From assembly GCA_964599625.1 (NCBI GenBank), contig CAZRGC010000004.1, positions 75,705 to 139,704 of the forward strand: DNA of 64,000 bases. The letters run 5' to 3'. This document shows positions 1 to 64,000 of the stretch, in pieces. Within the stretch, counting starts at the first letter, position 1. Each line of letters opens with the position of its first letter. The DNA is from an uncultured Gammaproteobacteria bacterium. Its GTDB lineage: Bacteria > Patescibacteriota > Microgenomatia > UBA8517. The notes under the pieces were generated by a model, which saw nothing but the letters and a program-made list of their open reading frames with translations, was not told the origin of the DNA and ran no database searches. Position numbers and translations under genes: made by a program.

Positions 1-165
1 TTTTGAAGTTTTCCTTAAAAATATTTTTAGGCATATCGTTTTTAGCTTTGGCACCCTGAGCGAATGTCGAACGGGTTGTCGGCGGTTCTTTGGGCTAATT
101 CCCTCCCCGCACTCTTGATATATAAAACATAATAAACTAAGTGATAATTCAATCAAGTGGCAAAA

Positions 166-921
166 TTAACCCTGAAGTTTTTTGGGTTCCACATATGCGG
201 GGGCTGGTACGAACTGCGTTTCAAAACCCCTGACTGTGAGTCTGTCGTATGGAATTCCTTTGAGGGCGCCTTCTTTTTTTGAATACTCTGTCGTGTGAGG
301 AATGTTATTTGTCAAAAAACTTAGGCTTACTCCACTCATAACGGAAAAACGATGTATATAATCAAAAAGTGCCGGCTGCTCGTCTAAAGGTACTCTGTCT
401 ATTCCGGTTATGCAGAGTTTAACGCTTGATATGTCTTGCTTGTTGATAACCTTGCTGATTGACTGTACAGCCGACACCATTTTGTCCCAACTGTTTGCAT
501 CACCTGCTTGCCCAGCTGCGACCAGTTTCAAGCTTTGATCTACACTTCTTCTATCCAAAAAACCCAAAAGCTTTTTTTCTTTTGCTGATTTCACCAATTC
601 AACCGTCAATTCTTCAATAACTAGTGCGGCAAATAATTTATCATAATCGCTCCACCAATAGTCCCCTGGCTTGGTGTCTGTCCCGACCAGGGAGTCAAAT
701 TTATTGTTAAAAACATTTTCAGCCGTACCTACGTCATAGGAAAAGCATAATGTGTCTCTGCTAGATCTTTCTTTGAAGGCGGCAACAACGTCTTTTTGGT
801 CGGTTGGGTCGCACTGAAGTATAAGGTTGGCTCCGTAACCCAACCTAGTTAACAGATCCGCTCTGGCGTCTATGCGGGCTTGCCTATCGCCATTTCTATC
901 AGCAGTGGCAATCGAATCCAT
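166..921 (-). CDS. conserved hypothetical protein (no confident family assignment)
   Basis: 251-aa ORF with no strong overlapping alternative. No diagnostic motif recognised. Confidence 0.45.
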   Translation of the reverse strand: MDSIATADRNGDRQARIDARADLLTRLGYGANLILQCDPTDQKDVVAAFKERSSRDTLCFSYDVGTAENVFNNKFDSLVGTDTKPGDYWWSDYDKLFAALVIEELTVELVKSAKEKKLLGFLDRRSVDQSLKLVAAGQAGDANSWDKMVSAVQSISKVINKQDISSVKLCITGIDRVPLDEQPALFDYIHRFSVMSGVSLSFLTNNIPHTTEYSKKEGALKGIPYDRLTVRGFETQFVPAPAYVEPKKLQG

Positions 922-937
922 ATAACGATTATACTTT

Positions 938-1369
938 ATGCAACTTTATATGGAAAACGACACACGGATTGTTGCGGAAATTCCCTTGGAGAGAAGAGTA
1001 CTTACTGTTTGTGGAGCGGGGGCTCACAGGAGCCTTTATATGGCAGAAATTTTGCGAGAGCGTGGCTATGTGGCCAATAATCGCGGTGTTGTCAATAATT
1101 TTGCGGAAGAAAAGGATCTGGAAAACATTGGCATGATTGTGTTTGCTAGTAAAGCGATTAGGGATATTTTTGAAAAGAAAGAAAATCTTATGAAAATTGT
1201 ACATGAACGTAAAATTGAACTGTGTAATATTGAAGTTACCCAGGCGGATGATGACAAAGCTCAAAGGGAAAAGAACCTAGGGCCCATTAAAGAAAAAATA
1301 GCCTCACAACTTGACGGTATCGGCCTAACTATAGTAAAAGATTATGAATTAAATGGAGCGACGACGTGA
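938..1369 (+). CDS. small protein with a CX5R(S) P-loop-like motif (LMW phosphatase / EIIB-like fold candidate)
   Basis: Motif LTVCGAGAHRS resembles C-X5-R-S phosphotyrosine-phosphatase/ArsC-type P-loops. The assignment is weak. Confidence 0.35.
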   Translation: MQLYMENDTRIVAEIPLERRVLTVCGAGAHRSLYMAEILRERGYVANNRGVVNNFAEEKDLENIGMIVFASKAIRDIFEKKENLMKIVHERKIELCNIEVTQADDDKAQREKNLGPIKEKIASQLDGIGLTIVKDYELNGATT

Positions 1370-1706
1370 GGGTTTTTATACAACTTCTTTTGAGAGGTTG
1401 ATTTCGGAAATGTCTTCTTTGGTTTCTGAAAAGCCTAACCAAGTTCATAGAATTAAAATCGAACGTTTTGGTGGTGAGCTGTTTGGTGATATGTATGTGT
1501 CCGGGAATGTTCAGGGCGACGTTGTAAAAATCCAGGTAGACGGGGTGCAGCCCAATGCACTTGGGAGTTTTTTTCTGGCTATGGCTCAGTCGTCAGGAGT
1601 GGTTCATCCCGGAGGAATTTACGAAATTCATCACAAACCAAAAGAGGAATGTAATTTGGGATTTGGGGACATTCCAGTCGATCAAAAAAATAAAACTGGT
1701 ATTTAA
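1353..1706 (+). CDS. hypothetical protein
   Basis: 117-aa ORF overlapping the previous gene by 17 nt. No motif recognised. Confidence 0.4.
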   Translation: MERRREGFYTTSFERLISEMSSLVSEKPNQVHRIKIERFGGELFGDMYVSGNVQGDVVKIQVDGVQPNALGSFFLAMAQSSGVVHPGGIYEIHHKPKEECNLGFGDIPVDQKNKTGI

Positions 1707-1707
1707 A

Positions 1708-1752
1708 AAATGGGGGCGTTTCCTTTTTTTTTGTAGAATTCACCCCCATACC
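1708..1752 (-). terminator. hairpin (7-bp GGGGG/CCCCC stem, ~26-nt loop) followed on the minus strand by a T-run; candidate terminator for converging genes
   Basis: ATGGGGG (1710-1716) pairs with CCCCCAT (1743-1749). The minus-strand reading gives stem then TTTTTTAAAT. It sits between the converging ORFs 1353..1706(+) and 1753..2190(-). Confidence 0.35.
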
Positions 1753-2190
1753 TCATTTTAGAACTTGAAATCTTTGCAAGTTTTGAGTGATGTTGTCGAT
1801 CTGTGGATAAAGTATGTCGTATGGGTTCAATATATAGATTGCTCCAATTTCTGGAGATGGCCACAGTGGTGCCATACACATAGCGCGCAACTTTATATCT
1901 GGTCGTGCAACATTTTCAAACGTTCCCACGTCGTACCAATAACCATTCTGGTGAATTGCGTTTTTCTCCATTGAGATAAAGCGCCAAGATTCACCTGGAA
2001 GAGGTGTTTGGGTAGCAATCGGTGTCTGCGTGGCAAAGGCCTCAGCGGTTTGGGTGGAAAGCTCCAAGAAACTGTTTGGCTGTGCACCGCCTTCATCGTT
2101 ATTTCCAATAAAGCGGATACTCATGTATGCCAAAAAGGCTAAAAGCAATATTCCCAGAACCGAAAGCATCAAAACCCGTTTTTTTTGCAT
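1753..2190 (-). CDS. membrane-anchored (N-terminal TM) hypothetical protein
   Basis: N-terminal hydrophobic helix MLSVLGILLLAFLAYM, followed by a Thr/Gln-rich linker. Confidence 0.5.
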   Translation of the reverse strand: MQKKRVLMLSVLGILLLAFLAYMSIRFIGNNDEGGAQPNSFLELSTQTAEAFATQTPIATQTPLPGESWRFISMEKNAIHQNGYWYDVGTFENVARPDIKLRAMCMAPLWPSPEIGAIYILNPYDILYPQIDNITQNLQRFQVLK

Positions 2191-2278
2191 TTCTTGCTCC
2201 TTTGGCTTGGAATGTGCGAAAAACTAGTTTGAATTATACTCTTTTGTTTTTTTTGGGTTTTGGTATTAAAATCGGGTT

Positions 2279-2794
2279 GTGAAGGATAAAAGCCAGGAAG
2301 GCAAAAAAATCCGCGAAACAATTCTCCGGGGCTCCCCCCTTTTGGAGGTCTTCCTTACGGGCAATGTAGGCAACAAAAGCGATTGGGTGGATGACATGAC
2401 CGAACCCTTTACGGAGCTACACAACAAATTTGTAAATTACTACGGCTCATCTTTCGATGATATGCTTACCCCACTCAGGGAAATTGGAGACGGTTTTGGG
2501 CTTTTTGACGATGCTTATCCCGACAAAGCAAAGGTTTTGATTCTTAACGCTGTTGTAATAATGGGGATGGAAATAAGGGACAAGGCGGTTTGTCATATGT
2601 TTACGGAAGATATAGTTAAGCGCCTGATCGAAATCAGAAGTTTTGACGCGGAGGTCTACAAAAGTCCAGAAAAAAGAAAAATTGCAGCAAGTTTTATTAA
2701 GGGTGTTTTGTGGGCGGGAATTGCTTGGGCCAACGAAATGGAAAGAGATGATCCGGATGAGTTCTCCAAATTCATAACAAGGTTAGACATTTAA
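2279..2794 (+). CDS. hypothetical protein
   Basis: 171-aa ORF with AT-rich upstream region. No motif recognised. Confidence 0.45.
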   Translation: MKDKSQEGKKIRETILRGSPLLEVFLTGNVGNKSDWVDDMTEPFTELHNKFVNYYGSSFDDMLTPLREIGDGFGLFDDAYPDKAKVLILNAVVIMGMEIRDKAVCHMFTEDIVKRLIEIRSFDAEVYKSPEKRKIAASFIKGVLWAGIAWANEMERDDPDEFSKFITRLDI

Positions 2795-2866
2795 TATATT
2801 CAATATTTCGAATAATTGAATAATTGGATTATTCTGATAATATAAATTTAAAGGCGGTGATTTTAT

Positions 2867-3238
2867 ATGAAGGGGTTCAAAGTAAATATTGAAAAAATAA
2901 CTTTGGGAAACAGTTTTTTTCGCAATGTTATTTTTACCGCGCCACACTCACAATTGGTGCTAATGTGCCTAAAGCCAAACCAAGAAATAGGTTTGGAAAC
3001 ACATAGCCAAAATGACCAGTTTTTCCGTTTTGAAGCGGGCCGTGGAAAAGTTGTTGTAGAAGATGAAGAATTTTTGGTTGAAGAAGGTGACTGTGTAATC
3101 GTACCCGCAGATACAAGACATAATGTCATTAATTTGGACAACGAATACGACCTCAAGTTCTACACGCTATATTCGCCGTCGCACCATCCGGACAAAACAG
3201 TTCACAGAACCAAAGAGGAAGCACTAGCCGCCGAATGA
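2867..3238 (+). CDS. cupin-domain protein
   Basis: G-x5-H-x-Q/H...E...G core (GLETHSQNDQFFRFEAGRGKVVVEDEEF...VIVPADTRHNVIN) typical of the cupin_2 small barrel. Confidence 0.6.
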   Translation: MKGFKVNIEKITLGNSFFRNVIFTAPHSQLVLMCLKPNQEIGLETHSQNDQFFRFEAGRGKVVVEDEEFLVEEGDCVIVPADTRHNVINLDNEYDLKFYTLYSPSHHPDKTVHRTKEEALAAE

Positions 3239-3531
3239 AGTGATTTTGTCGAAAATGACCCGAGTCATTTCGACAGTCCACTCCTTACGTGTTTCTGAGA
3301 CAGCTTCTTTGTTCACCGAAATTGTATTAGTGGATGTTTCGTACAAGTTAAAAAGTTCGTCGACTTTATTGAGTATCGAAGACTCGTTGAAATTTGCAAC
3401 AAGAGTTGCAGTCTCCGGGTCCGAAAGTGCGCTAGATAGAGTGTGTTGTGGTATGTCCAGCAAACACACTTCCACATACTCATTTGCCTCCAATTCTTTG
3501 GTCATTTACGGGATTATACACCTAAAAAAAG

Positions 3532-4065
3532 TTGTATAATGCCATAATGATCACTCTTCTTTTGCCAGGTTATTCTCCAGAAAACAAATCTTGGTTGGAA
3601 GACGCCGCCATAAACGTAGCCGGGGACGGAGAAACCAGGCCTATTTATTGGAATCACTGGACCGATATTCATAAAAAGTTTGATGCCAAAGACAAAGCCA
3701 TAGATACAACAGATGTGCTTTTGGATGACTTTGCAAACGTGGTTGCCAAGTCAGTTGGGGTACTTGTATTGTCATACATGATCACAGCAACTCCGGAGAA
3801 GATAAAAAAAGTTGTTTTGTGCGGAATTCCATTAAACGATTTAAGCGACCAAGACAAAGAGGTGATCAAGAAAGCTTTGTCGGGTTTTCCCAAGAATAAC
3901 TTAATGGTTATTCACAACGACAAAGATCCCCATGCGAGCCTGGAAGATGTCCTTAAGTTTGTTGCGGAAATAAGTCCGGAAATTTCGGTGGTAACCAAGG
4001 AGGCCGATAATCACGAATACAAATATTTTGAGGATATAAATAAGTTTTTCGAGGCAAAAAATTAG
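3532..4065 (+). CDS. hypothetical protein (possible small alpha/beta-hydrolase-like fold)
   Basis: 177-aa ORF. The N-terminal LLLPGYS resembles hydrolase strand-1 motifs but no catalytic triad was identified. Confidence 0.35.
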   Translation: MYNAIMITLLLPGYSPENKSWLEDAAINVAGDGETRPIYWNHWTDIHKKFDAKDKAIDTTDVLLDDFANVVAKSVGVLVLSYMITATPEKIKKVVLCGIPLNDLSDQDKEVIKKALSGFPKNNLMVIHNDKDPHASLEDVLKFVAEISPEISVVTKEADNHEYKYFEDINKFFEAKN

Positions 4066-4101
4066 AGGGAACCTAAATTTAACTTCGGGCTCCCCCTATT
4101 C

Positions 4102-4839
4102 TTATTCAACAACCACAACTGGCGTACCTACACTTGCCCATCCAAAGAGCCACTCAGCATCCTTAACGCTGAAATTTACACACCCATGACTCATAGGAAC
4201 CCCAAAGTTGTCATGCCAGAACGTACCATGAAGGCCATAACCCTGAAAAAAATACATAACGTATGGAACGTCACGAATGTAGTAACCGGGCCCGCTCATG
4301 TCGTCAAATCTGTACTTGACGTATATTTGATACCGACCTGTAACTGTTGGATGCTCGGTGGTGCCAGTGGAAACAACAAACTGCCTGATAATTTTTCCGT
4401 TTTCCACGGCGTAGGCTTTTTGTTCCGACAAAATTACGTACACTTCCCTGCCATCCGTTTTGGGCGGCCAAGGTGGAATTGTCAGAATTTGGCCTTGGTA
4501 GACAAGGTCGGGATTTCCCAGATTGTTTTGATCAGCCAGGTATCCCCATGGAATCCCAAATCGATCGGCAATTGCAATCACAGTGTCTCCTTCTTTTACC
4601 TCGTATTCAGCAGGGAAAGTTGGAGTTGGACTAGGCGTCGGCGTGACCACTCTGGGTGTATTTGTAGGGACAAGTGTTTTGGTGGTTGTCGCAGTTGGAA
4701 CTAAAGTTCTTGTTGGCGATGCTGTCACCGTGACCTCTATTGGTACAAAGGCAGCGGTTTGTGGCAAAAGGCACATCAAGAGAACCAAAAGAACCGCATA
4801 TAGAATTCTTTTCACTGCAAACCTCGTGTGAACGTACAA
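4102..4839 (-). CDS. L,D-transpeptidase (YkuD family) with LysM domain and Thr/Pro-rich linker
   Basis: LysM-like EGDTVIAIADRFGIPWGYLADQNNL..., catalytic HGTFWHDNFGVPMSHGCVNF (His...Cys YkuD motif) and an N-terminal TM/signal. Confidence 0.85.
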   Translation of the reverse strand: MYVHTRFAVKRILYAVLLVLLMCLLPQTAAFVPIEVTVTASPTRTLVPTATTTKTLVPTNTPRVVTPTPSPTPTFPAEYEVKEGDTVIAIADRFGIPWGYLADQNNLGNPDLVYQGQILTIPPWPPKTDGREVYVILSEQKAYAVENGKIIRQFVVSTGTTEHPTVTGRYQIYVKYRFDDMSGPGYYIRDVPYVMYFFQGYGLHGTFWHDNFGVPMSHGCVNFSVKDAEWLFGWASVGTPVVVVE

Positions 4840-4907
4840 AAACTAAAATACTAGAGGATATTTTACACCATACAATCTAAATTTGCATGGAGCTGAAGGA
4901 GATTTGG

Positions 4908-5681
4908 CTAGCGAACTTCGTATGTAAGACTTACACTCAAATTGATTTCAGTTTGCCCGGGAGCCACACTTGCCTCAGGTGTGGTTGCATTGCCTGCTGC
5001 CTTGTCTACTGCCATCATTGTTTCGTATGGCACTGGGCGGCCGTATGACTGATTTTCGGAAACATTAATGACCTTACCCAAAGAAATCCCTGCTGCTCCT
5101 GCTAGTCCTTCGGCTTTGGCCTTTGCATCCTCAACAGCCAATTTTCTTGCTTCGTTCATTTTTTCTTTTTCTGTCTTGTCGTTAACGTCAAAACTAATTC
5201 CCCCAACCACGTTTGCACCGGCCGCGATCGCCTTGGTCAAAGCATCGTTCACTTTGTCAAAATCTCTAATTTTCACCTGATAGCTTATGGATACCTGAAA
5301 TCCGGTGATTCTTGAGGTGGAATCGTTGTAATCATAGTTGGGGTAAACATTGTATGAAGTTGTTTTTATGTCGTCTTCCGAAATTCCAAGATTTTTAAGT
5401 GAGTCTGTAAGTGCCTTCGATTTTGCATTTACTGATGCCTCAACGGTTTTTAGGGAAGGCCCGTCACCTTGGATGCCCAGATTGATAACCGCCATGTCAG
5501 GAGTTACAAACACTTTACCATTACCAGACACTACAAACGGTTCACCTTTGGCTTGGGAAGTTACCGAAAAAGGAATTGCCGGTCCCCATTTTGCGAAGAT
5601 AAACAAAAAAACAAAAAATAGAACCACCCACCCACCCTGATGGTGTTTGGGGCCTGAAAATTTTTCTTTGATTTCTTCCAT
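4908..5681 (-). CDS. SIMPL/DUF541-domain periplasmic protein
   Basis: N-terminal TM, VTPDMAVINLGIQ...SISYQVKIRDFDKVNDALTKAIAAGANVVGGISFDV... matches the DUF541 (26 kDa periplasmic immunogenic protein) pattern. Confidence 0.75.
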   Translation of the reverse strand: MEEIKEKFSGPKHHQGGWVVLFFVFLFIFAKWGPAIPFSVTSQAKGEPFVVSGNGKVFVTPDMAVINLGIQGDGPSLKTVEASVNAKSKALTDSLKNLGISEDDIKTTSYNVYPNYDYNDSTSRITGFQVSISYQVKIRDFDKVNDALTKAIAAGANVVGGISFDVNDKTEKEKMNEARKLAVEDAKAKAEGLAGAAGISLGKVINVSENQSYGRPVPYETMMAVDKAAGNATTPEASVAPGQTEINLSVSLTYEVR

Positions 5682-5699
5682 TAGTTAATACTAAACAAA

Positions 5700-8333
5700 T
5701 CAAACTTCTTCTGCAACTTCACCCGTATCTTCGTCTTCATCGTCACCCTTTTCCAGGCATGCGGCTGCTGCAACCGAGTCGTTTTTGTCAGCAAACCTCA
5801 TAAGGATTACTCCTTGTGTTGCACGTCCCAACTGAGGAATGTTTCTTAGAGGCAGCTTGATCACCTGCCCTGATTTGCTTGTAATAACAACCTGTTCAAT
5901 TTTCTCTGTTACCATTACAGCAGTTCTTAAATCCCCAGTTTTTTCACTAAGCACAGATGCTTTTACGCCTTTACCTGCTCTTTTTTGGAGTGGGAAATTA
6001 TTTACATCGGTCCTTTTCCCAAGTCCGTGTTCGGAAATTGTAAGAATGTCGCGGAAAAACTTCTTTCTTTTGTCTGTTGGTCTTACTTCTTTTGCAGGAA
6101 ACACTTCCATTCCGATAAGTTCATCGCCCTCGCCAAGTTTGATCCCGGTTACTCCGCTTGTTGCGCGTCCCATTGGTCTGGCGTCTGTTTCGGGGAATTT
6201 AATAGACTGACCTTTTCTGGTCAAAAGCAGTACATGGTCTTCCCCGCTTGTGGAGTGAACCGATACCAAGTTGTCTGTGTCCTGAAGCCTTATTGCTATA
6301 AGACCCGACGCTCTTAAGTTTCTGAACTCCTCTGTTGCCGTTTTCTTGATATGGCCATGTTGTGTGGCCATAATAATATTTTTGGATTCCTTAAGAAGCG
6401 GAAGAACTGATCTGGTTTCTTCACCTTGCTCCAAGTTTAAAAGATTAACGAGCGCTTGTCCTTTTGCCTGGCGGGATGATTCCGGAATATCCCATGCTTT
6501 TGTGCCGAAAACACGGCCTTTATTGGTGAAGAATAAAATTGTGTCGTGAGTTGTTGCGGATAACAAATGTTCAATTTCATCTTCTTCTTTTGTTGTCATT
6601 CCTATCACACCCTTACCACCTCTTCTTTGAGATCTGTATGTGTTTACCGGAAGTCTTTTGATATAACCGGTCTTGGTTACCATCAAAAGAGTGTCCTCTT
6701 TTGGAACTAAGTCTTCTTCTGATATCTCCCCCAAAGCGTGTTTGTAAATCTTTGTTTTTCTTGTATCGCCATATTTTTCTCTGAGTTCTGTGATCTCTTT
6801 TACTATGATTTTTAAGACACTGTTGGGGTCTTTGAGGATAGCTGTAAGTTCGTCTATAAGCTTTTTGATCTCCTGGTATTCTTTTTCTATTTTCTCGCGC
6901 TCAAGCGCCGCCAATCTTCTAAGCTGCATATCCAAAATTGCAGTTGATTGAATAACAGAAAGCCCAAATCTTTGGATAAGGTTATTTTTGGCGTCTTCTT
7001 GGGTTCTACTTTCCCTAATGGTTTTGATAACAGCATCCAAATTATCAAGCGCAATCTTAAGTCCTTCCAAGATGTGAGCTCTCTTTTTGGCTTCTGTAAG
7101 TTCAAAAATAGTGCGTCGCACAATAACTTTTTGTCTGTGCTTAACGTACTCCACCAAAATTTGTTTAAGATTTAATGTATGTGGCGTTCCTTCTACAAGT
7201 GCAACAAAGTTTGCCGGGAATGTGGTTTGAAGTCTTGTGTGTTTGAACAAGTTGTTTAGAACAGATTTTGGTTTGGCATCACGCTTAAGTTCCACCACAA
7301 CTCTCATACCATCTTTGTCGGATTCGTCTCTGAGGTCAGAAATACCGACAATCTTTTTGTCCTTAACAAGCTCGGCAATTTTGGCCACCATTTCGGCTTT
7401 ATTCACTTGATATGGAATTTCGGTAATTATAATTTGGCTTTTCCCTTTGCTGCCGTCTGTAATTTCAGCGATTCCGCGTACGGAGATTTTTCCGCGTCCT
7501 GTAGAATAAACTTCTTTCAAAGAATTAGCGTCATAAATGGCTCCTCCTGTTGGAAAATCAGGACCGGGAACTATATTTGTAAGTTCGTCTATTGTTATTT
7601 CGCTTTCAAAAGAAACAGCTGTGGGGTTAACTTCTTCTTCGGTTAAACCCTTGGACTCACCTGCTGCCACAAGGTTAATTTTCTTGATGACAAAATCGGT
7701 TTGTTCCAAGTGTTTTTCTTCTTCGGTTACAACCTTGCCTGCCTTAATAGTTGCGATAACTGCATCCACAACTTCGGTTAAATTGTGCGGAGGAATTTTT
7801 GTGGCCATACCAACCGCAATACCTTCACTGCCCATCAAAAGCAGATTTGGCAGAAGTGCCGGCATGTATATTGGCTCTTTTAGAGTTGCATCAAAATTGT
7901 CCAGATAGTCGACTGTGTCCTTTTCGATGTCCAAAAGCATGAAATCTGCAATTGCTGCAAGTTTTACTTCTGTATAACGCATGGCCGCAGGCGGGTCGCC
8001 GTCCACTGAGCCAAAGTTACCTTGGCCTTTAACCAAGGGATATCTCATAGAAAAGTCTTGAGCCATACGCACCATCGCGTCGTAAACCGCCATGTCACCA
8101 TGAGGATGATACTTACCCAAAACTTCTCCGACTATTTTTGCTGATTTACTAAATGATCCGTTGGCGTGAAGCCCCATTAAATGCATTGCGTAAAGGATTC
8201 TGCGGTGTACTGGTTTGAGTCCGTCGCGTACGTCGGGAAGTGCACGGGCAACTATAACGCTCATTGCGTAATCCAAATAGGACTTAGAAAGTTCTGAAGT
8301 TATCTCTGTTGGTGTTACTCGTCCAATATCCAT
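5700..8333 (-). CDS. gyrA: DNA gyrase subunit A
   Basis: N-terminus [29 protein letters not shown] with active-site region, and C-terminal beta-pinwheel repeats. 877 aa. Confidence 0.97.
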
Positions 8334-8444
8334 GCCTGTAAATAAAAATAAAGGCTATTTAAGCCCAAAATGATTGTAATGTGGGAATACTGAATACGCA
8401 AGCACTTAAAGAAGTCGAACTGTCGGGGTTTTTGGTGGTAGTGC

Positions 8445-8511
8445 GGGTCGGACAGGTTTCTAAATCTAGACAAATATGGTTAATTTGTTTTCGACTGAAC
8501 CTGCCGACCCG
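8445..8511. promoter_or_regulatory. long imperfect hairpin (13-bp stem GGGTCGGACAGGTT / AACCTGCCGACCCG, ~40-nt loop) inside a 517-bp GC-richer intergenic region upstream of gyrA
   Basis: Inverted repeat seen directly at 8445-8458 and 8498-8511. The region 8334-8850 has no convincing CDS. Confidence 0.4.
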
Positions 8512-8850
8512 ACTTTTAAGAATGTGGGTTGACCAGTACCCGAATATATCCTCAGCCGATGCTTTGGATGGCTTTGAGTCTGCGCAGACATCAAAGTCCT
8601 TTGGTGCGGGTCCAACCGTGATATACAAGGAGAATGGCGCTGGGATATGTCCCGTTTTCCAATTTCCTCTGCTATTCCCAAATGTAGGAACGCAATCACA
8701 GTCCGCTATTAAATGTTCGGGGCATGCCTCCCGTAACACCGAGGTAGAGTTTTGAACCTCTTCCAGCCAAACAAACAGCTAGGATACGAGTATTATAACA
8801 GATTATAGGACAATGTCAATATTATAGGGCCGGCCCCTTAAGCCCCGAAT

Positions 8851-9438
8851 TTATTTGAGAGGTTTGGCTTTGATTACTGCGCGGGTGGAGTCAAAAAGCC
8901 CCCAGCAGGTGTAAATTGTCAGTTCTTCTTTGTTGGTTGGTGCAACCAGGTCCACCCTGTCTGGTGGTACAAAGTCTTTCCAATAAGCTTCATAGGCATG
9001 CACTGTCCCGTCTGCTGTCTTTATGAATATTTTTTGACCCAAAGACAGATATGGCAGGTTTCCGAAGAGCACCTTTTTGTTGTGTCCGTATATAACAGTG
9101 TTGCCACCTGCTCCAGGGCGTGCTGAGGAGGCCAGGAAAGTGGGTTTGTCGTAGGATATAGTCCATACTCCGTTTTTGATCTCCCCTGTTCCCAGTGGCA
9201 AATCAATGCCTACGGAGGGAATTGTCACTTGCACAGGCATCTCTCCTTTGATAGTGGTAGCTTCGGGTGGCTTGGTAAAAGAAAGCACACGTACACGATA
9301 GTAGTTAACTCCACCAAAAACAAAGAGAATGACGCCGAGGATTAAAACAATAAGAGGATTTCTAAGTTTTTGGAACTTACTTAGATAACTTGAGGGCTTT
9401 TTTGATTTCTTTAACGCCTTTGGCGATGAATGTACCAC
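8851..9438 (-). CDS. sortase-family transpeptidase (membrane-anchored)
   Basis: N-terminal TM, catalytic VIYGHN (His), TIYTCWG (TLxTC Cys) and a downstream Arg (STRAVIKA). It overlaps the upstream substrate gene by 62 nt, so the true start may be later. Confidence 0.75.
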   Translation of the reverse strand: MVHSSPKALKKSKKPSSYLSKFQKLRNPLIVLILGVILFVFGGVNYYRVRVLSFTKPPEATTIKGEMPVQVTIPSVGIDLPLGTGEIKNGVWTISYDKPTFLASSARPGAGGNTVIYGHNKKVLFGNLPYLSLGQKIFIKTADGTVHAYEAYWKDFVPPDRVDLVAPTNKEELTIYTCWGLFDSTRAVIKAKPLK

Positions 9439-10549
9439 CCAAAGACATTATAGCCATATAGAAGTTTTCGGCAAAGTTTCCAGTACCTGCCATTGTTGAC
9501 GCACCAAGTACGTCTCCTCCGCCACCTATGCCAAGTACCTGGGGATTACCCGGGTCCGAAGGAGGTCCACCGAGTTCGTATTGCAAACAATTTACGCCGT
9601 CGTTGTCAAAATGATATGTGTCTGGCAAAGATGTTTGAATTCCTTCCAAATTGAGACATACGTCTCCGTTAGGTGTTGCTGTTGCAATCGGAGTAGAACT
9701 TTCCTGAGGTGTGGATGTAGCCTCTGGTGTGCTTGTGCTTTCGGGTGTAGATGTTGCAATAGGCGTTTCTGTGGCAACAGGTGTAGCTGTCGGACTAGGT
9801 GTCGCAGAAGGTGTAGCTGTCGCAGTTGGGCTAGGTGTTGCCGAAGGCGTTGCACTTGGTGTTGGTGTAGCTGTCGGACTAGGTGTTGATACGAGATTGC
9901 ACTGGTTATTCCAGATAGCCTGACCTGCGGCATCCCAATTTCTTCCGTCAGTATCCCATGATCCGGGAGGGATAATATCTTCACCATTTTGGTGCCCGCT
10001 TCTGTTGTGGTCGGAATTTCCATTACCATCAACTGCATCGTCATCCACTGTGATTTGGGTATAAGGGTTACTGTTACTGCCTGTTGCGTGACAAATAGTC
10101 ACAGAAATATGCTGAGGTGTGGGGCTTGGTGTAGGTGTGGCACATGCTTTGGAAACAGTTACCATAACATCTTCAATTTGGTTACCGGTCGGGTTGTAGT
10201 TAGAAATATTTCCTGATCCTGTAACATCCCAACCGCTTGTATTGTTGTTTGCCACTTCAAGATACCAATTGGTAACACTCCATCCGTTATTTCCTTGAAT
10301 ACTTATTTTGTAGTAGCCGTCGTTGCTACTACCCTGATAGTTTTGGTAGTCTGTGAAGTCGATTGAAACTTTGTCGTCGCTAAAATCACCCTGATTGTCT
10401 GATCTGGAATAATCAAAAGTTCCACAAGTTGGAGGGGTTTGTGTTGCACCAACATTGGTTGTTGCCATGCTGAGTGTAAAAAAGGAAGTAACCACCATAG
10501 AGGCGGTGAGGGCTAAAACTGACGCTTTTCCTGCGGTTTTCTTTGACAT
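9377..10549 (-). CDS. secreted surface protein with Thr/Pro/Ser-rich linker and tripartite C-terminal sorting signal (putative sortase substrate)
   Basis: Signal/TM at the N-terminus, ~80-aa (P/S/T/A) repeat linker, conserved module DVCLNLEGIQTSLPDTYHFDNDGVNCLQYELGGP, then GGGGDVLGASTMAGTGN + hydrophobic stretch + KGVKEIKKALKLSK tail. Confidence 0.7.
   Translation of the reverse strand: MSKKTAGKASVLALTASMVVTSFFTLSMATTNVGATQTPPTCGTFDYSRSDNQGDFSDDKVSIDFTDYQNYQGSSNDGYYKISIQGNNGWSVTNWYLEVANNNTSGWDVTGSGNISNYNPTGNQIEDVMVTVSKACATPTPSPTPQHISVTICHATGSNSNPYTQITVDDDAVDGNGNSDHNRSGHQNGEDIIPPGSWDTDGRNWDAAGQAIWNNQCNLVSTPSPTATPTPSATPSATPSPTATATPSATPSPTATPVATETPIATSTPESTSTPEATSTPQESSTPIATATPNGDVCLNLEGIQTSLPDTYHFDNDGVNCLQYELGGPPSDPGNPQVLGIGGGGDVLGASTMAGTGNFAENFYMAIMSLGGTFIAKGVKEIKKALKLSK
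9690..9900 (-). repeat. coding tandem repeats (GGTGTAGCTGTCG-type units) encoding the PSATPSPTAT linker
   Basis: Repeated gtgtagctgtcgcag/gtaggtgttgc units are visible in the sequence. The antisense frames give spurious Cys/Arg and GVAVG ORFs. Confidence 0.6.
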
Positions 10550-10599
10550 AAATTAACTATGGGCGGAATTGTACACCCTATATTTTTAATTGTCAAATA

Positions 10600-11097
10600 C
10601 TATGAGATTTTAGTTGCAACTATTACAAATCTTTTTGTGTCGAAAACACCGCTACAAGTGTAAATAACTATTTTATTATCGGTGTTTTGATTTACAACGT
10701 CATAACTTTTTGGGTCAATTTCCTGAGTAAAATCCACCACATATTTTTTGACCGAATCCTTGTTGCGTATTTCAACAACCATCCCCGGTTTTACATTAAC
10801 CAAATTTCCCAAAATGCTATTCCAATTGTGGCCGTAGATTACGTTTTGGTGGATTGATGCTCCCCGCGAGTCAGGTTGCCATTCTCCGTTTTTTTGCACT
10901 GCAGGGTATATGTTTGTCAGGATTCCCACTTTGTCTATTGCCAGGACATAATCATGATTTGGTTTTGGTGTTTCGTTTTTATTGGTCGCAAGAATTTCTG
11001 TTACAACAACAGGAGTTTTTGACTCTTTTTGATAAAAAGAAAAAAGGGACAAACACAGAAGTGTTATGCCGAGAAGTTTCAGAAGCTTATTCAACAT
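10600..11097 (-). CDS. sortase-family transpeptidase (membrane-anchored), paralog of 8851..9438
   Basis: N-terminal TM, VIYGHN, IVIYTCSG and FDTKRFVIVA motifs. It overlaps the upstream substrate gene by 11 nt. Confidence 0.75.
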   Translation of the reverse strand: MLNKLLKLLGITLLCLSLFSFYQKESKTPVVVTEILATNKNETPKPNHDYVLAIDKVGILTNIYPAVQKNGEWQPDSRGASIHQNVIYGHNWNSILGNLVNVKPGMVVEIRNKDSVKKYVVDFTQEIDPKSYDVVNQNTDNKIVIYTCSGVFDTKRFVIVATKIS

Positions 11098-11767
11098 TTT
11101 TTCGGGACTTATCGACCATCATGGTTATTGCCAATATTAGGGAACCAAGTCCTCCAAATGCCAACATTTTTGAGGTTGTTCCTGTGGTTGCCAGTCCAAG
11201 TACTTGTCCTCCTCCGCCTGTTCCGGTTGATTTTCCGGGGCCTCCGTATTCGTACTTAAGACAATTTATTCCGTCGTTATCAAAATGGTATTCATTTGGG
11301 AGCGATGTCTGCACTCCATCAATATTTGGACAAACATCATTGGTTCCGGGGTTGCATGAATAGTTAGCGTTTTTGGCCATGTACGCTGTATCTTCCAACC
11401 CCCACACTGCACCAGTGGGAACATAAATCCAACCCTGAGCCTTGAGTTCACCAAGTTGTTCCTCGTCCAAAGAAGAAATTTTCCACCAATTGGTTTGTAT
11501 TCCCGACCCGTTTTCGGAACAGAAGCACTGAACCAAAGTAGTTTCGCTAATCCTGAATACTTTGTCACTTCCTGTATAAGTTCCGCTGTCCCCTACTATT
11601 CCATGGGTCCCGGACGGATAGTTGGCGACAACAGTTCCTTGGGCACTTACACAAGCGGGGAAGTTTGGAGCATCAACTGCCAAAATTGGAGAAACCACAA
11701 AAAGAAACATGGGCAATAAAAACAGCAGTATTTTCGAAATTTTGTACATTTGTGTTGGGGCAAGCAC
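11087..11767 (-). CDS. secreted surface protein with LAxTG-like C-terminal sorting signal (putative sortase substrate), paralog of 9377..10549
   Basis: Signal peptide, shared module DVCPNIDGVQTSLPNEYHFDNDGINCLKYEYGGPG, then GGGGQVLGLATTGTTSK + hydrophobic LAFGGLGSLILAITMMV + DKSRKNVE tail. LATTG fits the class-E LAxTG pattern. Confidence 0.7.
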   Translation of the reverse strand: MLAPTQMYKISKILLFLLPMFLFVVSPILAVDAPNFPACVSAQGTVVANYPSGTHGIVGDSGTYTGSDKVFRISETTLVQCFCSENGSGIQTNWWKISSLDEEQLGELKAQGWIYVPTGAVWGLEDTAYMAKNANYSCNPGTNDVCPNIDGVQTSLPNEYHFDNDGINCLKYEYGGPGKSTGTGGGGQVLGLATTGTTSKMLAFGGLGSLILAITMMVDKSRKNVE

Positions 11768-11836
11768 AAACCTGAGCAGTTATGGGATTTTACAGTTGAT
11801 ATGTTCTGATGTCAACTGATATGGTTTGTTGAAGAA

Positions 11837-13117
11837 TTAGTTAAAAAGTGAATAGAAAAACTTTTGAATTTTGAAGAAAAAACCTTCGTTTCTGCTTTTT
11901 AGTATTACTACCACCTCCTTCCCTTCTTGGTTATTTGTTATACCAGTAGAATAAAAGCCTATGGCGTTTACGTTGGCCTTTACCGAGTCGCCTTCGTACG
12001 GCAAACTGAATCTGCCAAAGGCATCTGTTTTTGTGGAACTAAATGCGCTTAAAACTTCTACATCCTTTAGCGGTAATCCTGTTTGGGTTTTTACCATTCC
12101 ACTGAGGGCTTTTGGTTTATAAAAATGCTTAATTACTTCTGTAACCAATCTTGGCGTGCCATCGTCGTCCCAGAGTTTTGTTGAGCCGCCGAATCCGGTC
12201 CAGTAGTTAACCCCTATCAAGTTTCTGTTTTTTGAAAGCAAATCAAATGCACTTCTCACCCAGTTGGCTTGCTCATCTTGGGTCATGTCGCCATGAAGAT
12301 CTGGTATGGGGGCTCCAAACTCACCCACTACAATTTTCCCACCCGACCTTTCGGCTAGAGTGTTTATGTCATTATTCATTTTTTCGTAACTGGCTACATA
12401 GTGGTCTATAACAACAACTCCACCCAAAGCAGCAGTTGTTTCTTTGTTCATAATGAGGTTTGCAACGTCATAGTTCATTGGGAAGTAGTTGGTTTCCACA
12501 TTTTTATCAATCTGCCTAAAGGCCAATCTTCCAATCTGGTATTCATCAATCAAAAATTGTCTGAAGCCTTGTGTATCCCCTGTATGTCTTGGGTCGCCAG
12601 GCCCACCGTTTTCGCATTCTGTGCAGCTTGTGAATATGTCATCGTCTTCAAACAAATCTCCGTTGTCCACAATGAACTCTTTGAGCAGTCTTTTGTGTTC
12701 TTCCCTGCCAATCCGCTCAAATTCAAACCACTTTTCCCACCCCGAAAAATTTCCCCTGAACCAAATCTTTAGCCCATACTTTCGGGAAACATCAACCCAG
12801 CGTTTGAGGTACGGAATAAACTTTTTGTCATAAGGTGTCCCCAGGGCAATGTGTGTGACGCCTGTTTCTGCAATCTTTTTTACTTGGTCTTCGATTGTTT
12901 TGTCATAAGAGGAATCATTCAGATATTGTCCTGCGTGATCTCTTGAGTATTTAACGGTATCTATGGCTTGCATTTGCCAGAAAGAGGTTTTTGGAGAATT
13001 TTGGTTTGTGTCTGTGTTCTTTTTGGTTTTGGTAACTGCGAAAAGTCCCAGCACTAAAACAATTAAAGCCACAAAAAAAAGCGATTTATTTTTTTTCAAC
13101 ACAGCAGAATTATACAT
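11837..13117 (-). CDS. membrane-anchored (beta/alpha)8 glycoside hydrolase, GH5-like, with C-terminal carboxypeptidase-regulatory-like domain
   Basis: N-terminal TM, VVGEFGAP (GH5-type nucleophile context), a TECENGG acid/base-like region, and a C-terminal GLPLKDVEV...TDAFGRFSL CarboxypepD_reg-like pattern. Confidence 0.5.
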   Translation of the reverse strand: MYNSAVLKKNKSLFFVALIVLVLGLFAVTKTKKNTDTNQNSPKTSFWQMQAIDTVKYSRDHAGQYLNDSSYDKTIEDQVKKIAETGVTHIALGTPYDKKFIPYLKRWVDVSRKYGLKIWFRGNFSGWEKWFEFERIGREEHKRLLKEFIVDNGDLFEDDDIFTSCTECENGGPGDPRHTGDTQGFRQFLIDEYQIGRLAFRQIDKNVETNYFPMNYDVANLIMNKETTAALGGVVVIDHYVASYEKMNNDINTLAERSGGKIVVGEFGAPIPDLHGDMTQDEQANWVRSAFDLLSKNRNLIGVNYWTGFGGSTKLWDDDGTPRLVTEVIKHFYKPKALSGMVKTQTGLPLKDVEVLSAFSSTKTDAFGRFSLPYEGDSVKANVNAIGFYSTGITNNQEGKEVVVILKSRNEGFFFKIQKFFYSLFN

Positions 13118-13120
13118 CCT

Positions 13121-14782
13121 TTACTTGTTTATTAGCCCTTTGATTGGTTCTGTTTGAAGCTCCGGCAAGTATTGGTCATCCAGTTGGTATATGTCTGCAA
13201 ACGGATAACTGTCTACAAGTTTGTATTTTTTGAAACCTTCCGTTTTGCTTACACCTTTATATACAAGGTCCGCGTTGTCGTAAGTTCTCATCACAATCCA
13301 GCGCGCCCACCTGTCAGGAGAAGCCAAGGCATCTTCCCAATACTTCCCAGTACCTTCATGAATGAAACGGGACATTGGAAGATAGGATGAAAAGATAATT
13401 GCGTCGTGACTAGCTGCAGATATTAATATAAACCCTTTTTGGTCTTTTGCAGCGTTGTTCAAAAATCCGGACACTTCACTAACATTCTTTTGGCTGGACC
13501 CAACCCTTGCATCGTCAATTGTCACTGCGTCACCGTTTGCAAACGCAAAGAACATAACAAAAGCATAAAGTCCAATAAATACCCATCTTAAGTCTTTTAT
13601 CTTACCCACCAAATAACCCATGAATACGGCAAATGCAGGCATAAGCATTATTCCGTAGCGAACGTTGAACCAAGTATTTCCGGAAATTCCCTGGATAAAA
13701 AGAACCGAAAATCCGGCCACAAGGGATACTATATTAAAAGCCAATGGTGAGATTAGTGACAACGTTGCCAGTCTGGCCTCCCATTTAATATTTTTGTCCA
13801 GCCAGAGGGTTACCATTCCCAGAAAACCAAAAATAACAACAATCAAAATACAGTTATAAATAACCGAATACATATAAATCTGAGACGATAAAAGTATGTT
13901 TCCCTTTGTGGGGAGGTTCCCAGCAGCAAGCATTACTTGCTGTTGAGCATGTGCACTAAAAGGTCCGAGTGCAAAGTACAACGGGTCTTTAAAAATTATT
14001 AAATTCCAGCCAAACCACAGAACAATCCCAAAAGCACCCATGGTAAGGAACAGAACCGAAATACCTTCAGTTACTTTGTATCCTTTTTTGAATAGTGTAA
14101 TAAGTCCGACAATTCCTGCAGAAAACAAAAGCAAAAACCATCCGTCGTAGCGAACTAGTGTGGAAAGCATGACCCAAAACGAAGCTTTAACCAAATTTAC
14201 GATCTCATCACTTTTTGCCCAGTTAATAAGATAGTAACAGCCTGCTGTCATGGTAAACAAAAGAAGAGGCTCTGTCATTGCCGTGGATTGCAAGTACAAA
14301 ATATTCAAGTTTGCAGATGCAACCAATACTCCAAAAATCCTTCCCAAATAACCAACATTCAACTTTTCCAGAATTTTGTAAACTAATAGTCCTGTTCCCA
14401 CAAAAGACAACATGTTCCAAAACGCACCGGCAAATCCGCTGTGCCAGGCCCAATCGTTCCAGATAAGAGGAATCATGAGTACGTGATTTAATGGAAGCCA
14501 AACAGATCCTAATTGCGCAAGTCCGGGTTTAAGTCCCTCTACAACACGACGGCCTATATCCAAATGACTCCTGGCATCATTGTAATTAAGCCCCAATCCG
14601 TTTTGGAGATAGTGAATGAAATAGTATCCGCTTAGTAATGTTAGACATAGTCCAACAATCCAAAATAAATACTTCTTCACAATCTGTTCTATGTCTTCAA
14701 CTAACTTTGTATCAAAAGACACAGAAAGATTCGGTATTTTAGATGGTTTGTTTTTTGTTTGTTGGTTTTTATTTTTCTTCAT
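13121..14782 (-). CDS. polytopic GT-C fold glycosyltransferase (ArnT/PMT-like)
   Basis: >10 predicted TM helices, with an N-terminal loop DARSHLDIGRR...LGSVWLPLNHVL resembling the ArnT/PMT_2 first periplasmic loop. Confidence 0.6.
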   Translation of the reverse strand: MKKNKNQQTKNKPSKIPNLSVSFDTKLVEDIEQIVKKYLFWIVGLCLTLLSGYYFIHYLQNGLGLNYNDARSHLDIGRRVVEGLKPGLAQLGSVWLPLNHVLMIPLIWNDWAWHSGFAGAFWNMLSFVGTGLLVYKILEKLNVGYLGRIFGVLVASANLNILYLQSTAMTEPLLLFTMTAGCYYLINWAKSDEIVNLVKASFWVMLSTLVRYDGWFLLLFSAGIVGLITLFKKGYKVTEGISVLFLTMGAFGIVLWFGWNLIIFKDPLYFALGPFSAHAQQQVMLAAGNLPTKGNILLSSQIYMYSVIYNCILIVVIFGFLGMVTLWLDKNIKWEARLATLSLISPLAFNIVSLVAGFSVLFIQGISGNTWFNVRYGIMLMPAFAVFMGYLVGKIKDLRWVFIGLYAFVMFFAFANGDAVTIDDARVGSSQKNVSEVSGFLNNAAKDQKGFILISAASHDAIIFSSYLPMSRFIHEGTGKYWEDALASPDRWARWIVMRTYDNADLVYKGVSKTEGFKKYKLVDSYPFADIYQLDDQYLPELQTEPIKGLINK

Positions 14783-16262
14783 TTGGTTTTATTTTTATCC
14801 AGATCAATGATGTTCCGACGAGTGCAACGAGTCCATATATCGCCCAGTAGTATTGCCACCCGGTTACGAATTTGTTTGCATAGTTATTGAACACAAAAGA
14901 ATTGAGTTTGTTTTCGTTGAGCATCCTGATATTTATTCTGTAGTCATACTGCAATCCCAATCCTACCGCCTCAATTTTCGGTGGAATTACGTTTGTGGTA
15001 AGTGGTGCCAAAAGTGAAACTCCCAAGCTGTACAAAAATACCAGTGTAAAGATTAATTTTACAAAGAAGTTTTTATGTAGGTGGTTAAGGGCGAATCCGG
15101 CCAGTATACAAAGCTCGGGTAGTACTGCAATCATATATCTGCTTCCGAATGCCCATCCCCCATAAGGGTCACCAAACATTGTGTAAAGCGTCAAACAAGT
15201 TGCGGGAATAACCACCAATCCGATTTTTTCTTTCAACCCCAGTTTTTTGTATGCACCAAACAATGCGAACAAAGAAAGTAAAACGACAGGTGAATAAATT
15301 ACTATGCCGCGATCTTGGTTAACGGTGAAAGACTGAAAACCGTTTAACATGTTTCTTGTCTCCAGAGCCCCAACGCTTTCTCTTCCATCCTCGGGTGTTG
15401 CGTCTTCGACTGTTGTTTTAAGATCTTTAACTCTGGGAATGGAGTTACTCAAAACAGTCGGACTACCAAAGTGAATATAGTTGTAATACCCATACAGACC
15501 CATTAGACCCAAAAAGATAAACGGAGTTAATAAGTATTTCCATTTAAACGACAGACTGATCTTGTTTTTGATTTTTTCCAAGTTAAAACCCGAGAATGTA
15601 AAAATAATGGCAATCGGAAGGAATATAAACAGGTTTGGAAAATCAATATAAACGGCTACTGCATAAAGTACCCAAAAAATCATTGCGTCAAAGACTGAGT
15701 GATGTTTCTTGACTGTGGCAATATAAAGTCCCGAAAGAAGCAAAAATGCAGAAATCAAATGGGCATACAAAGTAACAGAATAACCCCATGCGTTTGTGGC
15801 AAAACCAAAAGCTAACCCTGCAAATATTGCAGTAGTCCAGGCCATGTTGAGACCTCTGGCGAATTTAATGATCATGAGGATGGTTAGGAAAGCAAATATG
15901 GTGGAAATCAGAAATGTGAATATTTGAGTAGCCCCAAGTTTCAAGCCCAGCAAGTATAGTGGTATAGCAAGAACGGATGCTCCTGGAGGAAAGAATGAGT
16001 AATAGTGTCCACCGATAAATCCGATGTCTGGAGTACCCATAGATGCATAATTATCTATTGCAAAAGTTCTATCGTTTACTAATGAAAGAATGATTGCGTA
16101 GCGGGATCGTTCTTGAGAAGTTTCAAAAGCAGATCCACTATTAAAAAGGGTGGTGTCGATTTGACTTGCTGTTGGCACATTCCAATTGCCCCTTAATGTA
16201 GATAAATACAAAAAGCAGCAATATATAGATATAAATATAAAAGTTAATATTTTATGTGTCAT
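14769..16262 (-). CDS. dolichyl-phosphate-mannose protein mannosyltransferase-like GT-C (PMT_2 family)
   Basis: ERSRYAIILSL...HYYSFFPPGASVLAIPLYLLG matches the PMT_2/ArnT DE-x-RYA...PP-L signature, followed by many TM helices. Confidence 0.7.
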   Translation of the reverse strand: MTHKILTFIFISIYCCFLYLSTLRGNWNVPTASQIDTTLFNSGSAFETSQERSRYAIILSLVNDRTFAIDNYASMGTPDIGFIGGHYYSFFPPGASVLAIPLYLLGLKLGATQIFTFLISTIFAFLTILMIIKFARGLNMAWTTAIFAGLAFGFATNAWGYSVTLYAHLISAFLLLSGLYIATVKKHHSVFDAMIFWVLYAVAVYIDFPNLFIFLPIAIIFTFSGFNLEKIKNKISLSFKWKYLLTPFIFLGLMGLYGYYNYIHFGSPTVLSNSIPRVKDLKTTVEDATPEDGRESVGALETRNMLNGFQSFTVNQDRGIVIYSPVVLLSLFALFGAYKKLGLKEKIGLVVIPATCLTLYTMFGDPYGGWAFGSRYMIAVLPELCILAGFALNHLHKNFFVKLIFTLVFLYSLGVSLLAPLTTNVIPPKIEAVGLGLQYDYRINIRMLNENKLNSFVFNNYANKFVTGWQYYWAIYGLVALVGTSLIWIKIKPNEEK

Positions 16263-17050
16263 TTGAAATAAGTAGCTAAGTAATGTTCTTTAATCTTTAA
16301 TAAACTCATGAAATATCTAGAAAAATTAAGTCCAGCAGGTGTCAAGAGCGCCTTAAAATTTTCTAGGGTAATTTTTCCTTCCATGGGGACCCTGTTTATT
16401 TTATGTTTGTCGATGGTCAACAGTTTTCCTCCGTCGATTGTTAAAGCATATCTATAGCCAGAATCTTGAACAAGATTGGTTATATCTTGATTATAGTATC
16501 CGTTCGGGTAAGCAAAATATGTAAAACTAGATTTAATTTCTCTTTGGAGCAGCTTGTAGTTTAACTTTTTCAAGCTTGTGTGTGTTTTGGTATGATATCC
16601 AAAACACCAACCTGCTTTTTTAAGTGTATAGATTTGTTTTTTAGTAAGCATTGGTTTGTTGTTATCAAGTACTTCTTTGTCTCTGTTTCTATAGTTACCT
16701 ATTATGAAAACTGTTGCAACTACACCATATCTTTTCATTATAGGAAAAGCATTGTTGTATATATCTTCGTAGCCATCGTCGAAAGTGATGCTGATTTGAG
16801 GTCTGCCTAACCGTGGCCCTTCTAAAATTTTATCAATTTTTACCACTCTGTAATTTTCGACAATATATTTTATTTGCTGTTCAAAATCAGCAACTGGTGT
16901 TGAAAAACGCCAGTCATCATCTGAGCATGAATGATAGCAAAGTATAACATCAGGCTTTTTTTTATTTTTGTAAATAAAGTTTGCTAAATTTAGCAAACTT
17001 AAGACGTTAAAATAAATTAACATTGCTATGTTTATTTTTTGGGTAATCAT
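16259..17050 (-). CDS. polysaccharide deacetylase (NodB/CE4 family)
   Basis: ISITFDDGYEDIYNNAFPIMKRYGVVATVF is the NodB motif 1/2 (TFDDG...). Confidence 0.75.
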   Translation of the reverse strand: MITQKINIAMLIYFNVLSLLNLANFIYKNKKKPDVILCYHSCSDDDWRFSTPVADFEQQIKYIVENYRVVKIDKILEGPRLGRPQISITFDDGYEDIYNNAFPIMKRYGVVATVFIIGNYRNRDKEVLDNNKPMLTKKQIYTLKKAGWCFGYHTKTHTSLKKLNYKLLQREIKSSFTYFAYPNGYYNQDITNLVQDSGYRYALTIDGGKLLTIDKHKINRVPMEGKITLENFKALLTPAGLNFSRYFMSLLKIKEHYLATYFK

Positions 17051-17799
17051 AATATTGACCTCTTAAACAATACGGCGCCTCTGTAAACAATTTTTGAAAG
17101 AAATATGTAACAAATATTCATTACAAAAAATAATGAAGTAATATATTGCAAGTTCATTGTGTGTGAGAAAAAATCTAGTATAAATATAATTATTAGCCGT
17201 AAAGCTATGTCGTCAAATATCCTTAATAAGGATTTAAAGTTATTAAGGCCCTTGCTTTCAACTTTAGACTTTTGATTCTCTTTTAAAGTTTCAAGCCATT
17301 TAATATCTAATATATAGCTGGTTGCTCCTACCATACCCAATATCAAATAAATATTGTTATTGCTTTGCGCGTATAGTCGAAGACTAAAGCTGATAATGAA
17401 TATGGAAGAAATTAGGGTGTGTAGAAAATTATCCAATATCTTTCCCCATACGAGGTTATTCTTGTAATATCGCGCGAGAGGCCCATCGACACAATCTAAG
17501 AATAAGGCAACCTCGTTTAATATCAATATTAATAAAAAGCTTAATTCTTTTCCATAAATTAACAACATACATCCTAAGAGTTGTAACAAGAACGATAGCA
17601 TAGTAACCATATTTGCTGAGATGCCTATTTTTGATAAGTGATAGGCTACTTCGGCTGCTTTCTCTCTATATAAAAAACGGTTTTCATATATGTCGCCACC
17701 CTTTTTAATATTTTTTGGTGAGTACCTATTAAAATCGTTTATAAATTTAGCTTTTGATGTTTTATTCATGTTTATTTGGTGCTCGAGGCTGTATACCAC
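17047..17799 (-). CDS. CDP-alcohol phosphatidyltransferase-family membrane protein
   Basis: DCVDGPLARYYKNNLVWGKILD fits D-x2-DG-x2-AR...G-x3-D. The protein has multiple TM helices. Confidence 0.55.
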   Translation of the reverse strand: MVYSLEHQINMNKTSKAKFINDFNRYSPKNIKKGGDIYENRFLYREKAAEVAYHLSKIGISANMVTMLSFLLQLLGCMLLIYGKELSFLLILILNEVALFLDCVDGPLARYYKNNLVWGKILDNFLHTLISSIFIISFSLRLYAQSNNNIYLILGMVGATSYILDIKWLETLKENQKSKVESKGLNNFKSLLRIFDDIALRLIIIFILDFFSHTMNLQYITSLFFVMNICYIFLSKIVYRGAVLFKRSIL

Positions 17800-18671
17800 T
17801 CGAGTTTGTATCTGCTAGAAATATTTTTATAAAAAGGAACTATGACTATGTTGATAACAATGGCCACTGATGTTTCTATTGGGTATTTTAAGAAGCTTTT
17901 GAATATGCTTTTTAGGTAAAACATGAATGGTCTTTTATACTCTTCTTCGACTATTTTTCCAAAGCGAGTTTTGTAGTTTATATTTATTGCTTGTGGGTTT
18001 GATCTGAAACATTGTTTAAGATAGTCTGGTAGACTTTTGGGTAATTTGTAAAATATCTTTGCCTCTTCGCAGTAAGAGAACTCCTTTTTATCTTTGGTCG
18101 CTGTAAAGTATATAAAATCGTCTTCGTTTAGTGCTTTTTCTGAAAAATCGATAGATTTTATATAGCGACGTCTAATTGCCATTCCGCCACCAGTAAAGCA
18201 AAATGGATTTTTGTAGTTTCTCAACTTCCTTGACTCATCAAAGACCAGAAACGTTGTGTATACAACTTTTTCAAAGAAAGTTACTGGTAAAAAAGGCCTG
18301 GTATTTGCACCGACAAAAGTAATTTTTTTATCATCTCTAAACTTCTTAATAATGTTTGAAATAACCTTGATGTTTCCTAATTTTTCGTCAGCATCGAAAA
18401 CAACCAGAATATCACCGCTGCATTTTTCAATAATTTTCTTTAAACCGCCAGACTTGCCTTGTCTTGTTTTGCTTTCAATAATTTTAATCTTTTTGTTTTT
18501 TAAATCTTTAATCTTCTCGACTGTTCTGTCAGTACAGTTATCACAGTGAATAATTATCTCTTTAAGAATGTAGTTCGAGGTTTTTTGATTAAGAATATCT
18601 TTGAGTATATTTTGAATATTCCCTTCTTCGTTGTAGGCACAGATGCCGACTGTCACTGTATTTTTTTTCAT
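17772..18671 (-). CDS. glycosyltransferase family 2
   Basis: VGICAYNEEGNIQNIL...DNCTDRT...FDADE (DxD) gives a GT-A fold signature. Confidence 0.8.
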   Translation of the reverse strand: MKKNTVTVGICAYNEEGNIQNILKDILNQKTSNYILKEIIIHCDNCTDRTVEKIKDLKNKKIKIIESKTRQGKSGGLKKIIEKCSGDILVVFDADEKLGNIKVISNIIKKFRDDKKITFVGANTRPFLPVTFFEKVVYTTFLVFDESRKLRNYKNPFCFTGGGMAIRRRYIKSIDFSEKALNEDDFIYFTATKDKKEFSYCEEAKIFYKLPKSLPDYLKQCFRSNPQAININYKTRFGKIVEEEYKRPFMFYLKSIFKSFLKYPIETSVAIVINIVIVPFYKNISSRYKLEWYTASSTK

Positions 18672-19816
18672 AATCCTGAAAAGAAATTGTTTATATTTTC
18701 AACAATTAAGTCTTGGTCATCTTTCGAAATCTGTGCAAACAAAGGAAGTCTTAGCAGAGTGTCGTTTATATCGTTTGTAACCGGAAAGTCTTCTTGTTTA
18801 TATCCCAAGTTTTGTCCTACGGGGCTTGAGTGAAGCGGTACGTAATGAGCGACTGCGCCAATTTCTCTGGATCTCAGAAAGTCCATAAGTGCGTTTCTTA
18901 CTTCCGCATTTGGTAAAAGAATAAAGAATATGTGTGCATTATGTTCCTGGCCCTCCGGGATTGTCGGAAGTGTTAGCTTTCCTTTTTGCTCCAAACTTTT
19001 GAGCTGATCGTGATAATAGTTGTATTTATCAACTCTGAGTCTGGTTATTTCTTCTTCCATTTCCAGTTGTGCATACAAGAAGGCTGCTAGCATGTCGCTC
19101 GGAAGATAACTGCCTCCTATTTCTACCCATGTATACTTATCTATAACACCTCTTAAAAATTTAGAACGATTAGTGCCTTTTTCTCTTAGAATTTCTGCTT
19201 TTTCTATAGTTTCGCTATCCGGGTTATTAATTAGCAAAGCTCCACCTTCTCCTGAAACAATATTTTTTGTACCGTGGAAACTCAAACATCCGAAGTCTCC
19301 GATTGTGCCCAGATATTTACCCTTGTACTTACTGCCTATTGCTTGTGCTGCATCCTCTATAACTTTAAGATTGTTCTTCTTGGCCAAATCCATTATTTTA
19401 TCCATGTCGCAGGAGACTCCGGCATAATGAACAACCATAATTGCCTTTGTCTTTGGGGTTATGGCTTTTTCAACTTCGATCGGATCTATGTTTATTGTTT
19501 TTGGATCAACATCCACAAACTTTATTACAACCCCTTTTTCCAAAAGGATTGCATTGGCCGTTGAGGAAAAAGTGAAGGATGGCGCAATAACCTCATCACC
19601 CTTTTTGAGATCCAGCAGTTTTACTGCCATCTCCAAAGCAGTTGTGCACGACGTGGTCAATAGCACTTTTGGGATTTTGTATTTTTCCTCGAACCACCTG
19701 TGGACAAGCTTGGTATATTTTCCGTCACCGGCTGTGTCTAAACCATTGTCGATAATATCTTTTATATACTCGATTTCTTTCCCTGTTATATATGGTTTGC
19801 TGAATGGTATTTTCAT
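18668..19816 (-). CDS. DegT/DnrJ/EryC1/StrS-family PLP-dependent sugar aminotransferase
   Basis: GKEIEYIKDIIDNG...TSCTTALEMA...SFHGTKNI (the Lys in the SFH-x-x-K context). 382 aa, a typical length. Confidence 0.85.
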   Translation of the reverse strand: MKIPFSKPYITGKEIEYIKDIIDNGLDTAGDGKYTKLVHRWFEEKYKIPKVLLTTSCTTALEMAVKLLDLKKGDEVIAPSFTFSSTANAILLEKGVVIKFVDVDPKTINIDPIEVEKAITPKTKAIMVVHYAGVSCDMDKIMDLAKKNNLKVIEDAAQAIGSKYKGKYLGTIGDFGCLSFHGTKNIVSGEGGALLINNPDSETIEKAEILREKGTNRSKFLRGVIDKYTWVEIGGSYLPSDMLAAFLYAQLEMEEEITRLRVDKYNYYHDQLKSLEQKGKLTLPTIPEGQEHNAHIFFILLPNAEVRNALMDFLRSREIGAVAHYVPLHSSPVGQNLGYKQEDFPVTNDINDTLLRLPLFAQISKDDQDLIVENINNFFSGL

Positions 19817-20910
19817 TTTTTATTTTCTTTTTTAATTATTTCCTCAAAAAAGTCAGACATCATTTTTGCCACATTTGGCCATTTGAATTTCTTGGCATAA
19901 TTCCTGGCAAAAATTTTCATGCGTGATAGCTTAGCCGATTTGCTTGCATTTAGCAATAATTGTCCGTATTCTCGGACATTAAAGGCTTTGGCTTGGAAAG
20001 AAAACTCCGGTTTTAACCACCCGAATTCGGGAATGTCAAAAGTTACTAATGGAAGACCTGCTGCAATTGCTTCAATTGAGAAAAGCGGCAGATTGTCATA
20101 TCTCGAAGGAAAAGCTACCAAATGAGCATTGGCCAGAAGATCCATCTTCCTCTCTCCTTTTACGGTTCCTACCATGGTAACTTTGTTTTCCAACTTGAGA
20201 TCGGATATTAATCTTTTGACCTTTTCTGCGTCCGGACCACCCCCGGCAATTATCAACGGATATTTTATTTTTTCGGAAACTGAACCATATGCTTTCAGGA
20301 GCAAATCTATTCCTTTTTGTGCAATATCTAATCTGCCCAAGTACAATATATATTTGTTTGACTTGTGTTTTATCTTAAAATATTCATCCCCTACCCCTTG
20401 TGGAATCATCTTTGACAACGCGGTTGAGTTGTATTTTCTGAACAGTTTTTCGTCGGTATCTATGTACGGCATAAAATATTTGTAAAGTTTGCAACCTAAT
20501 GCCTCAAACCAAACAAAAGGTAGGTGATATTTTTCTGAAAACTGTTTCCCGGCAAAAACTGTTGGGAGGGCCACTACTGGTATTTTTGTGAATAACGGTG
20601 AAAACAAACTTGATATTGGTGCAGTAAAACATTCAACAATAATATCTGCTTTAAGCCTTGCCACTGTAAACGGTAAAAGTAAGATGTAGAAAGCATTGTT
20701 TACTTGAATATTTCCGGTGTTTATGCCGATATGCTTGTATGTAATCCCGTTTTCGGTTCTGTCTTTATAACCAGGATATTTGCTACAAATAGATACAACT
20801 TTATGTCCCATTTTCGCCAACCTACCACCGACCTCGTATGTCGCACGGGCCTGCCCCGCAGCCAGTAGAGGATTTTTTATATCATCAAGATCCAAGAATA
20901 TTATTTTCAT
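19813..20910 (-). CDS. glycosyltransferase family 4 (GT-B)
   Basis: C-terminal GRLDIAQKGIDLL...FPSRYDNLPLFSIEAIAAGLPLV (E-x7-E-like GT4 motif). Confidence 0.75.
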   Translation of the reverse strand: MKIIFLDLDDIKNPLLAAGQARATYEVGGRLAKMGHKVVSICSKYPGYKDRTENGITYKHIGINTGNIQVNNAFYILLLPFTVARLKADIIVECFTAPISSLFSPLFTKIPVVALPTVFAGKQFSEKYHLPFVWFEALGCKLYKYFMPYIDTDEKLFRKYNSTALSKMIPQGVGDEYFKIKHKSNKYILYLGRLDIAQKGIDLLLKAYGSVSEKIKYPLIIAGGGPDAEKVKRLISDLKLENKVTMVGTVKGERKMDLLANAHLVAFPSRYDNLPLFSIEAIAAGLPLVTFDIPEFGWLKPEFSFQAKAFNVREYGQLLLNASKSAKLSRMKIFARNYAKKFKWPNVAKMMSDFFEEIIKKENKK

Positions 20911-21860
20911 ATTGTTTTCTTTATTCCATCTTCAAGACTTGTGTTTGCTGTCCAGCCAAAAACACTTTTTGCCAGGTCTGCGTTCAACACACTTCTATCC
21001 TGACCAACCCCGGAGTTCTTGTCGTATTCAAAATTAATCTTGAAATCAAAGTCTTTTGAGATCATGTTCAATATTTGATTAATGGTCGACTCTTTCCCGG
21101 TTGATACGTTGTAGATCATCGACTTTTGTATAGCCTTTGGGAAATCTGTGAAACTTATTTTTTCGCAAAGATCTATAAGATCGTCAACATAAATAAAATC
21201 TCTGGTTTGTTCTCCGTCGCCGTCGATTACGACTTTTTCACCTTCTTTTATTTGATTTATGAACTTATTTATTGCACCCACAATCTCGGACTTTCCACCA
21301 ACTCCATATACGTTTGCAAATCTCAGTACGATCCCATTCATGCCGATCGAGTTGTAGTACTGAATGTATTTCTCAATAGCCAGTTTTGAGCATGCATAAG
21401 GTGAGGAGGGACTTTCTTTTTGTGTCTCTACTTGCCCCCCATTTGGGACAAAGTCACCGTATACTCCTGAAGTAGAAAAGAAAACTAAGTTCTTTATCTT
21501 TAGTTTTTGCATGCTTTCCAAAAGGTTTAAAGAACCTATTACATTTTCACCTGCAAACTTCAAAGGGTTTTTGAGAGATTCTTTAACGCTCTTTAGTGCT
21601 GCAAGATGGAATACAACATCCGGCTTTTCTGTCTCTAATATCTTGGTAAAGTCTTTATCCATTATGCTGTTTTCATAAAACTTTGCTTCATTGTTCAGGT
21701 TGCTTTTAAAGCCGCTCGACAGGTTATCAACAACGACAACTCTGTTCCCTAGATCCAACATTCTTTGAACCAATTTGGGACCAATATAACCTGCTCCTCC
21801 TGTGATCAAAATTGTTTTTTTCATATTATTTTTGTTAGTTCCCCTGCACTGTTGTCCCAT
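20907..21860 (-). CDS. NAD-dependent epimerase/dehydratase (UDP-sugar 4-epimerase-like SDR)
   Basis: ILITGGAGYIGPKLV Rossmann motif, with YACSK (Y-x3-K catalytic). Confidence 0.85.
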   Translation of the reverse strand: MGQQCRGTNKNNMKKTILITGGAGYIGPKLVQRMLDLGNRVVVVDNLSSGFKSNLNNEAKFYENSIMDKDFTKILETEKPDVVFHLAALKSVKESLKNPLKFAGENVIGSLNLLESMQKLKIKNLVFFSTSGVYGDFVPNGGQVETQKESPSSPYACSKLAIEKYIQYYNSIGMNGIVLRFANVYGVGGKSEIVGAINKFINQIKEGEKVVIDGDGEQTRDFIYVDDLIDLCEKISFTDFPKAIQKSMIYNVSTGKESTINQILNMISKDFDFKINFEYDKNSGVGQDRSVLNADLAKSVFGWTANTSLEDGIKKTI

Positions 21861-24800
21861 TCAAATTTCTTTGCCCATTCGATACTGTCTTTGTCCATTC
21901 TTTGCCTGGTTCTGTTGTTTTTGAGCAAAGTAACTATATTCTCTGCAAATTCTTCGGAATTGCCGTAGGGCACAAGGACACCTGAATGTGGGTTGTGCAC
22001 AGCATCCCTTAGCCCCGCCACATTGCTGGCAACAACAGGAGTTCCACAAGCGTTGGCTTCTATTGTTGTTATGCCCCAACCTTCGATGAGTGAAGGGTTA
22101 ACAAAAAGCCAGGCCCTTTGATAGAGTTTTATTTTTTCTTCATCTGATACTTTTCCGGTAAATTCTATTTTGTCTGCAAGCCCAAGTTTCTTTGCCAACT
22201 TCATCAAACGTTTTTTATCTTGGCCTTCTCCTGCTATGACAATTTGTACTTTAGGAACTTTTTCCAGAACCACTTTCGCGGCGCGAATCAAAACATCAAT
22301 GGATTTTTGTGGGGTAAGGCGACCCAAGTAGAGAATCATTGGACGTGCCGATTTTTTGGCAGGTTTGTATTTATTCAAATCTACGCCGTTGTAAATGATG
22401 TGAGGCTCTTTGGTAGTGAGTTTGTGCTCCAAAATATCCGCTTTGGAAGACGGAGATACTGTAATAACCTCGGTGTTTTTGTAAACCATGGGCATTATGC
22501 GTTTCTCCAAAAACTGCCCTATCCAACTGAGTGGGGGTACTAGTTTCATTCGGAACACCTCCTGATGTACATGATGAATCAAAAGGAATATTTTCTTGCT
22601 GGAATATAACGGGGTAAAAAATGGAATTCCGTTTTCGCTGTCTATGATTACATCAAAATACTTGTGAAGCTTCAGGACATAATACAAAAATGCCCAAAGA
22701 TAAACTGTATAAAAACCTCCGCGGCGGATTATTTGTACACCTTCGACTTTTTCGTTCCTTGGGTTTTTTCGGTCGTTGCCGCAAAAAATAGTGACCTTGT
22801 AACCCTTTACAACAAGCCGTTTGGCTATTTCGTGTATGTAGACCTCTGCTCCCCCGCTCCAAACATGCTTTGTATCGCGCCAATTGAATATAAGAATACG
22901 CGGGTGGCCTGTTGTGTTTTCTGTAGATTTGGGGCCGACAAGTGTAAAAAGACCCAAAAAATCGGCCAAATTAGTAAGGATGGAATAGACGGCATCGTGA
23001 TAAAAGTTAAGAGCAACCATGCTTCCCAGGTAGATGGCCCCACCCAAAAGCATTGCCCAGACGATGTCTCCAATACCTCTGTGAATAATTGCAATACCTG
23101 CAATCTGCACCAATGAAAATACAAATCCTAGATAAGAAAATATATGTCGCCCTTTTACCTGGTGATAGTTAACTATTGTTACAGCAACTGTTTGCAAAAG
23201 TATTGCAAATGTATACAAGGGAAGATATTGGATTACGGAATTGACCTTGTCGCCAAAAAGTATGGGTGCAGTAATCCAACCAAAAACTCCAAATGCCAAG
23301 AAGGCTAGTACCGACATTCCGGTGGTTGCCCCCAGTATCTTGTAAAAAGTATTTTGGGAACTTACCCCCTCACCTTCGTTTTTGCTTACAATTGGTGTAA
23401 CAAATCCGCTAAGCAGTGACCCGATCATGTAAACCATCTTTCCGGCCAAAGACAGAATTGCGTAACGCCCAGCATCCTCGGGTGAGAGATATATTTTTGC
23501 CGCCACTACATCCAGGCTCAGAAACGCTATTGTTGAAATTTTGTTTGCAACCGAAGATGCAAAAAACTTAGCAGGGAACTTTTCTTCAGATTTTTCGATT
23601 TCTACAACTTTTGATTTAAGGTTAAGAATAAACAACCAACCGATTGCAAATGAGCAAAACATTGAAATTGGGATACTTAGGTAAACCCACTCATGGAGCC
23701 CAAGTTGAACAAAAAGGACACTGAAAATAAGTTTTGCCAATGCCTCTCCGATCACAGCCACCCCCGAGATCACGAACAGCTGATTACCCGACACAAACCC
23801 TCCATCAACACTTGCAACAAACCCCATTACCCAAACAGGAACAAAGATCAAAAACGGAAGGTATGTATCTGATTTAAAAACATTTGTAAGTATTGGGGTT
23901 AAGATTAGCCAAACCACTGCCAACACAGTTGAAGTCTTGGCCATGGAACCGCGCACCTTCTGCCAATATTCTTTAACAGGGGTTTGGTATTTACCAAACA
24001 AATACCCAGACTTGTAGGTAACAGTTCTTGCCAAAGCAGACAGTGGAATGCTTGTTATGTAAACAAAACTCCCAACAAGGCCAATCAGACCAAAATCTTC
24101 CAGGTCAAGTTTCCTCCCAAGGTAGGCGTTATACAAAAAATTGAGAACGTTGCCGACCATTGAGGCAAATATCAAAAACGCTCCGGAAACATAATCTTTG
24201 TTTAAGGGGATTCCAAACTTGAAGTTAACAAACCTGGCAACTTTAACTTCATCCTTTTTGGAAAGGTCCAAATCCAGTCCGTGAATTGTTTTTTCCCAAA
24301 AATGCGGCTTAAATATCAGCTGGTAAACCGCAACAAAGGCTCCGATTGATGCCAGGAGCCAATAAATGGGAACAAAGTAAATGTATTTGATAATCTGCCA
24401 TTGTCCCCTTTTGGCGGCACCGATCATGTAGTAGTACAAATACAAAAAATTCCCAAACACTGCCGAGGTTGCTGCTATATAAAAAACAACAGGCGGAAAT
24501 AAAGATTCAATTTGCGGACCTACAAATCTGTAGAGTGCAAAATAAGCAATTGTCATTGCCCACAAAAATGGGTTTATAAGCATGAAGCTGATACGAAGAC
24601 CCGACACAAGTTGGAAAACAAAAAAATGACCTTTGCCAGTTTTGGCGAATTCCAAAGACTTTCGGTTGTGAACAAGGTATGTTTGCAGATAACCTTTTAT
24701 CCATCTGCTTCTTTGACGGATCCAGTTTTTGACATTACTATTGGCTTCCTCCAAAGTCACAGAATCAAAAATGGCTGTTTTGTAGCCTGCTCTAAAAAGT

Positions 24801-26389
24801 CTTATGCCAAGGTCTGCATCCTCCGTAACGTTAAAAGAATCCCAACCCTGCAAGTCCCGCAAAGCCTGTGTACGGAAGTGGTTGCTTGTTCCCCCCAGGG
24901 GAATTGTGGTTTCGATTGATTGCAGGCCGGGCAAAATTACGTCGAACCACAAAGAATATTCCGCCGTAAAAAGCCTGGTTAAAAGGTTTTGATGAGGATT
25001 AAAGTAGTTGAGCTTTGCCTGCAAACAAAACACGTCCATCTTGCTTTCCTGGAACGACAAATATGCCTTTTTGAGTTGTGTGGGTTCGGGCCTGTCCTCC
25101 GCATCGTAAATGACAATAAATTCTCCTGTGGCAATTTTTAATCCGTAATTGCAGGCTTTTGGCTTTGTTTTTGGTTGAGAGTCGGGAACAATTGCGATTT
25201 TAAAATAATCGGGAAGGTCAAGCTTTTTTGCCGCTTCGATTGTGTTCTCGTCATCTTCCTCCAGGAGTAAAAGCACCTCGAGTTTGTCTTTTGGATAGTC
25301 CAGTTTTCCGATGTTTTCCACAAAAGTGGGAAGCACTTTGGCTTCGCGGTACAAAGGACAGAGGATTGTATAGCGTGGGAGATAGCCGTCTTTAATATTT
25401 TTTAGGTGATCATCTGAAATTTTGATTTCGGGAGGAAAATGCAAACTTTTAAGTACCAGAAATAGGCCGAAAAATAGGTCCAAAAAGTATATAAATGACA
25501 AAATGGATATAAACAAAATAAGCGTTGATTTTGTTGCTATCAAAAGGCCTAAAAGTAATGCCGTGATCGCACCAACTATCAGAACTTTTTGCCAAGGTGT
25601 GAATGTAACGAAAGCGGATTTGGTAATATGCAGGTCTGTGTGGGTGGTGAACTTTTTGGCTTTGTATGCAAAAGTTCCCTCTTCAATTTTTATTATCCTT
25701 TTTTTGCCGAACTTGGCTTTTACTGCACTCTTGACTACTTGGTATGTTCCGGAAACTAGTGTGATTTTGGATTTGCCTTTTGCTCTTTCTGCAAAATCGA
25801 TACTAACGCATCCCATCGACTCCCCTGTTTGTTTGGCTGCGTCAACCAGGGATATATCAAAACTCCAGGGTGTCAAAGTCGCCGGGTCGATATAGTTTGC
25901 TAGCTTTCGTTTGAAAAGTTTAAGTCCAGATTGGATATCACATGGGACACCCATAAGGATGTTTCCAATTACAAATCTACTTATTTTGGAGACAAACTTT
26001 CTCCATAGTTTTTCCGAATTTCTGCCTCTGTTGGCGGTAACTATTCCCTGGTCTTTTGTCTTGGCAAGCGCATACATCTCCGGAATTGCCTCTGGCGGAT
26101 ACTGCAAATCACCGTCAATCATGGCAACGTACTCCGCGTCACTGATACTGGCACCCTGGAGTATGGAAAAAGCTTTCCCCCGCTTTCCGTGTTTGAGTTG
26201 ATACTTTATAGGATATTTTTTGGAAAGTTTTTGGATAACATCTTTTGTATTATCTTTGGAAAAGTCATCAATAAAGACTATGCCGTAATCAATACCTGCA
26301 GATTTGAGACTTGTATCTATCCTTTTGACCAGATCCTGGACATTTTCGGCCTCGTCCATCACTGGGACAACAACATCTATTTGTTTCAT
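21821..26389 (-). CDS. 1522-aa multidomain fusion: GT2 (DPM1-like) + processive GT2 (QxxRW) + Wzx/MATE-like polytopic domain + GT4
   Basis: aa 1-230 VVVPVMDEAENV...IDGD (GT2). aa ~330-620 YDAED...QRSRWIKG (cellulose/chitin-synthase-like GT2). aa ~690-1130 has ~12 TM helices (flippase-like). aa ~1150-1522 EGWGITTIEANACGTPVVAS (GT4). It is one continuous ORF on the minus strand. Confidence 0.75.
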   Translation of the reverse strand: MKQIDVVVPVMDEAENVQDLVKRIDTSLKSAGIDYGIVFIDDFSKDNTKDVIQKLSKKYPIKYQLKHGKRGKAFSILQGASISDAEYVAMIDGDLQYPPEAIPEMYALAKTKDQGIVTANRGRNSEKLWRKFVSKISRFVIGNILMGVPCDIQSGLKLFKRKLANYIDPATLTPWSFDISLVDAAKQTGESMGCVSIDFAERAKGKSKITLVSGTYQVVKSAVKAKFGKKRIIKIEEGTFAYKAKKFTTHTDLHITKSAFVTFTPWQKVLIVGAITALLLGLLIATKSTLILFISILSFIYFLDLFFGLFLVLKSLHFPPEIKISDDHLKNIKDGYLPRYTILCPLYREAKVLPTFVENIGKLDYPKDKLEVLLLLEEDDENTIEAAKKLDLPDYFKIAIVPDSQPKTKPKACNYGLKIATGEFIVIYDAEDRPEPTQLKKAYLSFQESKMDVFCLQAKLNYFNPHQNLLTRLFTAEYSLWFDVILPGLQSIETTIPLGGTSNHFRTQALRDLQGWDSFNVTEDADLGIRLFRAGYKTAIFDSVTLEEANSNVKNWIRQRSRWIKGYLQTYLVHNRKSLEFAKTGKGHFFVFQLVSGLRISFMLINPFLWAMTIAYFALYRFVGPQIESLFPPVVFYIAATSAVFGNFLYLYYYMIGAAKRGQWQIIKYIYFVPIYWLLASIGAFVAVYQLIFKPHFWEKTIHGLDLDLSKKDEVKVARFVNFKFGIPLNKDYVSGAFLIFASMVGNVLNFLYNAYLGRKLDLEDFGLIGLVGSFVYITSIPLSALARTVTYKSGYLFGKYQTPVKEYWQKVRGSMAKTSTVLAVVWLILTPILTNVFKSDTYLPFLIFVPVWVMGFVASVDGGFVSGNQLFVISGVAVIGEALAKLIFSVLFVQLGLHEWVYLSIPISMFCSFAIGWLFILNLKSKVVEIEKSEEKFPAKFFASSVANKISTIAFLSLDVVAAKIYLSPEDAGRYAILSLAGKMVYMIGSLLSGFVTPIVSKNEGEGVSSQNTFYKILGATTGMSVLAFLAFGVFGWITAPILFGDKVNSVIQYLPLYTFAILLQTVAVTIVNYHQVKGRHIFSYLGFVFSLVQIAGIAIIHRGIGDIVWAMLLGGAIYLGSMVALNFYHDAVYSILTNLADFLGLFTLVGPKSTENTTGHPRILIFNWRDTKHVWSGGAEVYIHEIAKRLVVKGYKVTIFCGNDRKNPRNEKVEGVQIIRRGGFYTVYLWAFLYYVLKLHKYFDVIIDSENGIPFFTPLYSSKKIFLLIHHVHQEVFRMKLVPPLSWIGQFLEKRIMPMVYKNTEVITVSPSSKADILEHKLTTKEPHIIYNGVDLNKYKPAKKSARPMILYLGRLTPQKSIDVLIRAAKVVLEKVPKVQIVIAGEGQDKKRLMKLAKKLGLADKIEFTGKVSDEEKIKLYQRAWLFVNPSLIEGWGITTIEANACGTPVVASNVAGLRDAVHNPHSGVLVPYGNSEEFAENIVTLLKNNRTRQRMDKDSIEWAKKFEWDNSAGELTKII

Positions 26390-26560
26390 CTTTTATTTGC
26401 AAAAAATCTAAAGCGATTTGACTTAATAAACGCCTGAAGCTAATTAGAATATAGGATATATTTTCCTTTTAGTAATTATTTTCAAGTTTGAGGCTATAAT
26501 TTACAGACTACAGGCACGCTTGTCAAGAAGAAATTTATCCTGTAATGAAGGTTTTTGTGT

Positions 26561-27037
26561 TTACTTTTCCATTGCCGAACTTATTTCTTTTTCGGCTGTT
26601 TCGGCATCTTTGTATTCCCCTGTTTTTACCCACTTGTCGGGCTCGATGTTTTTGTAGTTATCAAAAAAGTCTTTGATTTGTTTTAGTTGGTGCGGGTGTA
26701 AGTCGGAAATCTTGGTTACAGTCCCCATAATAGGATCAACCTTTTTGACTGCAGTGGCGATTATTTTTGTGTCAATTCCCCCCTCATCTTCCATCTCAAG
26801 CATTCCAATCACTTGGCATTTAATTACTACACCGGGAACTAGTGGTTCGGAAGTAAGGACTATTATGTCCAACGGGTCACCGTCTTTTCCACGTGTGCCT
26901 TCTATAAAACCATAGTTAAATGGGAAAAAATTTGCTCCATGAAGAATTCTGTCGGCTGTAAGTTTGCCTGTTTCCTCGTCTATTTCGTATTTGACGCGGC
27001 TTCCGTATGGAATTTCTATATATGCTTTCAGGTCCAT
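26561..27037 (-). CDS. ppa: inorganic pyrophosphatase (family I)
   Basis: EIPYGSRVKYEIDEETG...DGDPLDIIVL is the canonical PPase signature D-[SGN]-D-P-x-D. Confidence 0.92.
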   Translation of the reverse strand: MDLKAYIEIPYGSRVKYEIDEETGKLTADRILHGANFFPFNYGFIEGTRGKDGDPLDIIVLTSEPLVPGVVIKCQVIGMLEMEDEGGIDTKIIATAVKKVDPIMGTVTKISDLHPHQLKQIKDFFDNYKNIEPDKWVKTGEYKDAETAEKEISSAMEK

Positions 27038-27078
27038 AGGCTTATTTTAAATCGCAAAACTTAAATTTCAAGACTCAA

Positions 27079-27759
27079 ATGATACAATGCCATGTGGACG
27101 GTACAACACTATATATAAGTTCCAGGGAGTTTGGGCACACAGGCCTTTTGTCCCCCGAAAACCGCAAAAGATTTTTTGATAGCGTTAACGTTTCAGAAAA
27201 AGATGTGGTGAGTATGCATCTGACACACACCAACAACGTAGTTGCCGTGGGAAAAAGCGATGGTGGGAGACTTTTTGAGGACACAGATGGACTTGTTACA
27301 AATGAAACCGGAATCTGGCTGGCTCTTCCTGTGGCCGATTGCCTACCTATTATTATTTACGACCCTATCAATAAAGCTATCGGTTTGGTGCATGCGGGTT
27401 GGAGAGGGCTGGACAATGGTGTTTTGGAGAATGCTTTGCGGTTGATGAACGAAAAGTATGGCAGCAACTTATTTGACCTAAAAGTTAAACTTGGAGCCTG
27501 CATTTGTCAAAAGCATTTTGAAGTAAAGATGGACGTTTTGGAAAAATTTGCCAGTTATGCTGCGGCAATTCATACAGAAGATGGCAAATACTTTTTGGAT
27601 TTAAGAAAAGTGGCGGTAATACAACTTTTGGCCTTTGGAATTCCTCTTAAAAACATGGAAATAGACGGCAGGTGCACTCTCGAAGAAAAAGAACTTTTTT
27701 CGTTCAGGGGCGGGGATGTTAAGGGCAGAAATCTCTATCTATTGACATTAAATCATTAG
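27079..27759 (+). CDS. pgeF: YfiH/PgeF-family (DUF152) peptidoglycan-editing / laccase-domain protein
   Basis: GLVHAGWRGLDNGVLENA matches the conserved HAGWRG motif. Confidence 0.8.
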   Translation: MIQCHVDGTTLYISSREFGHTGLLSPENRKRFFDSVNVSEKDVVSMHLTHTNNVVAVGKSDGGRLFEDTDGLVTNETGIWLALPVADCLPIIIYDPINKAIGLVHAGWRGLDNGVLENALRLMNEKYGSNLFDLKVKLGACICQKHFEVKMDVLEKFASYAAAIHTEDGKYFLDLRKVAVIQLLAFGIPLKNMEIDGRCTLEEKELFSFRGGDVKGRNLYLLTLNH

Positions 27760-27775
27760 TTGATAATACTTAATT

Positions 27776-28438
27776 ATGGCTTACAACAATAAGTACAATG
27801 TCGTCCACAAAGGACTGAATATGGTATTTGTTGTTTTCTCCTTGGTTGTTATGGGTGGTGCTGCTTTTGCCATGACCACAATGAACTTCAATTACAAATC
27901 AAGTGCGGCCAACGCCACAGTTACCGCAACAGGGAACATTGTCAAAGCCGGTACTTCGGATTTCGCAAAATGCGCGGAGTTTATCAAAACAAACAATTTA
28001 CCGACCACAACGCTTAAATATGGACTTTTGAATGCAACAACAACCGCGGACGTGGCAGGGGTAAAATACAATAACCCCATCCCGTGTCTTCCACTTTCGA
28101 TACAAGCCAGTTTTGCAGATCCATTTTTGACCAAAAAGGTAACAGTTACAGGAACGTATAAAGATAAGATTTTTTACGCTAACACAATTAGGCTTTTTGG
28201 TGTTGCCTGCACAGAACAGTGTCCCGGTAAGGACGGTGTCTTAAGAAACTGCACCCCTCCGGAGGCTGATGGAACTTCGAGTGACAGCCTTTGTAACTCC
28301 AAAGGACGTGTTGAGACTTGTGGAACCAGTCAATACTGCTGTCCGGCAGCGGGTGGCAAGTGGACTACTGACATGAGTGCCTGTAAAGCTACAGGAAAAC
28401 CACGACCTACTCCAATGGTTCCTCCGCCTAGCCGTTAG
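27776..28438 (+). CDS. secreted/membrane-anchored protein with C-terminal Cys-rich module
   Basis: N-terminal TM MVFVVFSLVVMGGAAFA. The C-terminal 70 aa contain ~10 Cys (CTEQCPG...CNSKGRVETCGTSQYCCPAAG...ACKA). Confidence 0.5.
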   Translation: MAYNNKYNVVHKGLNMVFVVFSLVVMGGAAFAMTTMNFNYKSSAANATVTATGNIVKAGTSDFAKCAEFIKTNNLPTTTLKYGLLNATTTADVAGVKYNNPIPCLPLSIQASFADPFLTKKVTVTGTYKDKIFYANTIRLFGVACTEQCPGKDGVLRNCTPPEADGTSSDSLCNSKGRVETCGTSQYCCPAAGGKWTTDMSACKATGKPRPTPMVPPPSR

Positions 28439-29165
28439 CAAAAATCGGTTTTACCAAAGAATAAACGGTCCGTTTTGCTTGGGAGTGTGGATACCAGTCT
28501 TTTTCGTCTTTGTCGGGGGTCCAATTTGTAATATTTTGGACTTTTAGACCTGATTTTCGAAGTTCCCGCCCCAAAACTAGTCCAATAACAGGATAGTAAG
28601 GAGGTCCAATGTGGGTTATGTCTTTTCCCATTTTTTCTAACTCTGAAGTCTTTTTTGCATAGTCGTCCTCCCCAAAAAAAATTTTACCAACCCGGTCTTT
28701 GACCCCGGCTTTGTCATAATGAAACATCGGAAAAAAATATGAAAGATTAGTTGTCAGAAGAAGTTCACCGTCTGGGCGTAATACTCTGAATATTTCTTTG
28801 AGCAACTCTCCCCTATTGGGACAGTGAACAAGTGCGTCTTTGAAATGCACCCCGTTAAAAAAGTTGTCAGGAAAAGGCATTGGGCCGATGGTTGTTTTTA
28901 CCCTGTCTTTGCGTTTCTGCTTTTCAAGCATGTCGCCAGAAATATCCAGTCTTATAGTTCTGATTTTATAGACTTCCAGATAATCAGAAGAACTGCCCGC
29001 TCCTGCGGCCAAGTCCAAAACAATTGGCTTTTGATATTTGTTTATTCGCTCTGAGTAAGGGTGTAATACTTGAGTTCGGTAGCTTAGGGGAGCCCCGTCG
29101 AACATATCAAATCTAACATCTGTGTCCCTGTTTCCGTATCTACTCAAAGCACTTAGTCTTTCCAT
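28428..29165 (-). CDS. class I SAM-dependent methyltransferase
   Basis: Motif I VLDLAAGAGSSS and post-II LRPDGELLLTT. Confidence 0.7.
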   Translation of the reverse strand: MERLSALSRYGNRDTDVRFDMFDGAPLSYRTQVLHPYSERINKYQKPIVLDLAAGAGSSSDYLEVYKIRTIRLDISGDMLEKQKRKDRVKTTIGPMPFPDNFFNGVHFKDALVHCPNRGELLKEIFRVLRPDGELLLTTNLSYFFPMFHYDKAGVKDRVGKIFFGEDDYAKKTSELEKMGKDITHIGPPYYPVIGLVLGRELRKSGLKVQNITNWTPDKDEKDWYPHSQAKRTVYSLVKPIFANG

Positions 29166-29218
29166 GCGGCGATTGTACTACTACAACCGATAGTTTGGAA
29201 TATTTAATTACGATGAGG

Positions 29219-31180
<1,962 letters not shown>

Positions 31181-31185
31181 CTATC

Positions 31186-31803
31186 TTAATTTTTTGAGCT
31201 TTTCAATGGGTTAGCCGAAAGAATTATGGCCAAGTTGGAAAGTTGAAGATTTATATATCCATTGCCTTTGATTTTATTCCAAGTTTTAATAGCTTCTTCT
31301 GCAACTTTTGCTGAGTTTTTGTAGTTTGTTTCTCCCTTTTCCATCTGAATTCTTAAATACTCAATTATCCCGGTTACCAAGTCCAAGGCCTCTGACCTTT
31401 CTTTTATTTTATCAATTGCGTTAAACATTTCTCCGGGAGATTTTTCAATAAACTTTTGTGCTTTTTCTGTTAACTTTTCGTTTATCTCCAGAGGTTTATC
31501 CCAAACCACCTGGCACCTTGAGACTATTGTTGGAAGAACTTTTGAAAGTGATTGAGTAGTAAGGACAAAGTAAATGTTTTTTTGCGGCTCTTCAAGATTC
31601 TTGAGAAAAGCGTTGATTGCTTCTTCGGTGGCTTGTTCAATATTTCTGCAAATTATTGCTGTTTTTTCGGGATAGTGCAGCCTTAAACTTTTTGCAAGAT
31701 CTCTGGTGTGTTCAATTTTTTGGATTGGAAATTCCAAAGGTTTGGCATTCAATTTGTTTATAAGTGTGTCAACATTTTCTCCTACAACCAAAAATGCATG
31801 CAT
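31186..31803 (-). CDS. holB: short DNA polymerase III delta-prime-like clamp-loader subunit
   Basis: AINAFLKNLEEP...LPTIVSRCQVV (sensor-1/SRC motif). No Walker A, and only 205 aa. Confidence 0.55.
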   Translation of the reverse strand: MHAFLVVGENVDTLINKLNAKPLEFPIQKIEHTRDLAKSLRLHYPEKTAIICRNIEQATEEAINAFLKNLEEPQKNIYFVLTTQSLSKVLPTIVSRCQVVWDKPLEINEKLTEKAQKFIEKSPGEMFNAIDKIKERSEALDLVTGIIEYLRIQMEKGETNYKNSAKVAEEAIKTWNKIKGNGYINLQLSNLAIILSANPLKSSKN

Positions 31804-31836
31804 ATGCGTATATTATCTCATTCTTGATGTTTTGGC

Positions 31837-33594
31837 TTGATACCCCCAATCAAATCATGCATAATGATTTTAATGCCTACTTCTGACGATTCTACAAAAA
31901 CATTGGCCGATATTTTGGTCGATCTTGGTGCGTTGGACAAAGCACGCGCAGATCAGGTAAAGCTTGCAGAGGTTCAAAGCGGAAACACTCAAGAAGACAT
32001 CTTGCGCAGGGGCAACATGGTATCTCAATCCAAAATAGTCCAGGCCAAGGCTCAACTTTACAATATCGCCTATATCGATCTAAGTAATATTCCTGTGGTT
32101 CCCGATGCACTTTCTGCACTTCAATCCGAAGTTGCGGAGAGGTTCAAAGTTTTCCCGGTCGATTTGGATAAGAAAGAAAAAGTACTCGGCCTTGCAATGG
32201 CGGACCCACTCGATCTTTCCACCATTGAATTTATCGAGCAAAAAACAGGTTACAGAGTTAAACCTTACGCATCAGAGGAAGATAAGATAATTGACTTTAT
32301 AAGAACCAGGTATACAACAACACTTACCCGTGAAGTGAACGCCGCATTAAAAGATGTTGGCCCTGGTGCCAACACTCCTGACCAAAGGTCGATTGAGGCG
32401 GCCAAAGGCGGATTTATAAGGGAGGAAAAAATCGCAGAAATAGTTTCCCAGATTTTGGACTTTGCTATCAAGTCTCGCGCGTCTGATATTCATATTGAAC
32501 CTCAGGAAAAAACCACAAGAGTTCGTTATCGTATAGACGGTATTTTGCAGGAAAAGTTAACAATACCCAAAGCTCTTCATGACTCTCTAGTTTCCAGAAT
32601 CAAAATTCTCAGCGGAATGAAAATAGACGAAAAAAGAATTCCTCAAGACGGTCGTTTTAATTTCAAAGGATCAGAAGAAGAGGTCGATCTTCGTATCAGT
32701 AGCCTTCCAACCACTTGGGGGGAGAAGATAGTCATGCGTCTTTTGAAAAAGACTGGTGGTGTTCCTACACTTTCAGACCTTGGCCTTAGAGGTAGAGGTC
32801 TGAAAAATCTTCAGGATTCAATTTTGCGTCCCCACGGAATCATTTTGATTTGCGGCCCTACAGGTTCGGGGAAAACTACAACTTTGTATTCTGTTATTTC
32901 TGCATTGAATACACCAAAAGTAAATATTGTTACTTTGGAGGACCCGGTGGAATACAAAATGGCGGGCGTAAATCAGGTGCAGATAAATCCAGCCGTTGGC
33001 CTTACATTTGCGGAAGGGCTCAAGTCGTTTTTGCGTCAGGACCCTAACATTATTTTGGTGGGAGAGATTCGTGACCGGGAAACTGCCGACTTGGCCATCC
33101 AGGCAGCACTAACGGGGCATTTGGTTTTTTCTACCCTTCATACAAACGATGCTTCAGGTGCTTTGCCCCGCCTTTTGGATATGGGTGCCGAGCCATATCT
33201 TTTGGCATCTTCCATGACGTGTATTGTAGCCCAAAGGGTTGTCCGCAAAATTCACGATGACTGCAAAGAAGGATATCCCGCAGACGGACAGTTGGTTGAC
33301 GAGATCAAACGCGAACTTGGGACACTTTGGCAACCAAAGGCAGCCCCACAATTTTTCAAGGGTAAGGGCGATGCCGATTGTGGAAATTCCGGTTACTACG
33401 GACGTGTAGGAATTTTTGAAGTGCTTCCTGTTACGGAGCGTGTCGGAAAGCTTATTTTGGAAAGGGCGTCTGCATCGGACATTGACAAGGCAGCCAAAGA
33501 AGAGGGTATGATTACATTGAAACAGGACGGATATTTGAAAGTTGTTGAAGGCACAACTACTGTGGAGGAAATATTGAGAGTGGCTCAAGAATAG
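31837..33594 (+). CDS. pilB: type IV pilus assembly ATPase PilB/GspE
   Basis: N-terminal T2SSE_N (LADILVDLGAL), Walker A ILICGPTGSGKTTTLYS, tetracysteine CKEGY...CGNSGYYGR. The start may be an internal Met, since the gap to divergent holB is only 33 bp. Confidence 0.92.
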   Translation: MIPPIKSCIMILMPTSDDSTKTLADILVDLGALDKARADQVKLAEVQSGNTQEDILRRGNMVSQSKIVQAKAQLYNIAYIDLSNIPVVPDALSALQSEVAERFKVFPVDLDKKEKVLGLAMADPLDLSTIEFIEQKTGYRVKPYASEEDKIIDFIRTRYTTTLTREVNAALKDVGPGANTPDQRSIEAAKGGFIREEKIAEIVSQILDFAIKSRASDIHIEPQEKTTRVRYRIDGILQEKLTIPKALHDSLVSRIKILSGMKIDEKRIPQDGRFNFKGSEEEVDLRISSLPTTWGEKIVMRLLKKTGGVPTLSDLGLRGRGLKNLQDSILRPHGIILICGPTGSGKTTTLYSVISALNTPKVNIVTLEDPVEYKMAGVNQVQINPAVGLTFAEGLKSFLRQDPNIILVGEIRDRETADLAIQAALTGHLVFSTLHTNDASGALPRLLDMGAEPYLLASSMTCIVAQRVVRKIHDDCKEGYPADGQLVDEIKRELGTLWQPKAAPQFFKGKGDADCGNSGYYGRVGIFEVLPVTERVGKLILERASASDIDKAAKEEGMITLKQDGYLKVVEGTTTVEEILRVAQE

Positions 33595-33601
33595 AAATAA
33601 G

Positions 33602-33636
33602 GTGGATAAAAGTTTGCTAAAGCAAACTGCGTCCAC
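33602..33636 (+). promoter_or_regulatory. nested perfect hairpin (AGTTTGCT-AA-AGCAAACT inside GTGGA...TCCAC) between pilB and pilT
   Basis: The palindrome is seen directly. No downstream T-run, so it is not a canonical intrinsic terminator. Confidence 0.4.
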
Positions 33637-33739
33637 ATTGAAACAAAATGGACATAAGCGCTTAGCCTTCGGCCAAGACAAAGCTTGAGTCCAAAAATGA
33701 ATTTTATGGACATAAGCAAAGCTTGAATCCAATAAAAAT

Positions 33740-34798
33740 ATGGATATAAAACAATACTTACAAATGGTTATAGATTCCAAGGCATCTGACTTGCATTTGA
33801 TTGCCGGAATTCCGCCAACGTTGCGTATAGAAGGCGAACTTACTCCAGTTACAAATATGGGGATTTCATCGGCGGAATCTATTTCCGAGCTTCTTAAACA
33901 AAGTCTTACCAGCGAGCAGTTGGAAAGGCTTAATGTAAACAAAGAAATCGATTTTTCCATAGCATTCTCCGACAAAGCAAGGTTCAGGGTTAACGCTTAT
34001 ACTGCCAAAAATAATTTGGCTGCAGCGTTCAGGTTGATTCCTTTGACAATTCCCCCGGTGGACACCCTTGGTTTGCCCAAGATTTTGCATTCATTTACTG
34101 GACTAAGACAAGGTTTAGTATTGGTTACCGGTCCAACTGGTCATGGAAAATCCACGACCTTGGCATCAATGATAAACGAGATCAATATCAACCGCGCAGC
34201 ACATATAGTGACAATAGAAGACCCAATTGAGTTTGTGTTTAGTCCCAGTAAGTCAATTATTTCCCAAAGAGAGATGCGCACTGACAGCCATTCTTGGGAG
34301 ATTGCTCTGCGATCAGTGCTTCGTGAAGATCCTGATGTTGTGCTTGTGGGTGAGATGCGGGATTACGAAACAATTGCCGCCGCCCTAACTGTTGCAGAAA
34401 CGGGACACTTGGTTTTTGCGACTCTCCATACAAATTCGGCTGCTCAAACGATTGATAGAATTGTTGATGTATTTCCACAGGAACAACAGGGGCAAGTCAG
34501 GCTGCAGTTAAGCAATGTGATAGAAGCAGTGTTTTCCCAAAGACTAATACAAGGCATAGACAGAAAGCGTGTAATTGCACACGAAGTAATGCTTGGAACT
34601 ACAGCTATTAGAACTTCAATCCGGGAAGGTAAAACTCATCAGATTGAAAGTATTTTGGAGACTTCACAAGAAGCAGGTATGAGTACAATAGAGAGATCCC
34701 TGGCCGACCTTGTGAAAAGAGGAATCATATCAATGGAAGTTGCCCAGTCCTGGTCCCTAAGACCTGAGGAGTTATCCAGACTGGTAAGGCAGATATGA
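33740..34798 (+). CDS. pilT: twitching-motility retraction ATPase PilT
   Basis: Walker A LVLVTGPTGHGKSTTLASMI, Asp box, and the PilT-type AIRNLIRE-like TAIRTSIREGK. Confidence 0.92.
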   Translation: MDIKQYLQMVIDSKASDLHLIAGIPPTLRIEGELTPVTNMGISSAESISELLKQSLTSEQLERLNVNKEIDFSIAFSDKARFRVNAYTAKNNLAAAFRLIPLTIPPVDTLGLPKILHSFTGLRQGLVLVTGPTGHGKSTTLASMINEININRAAHIVTIEDPIEFVFSPSKSIISQREMRTDSHSWEIALRSVLREDPDVVLVGEMRDYETIAAALTVAETGHLVFATLHTNSAAQTIDRIVDVFPQEQQGQVRLQLSNVIEAVFSQRLIQGIDRKRVIAHEVMLGTTAIRTSIREGKTHQIESILETSQEAGMSTIERSLADLVKRGIISMEVAQSWSLRPEELSRLVRQI

Positions 34799-34799
34799 T

Positions 34800-36008
34800 A
34801 TGAACAACAGATTCAACTACAAAGCCAAGGACAAGCACGGAAAGTTGACCACCGGAGAGGTGGAGGCTGCAAACGTTTCCGAAGCGGCAAAACTTATTAG
34901 GAACAAGGGTTTTTATGTAATTTCTATATCTCCAAAGATGGACTCGCCTTTTGCGCTACTCAAGCGTGTGCGGGAAAGAATCACAACACAGGATGTTGCA
35001 ACTTTTACAAGACAGCTTTCGACAATGATTAACGCCGGACTTCCAATTACAGAAGCTCTTTTGGTTCTTAGGTCGCAGTCCAAAGGTCCGATGCAGGTGA
35101 TTGTCGCCCAAATTCTGGCCGATGTAGAAGCAGGAGAATCACTCTCGGCATCGATGGAAAAACACAACAAGATTTTTTCAAGAACTTATATAGCTCTTGT
35201 TAAGTCCGGTGAGGTCGGTGGAGTTATGGACACCGTGCTTTCGCGTTTGGCAGACACTTTGGAAAAACAACAGGAATTTAACGGCAAGGTAAAAGGTGCT
35301 CTTATTTATCCGGCAATTATCGTTATCGGTATGGTGATAGTTTCTTTTATCATGATGATTTTTGTTATCCCGCGCCTTACCTCGCTTTATTCAGAATTCA
35401 ATGCAGAGCTCCCCTTGCCCACTAAGGTCTTGATTGGCATATCCACATTTATGGTTAATTACTGGTTTATTATTCTGGGGCTTTTTGGGATGGGACTTTA
35501 TATATTTAGTCTTTACCGAAAGACCCCCGAAGGTAAACGACAGACTGATGAGTTGATGTTTAAAATTCCGGTGTTTGGCGACCTGCAACGACAGGTAATT
35601 ATGACGGAGCTGACAAGAACAATGTCTTTGATGGTTGGTTCCGGTGTGCCAATTTTGGAGGCGTTGAATATTACAGCCGAAGTTGTTGCCAATAGTTTGA
35701 TATCTGACGCTCTCAAAGACGCTGCATCACAAGTGGAAAAAGGGTTTCCGATTGCATTTTCTTTTTCGCGCCATCCAGAGGCGTTTCCATTCTTGTTGTC
35801 ACAGATGATTGCAGTTGGTGAGGAAACCGGAAAAATGGATGAGGTGCTGCAAAAAATAAGTCATATTTTCGAAGTTGAATCTGACGAAAAAGTAAAAGGA
35901 CTTACTGCTGCAATCGAACCTTTGGTCATGGTGCTTTTGGGACTTGGCGTTGGATTTTTGGTAATAGCCGTTATCTTGCCGATATATAATTTGACCAGTC
36001 AGTTCTAA
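34800..36008 (+). CDS. pilC: type IV pilus platform protein PilC/GspF
   Basis: Two T2SSF repeats (…ALIYPAIIV… / …AAIEPLVMVLLG…) and 3 TM helices. It starts 2 nt after the pilT stop. Confidence 0.88.
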   Translation: MNNRFNYKAKDKHGKLTTGEVEAANVSEAAKLIRNKGFYVISISPKMDSPFALLKRVRERITTQDVATFTRQLSTMINAGLPITEALLVLRSQSKGPMQVIVAQILADVEAGESLSASMEKHNKIFSRTYIALVKSGEVGGVMDTVLSRLADTLEKQQEFNGKVKGALIYPAIIVIGMVIVSFIMMIFVIPRLTSLYSEFNAELPLPTKVLIGISTFMVNYWFIILGLFGMGLYIFSLYRKTPEGKRQTDELMFKIPVFGDLQRQVIMTELTRTMSLMVGSGVPILEALNITAEVVANSLISDALKDAASQVEKGFPIAFSFSRHPEAFPFLLSQMIAVGEETGKMDEVLQKISHIFEVESDEKVKGLTAAIEPLVMVLLGLGVGFLVIAVILPIYNLTSQF

Positions 36009-36032
36009 ATCTTTGCAAGTTTGTAAAAGCAC

Positions 36033-36677
36033 TTGACAAGAGTTTTTAATAAAGTAATACTTAATTATCGTATGAAGAAAGTACTTGCCCAGGGTTTTAC
36101 ATTAGTTGAGCTTCTCATAGTCATAGGTCTTCTTGGTGCTATCGCACTTATCGTTATCGCAGCTATAAATCCAATCGAACAAGCCAACAGAGCCAGAGAT
36201 GCCAGATTTAATGCAGACGGCGGACAGATGATTTCTGCAATTGAAAGATATTTTGCATCTCACAGCAAATTCCCATGGGAAGGTTGTGCGGCTGCCGGTT
36301 GTACAGCAAGTTCTGAAGCAGCATTTGGATTCCAAGCTGCCGGAACCGAAGCCGTTGGTCTTTGTGGAGCAAGTTGTGCTACGGCCGGTCTTTTGATCAG
36401 TAACGACGAGTTAAAAACAGAATTTTTGGGAAGAGATTGGGTTTCCGGCGCAACTGCCGACAAAGAAATCCAGGTCGGTAAAGCCTCAGGTTCATCTGCG
36501 AGCGTCTATGCCTGCTACATTCCTCTTTCCAAGTCAACACGGGACAAGGCTATAACCGCTGCCAAAGTACACTCGTTGGGATTTGCAGCTAACGGCACAG
36601 TAGCAACTACAAACGCCTGCACATCAGCAAGCGATAACTGGACCGCAAATCTCTGCTACGTTTGTATCCCTGAGTAA
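36033..36677 (+). CDS. type IV pilin (probable major pilin)
   Basis: Prepilin motif KKVLAQG|FTLVELLIVIGLLG (G-1, F+1, E+5). The true start is likely the internal Met at ~36072. The C-terminus is Cys-containing. Confidence 0.8.
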   Translation: MTRVFNKVILNYRMKKVLAQGFTLVELLIVIGLLGAIALIVIAAINPIEQANRARDARFNADGGQMISAIERYFASHSKFPWEGCAAAGCTASSEAAFGFQAAGTEAVGLCGASCATAGLLISNDELKTEFLGRDWVSGATADKEIQVGKASGSSASVYACYIPLSKSTRDKAITAAKVHSLGFAANGTVATTNACTSASDNWTANLCYVCIPE

Positions 36678-36678
36678 A

Positions 36679-37431
36679 GTGGAACTCTTTCATTTTTTTC
36701 TTTTTGTAATTGGTTTATCTTTTGGTTCATTCTTTGCCGCTTTTTCTTACAGGATCCCAAACGGAATTTCGATAATCAAAGGTCGAAGTTTTTGCCCAAG
36801 ATGCAAAAATCCTATTAAGTGGTTTGATAACATACCGCTAATTTCCTATTTATTTCTTGGTGGTGTTTGCAGGCACTGCAGAAAAAGAATATCTTCGAGA
36901 TATATTTTTATTGAGTTGGCAACAGGTTTAACCTTCTACCTTGTTTCCTTTGTGGCAGTGGATCCAGTTTTGCTTTTGTTTTTACTTTTTATCGCCTCGA
37001 TACTAATTTTGATATTTATTATTGATTTAGAGCATCAGATTATTCCCGACGGACTCGTCTTTGCGGCTTTTTTAGTGACTTTGGCAAAAGTTCTGGTATT
37101 TGACAATCGTTTCTTTTTTGAGGCGGTTTTTTCCGGATTTTTGGCTGCCCTTTTTTTGTTGTTGGTGCATTTGTTTACAAAAGGTCGTGGAATGGGTCTT
37201 GGTGATGTAAAGTTTGCTGTTTTTGGTGGAATGTTTATTGGGCTAAGACTTTTACCGATATGGTTATTTGTATCCTTTTTGAGCGGCGCTATTGTGGGAA
37301 TAATATTAATATTATTTAAGTTCTCCAAACTTAAGGACAAAATTGCATTCGGACCCTTTTTGATAGCCGGACTTGTTGCAACTTATTTTTGGGGGCATAC
37401 TATATATAGCTACTTGTTCCTTTTACGATGA
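36679..37431 (+). CDS. pilD: prepilin peptidase (A24 family) PilD
   Basis: N-terminal CPRC...CRHC zinc box, polytopic, and the conserved Asp contexts LGDVKFA / IIDLEHQIIPD. Confidence 0.85.
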   Translation: MELFHFFLFVIGLSFGSFFAAFSYRIPNGISIIKGRSFCPRCKNPIKWFDNIPLISYLFLGGVCRHCRKRISSRYIFIELATGLTFYLVSFVAVDPVLLLFLLFIASILILIFIIDLEHQIIPDGLVFAAFLVTLAKVLVFDNRFFFEAVFSGFLAALFLLLVHLFTKGRGMGLGDVKFAVFGGMFIGLRLLPIWLFVSFLSGAIVGIILILFKFSKLKDKIAFGPFLIAGLVATYFWGHTIYSYLFLLR

Positions 37432-38039
37432 GCAAAAGACACACAAAATTTAAAAAAACTTCCGGGGTTACTTTGATGGAGCTTATATTGGTAATACTTT
37501 TAGTTGCCATTTTGATAATGATTTTTATCACCTACTTCAGATCTCAAATATTCCGTGCAAATGATGCAAAAAGAAAGGGAGACTTGGACAGAATCAAGAT
37601 AGCAGTGGAAGAATACGAAAAAGACTACAACTGCTACCCTCCCCCAAGCATCATGGGATGCGATCCGGGCAACGGACTCTCACCATATTTGGAAAAGCTG
37701 CCTTGTGACCCGACAACAAAAGCTTCTTATTATTACGATTATGACCTTTCCAGCTCTTGCGCAAAGTGGTATAGGATTTTTACAAATGTGTCTGATTCGG
37801 ATAGTGCTGTAATGCAGGATTGTGGTCCGGGAAATGCATATAACTTTTACACCTCCTCTCCCAATGCCCCAAGCTGCCAACTTCAGGATATTGGTGGTTT
37901 CTACGGATGCAGAAGCGGTGTGTGTATGCCTATTCTTTGGGATGAGACACGCCCTGGTCCGGAATGCGATCCAAATTTCCAAAGTTCGACATGTTTTGGG
38001 CAATGCAATCTTCAGACCGAATGTAAACCATGGAAATAA
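37428..38039 (+). CDS. pilin-like protein
   Basis: KKTSG|VTLMELILVILLVAIL prepilin-type N-terminus with a Cys-rich C-terminal domain. Confidence 0.7.
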   Translation: MSKRHTKFKKTSGVTLMELILVILLVAILIMIFITYFRSQIFRANDAKRKGDLDRIKIAVEEYEKDYNCYPPPSIMGCDPGNGLSPYLEKLPCDPTTKASYYYDYDLSSSCAKWYRIFTNVSDSDSAVMQDCGPGNAYNFYTSSPNAPSCQLQDIGGFYGCRSGVCMPILWDETRPGPECDPNFQSSTCFGQCNLQTECKPWK

Positions 38040-38623
38040 ATTTACTTAAATTTTCCAAACAAGAAACATTGGCCTTGGTTATAATTTTTGCGATATTGGT
38101 TGGTGTTTCGTTACCTAACTTTGCAACCAGCCTAAGGCGCGGCAGAGATCAAAACAGAAAAGACGACATGGGGGCAATCCAAAAAGCACTGGCAAACTAT
38201 TTGGGGGATTTTGGAGAGCTTCCCAGGTCCACCGAAGATGGCCGTATAGTCGCTTGTAAAAAACCGGAAGACAAAGTTACATTGGACCAAAAAGGCAGGC
38301 TTGTTGTTAATTTGATTCCATGCGAATGGGGCAAGGATAAATTTTATGATTTAACACCCGGAAGCAGTAAGGTTTACATGGAAATATTACCAGGAGATCC
38401 TCACGCGGAAAAGGGTGTAAGATACCACTTCTTATCCGACACAAAGAGGTTCCAGTTGTTTTCTTCATTGGAATCCAAAGACGATGTAGAGTATGATAAA
38501 AATATAATTGCGCGCAATATAAATTGCGGATCGAGAATTTGTAATTTGGGCAGGCATTATGCTTGCGTACTTACAAAAACACTTGAGGAGTGTGAACAGG
38601 AAGCAATAAATTCTGCCAAATGA
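38030..38623 (+). CDS. pilin-like protein with degenerate prepilin N-terminus
   Basis: Hydrophobic N-terminal helix ETLALVIIFAILVGVSL, then a globular domain. It lacks the E+5. Confidence 0.5.
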   Translation: MEINLLKFSKQETLALVIIFAILVGVSLPNFATSLRRGRDQNRKDDMGAIQKALANYLGDFGELPRSTEDGRIVACKKPEDKVTLDQKGRLVVNLIPCEWGKDKFYDLTPGSSKVYMEILPGDPHAEKGVRYHFLSDTKRFQLFSSLESKDDVEYDKNIIARNINCGSRICNLGRHYACVLTKTLEECEQEAINSAK

Positions 38624-39147
38624 AAATAAGACTGAAAGGTTTTACTCTGATCGAGCTCATGGTTGTCATGGCAATACTTGGTGTATTGGTTACCATCGCA
38701 CTTGTATCGTTTAGAAGCTCTCAAGCAAGAGGAAGAGATGCCCAAAGAAAGTCTGACCTCAAACAACTATCAAACGCTTTGGAACTTTTTTATTCTGACT
38801 ACCAAAAGTATCCCGACAGTGCAGCTGGGTCTTTGCAGGCTTGTTCATATGACCCCACAACAGACAGCGGCTCCCCGTGTTCTTGGGGCGCAGGAAGCTT
38901 TACAGACGGCAAGACGGTGTACTTTAAAGTGGTACCCAAAGATCCTACAGAAGGTTTTGATTATTACTACAATATTGTTGACCCACCGACAAATCAAAAG
39001 TTTCAACTTTTTACTTATATAGAAAACACACAAGATCAGGGATGTGTAGGTGGAGACTGCACCAACTCTCCCCTATCCATAAGCTGTGGTGGCGGAAAAA
39101 CTTGCAATTTTTCTATTACCAGTCCAAACACAACACCGCTAGAATAA
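38620..39147 (+). CDS. type IV pilin
   Basis: LKG|FTLIELMVVMAILGVL, then the conserved ...ARGRDAQRKSDLKQLSNALELFYSDY. Confidence 0.8.
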   Translation: MKIRLKGFTLIELMVVMAILGVLVTIALVSFRSSQARGRDAQRKSDLKQLSNALELFYSDYQKYPDSAAGSLQACSYDPTTDSGSPCSWGAGSFTDGKTVYFKVVPKDPTEGFDYYYNIVDPPTNQKFQLFTYIENTQDQGCVGGDCTNSPLSISCGGGKTCNFSITSPNTTPLE

Positions 39148-39189
39148 CTTAACTTTTGTTTAAATAACCTTTACAATGAACTTACTGCC

Positions 39190-39663
39190 ATGAAAATAAA
39201 TAAAAAAATATTTGGCTTCACACTAATTGAGCTTCTCGTCGTTGTATCTATAATTGGTGTTTTGGCGACGCTTGTTGTTGCGAATATGAATACTGCCAGG
39301 GGGCGTGCCAGAGATGCTGCCAGAAAATCTGATCTTAAAAACCTGTCAACAGCTTTGCGTTTGTATTTTAACGATAAGGGAATTTATCCCGCCAATAATG
39401 CATCCGGGGAGATAATGGGCTGTGGAGGTCTTGGAACTACACTTTGCAATTGGGGTGATCCGTGGACAGTTGGAACTACTACCTACATGCCCGCTATCCC
39501 CAAAGATCCCATTACCAACCAGGTATATAAATACGAGCGAGGTGTTAATCAGGACACATTTACACTGTCTGCTTGTTTGGAAAACGAAAGCGATGCGTCC
39601 GGTGTGGCAACAAGTGATTCTAGTTGGTGTTCTACTCAGTGGCAGTTTCAGATACAAATATGA
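39190..39663 (+). CDS. type IV pilin
   Basis: IFG|FTLIELLVVVSIIGVL...ARGRARDAARKSDLKNLSTALRLYFND. Confidence 0.8.
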   Translation: MKINKKIFGFTLIELLVVVSIIGVLATLVVANMNTARGRARDAARKSDLKNLSTALRLYFNDKGIYPANNASGEIMGCGGLGTTLCNWGDPWTVGTTTYMPAIPKDPITNQVYKYERGVNQDTFTLSACLENESDASGVATSDSSWCSTQWQFQIQI

Positions 39664-40217
39664 AAAAGAACGGTTTTACATTAATTAATCCAACTTCTGA
39701 GAGCAAAACAAAAGGCTTCACTCTCATGAATCCAACTTCTGAGGGCAAAGCTAAAGGCTTTACCCTCATTGAACTATTGGTTGTTATTTCCATAATTGGT
39801 ATTTTGGCTGCGTTGGCAATGGTCTCATTTACGGCATCGCAGAGACAGGCAAGAGACACGGCAAGAAAATCTGACCTCAAACAATACCAAACTGCTTTGG
39901 AGTCTTTTGCGAATCAAAATAGCAGCCTATTCCCATCCCGTCCCGACGGTTCAGGTGCAACAGCATCTACAACATTGTGTGCCGATATAAGTATGACCAC
40001 TTGTCCCGAAGATGCCAAAAATGCCACAGACAATACATATGTATACAAATATCAATCCGACGGCGCGGCCTCAACTGGTGCAGCCACTGCCACTAGTTAT
40101 GTTTTGTGGGCAAAACTTGAAAACGTTACAGGATACTTCTTACTTTGTTCAAACGGAAAGTCTGGAACCATGCTTCAGGCAAGTCTTACTGTTTCTAGTG
40201 GAAACTGTCCTCTATGA
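39660..40217 (+). CDS. type IV pilin with tandem-duplicated leader (MKKNGFTLINPTSESKTKGFTLMNPTSEGKAKG|FTLIELL)
   Basis: ATGA start/stop overlap with the previous pilin. The leader contains two G-FTL cleavage-like sites before the real hydrophobic N-terminus. Confidence 0.75.
   Translation: MKKNGFTLINPTSESKTKGFTLMNPTSEGKAKGFTLIELLVVISIIGILAALAMVSFTASQRQARDTARKSDLKQYQTALESFANQNSSLFPSRPDGSGATASTTLCADISMTTCPEDAKNATDNTYVYKYQSDGAASTGAATATSYVLWAKLENVTGYFLLCSNGKSGTMLQASLTVSSGNCPL
39672..39755 (+). repeat. 42-bp tandem direct repeat (2 copies) encoding GFTL(I/M)NPTSE(S/G)K(T/A)K in the pilin leader
   Basis: Copy 1 is 39672-39713 and copy 2 is 39714-39755. A third copy lies at 40244-40285 in the next pilin gene. 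Confidence 0.8.
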
Positions 40218-40726
40218 TGATACTTTCTCAAAAAAAGAACTCTGGTTTTACTCTCGTGAATCCAAATTCTGAGGGCAAAGCTAAAGGCTTTACCCTCATT
40301 GAACTTTTGGTGGTTATTTCTATAATTGCAATTCTTGTTGGTTTATCCATATTTGGACTTCAAGGTGCTCGTGAATCTTCAAGAGACGCCAAAAGAAAAG
40401 CGGACCTAGAGCAAATCAGAAGCGGAATAGAAATTTACAGGGCTGATTGTAGCACTTATCCTGTGGGCTCTGGCGGTGTTTCGGGAGTTTTGGGGAGTGC
40501 ACTTACGGGTGACGACAGCAGCACTTCGTGCGCTTCAACAAACACCTATATTAATCAGGTACCTTCGGACCCAATTTCACCCAACAATTATTATGTTTAC
40601 GACTCCTCTGGTACAACTTATGAGATTTGCGCAGCTTTGGAACAGGGTAACCCAAGTACAGTTAACTGTGGCGGTATTTCTTCGTGCGGTGGGGCGTCTT
40701 GCAACTATAAAGTAGTTAATCCATGA
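40214..40726 (+). CDS. type IV pilin with extended leader (…SGFTLVNPNSEGKAKG|FTLIELL)
   Basis: ATGA overlap with the previous gene. Residues 9-26 repeat the leader unit of the neighbouring pilin. Confidence 0.75.
   Translation: MMILSQKKNSGFTLVNPNSEGKAKGFTLIELLVVISIIAILVGLSIFGLQGARESSRDAKRKADLEQIRSGIEIYRADCSTYPVGSGGVSGVLGSALTGDDSSTSCASTNTYINQVPSDPISPNNYYVYDSSGTTYEICAALEQGNPSTVNCGGISSCGGASCNYKVVNP
40244..40285 (+). repeat. third copy of the 42-bp pilin-leader repeat (1-2 mismatches vs 39714-39755)
   Basis: ggttttactctcgtgaatccaaattctgagggcaaagctaaa against ggcttcactctcatgaatccaacttctgagggcaaagctaaa. Confidence 0.8.
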
Positions 40727-41247
40727 TCAAACACAATGAACGGAAAAATTATGAAACCAAATCGTTTGGCTTCACACTTATTGAGTTGCTTGTGGGACTC
40801 ACCATAATTGGTTCTTTGTTTGGTTATGGATTTGTTAGTTATCGTGATTTTACAAGAAGGCAAACTTTGTCCAGTCTTGGAAAGCAGATTCAGGGAGACA
40901 TTCGTTTGGCGCAAGCAAACGCCATTAGCGGTTTTAAACCTACCGTAGGGGCTTGCGACAGTACATATGTGTTGGACAACTATAGTTTCAATGTATTATC
41001 CCCCACCGAGTACGAGGTATTTGCAACCTGTAGCAAAGTTGGATCGCAAAGTACGATACAAACAAAAGATGTTGAATTGCCTGCAGGAATAACAATCGCC
41101 CCGACCTCGGTTAACCCCATCACATTTAAGGTTCTTGGCCAAGGAAACAACATTCAGTCGGGCTCTAGTGCGACAATTGTTCTTACCCAAGCAGGAACCA
41201 ATGCAACTTACACAGTAACCATAACTTCGGGAGGAGAAGTAAAATGA
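40723..41247 (+). CDS. minor pilin / pseudopilin (GspH/FimT-like)
   Basis: SFG|FTLIELLVGLTIIGSLFGYGF prepilin N-terminus. Confidence 0.7.
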   Translation: MIKHNERKNYETKSFGFTLIELLVGLTIIGSLFGYGFVSYRDFTRRQTLSSLGKQIQGDIRLAQANAISGFKPTVGACDSTYVLDNYSFNVLSPTEYEVFATCSKVGSQSTIQTKDVELPAGITIAPTSVNPITFKVLGQGNNIQSGSSATIVLTQAGTNATYTVTITSGGEVK

Positions 41248-41684
41248 GAGAAAACGGCCAATCGCTTTTTGAGGTTGTTATCGCACTTGCAATCAGTGCC
41301 GTTATTATCATTGCTTTGGTATCGTTGGTTACAAACTCCATTAGAAATGCGGTGTTTTCCAATAATGACACTCAAGCCGGAATTTTGTCTCAAAAAACAA
41401 TCGAGTGGCTAAGAGGTCAAAGGGACGAAAATATTGCCACCTTCCTGTCTGCGGCCCAAACACCATCTTACTGTATGGAAAATCTCGACTTTAACCAGAC
41501 TGGAGAATGTCAACCTAATGATTTTATCCCTGGAACTGTTTTTCTTAGGCAGGTTGATTTTTCGCTGGGAACTGTTTCAGGAAAAACAGTTGTTACAGCC
41601 AGTGTTAAAATAAAATGGAATGACTCATTGGGTGATCACGAGGTAGACAACTCGACAAATTTTACAGATTGGAGACAAAGATGA
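41244..41684 (+). CDS. minor pilin-like protein
   Basis: NGQ|SLFEVVIALAISAVIIIALVSL, with E at +5 after the Gln/Gly. Confidence 0.65.
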   Translation: MRENGQSLFEVVIALAISAVIIIALVSLVTNSIRNAVFSNNDTQAGILSQKTIEWLRGQRDENIATFLSAAQTPSYCMENLDFNQTGECQPNDFIPGTVFLRQVDFSLGTVSGKTVVTASVKIKWNDSLGDHEVDNSTNFTDWRQR

Positions 41685-42181
41685 ACCAAAAATCACAACA
41701 AGGCGTATCTTTACTCGAGATACTTGTAGTTGTTACTATATTTGCAATTCTTGGTGTTGTTGTCAGCAGGTCGGTTCTTTTGACTCTCCAGGGGTCCAGA
41801 AAAACTGAGTCTATTGTTAAGGTAAGAGAAAATTTAAGTTATGCAATGAATATAATAGAAAGACAAGTGAGGAATGCTGATTCAATTCCGGCCTGCCCAC
41901 TTACTGATCCGAACACATTAACTTACACAGATACGTTTGGTCAGTCTACATCTTTTACTTGTGTAAATATAGGTCAGGAAACAGGAAACGTTGCATCCGG
42001 ATCTGCTAGGCTGACAAACGACAGTATCACTGTTACAGCCTGCAGCTTTGCATGTGAGCCGGGGACGGTAAACAACCCAGCCTCAATTGTTGTGGATATA
42101 ACAGCAGTTGACAGAAACGCACTTAGTTCGTCCACTTCCAGCGTGTCTTTGTCTAATAAGATCTATCTTAGAAACTATTAA
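41669..42181 (+). CDS. minor pilin-like protein
   Basis: QQG|VSLLEILVVVTIFAILGVVV prepilin-type N-terminus. Confidence 0.65.
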   Translation: METKMNQKSQQGVSLLEILVVVTIFAILGVVVSRSVLLTLQGSRKTESIVKVRENLSYAMNIIERQVRNADSIPACPLTDPNTLTYTDTFGQSTSFTCVNIGQETGNVASGSARLTNDSITVTACSFACEPGTVNNPASIVVDITAVDRNALSSSTSSVSLSNKIYLRNY

Positions 42182-44040
42182 ACAATTACGACCTTTTTAA
42201 TGGCAGGGTTTCTTAGAAACGACCGTTCAAGATTTCTAATCTTTCCTGATGGCAGGTTTTCCACAATTAGTGTGGCACGGAAGTGATCTTTGCCTGAATC
42301 TTCGTAAGGCTCGTTTATCATTGGTTTTATATTCCCCCCATATTTACCGACAACTTTACCTATAAATCCCAACAAGTCTTTGACATCATCACCCTCAAGT
42401 CTTATGGAATTCAGGTTGAGATCATCTTTGGATAAATGAAACTCATCCATGGCTTTGTCCAAGTCTTCCACGCCAAGTTGTCCTAACCCAATCATTCTAT
42501 AAAGATTGCTTACATACCTTTTGGCACCCAAATGTCTAAGCATTCTGGTTACTTTTTCTGAATGTTTGGGAAATCTAATCAAATCGTATATGTCAAACAG
42601 TCCCCTTTTGGCCAGTACTTCTCTAACCATAGACTTACCTTTACTGATTGTCTCTTGGTCTTCAAATTCTGCTCTTTGATCTTCTATGGCTTTACGGGCT
42701 GGTGGTAACACGTAATTTACCGCTTCTGCATCGGGAACGGCACGTGGCGGCCCTACAATCACATCTACAGTGGACGCGTTGGGAATAATTGTTGATATTG
42801 GAAATTCAACTCCGTCTATAAAAATACCTGTTGCTTGCGCGCCCATATGCTTTTCTATTGAATAAGCAAAATCTAGTCCCGTTGCCTCCGGCCTTAGGAA
42901 CTTAACCTCACCACTGGGTGTGAATATAAGTTTAAGTGTGTAGCTAGTTATGTCAGTTTGCCCGCTTCTTATTAAACTTAATACACCATGGTTATTGAGG
43001 TCTTCTCTTTTAGATGTGGTGATAGCAACTTCAAAAGAGCGTTTTCCGGAGGAAAATGGGTAATCTAAAGTAAGCTGTATTGCGCTATAACCGTTGTCCC
43101 TTGCTTTGTACAAAAAATTATCAAACCGCGACGAGTCTTCCATTTCACCGAAGTTGGCCCAGATTGCACCCAGGATCATTAACCCTTCATTTTCTGCTTT
43201 TTGCGTTGATTCTGAATCGTCTGTAATTATCCTGAAACTTACCACATCGTTGATTTTGGAAAATCTGTGTTCACGGATCATTTTGTGCCTTATTCTGGCG
43301 ATACCATTGGTTTGAATTTCAATTCTTGCGTCTATACCCAAAGACTTTACCAAATTATCAAGCTTGGAAGTTGTGTAGCCGATGAAAAGTTCACTTGTCC
43401 TGGGATCTTCCTTTAACATGTGGGAAAAGCGAGTGTATTCGTCAGGATTTGTGAATTTTAGCGACAAGTCTTCCAGTTCAATCATAACTTTCCACATACC
43501 CAAAGATTCTGCAAGTTTTGCGTAGCTTAAAGTTTCTTTGGCTTTGGCAACTCGTTTTTCGGGAGGCATGAAGTTTAATGTCCTCATATTGTGCAGCCTG
43601 TCAGCCAGCTTAAGAAGTGCAACCCAAGGATTAATAAGTGTTCTATCGAATATTTTTCTGACGGTTTCTTTGTCTGCCGACTTTCCGTTTGTAACTTTGT
43701 CAGATCTGAATTTGGATACACCCTCCACCAAAAAGGCAACTTCCTCTCCAAATTCTTTATTTATATATTCCAGCGTAAGGTCTGTATCTTCTACAGTATC
43801 ATGGAGAAGTGCTGCTGCAACTTTGTCGGGAGAGTTTTTGATGCCCCATTCTTCGTAGATTATTTTTGCAACCTCGGTGCAGTGGGTAAAGTATGGAGCC
43901 CCTTCTTTTCTGAATTGGCCTTCGTGGGCTTGTGATGCGACTCTCCATGCCTTGAGTACAAGTGGGGTGTTTTTGACATAATCCTCAAAAGTCGAGGCAC
44001 CCTCAACTCTGTCAATTGATCTTTGCCTTTCCCCCTTCAT
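42178..44040 (-). CDS. rel: bifunctional (p)ppGpp synthetase/hydrolase, RelA/SpoT homolog (HD + synthetase + TGS + ACT)
   Basis: HD motif HCTEVAKII...LLHDTVEDT, synthetase DVVSFRIITD...GYSAIQLTL, and TGS GEVKFLRPEATGLDFAYSI. Confidence 0.88.
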   Translation of the reverse strand: MKGERQRSIDRVEGASTFEDYVKNTPLVLKAWRVASQAHEGQFRKEGAPYFTHCTEVAKIIYEEWGIKNSPDKVAAALLHDTVEDTDLTLEYINKEFGEEVAFLVEGVSKFRSDKVTNGKSADKETVRKIFDRTLINPWVALLKLADRLHNMRTLNFMPPEKRVAKAKETLSYAKLAESLGMWKVMIELEDLSLKFTNPDEYTRFSHMLKEDPRTSELFIGYTTSKLDNLVKSLGIDARIEIQTNGIARIRHKMIREHRFSKINDVVSFRIITDDSESTQKAENEGLMILGAIWANFGEMEDSSRFDNFLYKARDNGYSAIQLTLDYPFSSGKRSFEVAITTSKREDLNNHGVLSLIRSGQTDITSYTLKLIFTPSGEVKFLRPEATGLDFAYSIEKHMGAQATGIFIDGVEFPISTIIPNASTVDVIVGPPRAVPDAEAVNYVLPPARKAIEDQRAEFEDQETISKGKSMVREVLAKRGLFDIYDLIRFPKHSEKVTRMLRHLGAKRYVSNLYRMIGLGQLGVEDLDKAMDEFHLSKDDLNLNSIRLEGDDVKDLLGFIGKVVGKYGGNIKPMINEPYEDSGKDHFRATLIVENLPSGKIRNLERSFLRNPAIKKVVIV

Positions 44041-44067
44041 GGTTAAGGGATTATATATAGAAGTTAT

Positions 44068-45849
44068 TTATGGGGCAACTTCTTTCCAGTTTATTCTTCT
44101 TGTTCCCAAGACTGAGGGGAAGAGCAGTGACAAGTCCGGTGCGTATTCAAAGTATTCTGCGGGTGTTGTGAGATTTGATCCACCAAGGTCACGCTGAAGT
44201 GTTACAGAATCATAACCTGCAACAGAACCCCTCATCCTAAGTGGCAAGGCAGAAACCCCTGTTGAAAAAGAGCCTGATGCTACATAAATTCCTTCCAAGT
44301 CATACGCATTGCCGCCAAGTGCCGGATCGATGTTTATATCACCTTTGTTGCCCAATGAATCTTTGCCTGCAACTATCAAAAAGAATCCTGATCCTTTGGT
44401 GAAGTTAACTGTATCGCTAATATTGACATTGGCTGATGCTGCCAAAACAACAACTTTTTTAGATCCCAAACTCAAAGCAGAATTGATTGTTAAATCCAGA
44501 CCGCTTGAGGAGCCATCATATCGATACCAGTAATACCCGTACGATGGTGTTGAATTTGCATCAATCGCCGCCTGATCCAAAACATTGCTGGACAGTGTTG
44601 TTACCACGGTGTCTGCAGGTATTTGGTTGTTAAAATAGTTGTAATCATATTGTTTTTGGATTGGTGTTTCTGACTGGACCAGCCAACCAAGCTGTGAAAC
44701 ATCAAGACTATTCAGGCTTGTAGATATAACATAAGAAGGTATTCCAGGGTATCCTCCGGCACCTGCAAGGCTAAAATATTCCCCAGTAGGGACTGAACTG
44801 TCCAATACCCCCGAGCTTGCAACGTCTGCATCCATAACCTGCCACCACGGGGTTGCTGCCAAAACAGTGGTGCTTATGTTGTTTGTACATCCCAGAGTAC
44901 CTCCTGTAACGTATACGTTCTCTGTTATTGTCACCGATGACGTGGTGGGTGCTACGCCGGTTGCTACTGTTTGATATGCATAAGTTGCGTCACTCGCAGG
45001 GCTTACAGTTACCTTGGAGGCGTCACTGCTTGCAAATGTAACTTGTGTTATGCCAGTGCCAGAGGTAAGACTTGAAGTTATTGTTTGTGTTGATCCGTGA
45101 TTCAAAGTGACCGATGAAGGGCTGACATTACATGAAGAAACATAAGGTGCAGATGATGTTGTGTAAGATGCGCAGTTAGCATCCTGTACATTCATAACAG
45201 TCCAATAATAAACGGTATTAGGTGCAAGATTGGTAACTGTGTATGCGTTTTGTGACGAAGACATTGCTGTGGTAGAGCTATCTAACTTAACAGGACAAGT
45301 GCTAGTCCCCCCGGAACTACCTGCACAGCCTGTCTGGGGATCTGAATCTGTACTAACATATAATGCCTGGTAAGGGTTTGCGCCGCCGGTTGCCCCCGGA
45401 GTCCATTGCAATAGCACGCCAGTCGAAGAAAGTCTGGTGGTACTTAAGTTAGTAGGTGCTGTTTGGCCACATGTCCAAGCCTGTGTACAGGAATTTGTGC
45501 ACGCACAACCACTGCAACAATTACTTGTGCAACCGGGATTTGTGGTGGGTTGGGGTTGGTCTTGAGGACAACAATATCCATCACTGGCTCTATTACAAGG
45601 GTATGTGCCCGGCTGACATTGAGGAGAGTTGCAGCCGTTGTAGGAATTGTTGTCATTACAGGTTGCATAAGAGCACCACCCTGTTCCGGTTATGTTACCT
45701 GACGCGTCTTTGACATCGCAAATATATGGGTGGTAGGTCCAGTTAGCGCAAACACATTGAGCTTTTACTGTTTTTATTTCAGAGACAACAAAAAAGATTA
45801 AAAAAAACCCAAAAACTGCTATTAAGATTTTATGACCTATTTTCAACAT
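44068..45849 (-). CDS. large secreted protein with Cys-rich N-terminal module, fibronectin-III-like domain and Ser/Thr-rich body
   Basis: N-terminal TM/signal, ~30 Cys in the first 130 aa, and an FN3-like LSTTRLSSTGVLLQWTPGATG...YQALYVS. Confidence 0.6.
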   Translation of the reverse strand: MLKIGHKILIAVFGFFLIFFVVSEIKTVKAQCVCANWTYHPYICDVKDASGNITGTGWCSYATCNDNNSYNGCNSPQCQPGTYPCNRASDGYCCPQDQPQPTTNPGCTSNCCSGCACTNSCTQAWTCGQTAPTNLSTTRLSSTGVLLQWTPGATGGANPYQALYVSTDSDPQTGCAGSSGGTSTCPVKLDSSTTAMSSSQNAYTVTNLAPNTVYYWTVMNVQDANCASYTTSSAPYVSSCNVSPSSVTLNHGSTQTITSSLTSGTGITQVTFASSDASKVTVSPASDATYAYQTVATGVAPTTSSVTITENVYVTGGTLGCTNNISTTVLAATPWWQVMDADVASSGVLDSSVPTGEYFSLAGAGGYPGIPSYVISTSLNSLDVSQLGWLVQSETPIQKQYDYNYFNNQIPADTVVTTLSSNVLDQAAIDANSTPSYGYYWYRYDGSSSGLDLTINSALSLGSKKVVVLAASANVNISDTVNFTKGSGFFLIVAGKDSLGNKGDINIDPALGGNAYDLEGIYVASGSFSTGVSALPLRMRGSVAGYDSVTLQRDLGGSNLTTPAEYFEYAPDLSLLFPSVLGTRRINWKEVAP

Positions 45850-46361
45850 CTTTTTTGAAAATAATTAACAGGTATCTGACTCGAAAACGCCCACCAATCG
45901 TAACTTGTTATTTCTTTAACATTTCTTTCATCTTCCTTGCTTGTTATCACTTGAATATAATCACCCTGTTTCAAAGACTTTTGCCAGTCCTGATAATTCA
46001 TATTAGCATTTTTTGTAATATTCTGTTGTGGGTTTTTCCATCTTTCATCTTTGCACAAACTAAAGCTTGAAAAAACTGTATTTGAATTTGTTTTAAATTT
46101 CTTTAGACCGTCATAATTAAACAGCCATATCGTACTAGTTTTGTTAAAAGTGACTTGTTGAGAATATATACCAGAGTAGACCCCTGATTTTGGAAAGTTT
46201 CTTAACTGTCTTACGGAATTTTCTTTTAATTGCTGATCAAGAGTGTTTATATAAGAAAACGCCTCCCAAATTTTGGTAATGCCGAAGAAAAAAAATATGA
46301 AGCTCCCAATAGACACAAAAATAATGAGGAAAAGACCAATCTTTTGTATAAGTGCTTTCAT
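45843..46361 (-). CDS. membrane-anchored hypothetical protein
   Basis: N-terminal TM LFLIIFVSIGSFIFFFFGI. Confidence 0.5.
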   Translation of the reverse strand: MKALIQKIGLFLIIFVSIGSFIFFFFGITKIWEAFSYINTLDQQLKENSVRQLRNFPKSGVYSGIYSQQVTFNKTSTIWLFNYDGLKKFKTNSNTVFSSFSLCKDERWKNPQQNITKNANMNYQDWQKSLKQGDYIQVITSKEDERNVKEITSYDWWAFSSQIPVNYFQKRC

Positions 46362-46407
46362 TCACATCAATTAAAGCACACCAATATTGAACCTTCAATA
46401 TGCCGAG

Positions 46408-47916
46408 TTATCTGGAGTAGCTTGTTTCTAAGACTATACCTTTATCACTAATATATCCCGGGTCACAGTTTTCCCCGAAATTATCCAACTTGGTTTGCAA
46501 GTCTGGATATATGCTGAACGAATTTACAACGAGAGGGTTTTTGAAATATGGGTTATCTGAAACAATTCCGGACTCGAATTGGTTGGATATAACAAGCAAG
46601 TTTCCCGCCTTTGCCCAATTCTTAATAAAATCAACTGTTTGTGAGGTTGAGTTTCCGTCGATTCTGTATACAAAAATGTTCCAAACTCCAGTATTTAAAC
46701 TTTTTGAATAAGAGAAAGTGGGCAATATTAAAAAACTTCTGGACTGAGGGAAGTCGTATCCCACCTCACCCGGCTGCAGTGTTGTAACACCATATGTTAT
46801 TCCACGCCTTACCATTGCCGTTTCTGGATTTGAAAAATTGTTTTTATTAGGGTTTCCCACAAACGTCAACTCATGGCTATTTCCGTAACACTGTACAATC
46901 TCCACTTTTGCTGGATCAAACTGATCAACAGGTAAACTTTTTAACCAATTTAAATAGTTTCCATTAAACAGGTCTTGGTAAGGAACTACACAATCTGCGT
47001 ATTTTTCAGGTGTACATATAGGGTATTGTTTAACTTCTTTTGTGGGAACTGGAGTAGAAGTTTCAGTGACAGCTTTTGTAGATACTGCGTTTGGAGTAAT
47101 TGTGGGTGTAGAAACTTCAACTCCGCTTCCATTCGGGTGATATGACACCTCGACAAAATTTGCTCCGTTTTCTACTTCTACGCCTGTGTTGGTTGTATTT
47201 GTATCTCCTTGGTAAAAAGGTGGGAAGAAAACAACTTTTCCGGTTTTTTGGTTTACGCTAAAAAGCGGAGTAACCGACTCAGGGTCAAGTTGGTCAACGG
47301 CTCCCAAAACGGTTTCACCATCTCCTGCAACCGGATCAACTTCACCAAGTTCAACAAATCTATCGATGTTTCCATCAAAAGAGGGTATCAAAACTTCAAG
47401 GTCGGGAACATTATCTTTGTTGGAATCAATTTGAGCTACATCAAAGCCAACATACGACTTTCTTGTACCATCCGGTTTTTCTTCACCTAATATCATTGTA
47501 AAAGGAGCACAAGCTTGAGCATTTTTACCTTCCATTCCAAACTCAACAACCTGAGATTTTTCAGGGTTCAGATCCAAGCCTTGTGCCTTTGCAGACGATT
47601 TAACGTTTTTAATAAAATCGACTTTAGGATTTTTAACCATGCTTATCCCCGTAATCTCCCCAACACCGCTCGGCCCCATTAGATTTTCAGACATAATCGG
47701 AAGCAAACTTGCATCCAGATTGCCAATTCCCAAGTCGGGAGCGACGGTAAACATGTGTGTGTCACAATATGGTTCCGAAGTTGGCGTTGGTGATGGCTGG
47801 TCAGCGGTAGGTGTGACGTAGCCGTAGGTTTTTCCACCACAACCAGCGAGAAGTGCTCCCACAACCATGGCCGAAGTTAGCCTGGCCCACCAAGGTAAAC
47901 GGCGTTCTTTAAACAT
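46408..47916 (-). CDS. lipoprotein (lipobox LLAGC) of unknown function
   Basis: MFKERRLPWWARLTSAMVVGALLAGCGG gives a signal peptide plus lipobox Cys. Confidence 0.6.
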   Translation of the reverse strand: MFKERRLPWWARLTSAMVVGALLAGCGGKTYGYVTPTADQPSPTPTSEPYCDTHMFTVAPDLGIGNLDASLLPIMSENLMGPSGVGEITGISMVKNPKVDFIKNVKSSAKAQGLDLNPEKSQVVEFGMEGKNAQACAPFTMILGEEKPDGTRKSYVGFDVAQIDSNKDNVPDLEVLIPSFDGNIDRFVELGEVDPVAGDGETVLGAVDQLDPESVTPLFSVNQKTGKVVFFPPFYQGDTNTTNTGVEVENGANFVEVSYHPNGSGVEVSTPTITPNAVSTKAVTETSTPVPTKEVKQYPICTPEKYADCVVPYQDLFNGNYLNWLKSLPVDQFDPAKVEIVQCYGNSHELTFVGNPNKNNFSNPETAMVRRGITYGVTTLQPGEVGYDFPQSRSFLILPTFSYSKSLNTGVWNIFVYRIDGNSTSQTVDFIKNWAKAGNLLVISNQFESGIVSDNPYFKNPLVVNSFSIYPDLQTKLDNFGENCDPGYISDKGIVLETSYSR

Positions 47917-47948
47917 TCAAAACATTATAGGACCAATAAATTTAAATG

Positions 47949-49076
47949 TCAAGTTTGTTTATTTCTTAAATTTATGGCTAATTTGTGCATTCTCGCTTTA
48001 ATATTTCCCCGTTCTATGACCCCTAGAATTACAAACATTAACCAAATAAAAGTAGGTATTAGATATGTGCGATCGAAAGCCAGGTTTGTAACAATTGCGA
48101 TAAATAGCGCAATATTCGCTCCATTTTTACTTTCTAGCCTGCTTTCAAATACAACTTGTTTTAATGTGAGGTATATCCAATAAATACCTATAGTTGCAAA
48201 AACACCGTAACCCACAACTATTTCCACAATTAGGCTGTGGACAATTTCTACCCCTGGGTAGTATTTTGGGAAGTTGCCAAAGCCAATACCCCACGGATTC
48301 TTAATAAGCAGTCCAAGCGACTCTGCAAAATATGGCCTTGAAAAGATGGTTGTTTTCTGTGTTCCAAAGTAAACTATTAGGCACAAGCCTAATATAAATA
48401 TGATATTTAAAACCATTTTTTGTCGATATTTGTGTCCTGAGATAAGGTATACAAACAAAACGGAAAATATAAGCGAAACCACTGCTGATCTGGAAAAAGA
48501 GAAAGCTACAAAAAACAGCGAAATTGCACTGAAAAATATATTGAACGGTTTAAATCCAACTGTGGGGTCTAGTATGCTGGGGACCACAGCAACCGCAAAA
48601 ACGTCGCCAATGTGATTGTGCTTAGACGTGGCTGTGGGATGGAATAAATTTTCAGACACATCAGATCTAAGGTCTTTGCCGATATTTGCAAATAGGAACA
48701 GGGCCATAACTATAGAAAGTATCCTGATAACCCACGGTATGTGTTTAGCGATTTCATCTTTGAGGTTATGGGCGGTTATCCAATAGACCGCACCTGAAAC
48801 AAGTATGATAAACAACTTCAGGTTTCCCCCAAAAAAAAAGTAGTGTGTTAGTCCCGTAATTAAAAACAATAAATATATTTTGAAATATCTGGGAAGTTTT
48901 ATATTGATGCCTGCATACAACAATAGCCCCCAAAAAAACAAATTAAAACAAAACGACAAAAAAATAGGATTTGCCATACTTCCCCCCAATGAAGCAAGAA
49001 TCAAATTGAAGGTGAGTAATGACAAAAATAGATACGAAATATTCTTTTTGTTTAATAACCTGCTGACCCGTAGCAT
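47949..49076 (-). CDS. Wzy_C-domain polytopic protein (O-antigen ligase / PglL-type O-oligosaccharyltransferase family), paralog 1
   Basis: FSRSAV..., IFSRPYFAESLGLLIKNPWGIGFGNFPKY...VHSLIVEIVVGYGVF gives the G-x-G-x-G-x-F ... H ... E Wzy_C signature. ~10 TM helices. Confidence 0.7.
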   Translation of the reverse strand: MLRVSRLLNKKNISYLFLSLLTFNLILASLGGSMANPIFLSFCFNLFFWGLLLYAGINIKLPRYFKIYLLFLITGLTHYFFFGGNLKLFIILVSGAVYWITAHNLKDEIAKHIPWVIRILSIVMALFLFANIGKDLRSDVSENLFHPTATSKHNHIGDVFAVAVVPSILDPTVGFKPFNIFFSAISLFFVAFSFSRSAVVSLIFSVLFVYLISGHKYRQKMVLNIIFILGLCLIVYFGTQKTTIFSRPYFAESLGLLIKNPWGIGFGNFPKYYPGVEIVHSLIVEIVVGYGVFATIGIYWIYLTLKQVVFESRLESKNGANIALFIAIVTNLAFDRTYLIPTFIWLMFVILGVIERGNIKARMHKLAINLRNKQT

Positions 49077-49127
49077 TTTAAGATTCTAACATTTTGTTTT
49101 ATATCAGATATTAGTTTATTATGAATT

Positions 49128-49592
49128 ATGGATTCTGAAAGTAATTCTGAAAAATACTTGCGTGTGATAATTGTAGTTCTTGTAGCTCTAATACTTTGCG
49201 GAAGTGGTTTTTTTATTACGGTCTACTTCCTTAAGAAAGATAAAGTAAATGTAAGTGAGGCGGCTGTTACAACCGATAGAAAAATCAAAATCGTTGATAA
49301 AACTAGTATTGATAAGATTTATGACTACACCACTTCGAATATACCTTCTGGACAAGAAACAAAAATATATGGAACTTTTGTTTCGGCAGACTTAGAACAA
49401 AGAATCATTGACGGAGAGAAGTATGTTTACGTTATTGGAATAAAAAACGACGATGGAAGTTTAACCAAAGTGCACTTCAAGAGCGATGAATACGAGGCTT
49501 TTGGAGGAACAATTCCAAGAGGAAGTTTTTGGGTTACAATGCCTGTTGTTGTTACCATAAATTCTTTGGGAATCTCTTTAGAGAAAAATTAA
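49128..49592 (+). CDS. small N-terminally anchored protein, paralog of 50769..51209
   Basis: N-terminal TM VIIVVLVALILCGSGFFITVYFL. The C-terminal segment VHFKSDEYEAFGG aligns with IHFTQEEYDYVDP in the paralog. Confidence 0.5.
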   Translation: MDSESNSEKYLRVIIVVLVALILCGSGFFITVYFLKKDKVNVSEAAVTTDRKIKIVDKTSIDKIYDYTTSNIPSGQETKIYGTFVSADLEQRIIDGEKYVYVIGIKNDDGSLTKVHFKSDEYEAFGGTIPRGSFWVTMPVVVTINSLGISLEKN

Positions 49593-49660
49593 TCCTAAAA
49601 ATAAAAAAGTCAGGTACTGTTTTACATACTTTGTTTTTGGTATGAGTTTTTTCCTAGAGA

Positions 49661-50554
49661 TCAAGATTCCTCTTCTTCGATCCCTATACACAAAAACCAA
49701 AACCACATAAAACCGAAGATGATGTAATTAGGAGTAAACAAAAGTATTACGAGTGTTGACAACTGGACAGACTTTATAAAAAAGTTTTCTTGACCAACGG
49801 TTGTTAGATTTTTATAAACCTTAAACATCCATACAACAAAAGGTATTGAGAATATTCCAAGTCCCGAAACAATTTCCAGCAATATGCTATGTGCAAAGCT
49901 AGTAGAACTGCTCACAAGTCCAAAATTTCCCAAACCGACTCCCCAGATATTGTCAAAAAAAACTTTTATACTTTGAAAAAAATAAGGTCTGTTAAAAATA
50001 GTGGTTTTAGAAAGCCCCATAAACAAAAGTATGATAATGCTTAAAAGAGTGAAACCCACTTTCCATTTTGTAAAAATTTTGCTTACTTCCCCGTTTGCCA
50101 AATATAAAAGACCTAAAATTATTCCTAATATGACAGTTCTATTGAAGGATATAACTGCAAATACTAGAGTTATTATTATCAGGTGGGGTTTCACTTTTAC
50201 ACCCTTTTGCGCAACCTCTGTCAGTGCATAAAACCCCCATATTAACCCAAGGTTAAAGTGTATGGTTGGATCGGTTTGGGGAAAAATAAAAAAAGCGAAC
50301 TTGGCTAACTCAATTGGAAAAATAAAGGACAGCAAATACAAACCGGCGTATAGAAATGAAAGATATTTTATTGATTTTGTAATCAAATGAAAACTTTGAT
50401 TGTAGTTATAAAAAAATAAATACCCCAACACACCCAAGTTAAAGTTCAGGGCATATCTTAGGGGGTTGACTGTTTCGTTGATAAAAAATGGAAATAAGTT
50501 GAGTAATGCCGTAAATGTAAGAAGAGAAAAAAAACCCGGTGGTATTGATACCAC
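49661..50554 (-). CDS. Wzy_C-domain polytopic protein, paralog 2
   Basis: IFNRPYFFQSIKVFFDNIWGVGLGNFGLVSSSTSFAHSILLEIVSGLGIFS. Confidence 0.65.
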   Translation of the reverse strand: MVSIPPGFFSLLTFTALLNLFPFFINETVNPLRYALNFNLGVLGYLFFYNYNQSFHLITKSIKYLSFLYAGLYLLSFIFPIELAKFAFFIFPQTDPTIHFNLGLIWGFYALTEVAQKGVKVKPHLIIITLVFAVISFNRTVILGIILGLLYLANGEVSKIFTKWKVGFTLLSIIILLFMGLSKTTIFNRPYFFQSIKVFFDNIWGVGLGNFGLVSSSTSFAHSILLEIVSGLGIFSIPFVVWMFKVYKNLTTVGQENFFIKSVQLSTLVILLFTPNYIIFGFMWFWFLCIGIEEEES

Positions 50555-50768
50555 TTTGTTATTTGAAATATATATCCCAAAGCCAACAAATAAAAAAACA
50601 AATACAAAAGTGAAGACGAAAATGCCATGGTATAGCCGGAAAAAGACAGGAAAAGTGCACCCAAAAAAGATGCAAACATTGTAAATTCCAACAACTGGGT
50701 TAATGTGTTTAAGTGGTTTGTTTTGTTTTTTGTCAATTTAGTCTATTATAAATTATGAGCGCTCTAAA

Positions 50769-51209
50769 ATGGGTGTTGGCATTTTTTATACTGATATTTA
50801 TAAGTCTTTCCGGTTACTACCTATACACAAAAATAAGTACACCAAAACCAACCGTTTCGGCTGTAGTGATGAACCTAGGGAGATTCCCTCTGCTCCACCC
50901 AAATTGACAACAAGTCAGGTGGCCTACCGTGTTGATGACTTTTTTAGTTCTAATTTAAATCCTGGTGAAACTTTTACCATCCAAGGTCAACTTCAAAGTG
51001 CGCAACCCGAGTTGATTAATATAAATGGCATCGATTTTGTTTTTGTGATGGGAGTTGTTAGAACCGATAAAACCATGGTCAGAATTCATTTTACTCAAGA
51101 GGAATATGATTATGTCGATCCTGTCTTACGAGAGGGTGTTTGGACACACCAGAATGTTTCAATCAGTATTACAGAAGGCAACTACGAAATCCGTCACCTT
51201 GGAGAATAA
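50769..51209 (+). CDS. small protein paralogous to 49128..49592
   Basis: Shared ...G(T/I)(F/D)(V/F)...(V/I)HF(K/T)(S/Q)(D/E)EY(E/D)... pattern. The start and anchor are less clear. Confidence 0.45.
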   Translation: MGVGIFYTDIYKSFRLLPIHKNKYTKTNRFGCSDEPREIPSAPPKLTTSQVAYRVDDFFSSNLNPGETFTIQGQLQSAQPELININGIDFVFVMGVVRTDKTMVRIHFTQEEYDYVDPVLREGVWTHQNVSISITEGNYEIRHLGE

Positions 51210-52264
51210 TCTTCATTTTCTTCCAGGCCTATGCTTATGAACCAAAGCCACATGAAGCCTATTACTATGTAGTTTGGTGTAAACATTAAAATAAACAGAA
51301 TTGATAGTTGGACCGACTTAATAAAGATTTTCTCTTGGTTCGCAGAAATCAAGTTTTTATAAACAGCCACAATCCAGACTATAAATGGCAGTGAAAACAC
51401 CCCCAATGCCGAAATCATCTCTAAAAGTATGTTGTGAGCAAAATTAGTTGAATTACTAACCAGAGCAAACCTGCCTATTCCAGTCCCCAGCGGATACTTG
51501 GATAAACCAACAATCGACTCTAAAAAGTATGGCCTAGAAAAAAGTATTGATTTAAATGATCCGAAAACCAGAAAAAAAAGCGATAAGCTGATTAAAATAT
51601 ATGGAAAATATTTATTAAGTGTTTTTGTTTTTGACATGTAAAATAGATACAGAATTGACGTGACTACAGACAGCACTGCAGACCTGGAGAAAGAAACGCC
51701 AATAAAAAAAATTCCAACAACTGTTATTGCTAGTTTAGTTAGGTTTAATCCATGTCTATATCCGAATATTGTTGCTACAACAACGACTGCCCACAGATCA
51801 CCGACATTGCTATGTTTAATGGTGTCGGTCGGAGGAGCGAAGAGTGTTGAAAGACTTGGCAAGTCAAAAGTTACGAATTGAGAAATAAAATACATCCCCC
51901 CCATAAGTAAACCTAGGGCAACAAGCAAGTTGCTGTAGAAATTCCTAAATACCTCGTTAAAATTACTAGCCAGCAGTATGAAAACAATACCTGAAAAGTA
52001 GATGTAAAAATAGTAAAAATCACCCTTTGTGGTCAATGTGTGAATTCCTGCAACCAAAATAAATACAAGATAAATCCAAAAAGAGTTTTGTATTTTTACC
52101 TTACCTTCAATTAAGATTTTGATTCCCAAAAGAATCGTGCCAATGATGATTCCCGAAAACAAGACAATTTCTCTGAAGATACCAAAAGAACCAAGCATTA
52201 TCAAAACAGAAACTATTATAAATGTCAGGCCATCAAACGTTTTCATTTGGAGCGTTCTTGTCAT
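51194..52264 (-). CDS. Wzy_C-domain polytopic protein, paralog 3
   Basis: LFSRPYFLESIVGLSKYPLGTGIGRFALVSNSTNFAHNILLEMISALGVFSLPF. Confidence 0.7.
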   Translation of the reverse strand: MTRTLQMKTFDGLTFIIVSVLIMLGSFGIFREIVLFSGIIIGTILLGIKILIEGKVKIQNSFWIYLVFILVAGIHTLTTKGDFYYFYIYFSGIVFILLASNFNEVFRNFYSNLLVALGLLMGGMYFISQFVTFDLPSLSTLFAPPTDTIKHSNVGDLWAVVVVATIFGYRHGLNLTKLAITVVGIFFIGVSFSRSAVLSVVTSILYLFYMSKTKTLNKYFPYILISLSLFFLVFGSFKSILFSRPYFLESIVGLSKYPLGTGIGRFALVSNSTNFAHNILLEMISALGVFSLPFIVWIVAVYKNLISANQEKIFIKSVQLSILFILMFTPNYIVIGFMWLWFISIGLEENEDYSPR

Positions 52265-52275
52265 CCTAACTTAGT

Positions 52276-53226
52276 TTACCTTAATTTTTTATACCAGTCC
52301 CAAGCCCTGTAGATCCCCTTATGCAGCTGCGTTTTTGGTTTGTACCCAATTGTTCTTGCGGCAAGTCCAATGTCTGCATAGGAGTCTTTAATATCACCTA
52401 TTCTTTGCGGTCTTTGCTCAACATCGAGTTTTGTTTTTGTGACTTTTTCAATCAAATCTTTGACTTGTAACAAGTTAAGGTTTTTACTACTACCAATGTT
52501 CAAAGCAATACCCCTTAGCGGTTTTTTGCAAATCATGGCTTTATAATTGGCATCGACAACGTCATCTACAAAGCAAAAATCCCTTGTTTGAGTTCCATCA
52601 CCTTCCAAATATCCTGATTTACTCTTCTTTGACAAAGTGTCTAGCCAGGCCGATATGACTGTGGAATATGGGGAGTCACCAAACTGCCCAGGTCCGTAAA
52701 CAGAAAAATATCTTAGTGATACTGTGTCCAAACCATATATATTTGAATATATCTTGCAATACTTTTCGGAAGTGTATTTTTGCAAAGCATATGGAGAGGT
52801 AAAATCTTTGCCCGCTTCGTCTTCGGGTGTGGGTATACTCTTTGTGTTTCCATAGACCGATGAAGATGAAGAATAAATAAATCTTTTGACTCCGTATTTT
52901 TTGGATTTATCTAAAAGATTTATTGTTCCATTTATATTAACGGACGCAGTAATTACCGGCTCCTTAATTGAAAATGAAACTCTTGGCAATGCTGCAAAAT
53001 GGAACACATATTCTGGTTTGTGTTTTTTAAAAATATAATCAGTTTTTCTGGAATCCAAAATTGAGGCCTTGTAAAAGATTGATTTTGGGTTGACTGAAGT
53101 TTTTTTTCCTGTTGATAAATCGTCTATGCCTACAACCGTTGCTGAAGGATTTTTTTTAATAAAATAATTTACAAAATTACTGCCGATAAATCCTGCCGAT
53201 CCTGTGACCAAAATACGTTTAGGCAT
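52276..53226 (-). CDS. NAD-dependent epimerase/dehydratase (UDP-sugar epimerase/decarboxylase-like SDR)
   Basis: ILVTGSAGFIGSNFV Rossmann motif, with YALQK (Y-x3-K). Confidence 0.85.
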   Translation of the reverse strand: MPKRILVTGSAGFIGSNFVNYFIKKNPSATVVGIDDLSTGKKTSVNPKSIFYKASILDSRKTDYIFKKHKPEYVFHFAALPRVSFSIKEPVITASVNINGTINLLDKSKKYGVKRFIYSSSSSVYGNTKSIPTPEDEAGKDFTSPYALQKYTSEKYCKIYSNIYGLDTVSLRYFSVYGPGQFGDSPYSTVISAWLDTLSKKSKSGYLEGDGTQTRDFCFVDDVVDANYKAMICKKPLRGIALNIGSSKNLNLLQVKDLIEKVTKTKLDVEQRPQRIGDIKDSYADIGLAARTIGYKPKTQLHKGIYRAWDWYKKLR

Positions 53227-53282
53227 TTTTATTTTTTGATTATATCAGAACCTAATAATCCCCTATCTGGTAAACTAATGTA

Positions 53283-54095
53283 ATGAAACTTAAAAAGCAT
53301 TTTCTAGTATATTTTCTGATTTTTTTATTTGTTATTTTGACCTCAGAAATATTTTATTCTTTTAAAAACCGGACTCTTTTTTTGGAAAGAATTTTTTTTC
53401 AGCTGGTTTACTCAAACACACGTTTTGAGGACACGCTCATTAAAGTTGTACCAGATTTGTATACAAAGTCATATCTTAGTTACCTAAAAGACATAACTTT
53501 AGAAGAAACAGCATATGGGTGTAAGCCCTTGTGTGTTTCTTATGTTGAATCTCTCAATTTGCTTAAGACTTTCCAAAAAATCGAAAACACTAAGATTTTT
53601 GAATTAACCGACTTGCAATCAAAATCCGAATATTATTACTTGATGGCAACAGCCGCTGTCAGAGTCGATTTTCATACCGCAAGCATATATCTAGATAAGT
53701 CGTTGGAATATTTTCCTCAAAATTCAAAATCGTTAAAGTTTAAAAATCAAATTAATACAATTTTTCAGATATTTCACGATTTAAACGCCAGAAATGATGT
53801 AGATGTGTGGTTGCAAGCAAATCCTGAAACACTTATGCAGTTCGAGAGAGATTACTTAGCTTTTGCCGCAAATGAATTGGGTGGTTTATATGACGTTGGT
53901 TCACTAAAATCTTTAAACTATTTCGAAATTGCAGTTAATTTGAACCCTTGGAATGAAGAATATTACATGGATTTGTACAACGCTTACAAGGTCAAAAAAG
54001 ACCAAGGTGTTTTAACGGTTCTTGAAAAGTGCATAGAAAAATTAGGATCTGATGCCGGGCGTTGTTTATCGGAAAAAAATACTCTCAAACGTTGA
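53283..54095 (+). CDS. membrane-anchored hypothetical protein (possible helical-repeat/TPR-like)
   Basis: N-terminal TM LVYFLIFLFVILTSEIFY. The rest is helical-looking with no catalytic motif. Confidence 0.45.
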   Translation: MKLKKHFLVYFLIFLFVILTSEIFYSFKNRTLFLERIFFQLVYSNTRFEDTLIKVVPDLYTKSYLSYLKDITLEETAYGCKPLCVSYVESLNLLKTFQKIENTKIFELTDLQSKSEYYYLMATAAVRVDFHTASIYLDKSLEYFPQNSKSLKFKNQINTIFQIFHDLNARNDVDVWLQANPETLMQFERDYLAFAANELGGLYDVGSLKSLNYFEIAVNLNPWNEEYYMDLYNAYKVKKDQGVLTVLEKCIEKLGSDAGRCLSEKNTLKR

Positions 54096-54809
54096 TCTAA
54101 AATACTCTTTAATAAATATTAAATTCGCTAAAGTATATCTTTTGAAAAGTCTATTGGGTTCTTGAAAAAACCTAAAAACCCATTCCAAATACATTTTACG
54201 TATTATTAGCGGAGCTCTCCTTTTTGTGCCGGCAATATAATGGAAAACTCCCCCAACTCCCATATACAAAGCGTTCGGAAGACTTTTCAAATTCTTTTGG
54301 ATCCAATACTCCTGGTATGGCACTCCCATTCCAACAAAAACCAAATTCGGTTTTTTTCTATTCAAATCACTTAATAAATTTAAATTTTGTTTTTTGCTGG
54401 GAAAACCATTATGAAAACCGGATATATTAATTTTCGGATAACGTTTTCTTATAGCTCCTACAGTTTTTTCGATAACTGGCTGTTCACACCCAATTAGATA
54501 AATTTTTAAATGATGTTTTGATATTTGTTTTAGTAAATCAAAAATAAAATCTCCCACGTTCAACCTTGAATCTAATTTTTGTGGAAGATGAAGTGAGGCA
54601 AGAACTGGTCCCCAGCCATCGGGGTAAATTATTTTAGATGTGTTGATTATCTTGCGATACCTTTTATTTTTAAGATAAGTAACAACACCATAGGCATTCA
54701 TATTGCTTATCAATGTTTTACTATTTTTCTTTGAGTAGAAAATAATTTTATCAAAGAGCTCTTCTTTATCAATTCTGTTAAACGGTACCTTGCCAAATAT
54801 TTTAATCAT
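54066..54809 (-). CDS. tagA: WecB/TagA/CpsF-family (GT26) glycosyltransferase
   Basis: KIYLIGCEQPVIEKTVGAIRKRYPKINISGFHNGF...PNLVFVGMGVPYQEYWI matches the TagA/WecG core. Confidence 0.8.
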   Translation of the reverse strand: MIKIFGKVPFNRIDKEELFDKIIFYSKKNSKTLISNMNAYGVVTYLKNKRYRKIINTSKIIYPDGWGPVLASLHLPQKLDSRLNVGDFIFDLLKQISKHHLKIYLIGCEQPVIEKTVGAIRKRYPKINISGFHNGFPSKKQNLNLLSDLNRKKPNLVFVGMGVPYQEYWIQKNLKSLPNALYMGVGGVFHYIAGTKRRAPLIIRKMYLEWVFRFFQEPNRLFKRYTLANLIFIKEYFRSTFESIFFR

Positions 54810-55929
54810 TTAAAATTTTTGCTGAATACATGCGTATATTTTTGACAAAGACTTCACTCGAAAACTTTTTGGAATAATTCCATATGTATTTGTAACTAAA
54901 CTTGGTTTGTGAAAATTTAATGAGTGCTTTTTGCAATGCCGCTTCGGATAAATCGTAAAAGAATATGCCAGTCTTGCCAGGAATGATTGTCTCTTTGTGA
55001 CCTCCGGAATAATATGCTATAGAAGGCTTGCCATATCCTGCCGCTTCTGCAATTGTCATCCCAAAGTCCTCGTCTGAAGTTGCGACGATAAGTGCCTTGG
55101 ATTTTTTGTAAATGTTATTAAGATGTGAGTCATTAACCTCACCCAAAAATTCAATATTATTCGCCCCAAAAGCCAGTTTTTGTAGTCTCCTTTTTTCTTT
55201 GCCTCCCCCGACTATTTTTAGATTCAAATCGGTATTTTTGAATGTTTTTATTATTAGATCGACATTTTTATATTTAACAAGTCTGCTAACTACCAAAAAA
55301 TAATCACCTCTTTCGTAGGGTTTTTTTTGTGCTGGGCATGGTGGATTGATTACCACTGAGCCTCGTTTGTAAATGTTTTTGATTCTTTTGGAAACGTTTT
55401 TTGAGTTTGCAATAAATAAGTCAACTTTTTCATTGCTTTTTTTGTCAAATACTTCTAGATAAGTGTTCACAATATTCAAAATAAAACCAAACGCTTTTGT
55501 TTCCAACCCAGATTCTGTTGACAACCCGTAAATAAATCTGGGAGGTGTATGGCAGTAGCATATATGTTTTGTTTTGTCTGAAATTGGAATTGATTTAGAT
55601 ATGTTTGAACCAGATGAAGATATAACCAAATCAAATTTCTTTGTGTCAAAGAATCTCCACACCAAAGGCAGAATAGGTCTATACAAAAGCGGGTATCTGC
55701 GGAGTAATGGAATATTTTGAACCCATGATGTTATGATGTTCGCTGTTTTAAAATTATCCATGAAGCTACCCATTCTTTGGTAGTCAATTGAAGCTACAAA
55801 TATAGGTGCGGAAGGAAATGTCTTGTGAAGTTCCTTAAGAACCCTTTCACCTCCTCCAAATGTTCTCAGGTAATCATGGGCAATAGCTACTCTTTTATTT
55901 TTTAATATTGTGTATGAAGTCGAGCTCAT
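54802..55929 (-). CDS. glycosyltransferase family 4
   Basis: C-terminal ...ATSDEDFGMTIAEAAGYGKPSIAY (GT4 E-x7-E region). Confidence 0.75.
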   Translation of the reverse strand: MSSTSYTILKNKRVAIAHDYLRTFGGGERVLKELHKTFPSAPIFVASIDYQRMGSFMDNFKTANIITSWVQNIPLLRRYPLLYRPILPLVWRFFDTKKFDLVISSSGSNISKSIPISDKTKHICYCHTPPRFIYGLSTESGLETKAFGFILNIVNTYLEVFDKKSNEKVDLFIANSKNVSKRIKNIYKRGSVVINPPCPAQKKPYERGDYFLVVSRLVKYKNVDLIIKTFKNTDLNLKIVGGGKEKRRLQKLAFGANNIEFLGEVNDSHLNNIYKKSKALIVATSDEDFGMTIAEAAGYGKPSIAYYSGGHKETIIPGKTGIFFYDLSEAALQKALIKFSQTKFSYKYIWNYSKKFSSEVFVKNIRMYSAKILND

Positions 55930-55937
55930 AAAAACAC

Positions 55938-57950
55938 TTAGAAAAGATTTTCTCCTTGCATGCCGTCAGGTTTTTCAAGACCGGCAGTCACAAGAATTGA
56001 TGGGGCAACATCAATAATGTTGGGATTGTCTTTTTTAATTTCTTTGTTGGATAAAATTACACCCGGGACCAGCGACGCGTCTATTAGATGATCACCGCTC
56101 CATTTACTGTGCCTTTTTAAAATTATATTCTTTGGGGTTGATCCGACTGCAGTGTCCCAAGATGCCCTGATTCCCGATGCGTACCCCAAAATTAAATCTG
56201 GAGCGTTGGGGTCGGTGATATTTAAATCTTTTTTGTCGTACAAACGTTTAAAAATAAACTTTCCTGTAAAAGGGTTTTTGTATTTTAATAAAGATTTTTT
56301 TAGGTTATCCAAAATCTGCGCTTCTTCTGACTCACTAACTGTGCCGCGACTTTCTCTGGTCTTTTTATTTAAATAAAGACTGTTATAACCAACTGCATAA
56401 GCATTTGTTTTTTCCCAGTTAACTCCTTCAAGCATTTCTCCACCTGAAGCCAAACCATTTTCCAGAGATAAAAAACCGTTATTTGCCAACCAAGAGTTGA
56501 GATTGAATTCATAGTCAAATTCTGTAAATCCATGGTCCGATAAAACAATAACAGTATCGCTCTCAGTAACATACTCGTTTAAAATTTTACCCAAAAGACT
56601 ATCCATTTTTACGTAATAGTCTAATATCGTATTTTTATATGGTGACTTTTTGTCGTTTCGGTATCTCCAAAACATATGCTGGATTGTGTCCGTCATGCCA
56701 AGATAACCCACAAATACACCTTTCTTTTGCTTGTCCAAAGTGTCAAACAAAATACGGGACCTTTCGTCAATCGTTTGATCAACCTGTTTTAAAAACGCTT
56801 CTTCGTCTAATATGTCTTCTTCCAGTGCCCAAGTATCGTGCGGCAGTCCTAGTGTCGAGAATGTTCCATTCTCTTTTGCAACTTGAGAAGAGAAATTTTT
56901 TGGAAAAGATATGTCAAAGACTGGTCTTTCCGGGTCGATGTTGATTGGACTCAAATATAATTCAAGATCTGGGTTTTGTGATTTAAGGTAGAACATTCCA
57001 ACCCCATGGATTTTTGTAAAAAAATCCAACTTGAACTCAAATTTTATCCAAGGCGACCACTCGCCTTCTTTGAGTTTAAATTTTTGATTTTGAACATCTA
57101 CTTCAATAAAACCGTCTTTAGCGTTTCGCTTTACATCGACTTTCAAGTTTGAGGTTTTGGTTTCTGTGAGACCGTTGTATTTTGGACCCGGGACAGTAAC
57201 TGTAATTTTTTCTGAGTTAGTGACTGGTACAATATTCCCTCTCCAGTTGTCGGTTTTTGAAACTTTTTTAGACGTAATTAGGGTAAATGTCCCCTCCGTT
57301 CCTGTGATATCTGGGGTGCCCATTCCCGAGAGCATTGATCCGGCAAGCTTTTGAGAAGGGTAGGTGTCTGGTAAAAACAACACATTAACAGGAATGTTGC
57401 TCTTGGAGAGATATTCCCAAAACTTTGGAATGCTCAGGAATTTTTTTTCTTTAGAGAAGACGAGAGACGGTTCGTATGTTTCTTGGTCACGTACAATAAA
57501 GTCGTATATGTGGTGTTCGCTTGGGTTTGTTCCAGTTATAAAACTTGCCCAGGCAACCGGGGACTGAGGGGGCGTAGTTGTTTGTAATTTTTTATAGCTT
57601 CCCGTTGATTTGAGTTTGGCGAAGTTGGGTAGCTTGTTTGCTTTTATTCCCTCGTCAATGATTTTGGGATCCATGCCGTCAAAACCCAAGACAACAACCT
57701 TCTTGTTTAAGTTATTTGAATCGTTATTTTTGGATTTTTGCATATTAAAAATGAAAATAAATATAACAACTAAGATAATAACAAATAAAACGAGATTTCG
57801 TTTTCTAAAAAATTTACCGGCAAGTAGTACAAGTGGACTTGCAATGGCCATTATATATCCCAATAGAGTTGAAATGGCGGTTCCATATACTACTCCACTC
57901 CCCGGGTCGAGGTATGTTAACACTCCTAGTTGTAAGTTTTTGTTAGACAT
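55938..57950 (-). CDS. membrane-anchored nucleotide pyrophosphatase/phosphodiesterase-family enzyme (alkaline-phosphatase superfamily, Thr nucleophile)
   Basis: VVLGFDGMDPKII...TTTPPQSPVAWASFITG (NPP GxDG + T-nucleophile motif), and VLSDHGFTEF (metal site). Confidence 0.75.
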   Translation of the reverse strand: MSNKNLQLGVLTYLDPGSGVVYGTAISTLLGYIMAIASPLVLLAGKFFRKRNLVLFVIILVVIFIFIFNMQKSKNNDSNNLNKKVVVLGFDGMDPKIIDEGIKANKLPNFAKLKSTGSYKKLQTTTPPQSPVAWASFITGTNPSEHHIYDFIVRDQETYEPSLVFSKEKKFLSIPKFWEYLSKSNIPVNVLFLPDTYPSQKLAGSMLSGMGTPDITGTEGTFTLITSKKVSKTDNWRGNIVPVTNSEKITVTVPGPKYNGLTETKTSNLKVDVKRNAKDGFIEVDVQNQKFKLKEGEWSPWIKFEFKLDFFTKIHGVGMFYLKSQNPDLELYLSPINIDPERPVFDISFPKNFSSQVAKENGTFSTLGLPHDTWALEEDILDEEAFLKQVDQTIDERSRILFDTLDKQKKGVFVGYLGMTDTIQHMFWRYRNDKKSPYKNTILDYYVKMDSLLGKILNEYVTESDTVIVLSDHGFTEFDYEFNLNSWLANNGFLSLENGLASGGEMLEGVNWEKTNAYAVGYNSLYLNKKTRESRGTVSESEEAQILDNLKKSLLKYKNPFTGKFIFKRLYDKKDLNITDPNAPDLILGYASGIRASWDTAVGSTPKNIILKRHSKWSGDHLIDASLVPGVILSNKEIKKDNPNIIDVAPSILVTAGLEKPDGMQGENLF

Positions 57951-57997
57951 AATAGATAGACCAAGTTATACACACGTATTATAATTTAAAACTGTTA

Positions 57998-58690
57998 TTG
58001 TTTGATTACATGATTAACAAAACACTCGACAAAAAAGTAGAGTTTGCAAAAAATATAATTGACAAGGCTTCCAACAGATTCAATTTGGATAAAACGGTTG
58101 TAGCTTGGACGGGTGGTAAAGATTCAACGGTGGTTTTACATTTGATAAGGCAAATGTATGGTTCGGTAAAGTTCCCTGTTATGTTTAACGACTCAACCCT
58201 TGAGTTTCCTGAAATTTACGAATTTATCGAAAAGATTTCCAGGAGCTGGAACCTGGAGCTTGTAATTGAACGCCATGACTCAAGCCTTTTAGCAAAATAT
58301 GAAGCATCTAAATCAAAATCCGAAAAATTCATGCTTTTAAGGGAAATGAAAATAAAAGCCCTTAAAGATTTTCAGTCCAGGAATTCGATAGAGGCATATA
58401 TTGTGGGAATACGATGGGATGAACATCCTTCAAGATCCAGAGAAAAGTTTTTTTCTACAAGGGAAAACCACACCAGGGTGCATCCGATATTGGATTTTAC
58501 AGAAAAAGATATTTGGGACTATATACACAAATTTGATGTGCCGTATGTGAATCTTTACGATCAGGGCTACAGGTCACTTGGAGAAAAACCGCTGACTAAA
58601 AAGGCTTTGCCAGGTGAAGGTGAGAGATCCGGTAGAGAAAGGAAAAAGGAAGACAAAATGTCCAAACTTCGAAATATGGGTTATTGGTAA
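57998..58690 (+). CDS. PAPS-reductase-family PP-loop protein
   Basis: VVAWTGGKDSTVVLHL is the SGGxDS-type PP-loop. Confidence 0.75.
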   Translation: MFDYMINKTLDKKVEFAKNIIDKASNRFNLDKTVVAWTGGKDSTVVLHLIRQMYGSVKFPVMFNDSTLEFPEIYEFIEKISRSWNLELVIERHDSSLLAKYEASKSKSEKFMLLREMKIKALKDFQSRNSIEAYIVGIRWDEHPSRSREKFFSTRENHTRVHPILDFTEKDIWDYIHKFDVPYVNLYDQGYRSLGEKPLTKKALPGEGERSGRERKKEDKMSKLRNMGYW

Positions 58691-60193
58691 TTAGTAACCC
58701 AGGCTTTTTAGTTTTTCCAATTCCTCTGCTTCATCTTCCGGTCTCAAGTGCGACTTTGGTAACTCATACTGGTCAAACTTGTCATAAAGCATAGTTTTCA
58801 GATCAAAGTGAACGCGGCCTTTTTCGTAAAGCAGATTAGTTTTTTCTTCCGGGTCCAACTTAATATTAAAAAGCTCCTCGTTTCGGGCCGAATCGTAGCA
58901 ATTTTCTTTGTCTGCATAAAATATATATTTATAGTCACCTTTTATAACTGCGTAGTTCTGAAAAGCCTCAAAAAAAGCCGTCTTCCTTTTACCTTGGAAA
59001 ATATTTGTAAATGTAGTCTTTATAAACTTGTCAAACGGAACGCTGTCTAGGTAGGTTTTATCAATATTCAGCCCCAAAAGGTTTGTTAATGTAGAGATAA
59101 CGTCAGTATTAAGGACCATCTGAGAAACATTGCTCCCTTTACTTTTTGGATGTTTTACAATCAAAGGTATTTTAATGTGGCTTTGGTATGCGGTTCCTCC
59201 GTGAGTGTAGAAATAGTCATGATCAAACCCTTCACCGTGATCACCATAGAAAAGCACGATTGTATTCTTATCTAACCCCAAATCTTTGAGGGCCATAAAA
59301 ATTTTCCCCATTTGTTCATCGTCGGCTTTTATCTCGCCATCATATAGTGAACTATAAACATCCAAATTTGGGGGTGGAGTTTCTGGATTGCAGCCTTTCA
59401 ATACTGTTTTTTGCGGTTGAGCTTGGGTAACGTAATTCAGTCGTTCTTTTTCCCATTGTTCGTAGCTTTTTGAATCTATCTTTTTGCAAACAGGTGAATT
59501 TTCCAGACATCTGTATTTATATTTGGGGGAATAGGGTCCGTGTGGATCCGCGAGATGTACCCACAAAAAGAACTTCTGTTTACCGGCACCTTTTAACCAA
59601 CTGATTGCATCGTTAACAAGTGTCTCATGGTCTTGGTCAGAGCTGCTCCAGGATGGGTAAGATCTGTAATTGCGAAAATCGTTACTGAAGTTTTTGGCAC
59701 TTGGTGAAAGCACGCTGTTTGCAACGAATGCTGCAGTTTTGTACCCATGTCTTGTTAAAACCTCGGGAATTGTGAGTGTCCTGGGACTTAGAAAAAAACT
59801 TTCGTTGGAGATGATCCTGGTTTGGTATGGGTGCTTTCCTGTAAACAAGGCCGTAAAAGAAGGAACTGTTAATGGGGACACTGTGTAGGCATTATTGAAC
59901 ACAGTCGCATCTTTAGACCATTCGTCAATATTGGGTGTTGTTCCTCCTTGATAGCCATAAACACCCATACGGTCTTGTCTAAGTGTGTCTACTGACAGGA
60001 TTATCACGTTGTATCCGTTTCCATCCTTATTCTTAAAAAATCTTGTATAAATATAAGAAACCAAAAAGCCGACTAAAAAAATACTTGCAAAAAGCAAAGA
60101 CCATTTAACAAAAGGATTTTTATAAATTTTGAAGAATGACTTGACCAAGTGTTGCTTCATATTCAAAAAAACATAAGATTGAGTATACTTCAA
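58691..60193 (-). CDS. sulfatase-fold (alkaline-phosphatase superfamily) membrane-anchored enzyme, LtaS/phosphotransferase-like rather than a true sulfatase
   Basis: N-terminal TM, NVIILSVDTLRQDRMG..., and the nucleophile region TVPSFTALFTG (Thr where sulfatases have C/S, Phe where they have Arg). Confidence 0.7.
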   Translation of the reverse strand: MKYTQSYVFLNMKQHLVKSFFKIYKNPFVKWSLLFASIFLVGFLVSYIYTRFFKNKDGNGYNVIILSVDTLRQDRMGVYGYQGGTTPNIDEWSKDATVFNNAYTVSPLTVPSFTALFTGKHPYQTRIISNESFFLSPRTLTIPEVLTRHGYKTAAFVANSVLSPSAKNFSNDFRNYRSYPSWSSSDQDHETLVNDAISWLKGAGKQKFFLWVHLADPHGPYSPKYKYRCLENSPVCKKIDSKSYEQWEKERLNYVTQAQPQKTVLKGCNPETPPPNLDVYSSLYDGEIKADDEQMGKIFMALKDLGLDKNTIVLFYGDHGEGFDHDYFYTHGGTAYQSHIKIPLIVKHPKSKGSNVSQMVLNTDVISTLTNLLGLNIDKTYLDSVPFDKFIKTTFTNIFQGKRKTAFFEAFQNYAVIKGDYKYIFYADKENCYDSARNEELFNIKLDPEEKTNLLYEKGRVHFDLKTMLYDKFDQYELPKSHLRPEDEAEELEKLKSLGY

Positions 60194-60204
60194 TTATAAA
60201 TTTA

Positions 60205-61365
60205 ATGAAAACTGACAAAATATTATTGTTATCAAATATAGAACCTGGTGGCGCATGGATTTTTACTGAAAGATTTATTACGAAATATGTTTCTGATAAC
60301 GAACCATTTTCCGTTAGGATTATATCTGCCCCACCAACAACAATCTGTAAATTAAAGTCTCACATAAACATAGTAAAAGCTCCGCCGTCTTCCCCGCCGT
60401 TTAGTTTTGTTAAAAGTTTTTTTGGTTTTTTATATATGACATATTTAGCAATAAAACATATTTCTAAAGATTTTAATCCCGACTTGGTAATTTCTACAGA
60501 TTACAGATTCTCAATCGTTGCTTCCATTTTCTTTTTCCGTAGAGCCAAAGTTGTATTTTGGTTTCACGGTTCACAAAGTGTTTTGTATAACAACGTTTTT
60601 CAACTGGATAGGAGACAAATTTTAATTAAGATATTTGAAAGACTAGCCCTTTTGCTTTCACCTCTAACAGTTGTCCCAAGTGTATATGCAAAAAGCTTTG
60701 TGTACAGAAGATTAGGCCTTTTTGCTTCCATGAAAAACGTAAAAGTTGTCGAAAATTTTGTACCTGACTTCATAGATGGGACTAAAAAATATAGTAAATC
60801 TAAATTGAGAACTTTGTTAAAGCTGAATTTAAATGACAACATTGTTTTGTACTCCGGAAGAATCAGCCTTTACAAAGGTTTGGAGGGCCTAGTTAGCTAT
60901 TTTAATCGAGTTGATAACAAAAAAATAAAGTTGGTTGTTGCAGCGCCAACAAACAATCAGAATATTAGACTGGTAAAATTGCTTAAGGAGTCGAAAAAAA
61001 TAATACTTTTTGAAAATCTGTCACCCGAAAAATTATATTTTTTGTACCAGGCCTCAGACTTGTTGATTCTTCCATCGGAGCAAGAAATGGCTCCCTTGTC
61101 GGTTATCGAAGCTGCGGCTTCCGGATTGAGTGTGGCGGGAACCAACACGGGTAATATTTCGGACTTGGTTCACAAGATTGACCCAAATCTAATACTAAAA
61201 AATACAAGCACAGTGGAAATAGGCAGAGTTGTTGCTTATTATTTTTCGCTAAAAATGAATAAGAGACAAAAAATATCTGCCGAATTTGAAAAGGAAGGTA
61301 AAAAACAAACATTCACCAAGAGTCTTAATATGTTTAAGAAGGCACTGCGAAGCTATAAGTTATAA
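60205..61365 (+). CDS. glycosyltransferase family 4
   Basis: C-terminal PSEQEMAPLSVIEAAASGLSV (GT4 E-x7-E). Confidence 0.7.
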   Translation: MKTDKILLLSNIEPGGAWIFTERFITKYVSDNEPFSVRIISAPPTTICKLKSHINIVKAPPSSPPFSFVKSFFGFLYMTYLAIKHISKDFNPDLVISTDYRFSIVASIFFFRRAKVVFWFHGSQSVLYNNVFQLDRRQILIKIFERLALLLSPLTVVPSVYAKSFVYRRLGLFASMKNVKVVENFVPDFIDGTKKYSKSKLRTLLKLNLNDNIVLYSGRISLYKGLEGLVSYFNRVDNKKIKLVVAAPTNNQNIRLVKLLKESKKIILFENLSPEKLYFLYQASDLLILPSEQEMAPLSVIEAAASGLSVAGTNTGNISDLVHKIDPNLILKNTSTVEIGRVVAYYFSLKMNKRQKISAEFEKEGKKQTFTKSLNMFKKALRSYKL

Positions 61366-62228
61366 TACCTCTCGGGCACTCGGGGAATTTTTTTATTACC
61401 AAAAATTGAAGTTATTTGCGTTTTATAAGCTAAAATTGACTTCTCTTTGGCTGCAAAATCCGAAGATTTGGGATACAAAATAATGTCTGCACTCGGAATA
61501 TCTTTTTTGGAATATTGATTGTATGGAAAGTCAGACCAGAGCAAGACCTCGTCGTACATTTCTGTTGCAATACTTCTTACTAAAATGTGGTCTACATGAC
61601 CACCCTCACCAAAGGGCGCAAAAACAATTGCGTTTTTTGTTGTGTTTGTTATTTTTTTCAATTTATTTTTAATTTTTGATTTTAGCTCAAGGTCGTAATT
61701 GGACACTCGTCCCGAAAACTGTATATCAGTGGAGCGATAAATCGGCTTATTTTTTTTGTCTAATCTCCAGGCGGCATCAATAAAATTCAAATGAATAGGT
61801 TTAAATCCAAGTATTTTGGAAGCAGACCTGTCTTCAAGTTTTCGTTGATAGAAAAGTTTTTTACCATCAGTGGCGCCGCATTGCTCCAAAAAAAGATTGG
61901 CTTGTGGGGTACTGGGACTATTATTGCAGTCCGAGAACACGGTTATCACACTTACTTGTTTATTTAATTTTCTGAGCTTGGCAAGGATAAGCCCACAGGA
62001 AAAAACTGCATCATCCAGGTGTGGTGACAAAAAAACAAATGACTGATATCTTTCTAGGATGTCCGAAAGATTTTTACTAAAATAGTCACTTTTGAGCAAG
62101 TAACGAATAGAAATCATGTTCTTTAAGTATGTCAGACTTCGGCAGGTTCCGGAAGCTAATTTTAGAGTTTGACAAAATTTCAAAAAGATTTGAATTTTCA
62201 TAAACAAAAATATTTTTAAATCCCCCAC
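61353..62228 (-). CDS. PIG-L/LmbE-family N-acetylglucosaminyl deacetylase
   Basis: FLSPHLDDAVFSCG (P-H-x-DD motif) and HVDH. Confidence 0.75.
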   Translation of the reverse strand: MGDLKIFLFMKIQIFLKFCQTLKLASGTCRSLTYLKNMISIRYLLKSDYFSKNLSDILERYQSFVFLSPHLDDAVFSCGLILAKLRKLNKQVSVITVFSDCNNSPSTPQANLFLEQCGATDGKKLFYQRKLEDRSASKILGFKPIHLNFIDAAWRLDKKNKPIYRSTDIQFSGRVSNYDLELKSKIKNKLKKITNTTKNAIVFAPFGEGGHVDHILVRSIATEMYDEVLLWSDFPYNQYSKKDIPSADIILYPKSSDFAAKEKSILAYKTQITSIFGNKKIPRVPERYYNL

Positions 62229-63015
62229 TCCTTAGACCATTCCTGAAAACGTATTCAGGTGTACCAAAAAAACCTTTGAAACGAGTTTTTGAGGCGTTTA
62301 TCGTATGGATTATCATTATTTTGCCGGTTTTGCGAATTAGCCGGACCCCTTCTTTTATGAATGGTTGCTTGTTTTTTATATCATGCAGGCAGTCACAAGC
62401 TATGATATTCTCCAGAGATCTTGTTGCAAACGGCAGCCCGTCGTTGGCATCTGCACAAACTAATACAGTTTTATTGTCCGAGAAAAAATATTTTGATATA
62501 TACAGGCTGAGCATGGAATTGTCCAATGCATAAATTTTTGATTTCCCAACCGAAGTCCGTATAAAGGGCAATAGCTGACCCACTCCGCTTCCGAAATCGA
62601 GCACGCTGCCATTTGTAAGGAGGCGGACGCATTTTTTACCCAAATTGAATGATAAATCGCCATGCCTTCTCAGAAGATAATTAACCCAACTCTTTGGATA
62701 CCCAAAAATTGTTAAAGTTTGCATTGATATTTTAAATCCTAAAAACCTCCAAAGTCCCATCTTCGAAAACAACAATACTGGTATCGAAAGTTTTGGGTGA
62801 AGGTCTAACAACTTTAACAAGGCAAAAATGTTGTTGCCGTTTTCTAATAGTTCTACCGCCTCCTTTGCTTTTTTATCTTTTATTAAATATAAAATCCCGT
62901 CGACAGCCGGATATTTAAAACACTTACAATTGTAAATATCGGTGCCAGTATTTTTTTTGAGCTTGGAGTTGCAAAATTTGCAAATAAAAACCGTATCGTT
63001 ATTTTTGGTTTTCAC
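62086..63015 (-). CDS. class I SAM methyltransferase with N-terminal Zn-ribbon
   Basis: CKFCNS...CKC Zn ribbon, then VLDFGSGVGQ motif I. It overlaps the 3' end of the PIG-L gene by 143 nt, so the start of one of them is probably mis-set. Confidence 0.65.
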   Translation of the reverse strand: MKTKNNDTVFICKFCNSKLKKNTGTDIYNCKCFKYPAVDGILYLIKDKKAKEAVELLENGNNIFALLKLLDLHPKLSIPVLLFSKMGLWRFLGFKISMQTLTIFGYPKSWVNYLLRRHGDLSFNLGKKCVRLLTNGSVLDFGSGVGQLLPFIRTSVGKSKIYALDNSMLSLYISKYFFSDNKTVLVCADANDGLPFATRSLENIIACDCLHDIKNKQPFIKEGVRLIRKTGKIMIIHTINASKTRFKGFFGTPEYVFRNGLRSGGFKNIFVYENSNLFEILSNSKISFRNLPKSDILKEHDFYSLLAQK

Positions 63016-63835
63016 TTTCGGTTATTTTGGTTACTACCGGGCCAACATAAATCTTGGAAGTGCTTAAAGGTATGCTTTGACCTATCAGGATGGGTATATC
63101 GTCGAACAAGTAATATTTATTATTTATCATTGTTGCATTTATCTTAAGTGTCAAAAAAATGTCTTTCAACAACGGATTGAACCTTGTTAACACCTCCCCT
63201 TGAGAAGTTGTCACAACTTTTTTGGCAGGTAATGTACGTTTGGCTACTATTGTCATAACAGGGTTCCCCTCGCTGTCGTTGATTGTGTCGCCCACATTTA
63301 ATGCGTCCGCGATATAGTCTCTGGTTCCCGTTGTTTCCAAGAATGTCGAGTCTATCATAATTTGTGTTTCGACCATCAGTTCTTTTTTCACTCTCCTGTC
63401 CGGGATCTTGTCGATATTTGTAATTATTCCTTCCGTGTTAATGTAGTCTAGTTGGAGCTTGATAGGATAACCGACGAGGAGGGGTTTACCCTTGTATGAA
63501 TATTGCATTGTAGATTTTGTATACAACGCGTGAACTTTCATTGTAAGGTAAACAGCTTGTTTGTTTTTGTCTGAGTCGTATCTAAAAACTTTTGTAACCT
63601 CAACCTGAGGCTTACCCGCACCATCCCGTTCAGTCATCCCAACCGTAAAGAGTTGTGCAAACCAGTCTCTAGACCCAGGTCTCATGAATGAAACGTCGTC
63701 TTCGCCGATCTTAACGGTTATGTTGACATATTCGGGTCTTCTCAAAAATGTAACAGCAAAAAACAAAACCCCTACAAAAAAAAGGGCCACAAGCAAGTAA
63801 TCAAAAACTGTAAGTTTCTTAAGTTTGTCTCTCAT
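62999..63835 (-). CDS. membrane-anchored hypothetical protein
   Basis: N-terminal TM LLVALFFVGVLFFAVTFL, followed by an extracytoplasmic domain. Confidence 0.5.
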   Translation of the reverse strand: MRDKLKKLTVFDYLLVALFFVGVLFFAVTFLRRPEYVNITVKIGEDDVSFMRPGSRDWFAQLFTVGMTERDGAGKPQVEVTKVFRYDSDKNKQAVYLTMKVHALYTKSTMQYSYKGKPLLVGYPIKLQLDYINTEGIITNIDKIPDRRVKKELMVETQIMIDSTFLETTGTRDYIADALNVGDTINDSEGNPVMTIVAKRTLPAKKVVTTSQGEVLTRFNPLLKDIFLTLKINATMINNKYYLFDDIPILIGQSIPLSTSKIYVGPVVTKITESENQK

Positions 63836-64000
63836 TCAAAAAACCCAGGAAAAGCATTAAATATATTTCTCCGCTAATAACTGAGAAAATACTCACAATT
63901 CCAAAGGAAAACATTATACCTATTAAACTTAGAAGTGGCATCTCTGAGTTTTTTAGGCCTTTGGTCTTGAGTTTGTTTTTCAATATCCCGGCGACTGATA
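63819..64000 (-). CDS. partial CDS (C-terminal ~59 codons of a membrane protein continuing beyond the window end)
   Basis: Open minus-strand frame to the window edge ending …LIGIMFSFGIVSIFSVISGEIYLMLFLGFLNERQT*. A second frame is also open for 41 codons, so the frame is uncertain. Confidence 0.25.
   Translation of the reverse strand, partial: SVAGILKNKLKTKGLKNSEMPLLSLIGIMFSFGIVSIFSVISGEIYLMLFLGFLNERQT

Follow-up and report, generated by a model that had tools for sequence, protein, structure and literature searches.

Genes for an NPP-like protein, a PP-loop protein and a sulfatase-like protein together make up a widely conserved, uncharacterised unit of surface sugar-polymer loci. It is very probable that this three-gene module is a real functional unit. 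It is described here from a 64-kb stretch of DNA (the window) of a member of the Patescibacteria (Microgenomates), an ultra-small CPR bacterium. The region belongs to an envelope-glycan locus, in which GT26 and GT4 glycosyltransferases build the glycan. The addition of sulfate or a similar ester to a surface glycan is a more likely role for the module than teichoic acid synthesis. The preferred explanation, a tentative one, is that the module would activate sulfate or a similar oxyanion at the expense of ATP and couple this step to transfer onto the envelope glycan by Ser/Thr enzymes.

Five open reading frames span the locus, and a Pfam scan places each in the family first proposed for it, far above the gathering score. 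The minus strand carries the GT26 gene (54066-54809; PF03808, 2e-50), a GT4 gene (54802-55929; PF00534, 2e-28; also PF13439) and the NPP-like gene (55938-57950; PF01663, 3.5e-38), which encodes 670 amino acids. The PP-loop frame (PF01507, 6e-39) occupies 57998-58690 of the plus strand when read from TTG; public gene calls start at the ATG at 58010, giving a gene at 58010..58690 and a protein of 226 amino acids. The sulfatase-like frame (58691-60193, minus strand; PF00884, 6e-45) starts 11 codons further in according to the same calls, yielding 489 amino acids. A second GT4 glycosyltransferase gene (60205..61365, plus strand; PF00534, 7e-20) diverges from it. The NPP-like, GT4 and GT26 genes look co-transcribed, since they share a strand with a gap of 8 nt between the first two and an overlap of 8 nt between the last two. 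The NPP-like and PP-loop genes are transcribed divergently, with 59 nt between them, and the sulfatase-like and PP-loop genes converge with abutting stop codons.

The PP-loop gene had been described as wedged between two enzymes of the alkaline phosphatase (AlkP) superfamily. Comparison of related loci instead makes this gene the invariant core of the module, and shows it often fused to an AlkP-type partner. In the first four loci compared, with PP-loop genes 56-62% identical, Phosphodiest and Sulfatase genes are kept alongside in all four while the flanks differ. Of 42 informative loci with PP-loop genes of 43-62% identity, 40 have an AlkP-superfamily gene that is fused or lies within 1.5 kb (28 of 30 when at least 1.5 kb is available on both sides). 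The proportion is 13 of 22 in the group of 32-39% identity. Most related loci have the NPP-like gene next to the PP-loop gene, and sulfatase-like orthologues adjoin or are fused with the latter. Sulfatase and PAPS_reduct domains form one polypeptide without a membrane segment in three loci (L016, L023, L014), and in L048 a short AlkP-like domain is fused to PAPS_reduct. Fusions of AlkP-type and PAPS_reduct domains in Patescibacteria fall into at least 32 distinct 90% clusters. Among the top 150 50% representatives, about 25 proteins are fusions. Several join the PP-loop domain to NPP-like (P0362, P0363, P0366) or sulfatase-like (P0365, P0369-P0372) domains. A G domain precedes it in P0393, and P0416 combines an AlkP-like domain, a G domain and the PP-loop domain. 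The original prediction had allowed that the AlkP-family proteins might be generic phosphatases lacking conserved synteny. Their synteny is kept, usually in envelope-glycan loci, and they are not stray phosphatases.

The NPP-like, PP-loop and sulfatase-like genes are grouped beyond chance, but GT26 and GT4 are not. The latter are ordinary glycan-assembly genes, GT26 belonging to the WecG/TagA/CpsF superfamily. GT4 genes are common in such loci, though with no fixed position beside the PP-loop gene; GT4 is thus local glycan-assembly context and not a conserved part of the module. GT26 is an occasional companion: of about 50 related loci only 2 have it beside the module genes, and it is missing from about 95% of module loci and was found in none of 80 metagenome loci. 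The usual neighbours are Wzy_C, GT2, GT4, PMT_2, ABC-2, RGP, Bac_transf and sometimes GT26.

The teichoic-acid-like, polyol-phosphate polymer originally envisaged would have GT26 make the linkage unit and the AlkP-type pair install phosphodiester-linked polyol-phosphate or other phospho-substituents, as LtaS, EptA and OpgB do. The PP-loop enzyme would supply an ADP-linked phospho-donor, much as FMN adenylyltransferase makes FAD. This reading is considered improbable. A GT26 is indeed present, and GT26 genes 34% and 31% identical to it recur just upstream of sulfatase-PP-loop fusions in L092 and L093; like TagA/TarA, the wall teichoic acid linkage-unit enzyme, it belongs to the GT26 superfamily (TIGR00696, 141.5 bits against a cut-off of 69). 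However, it reaches neither the TarA (141 against 350 bits) nor the WecG (118 against 323 bits) equivalog cut-off, and is absent from most module loci, as noted above. Other teichoic acid genes were not found nearby: the Pfam-scanned frames of the 64 kb hold no Glyphos_transf (TagB/TagF), TagD/TarI-type nucleotidyltransferase, TarJ, TagO/WecA or TagGH. The operon of L091 does contain an FGGY kinase and two NTP_transferase genes, and the window has a CDP-OH_P_transf gene (17047-17799), which had been cited in support. Its match is weak (6e-8), and it lies 37 kb away in another operon. An ester-type modification of the surface glycan is still plausible; polyol-phosphate or teichoic acid is not supported.

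The PP-loop protein is predicted to be a compact, cysteine-free, CysD-like core of the module that acts as an ATP-dependent adenylyltransferase. Its assignment as an adenylyltransferase and not a reductase is probable. Judged by its sequence, its nearest characterised relative is CysD (PDB 1zun), the catalytic small subunit of the GTP-regulated ATP sulfurylase CysDN. Both have the PAPS_reduct/adenine-nucleotide alpha-hydrolase fold, a canonical PP-loop (xGKDS) and a C-terminal signature, ER.GR...M..(K/L)(K/R)..GY(F/W/M). The loop TGGKDST matches SIGKDS of CysD, where CysH has SSFGIQAAV. Invariant elements in 38 orthologues include GGKDST, FND, IRxDEH, GY.S.GE and ER.GR..KE..M..LR..GYW, and all of about 85 homologues terminate in ER.GR..KE..M..LR..GY[WFM]. 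NCBIfam ranks the CysD subfamily first, with 111 bits, below its cut-off of 195. A search of 1.8 billion proteins returned canonical CysD, CysC-CysD and CysH-CysD proteins as the nearest other families. Some family members carry a fused CysN/EF-1alpha-type G domain; in P0393 this domain is followed by a C-terminal half that matches CysD best. The differences from CysD are also clear. The protein is about 100 residues shorter, and its match to 1zun consists of two stretches split by an insertion. The LGC.P motif of CysD is replaced by Glu and Lys/Pro in the CPR clade. Its partner is an AlkP-superfamily enzyme rather than a GTPase, and the 64-kb window holds no canonical CysN gene.

Single-sequence and fold comparisons (AF2 model, pLDDT 89) do not separate CysD, CysH and FAD synthase. 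The top single-sequence PDB match, at 1.7e-17, is the PAPS-reductase domain of human FAD synthase, which is also the top Foldseek match. The PP-loop protein could accordingly be a eukaryote-type FMN adenylyltransferase, with its partners serving as FAD pyrophosphatase and FMN phosphatase in flavin salvage. Human FAD synthase joins a synthase and a hydrolase domain in one chain, and NPP enzymes hydrolyse dinucleotides, which is in keeping with this idea. The family profile nevertheless scores CysD highest (104.7 bits), 19 bits ahead of CysH (85.6) and human FADS (85.4), with yeast and Candida FMNAT at 33-37. Riboflavin kinase or flavin transporter genes were not found among recurrent neighbours, and links to Sat, APS kinase and CysN would be unaccounted for; a flavin role is very improbable.

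Still less credible is a genuine assimilatory PAPS/APS reductase. Family names in Pfam and NCBIfam and the source annotations read 'phosphoadenosine phosphosulfate reductase', and a survey counts cysH/aprA as sulfate-to-sulfite capacity of CPR genomes (PMC11608272). The sequence contradicts this identity. The protein is not a PAPS reductase because it has no conserved cysteine (none across the 38 orthologues). The ECGLH motif is absent from all of about 85 homologues, CysH equivalog cut-offs are unmet (100.7 against 154 bits), and the loop has the ATP-pyrophosphatase form in place of the degenerate one of CysH.

Both the recurrent Sat and APS-kinase neighbours and the resemblance of the PP-loop protein to CysD favour sulfate over polyol-phosphate. 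The teichoic acid reading leaves these neighbours, the ASST genes and the CysD/CysN-type fusions unexplained. Against the preferred explanation, however, only 7 of about 75 loci have a gene for ATP sulfurylase (Sat) or APS kinase close to the module, and the 64-kb window has none. In L025 the PP-loop gene is directly adjoined by a Sat-CysC fusion, and in L018 by Sat; Sat is present in L050, L063 and L071, and APS-kinase-like genes in L090 and L093. ASST-type arylsulfotransferase genes occur in 10 loci. Dedicated cysD, cysN and cysC copies in capsule loci are described as a hallmark of sulfated polysaccharide synthesis (PMC11641403). The present locus resembles the capsule loci of sulfated-polysaccharide producers (Vibrio sp. 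KMM 8419), with cysD, cysN, cysC and sulfotransferases (PMC11641403), in having a sulfate-activation-type gene inside a surface-glycan locus. It differs in that a Sulfotransfer-family gene is absent from the listed recurrent neighbours, Ser/Thr AlkP-type enzymes being found instead, and in that APS kinase accompanies few module loci. Where Sat adjoins, a second ATP sulfurylase would be redundant, which also counts against the preferred explanation.

In the preferred explanation, the compact CysD homologue would adenylylate an oxyanion with ATP, releasing pyrophosphate. The likeliest oxyanion would be sulfate, giving APS, and PAPS where an APS kinase is present; sulfate as the substrate is put forward with some reserve. 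One or two Ser/Thr AlkP-superfamily enzymes, NPP/PhnA-like and sulfatase-fold, would accept the activated group as a covalent Ser/Thr ester. The acceptor to which they pass this group would be a glycan or a lipid-linked glycan; alternatively, they would process the by-product nucleotide. The product would be a sulfated, or alternatively phospho-ester-decorated, surface glycan rather than a polyol-phosphate teichoic acid. We infer the substrate, the direction of the reaction, the transferase role of the AlkP-type enzymes and the acceptor; that these enzymes transfer the group to glycan is the more doubtful part.

The sulfatase-like protein has an S1-sulfatase fold with a single N-terminal membrane anchor and Thr in place of formylglycine (TVPSF). 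Its closest solved relatives are S1 sulfatases, and the Thr aligns on their formylglycine Cys/Ser, in agreement with the nucleophile first proposed. This Thr is retained in 30 of 31 module-associated homologues, and CxPxR in none of the 31. At least two residues that presumably bind sulfate in S1 sulfatases are lost: Phe occupies the place of the CxPxR Arg, and the Lys in the protein's own 'wrk' motif is aligned with Gly. Inspection of the sequence, as distinct from alignment, found no GKWH-type Lys/His motif of the kind that sulfatases carry. What is left of the site resembles a generic single-metal Thr phosphotransferase site. Ser/Thr nucleophiles and the loss of sulfate-specific residues suit the transfer of a phosphoryl group better than that of a sulfuryl group and favour a teichoic-acid-like role, as do weak NCBIfam matches to EptA, CptA and LtaS. 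The LtaS/EptA-like fold once assigned to the protein is not upheld by its S1-sulfatase affinity and single membrane segment. It shares the Sulfatase (PF00884) fold, a Thr nucleophile and membrane anchoring with LtaS, EptA/MCR-1 and OpgB. Those enzymes have a multi-pass N-terminal domain, whereas sulfatase-like proteins have one N-terminal membrane segment or none, and LtaS/EptA matches (E 1e-6 to 1e-10) fall far below cut-off. The sulfatase-like proteins are also coupled or fused to an ATP-dependent PP-loop enzyme; we know of no such coupling for LtaS or EptA.

The NPP-like protein is best described as an NPP/PhnA-type, COG3379-like enzyme of the AlkP superfamily. Foldseek with its AF2 model (pLDDT 90.5) recovers the PhnA/ENPP core at TMt 0.62-0.68. 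The core fold and a conserved bimetal ligand set are shared with the NPP/PhnA branch (ENPP1, Xac NPP, phosphonoacetate hydrolase), from which it differs in its low identity (10-14%), in a beta-sandwich insertion of about 115 residues (the beta-rich region at about 220-335) and in an N-terminal two-helix hairpin. D91, S130, D421, H425, D472, H473 and H621 are conserved; all but S130 are taken to be the NPP-type metal ligands. A Thr nucleophile had been read from 'TTTPPQSP'. Alignment to the PhnA sequence psfTnpn, in which we take Thr64 to be the nucleophile, places Ser130 of PPQ-S-PVAW at that position and so identifies it as the nucleophile. The position holds Ser in close orthologues, against Thr in the NPP/PhnA branch, and Ser or Thr in distant ones.

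Both AlkP-type proteins of the window bear N-terminal membrane segments; in the NPP-like protein two hydrophobic segments form a membrane hairpin around a loop with four Lys/Arg. Charge distribution suggests that both catalytic domains face outward. Domains so placed could make no direct use of a cytoplasmic nucleotide-activated donor, which counts against the preferred explanation. Orthologues that are fused or lack membrane segments place the coupling in the cytoplasm elsewhere, but not here. An outward, membrane-anchored arrangement is shared with known lipid-donor phosphotransferases, as a teichoic-acid-like system would have it. It is also what scavenging would call for: an external NPP-like phosphodiesterase and a sulfatase-fold phosphatase or esterase would degrade external nucleotides, phosphodiesters or sulfate esters for a host-dependent cell, the cytoplasmic CysD-like enzyme would re-activate a released product, and the glycan locus would be incidental. 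In L004 the trio lies among nucleotide-salvage genes (adenosine deaminase, IMPDH, PNP, PRTase, dCMP deaminase), the flanks of L007 are non-glycan, and PP-loop genes of the distant group look catabolic, occurring with a TctA transporter, GntR or ROK regulators, ASST and Sat. Scavenging is nonetheless given a low probability. Many partners are fused to the ATP-dependent domain or lack a membrane segment, and so are cytoplasmic; glycan loci predominate in the close group, where the gene sits within glycan operons, and the NPP-like gene of the window is packed as one unit with GT4 and GT26.

A DUF4330 protein is encoded nearby (62999..63835, minus strand; PF14221, 4e-11) and may be a recurring companion of the module. 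In L092 and L094 its homologues are found at a distance of 2-3 kb from the fusion genes, and faint DUF4330 matches adjoin Wzy_C in L093 and L094.

The five genes of the second glycan locus lie where the original prediction placed them, and each is recognized by the model of its Pfam family with a score well clear of the threshold. Three lie close together on the minus strand, one pair 8 nt apart and the other overlapping by 8 nt: the NPP-like gene (55938-57950; Phosphodiest, PF01663, 3.5e-38), a GT4 gene (54802-55929; PF00534/PF13439) and a GT26 gene (54066-54809; PF03808, 2e-50). The PP-loop gene of the PAPS_reduct family (PF01507, 6e-39) is on the plus strand; in public gene calls it starts at the ATG at 58010, and it ends at 58690, giving a protein of 226 aa. 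It diverges from the NPP-like gene across 59 nt and converges on the sulfatase-like gene (58691-60193, minus strand; PF00884, 6e-45), so that the two stop codons abut. Public calls start the sulfatase-like protein 11 codons inside this ORF, at a length of 489 aa. Running toward GT26, with a 30-nt overlap at the 3' end of that gene, is a 270-aa ORF (53283-54095, plus strand) that has no Pfam match and is annotated as a gene in public assemblies.

The PP-loop gene had been described as wedged between the two alkaline-phosphatase-superfamily (AlkP-type) genes. The description undersells it: adjacency to an AlkP-type gene is conserved and fusion has occurred repeatedly. In the first four related loci, the PP-loop gene is always accompanied by a Phosphodiest gene, usually divergent, and by one or two Sulfatase genes. 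The surroundings vary from locus to locus, with nucleotide-salvage genes, rho or glycan genes. The sample was extended by 80 metagenome loci and seven more contexts, in which ORFs were called, iterated local HMMs built and neighbours counted. The HMMs were needed because tblastn alone missed some of the divergent AlkP-type neighbours. An AlkP-type gene lies within 1.5 kb of the PP-loop gene or is fused to it in 40 of the 42 informative loci with a PP-loop identity of at least 43% (close group), or in 28/30 when the count is restricted to loci flanked by 1.5 kb or more on each side. The corresponding figure for the distant group (32-39% identity) is 13/22. A Pfam census of two genes on each side of the PP-loop gene gave, for the close group, Phosphodiest 34, Sulfatase 19, GT2 8, PMT_2 5 and methyltransferases 4, with rarer ABC and ABC-2 (3 each), GT1 (3), carbamoyltransferase (2) and Sat and APS kinase (2); for the distant group, it gave Phosphodiest 11, arylsulfotransferase 8, ATP-sulfurylase 3 and Sulfatase 3. 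The PP-loop protein is 50-62% identical across many lineages, which is unusual for a glycan-locus gene. Named sources of PP-loop and NPP-like homologues include Candidatus Gottesmanbacteria, Levybacteria, Roizmanbacteria and Daviesbacteria, as well as 'Patescibacteria group bacterium', which places the window in a CPR bacterium of the Microgenomates.

Fusions take several forms. At three loci (L016, L023 and L014) a single polypeptide carries an N-terminal Sulfatase and a C-terminal PAPS_reduct domain and has no membrane segment; at L048 a short AlkP-like domain is likewise fused to PAPS_reduct. A database search with the L016 fusion recovered no fewer than 32 separate 90% clusters that share the sulfatase-PP-loop architecture in Patescibacteria, annotated as 'hypothetical' or 'sulfatase-like hydrolase/transferase'. 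When 1.8 billion representatives were searched exhaustively with the profile, 176 clusters were returned at E<=1e-30, and about 25 of the best 150 of these are fusions. The types include NPP-like (COG3379-type) plus PP-loop, sulfatase-like plus PP-loop, G domain plus PP-loop (protein P0393) and AlkP-like plus G domain plus PP-loop (P0416). P0393 has an EF-1alpha/CysN-type G domain, and its C-terminal half best matches CysD; G-domain fusions are confined to some distant family members. The module is among the better-conserved features of envelope loci in Microgenomates and related groups. Its 50-60% PP-loop identity and dozens of independent fusion clusters therefore mark a chemical activity that the cells need. 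Each component belongs to a known superfamily, and no description of the pairing, fusions or function of the module was found in the literature searched.

The PAPS_reduct fold of the PP-loop protein is confirmed by its Pfam match and by Foldseek (TM 0.7-0.8 to CysH and APS reductases), and public annotation labels the gene a PAPS reductase. The catalytic nucleophile of CysH and APS reductase is the Cys of a C-terminal ECGLH motif. This tail is absent from all of the approximately 85 PP-loop homologues, which end in ER.GR..(D)KE..M..LR..GY[W/F/M], and no Cys is conserved in an alignment of 38 orthologues. The score against the CysH model NF002537 is 100.7 bits (cut-off 154). A true PAPS reductase, as the fold and label suggest, is thus unlikely: because the catalytic C-terminal Cys is missing, the protein, judged by its sequence, cannot be a PAPS or APS reductase. 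A survey of CPR genomes counts cysH/aprA as sulfate-to-sulfite capacity (PMC11608272). The sequence of the PP-loop family contradicts this for its own members, and inferences of sulfate reduction of this type are unsafe without the catalytic Cys.

Other features point to adenylyl transfer. The TGGKDST loop is invariant in the 38-orthologue alignment (G35, K37, D38 and T40) and aligns with SIGKDS of CysD (1zun), its CysH counterpart being the degenerate SSFGIQAAV; such a loop fits ATP binding and pyrophosphate release. Against the PDB, the family profile scores best with CysD (1zun, 104.7 bits), then with CysH (85.6) and human FAD synthase (85.4). CysD ranks first in NCBIfam too, at scores below the curated cut-offs (NF003587, 111 bits against 195; TIGR02039, 89 against 397). 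Alignment to 1zun runs in two stretches with an insertion between, and no GTPase gene that might supply a CysN-type partner occurs among the scanned window ORFs. The nearest other families in the exhaustive profile search are canonical CysD, CysC-CysD and CysH-CysD proteins. The conserved C-terminal signature is of CysD type by comparison with the C-termini of E. coli CysD and of canonical CysD representatives (P0435, P0464 and P0484). FAD synthase, CysH, APS reductase and CysD are not told apart by single-sequence comparison, nor by searching with the fold of the PP-loop model. Taken together, the intact ATP loop, the CysD-type C-terminus and the best profile score point to a compact CysD-like adenylyltransferase, below the curated CysD cut-offs, for which APS-forming activity is predicted. 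An FAD-salvage unit (FMNAT, FAD pyrophosphatase and FMN phosphatase) was suggested by the first PDB search. It was dropped on the neighbour census and on the lead of CysD over human FAD synthase and over yeast and Candida FMN adenylyltransferases (33-37 bits), which makes an FAD synthase unlikely. A maturase of the AlkP-type nucleophile and an analogy to type 4 BREX, where a PAPS-reductase-domain BrxP occurs with PglZ, were also considered, and nothing in the data favours either. Two canonical CysD-like representatives (P0491 and P0497) appear by eye to be split by large intein-looking inserts in or beside conserved CysD motifs; the resemblance lies in a Cys that directly follows the break and in an …HN-type end.

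Of the two AlkP-type partners, the window sulfatase-like protein has S1 sulfatases as its best PDB matches (4e-20). The formylglycine position of these enzymes is occupied by Thr (T-V-P-S-F), Phe replaces the Arg of the CxPxR motif, and the Lys of its 'wrk' motif aligns on Gly. Among 31 module-associated homologues, 30 retain the Thr and one has Ser; none of the 31 has CxPxR when examined for the C/S-x-P-x-R formylglycine motif. The comparison with LtaS/EptA made at the outset holds for the Thr nucleophile on a sulfatase fold. It fails at the level of family, since the protein scores 39 bits against the EptA model (cut-off 561) and 26 against LtaS (cut-off 970) and lacks a multi-pass N-terminal membrane domain: only one hydrophobic segment, at 28-46, is present in its first 120 residues. 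One such N-terminal segment and a Lys-rich N-terminus are common to the window protein and some of its homologues; those encoded directly downstream of the PP-loop gene, or fused to it, have no hydrophobic segment. The NPP-like protein has the bimetal-ligand Phosphodiest fold with a Ser/Thr nucleophile, and its structure model (pLDDT 90.5) consists of a PhnA/ENPP core, recognized by Foldseek, with a beta-rich insertion at approximately 220-335. Its assignment to the NPP family was correct; the nucleophile had been placed at Thr in TTTPPQSP, and alignment with phosphonoacetate hydrolase moves it from the TTT run to Ser130 in PPQ-S-PVAW. This position is Ser or Thr in homologues, in which D91, S130, D421, H425, D472, H473 and H621 are conserved. 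Window-type NPP-like orthologues carry a two-helix N-terminal hairpin, with 4-6 Lys/Arg in its loop, that is absent from other orthologues. With hydrophobicity and the positive-inside rule as the only guides to topology, both window AlkP-type proteins look outward-facing. Roles for the AlkP-type partner as a pyrophosphatase or PAP-phosphatase were considered; nothing in the data favours them.

A teichoic-acid-like toolkit, as first proposed for this locus, is not borne out by its gene content. Among the window ORFs scanned with Pfam there is no match to PF04464 (Glyphos_transf: TagB, TagF, TarK/L), none to the CTP_transf_like, NTP_transf_3 or ADH-type families expected of polyol-phosphate activation (TagD, TarI plus TarJ), and neither TagO/WecA nor TagGH was found. 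The TagA-type label of GT26 fits at the superfamily level, with PF03808 and TIGR00696 (WecG/TagA/CpsF) both matched; for the specific enzymes the scores stay below cut-off, at 140.9 bits against the TarA equivalog NF041710 (cut-off 350) and 118 against the WecG equivalog (cut-off 323). GT26 is no constant companion of the PP-loop gene in the first four related loci. GT26 genes lying immediately upstream of the module at the fusion loci L092 and L093 share 34% and 31% identity with that of the window. Teichoic-like phospho-decoration by the module, which would draw on the Thr-nucleophile likeness to LtaS/EptA, is given a lower probability than sulfate activation.

The fused gene or unfused pair is located within glycan operons. 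Neighbours include a Wzx-type flippase, GT4 genes, DegT, PMT_2 and a methyltransferase at L091; Bac_transf, RGP and Wzy_C at L092 and L093; GT2, Wzy_C and a carbamoyltransferase at L094; and GT4, an epimerase and Wzy_C at L096. At L095 the order is ABC-2/ABC, PP-loop, Sulfatase and two GT4 genes. Sulfate-activation genes also occur: the PP-loop gene is abutted by a Sat-CysC fusion at L025 and by Sat at L018, Sat is present at L050, L063 and L071, and ASST-type genes are found in 10 loci. CPR bacteria are not known to have sulfite reductase or to make cysteine from sulfate; APS or PAPS would there serve sulfation. The presence of dedicated cysD, cysN and cysC copies within capsule loci has been described as a hallmark of the synthesis of sulfated polysaccharides (PMC11641403). 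An APS-kinase-like protein of 260 aa with an extra CTP_transf_like match is encoded at L090:5215-5997, in a locus with the unfused module, and at L093:12365-13156, in one with the fused module; the two are 76% identical. A distant PP-loop branch, probably non-CPR (L063:6251-12081, L050, L078 and L071), has proteins of 270-285 aa with a PAWEQD insertion. Its operons include two arrangements, TctA transporter, GntR regulator, ASST-like beta-propeller, PP-loop and ATP sulfurylase, or ROK regulator, sulfatase-like (Thr), PP-loop and ASST-like, and look like systems handling a sulfated substrate.

The best-supported reading is a conserved two-part module in which oxyanion activation is followed by Ser/Thr AlkP-type transfer or by-product processing. 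(i) The CysD-like enzyme would adenylylate an oxyanion, most likely sulfate. (ii) Transfer of the activated group to a surface glycan would then fall to the Ser/Thr-nucleophile AlkP-type enzymes, which might instead process the by-product nucleotide. Several points weigh against this reading. The apparent outward orientation of the window AlkP-type proteins is one, and the loss of sulfate-specific residues from the sulfatase-like site is another. CysD-like activation would be redundant where Sat adjoins, and Sat or APS kinase lies near the module in just 7 of approximately 75 loci, with none in the window. A scavenging role is considered less probable than sulfate activation. A bolder proposal, which we regard as rather unlikely, is that the pair, whether fused or adjacent, acts as a novel machine for carbohydrate sulfotransfer and gives Patescibacteria sulfated envelopes, with an APS-making CysD-like domain that needs no GTPase coupled to a sulfatase-fold Thr enzyme. 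APS would be made in situ, the sulfuryl group captured as a covalent Thr-sulfate ester and then passed to a glycan or lipid-linked acceptor: a sulfatase operating in reverse, separate from the classical PAPS sulfotransferase fold.

A large part of bacterial diversity belongs to Patescibacteria. These cells probably live attached to hosts, which puts the chemistry of their surface at the centre of their biology. Glycan sulfation by the module, if real, would account for the retention of 'cysH', Sat and CysC in organisms without sulfate assimilation, and would define a class of sulfotransferases built on the sulfatase fold. Its interest lies in its wide distribution within a major, poorly understood lineage and in what may be a new route to glycan esters. 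Natural fusions such as P0143 (Candidatus Daviesbacteria) are ready constructs for biochemistry.

The remainder of the window contains gyrA, gyrB, sortases, a type IV pilus operon, a RelA/SpoT-like gene and a first glycan operon. The last is headed by a single 1522-aa GT2-GT2-GT4 protein (21821-26389, minus strand) and also encodes an epimerase, a GT4, a DegT aminotransferase, a GT2, a polysaccharide deacetylase, a weak Pfam match to CDP-OH_P_transf (17047-17799) and two 500-aa proteins without a Pfam match (13121-16262). G+C is 0.34-0.39 over the second glycan locus (approximately 46000-64000) against 0.40-0.46 over most of the window, and it falls in a similar way, to 0.32-0.38, within the first glycan operon at 16-22 kb. 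Two paralogous multi-pass membrane proteins (49661-50554 and 51194-52264, both minus strand) have no Pfam match and nearly identical C-terminal ends (…SVQLS.L.IL.FTPNYI..GFMW.WF..IG.EE); they occupy the place of Wzy_C polymerase/ligase genes in related loci. A DUF4330 protein at the edge of the window locus (62999-63835, minus strand) may be a further recurrent companion of the module, as homologues or faint matches lie 2-3 kb from the sulfatase-PP-loop fusions, beside Wzy_C, at L092, L093 and L094. An inorganic pyrophosphatase (26561-27037, minus strand) could pull any pyrophosphate-releasing adenylyl transfer. The type IV pilus-like operon (31837-42181, plus strand) is complete, with PilB-type and PilT-type ATPases, a PilC-type platform protein, a prepilin peptidase and at least four consecutive N-methyl-motif pilins or pseudopilins. 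The RelA/SpoT-like gene encodes a 620-aa HD / RelA-SpoT / TGS protein (42178-44040, minus strand) whose synthetase-domain match is weak. A SAM riboswitch (RF00162; 30-124, minus strand), scoring 44.4 bits, exactly the gathering score, points left toward a gene past the window edge.
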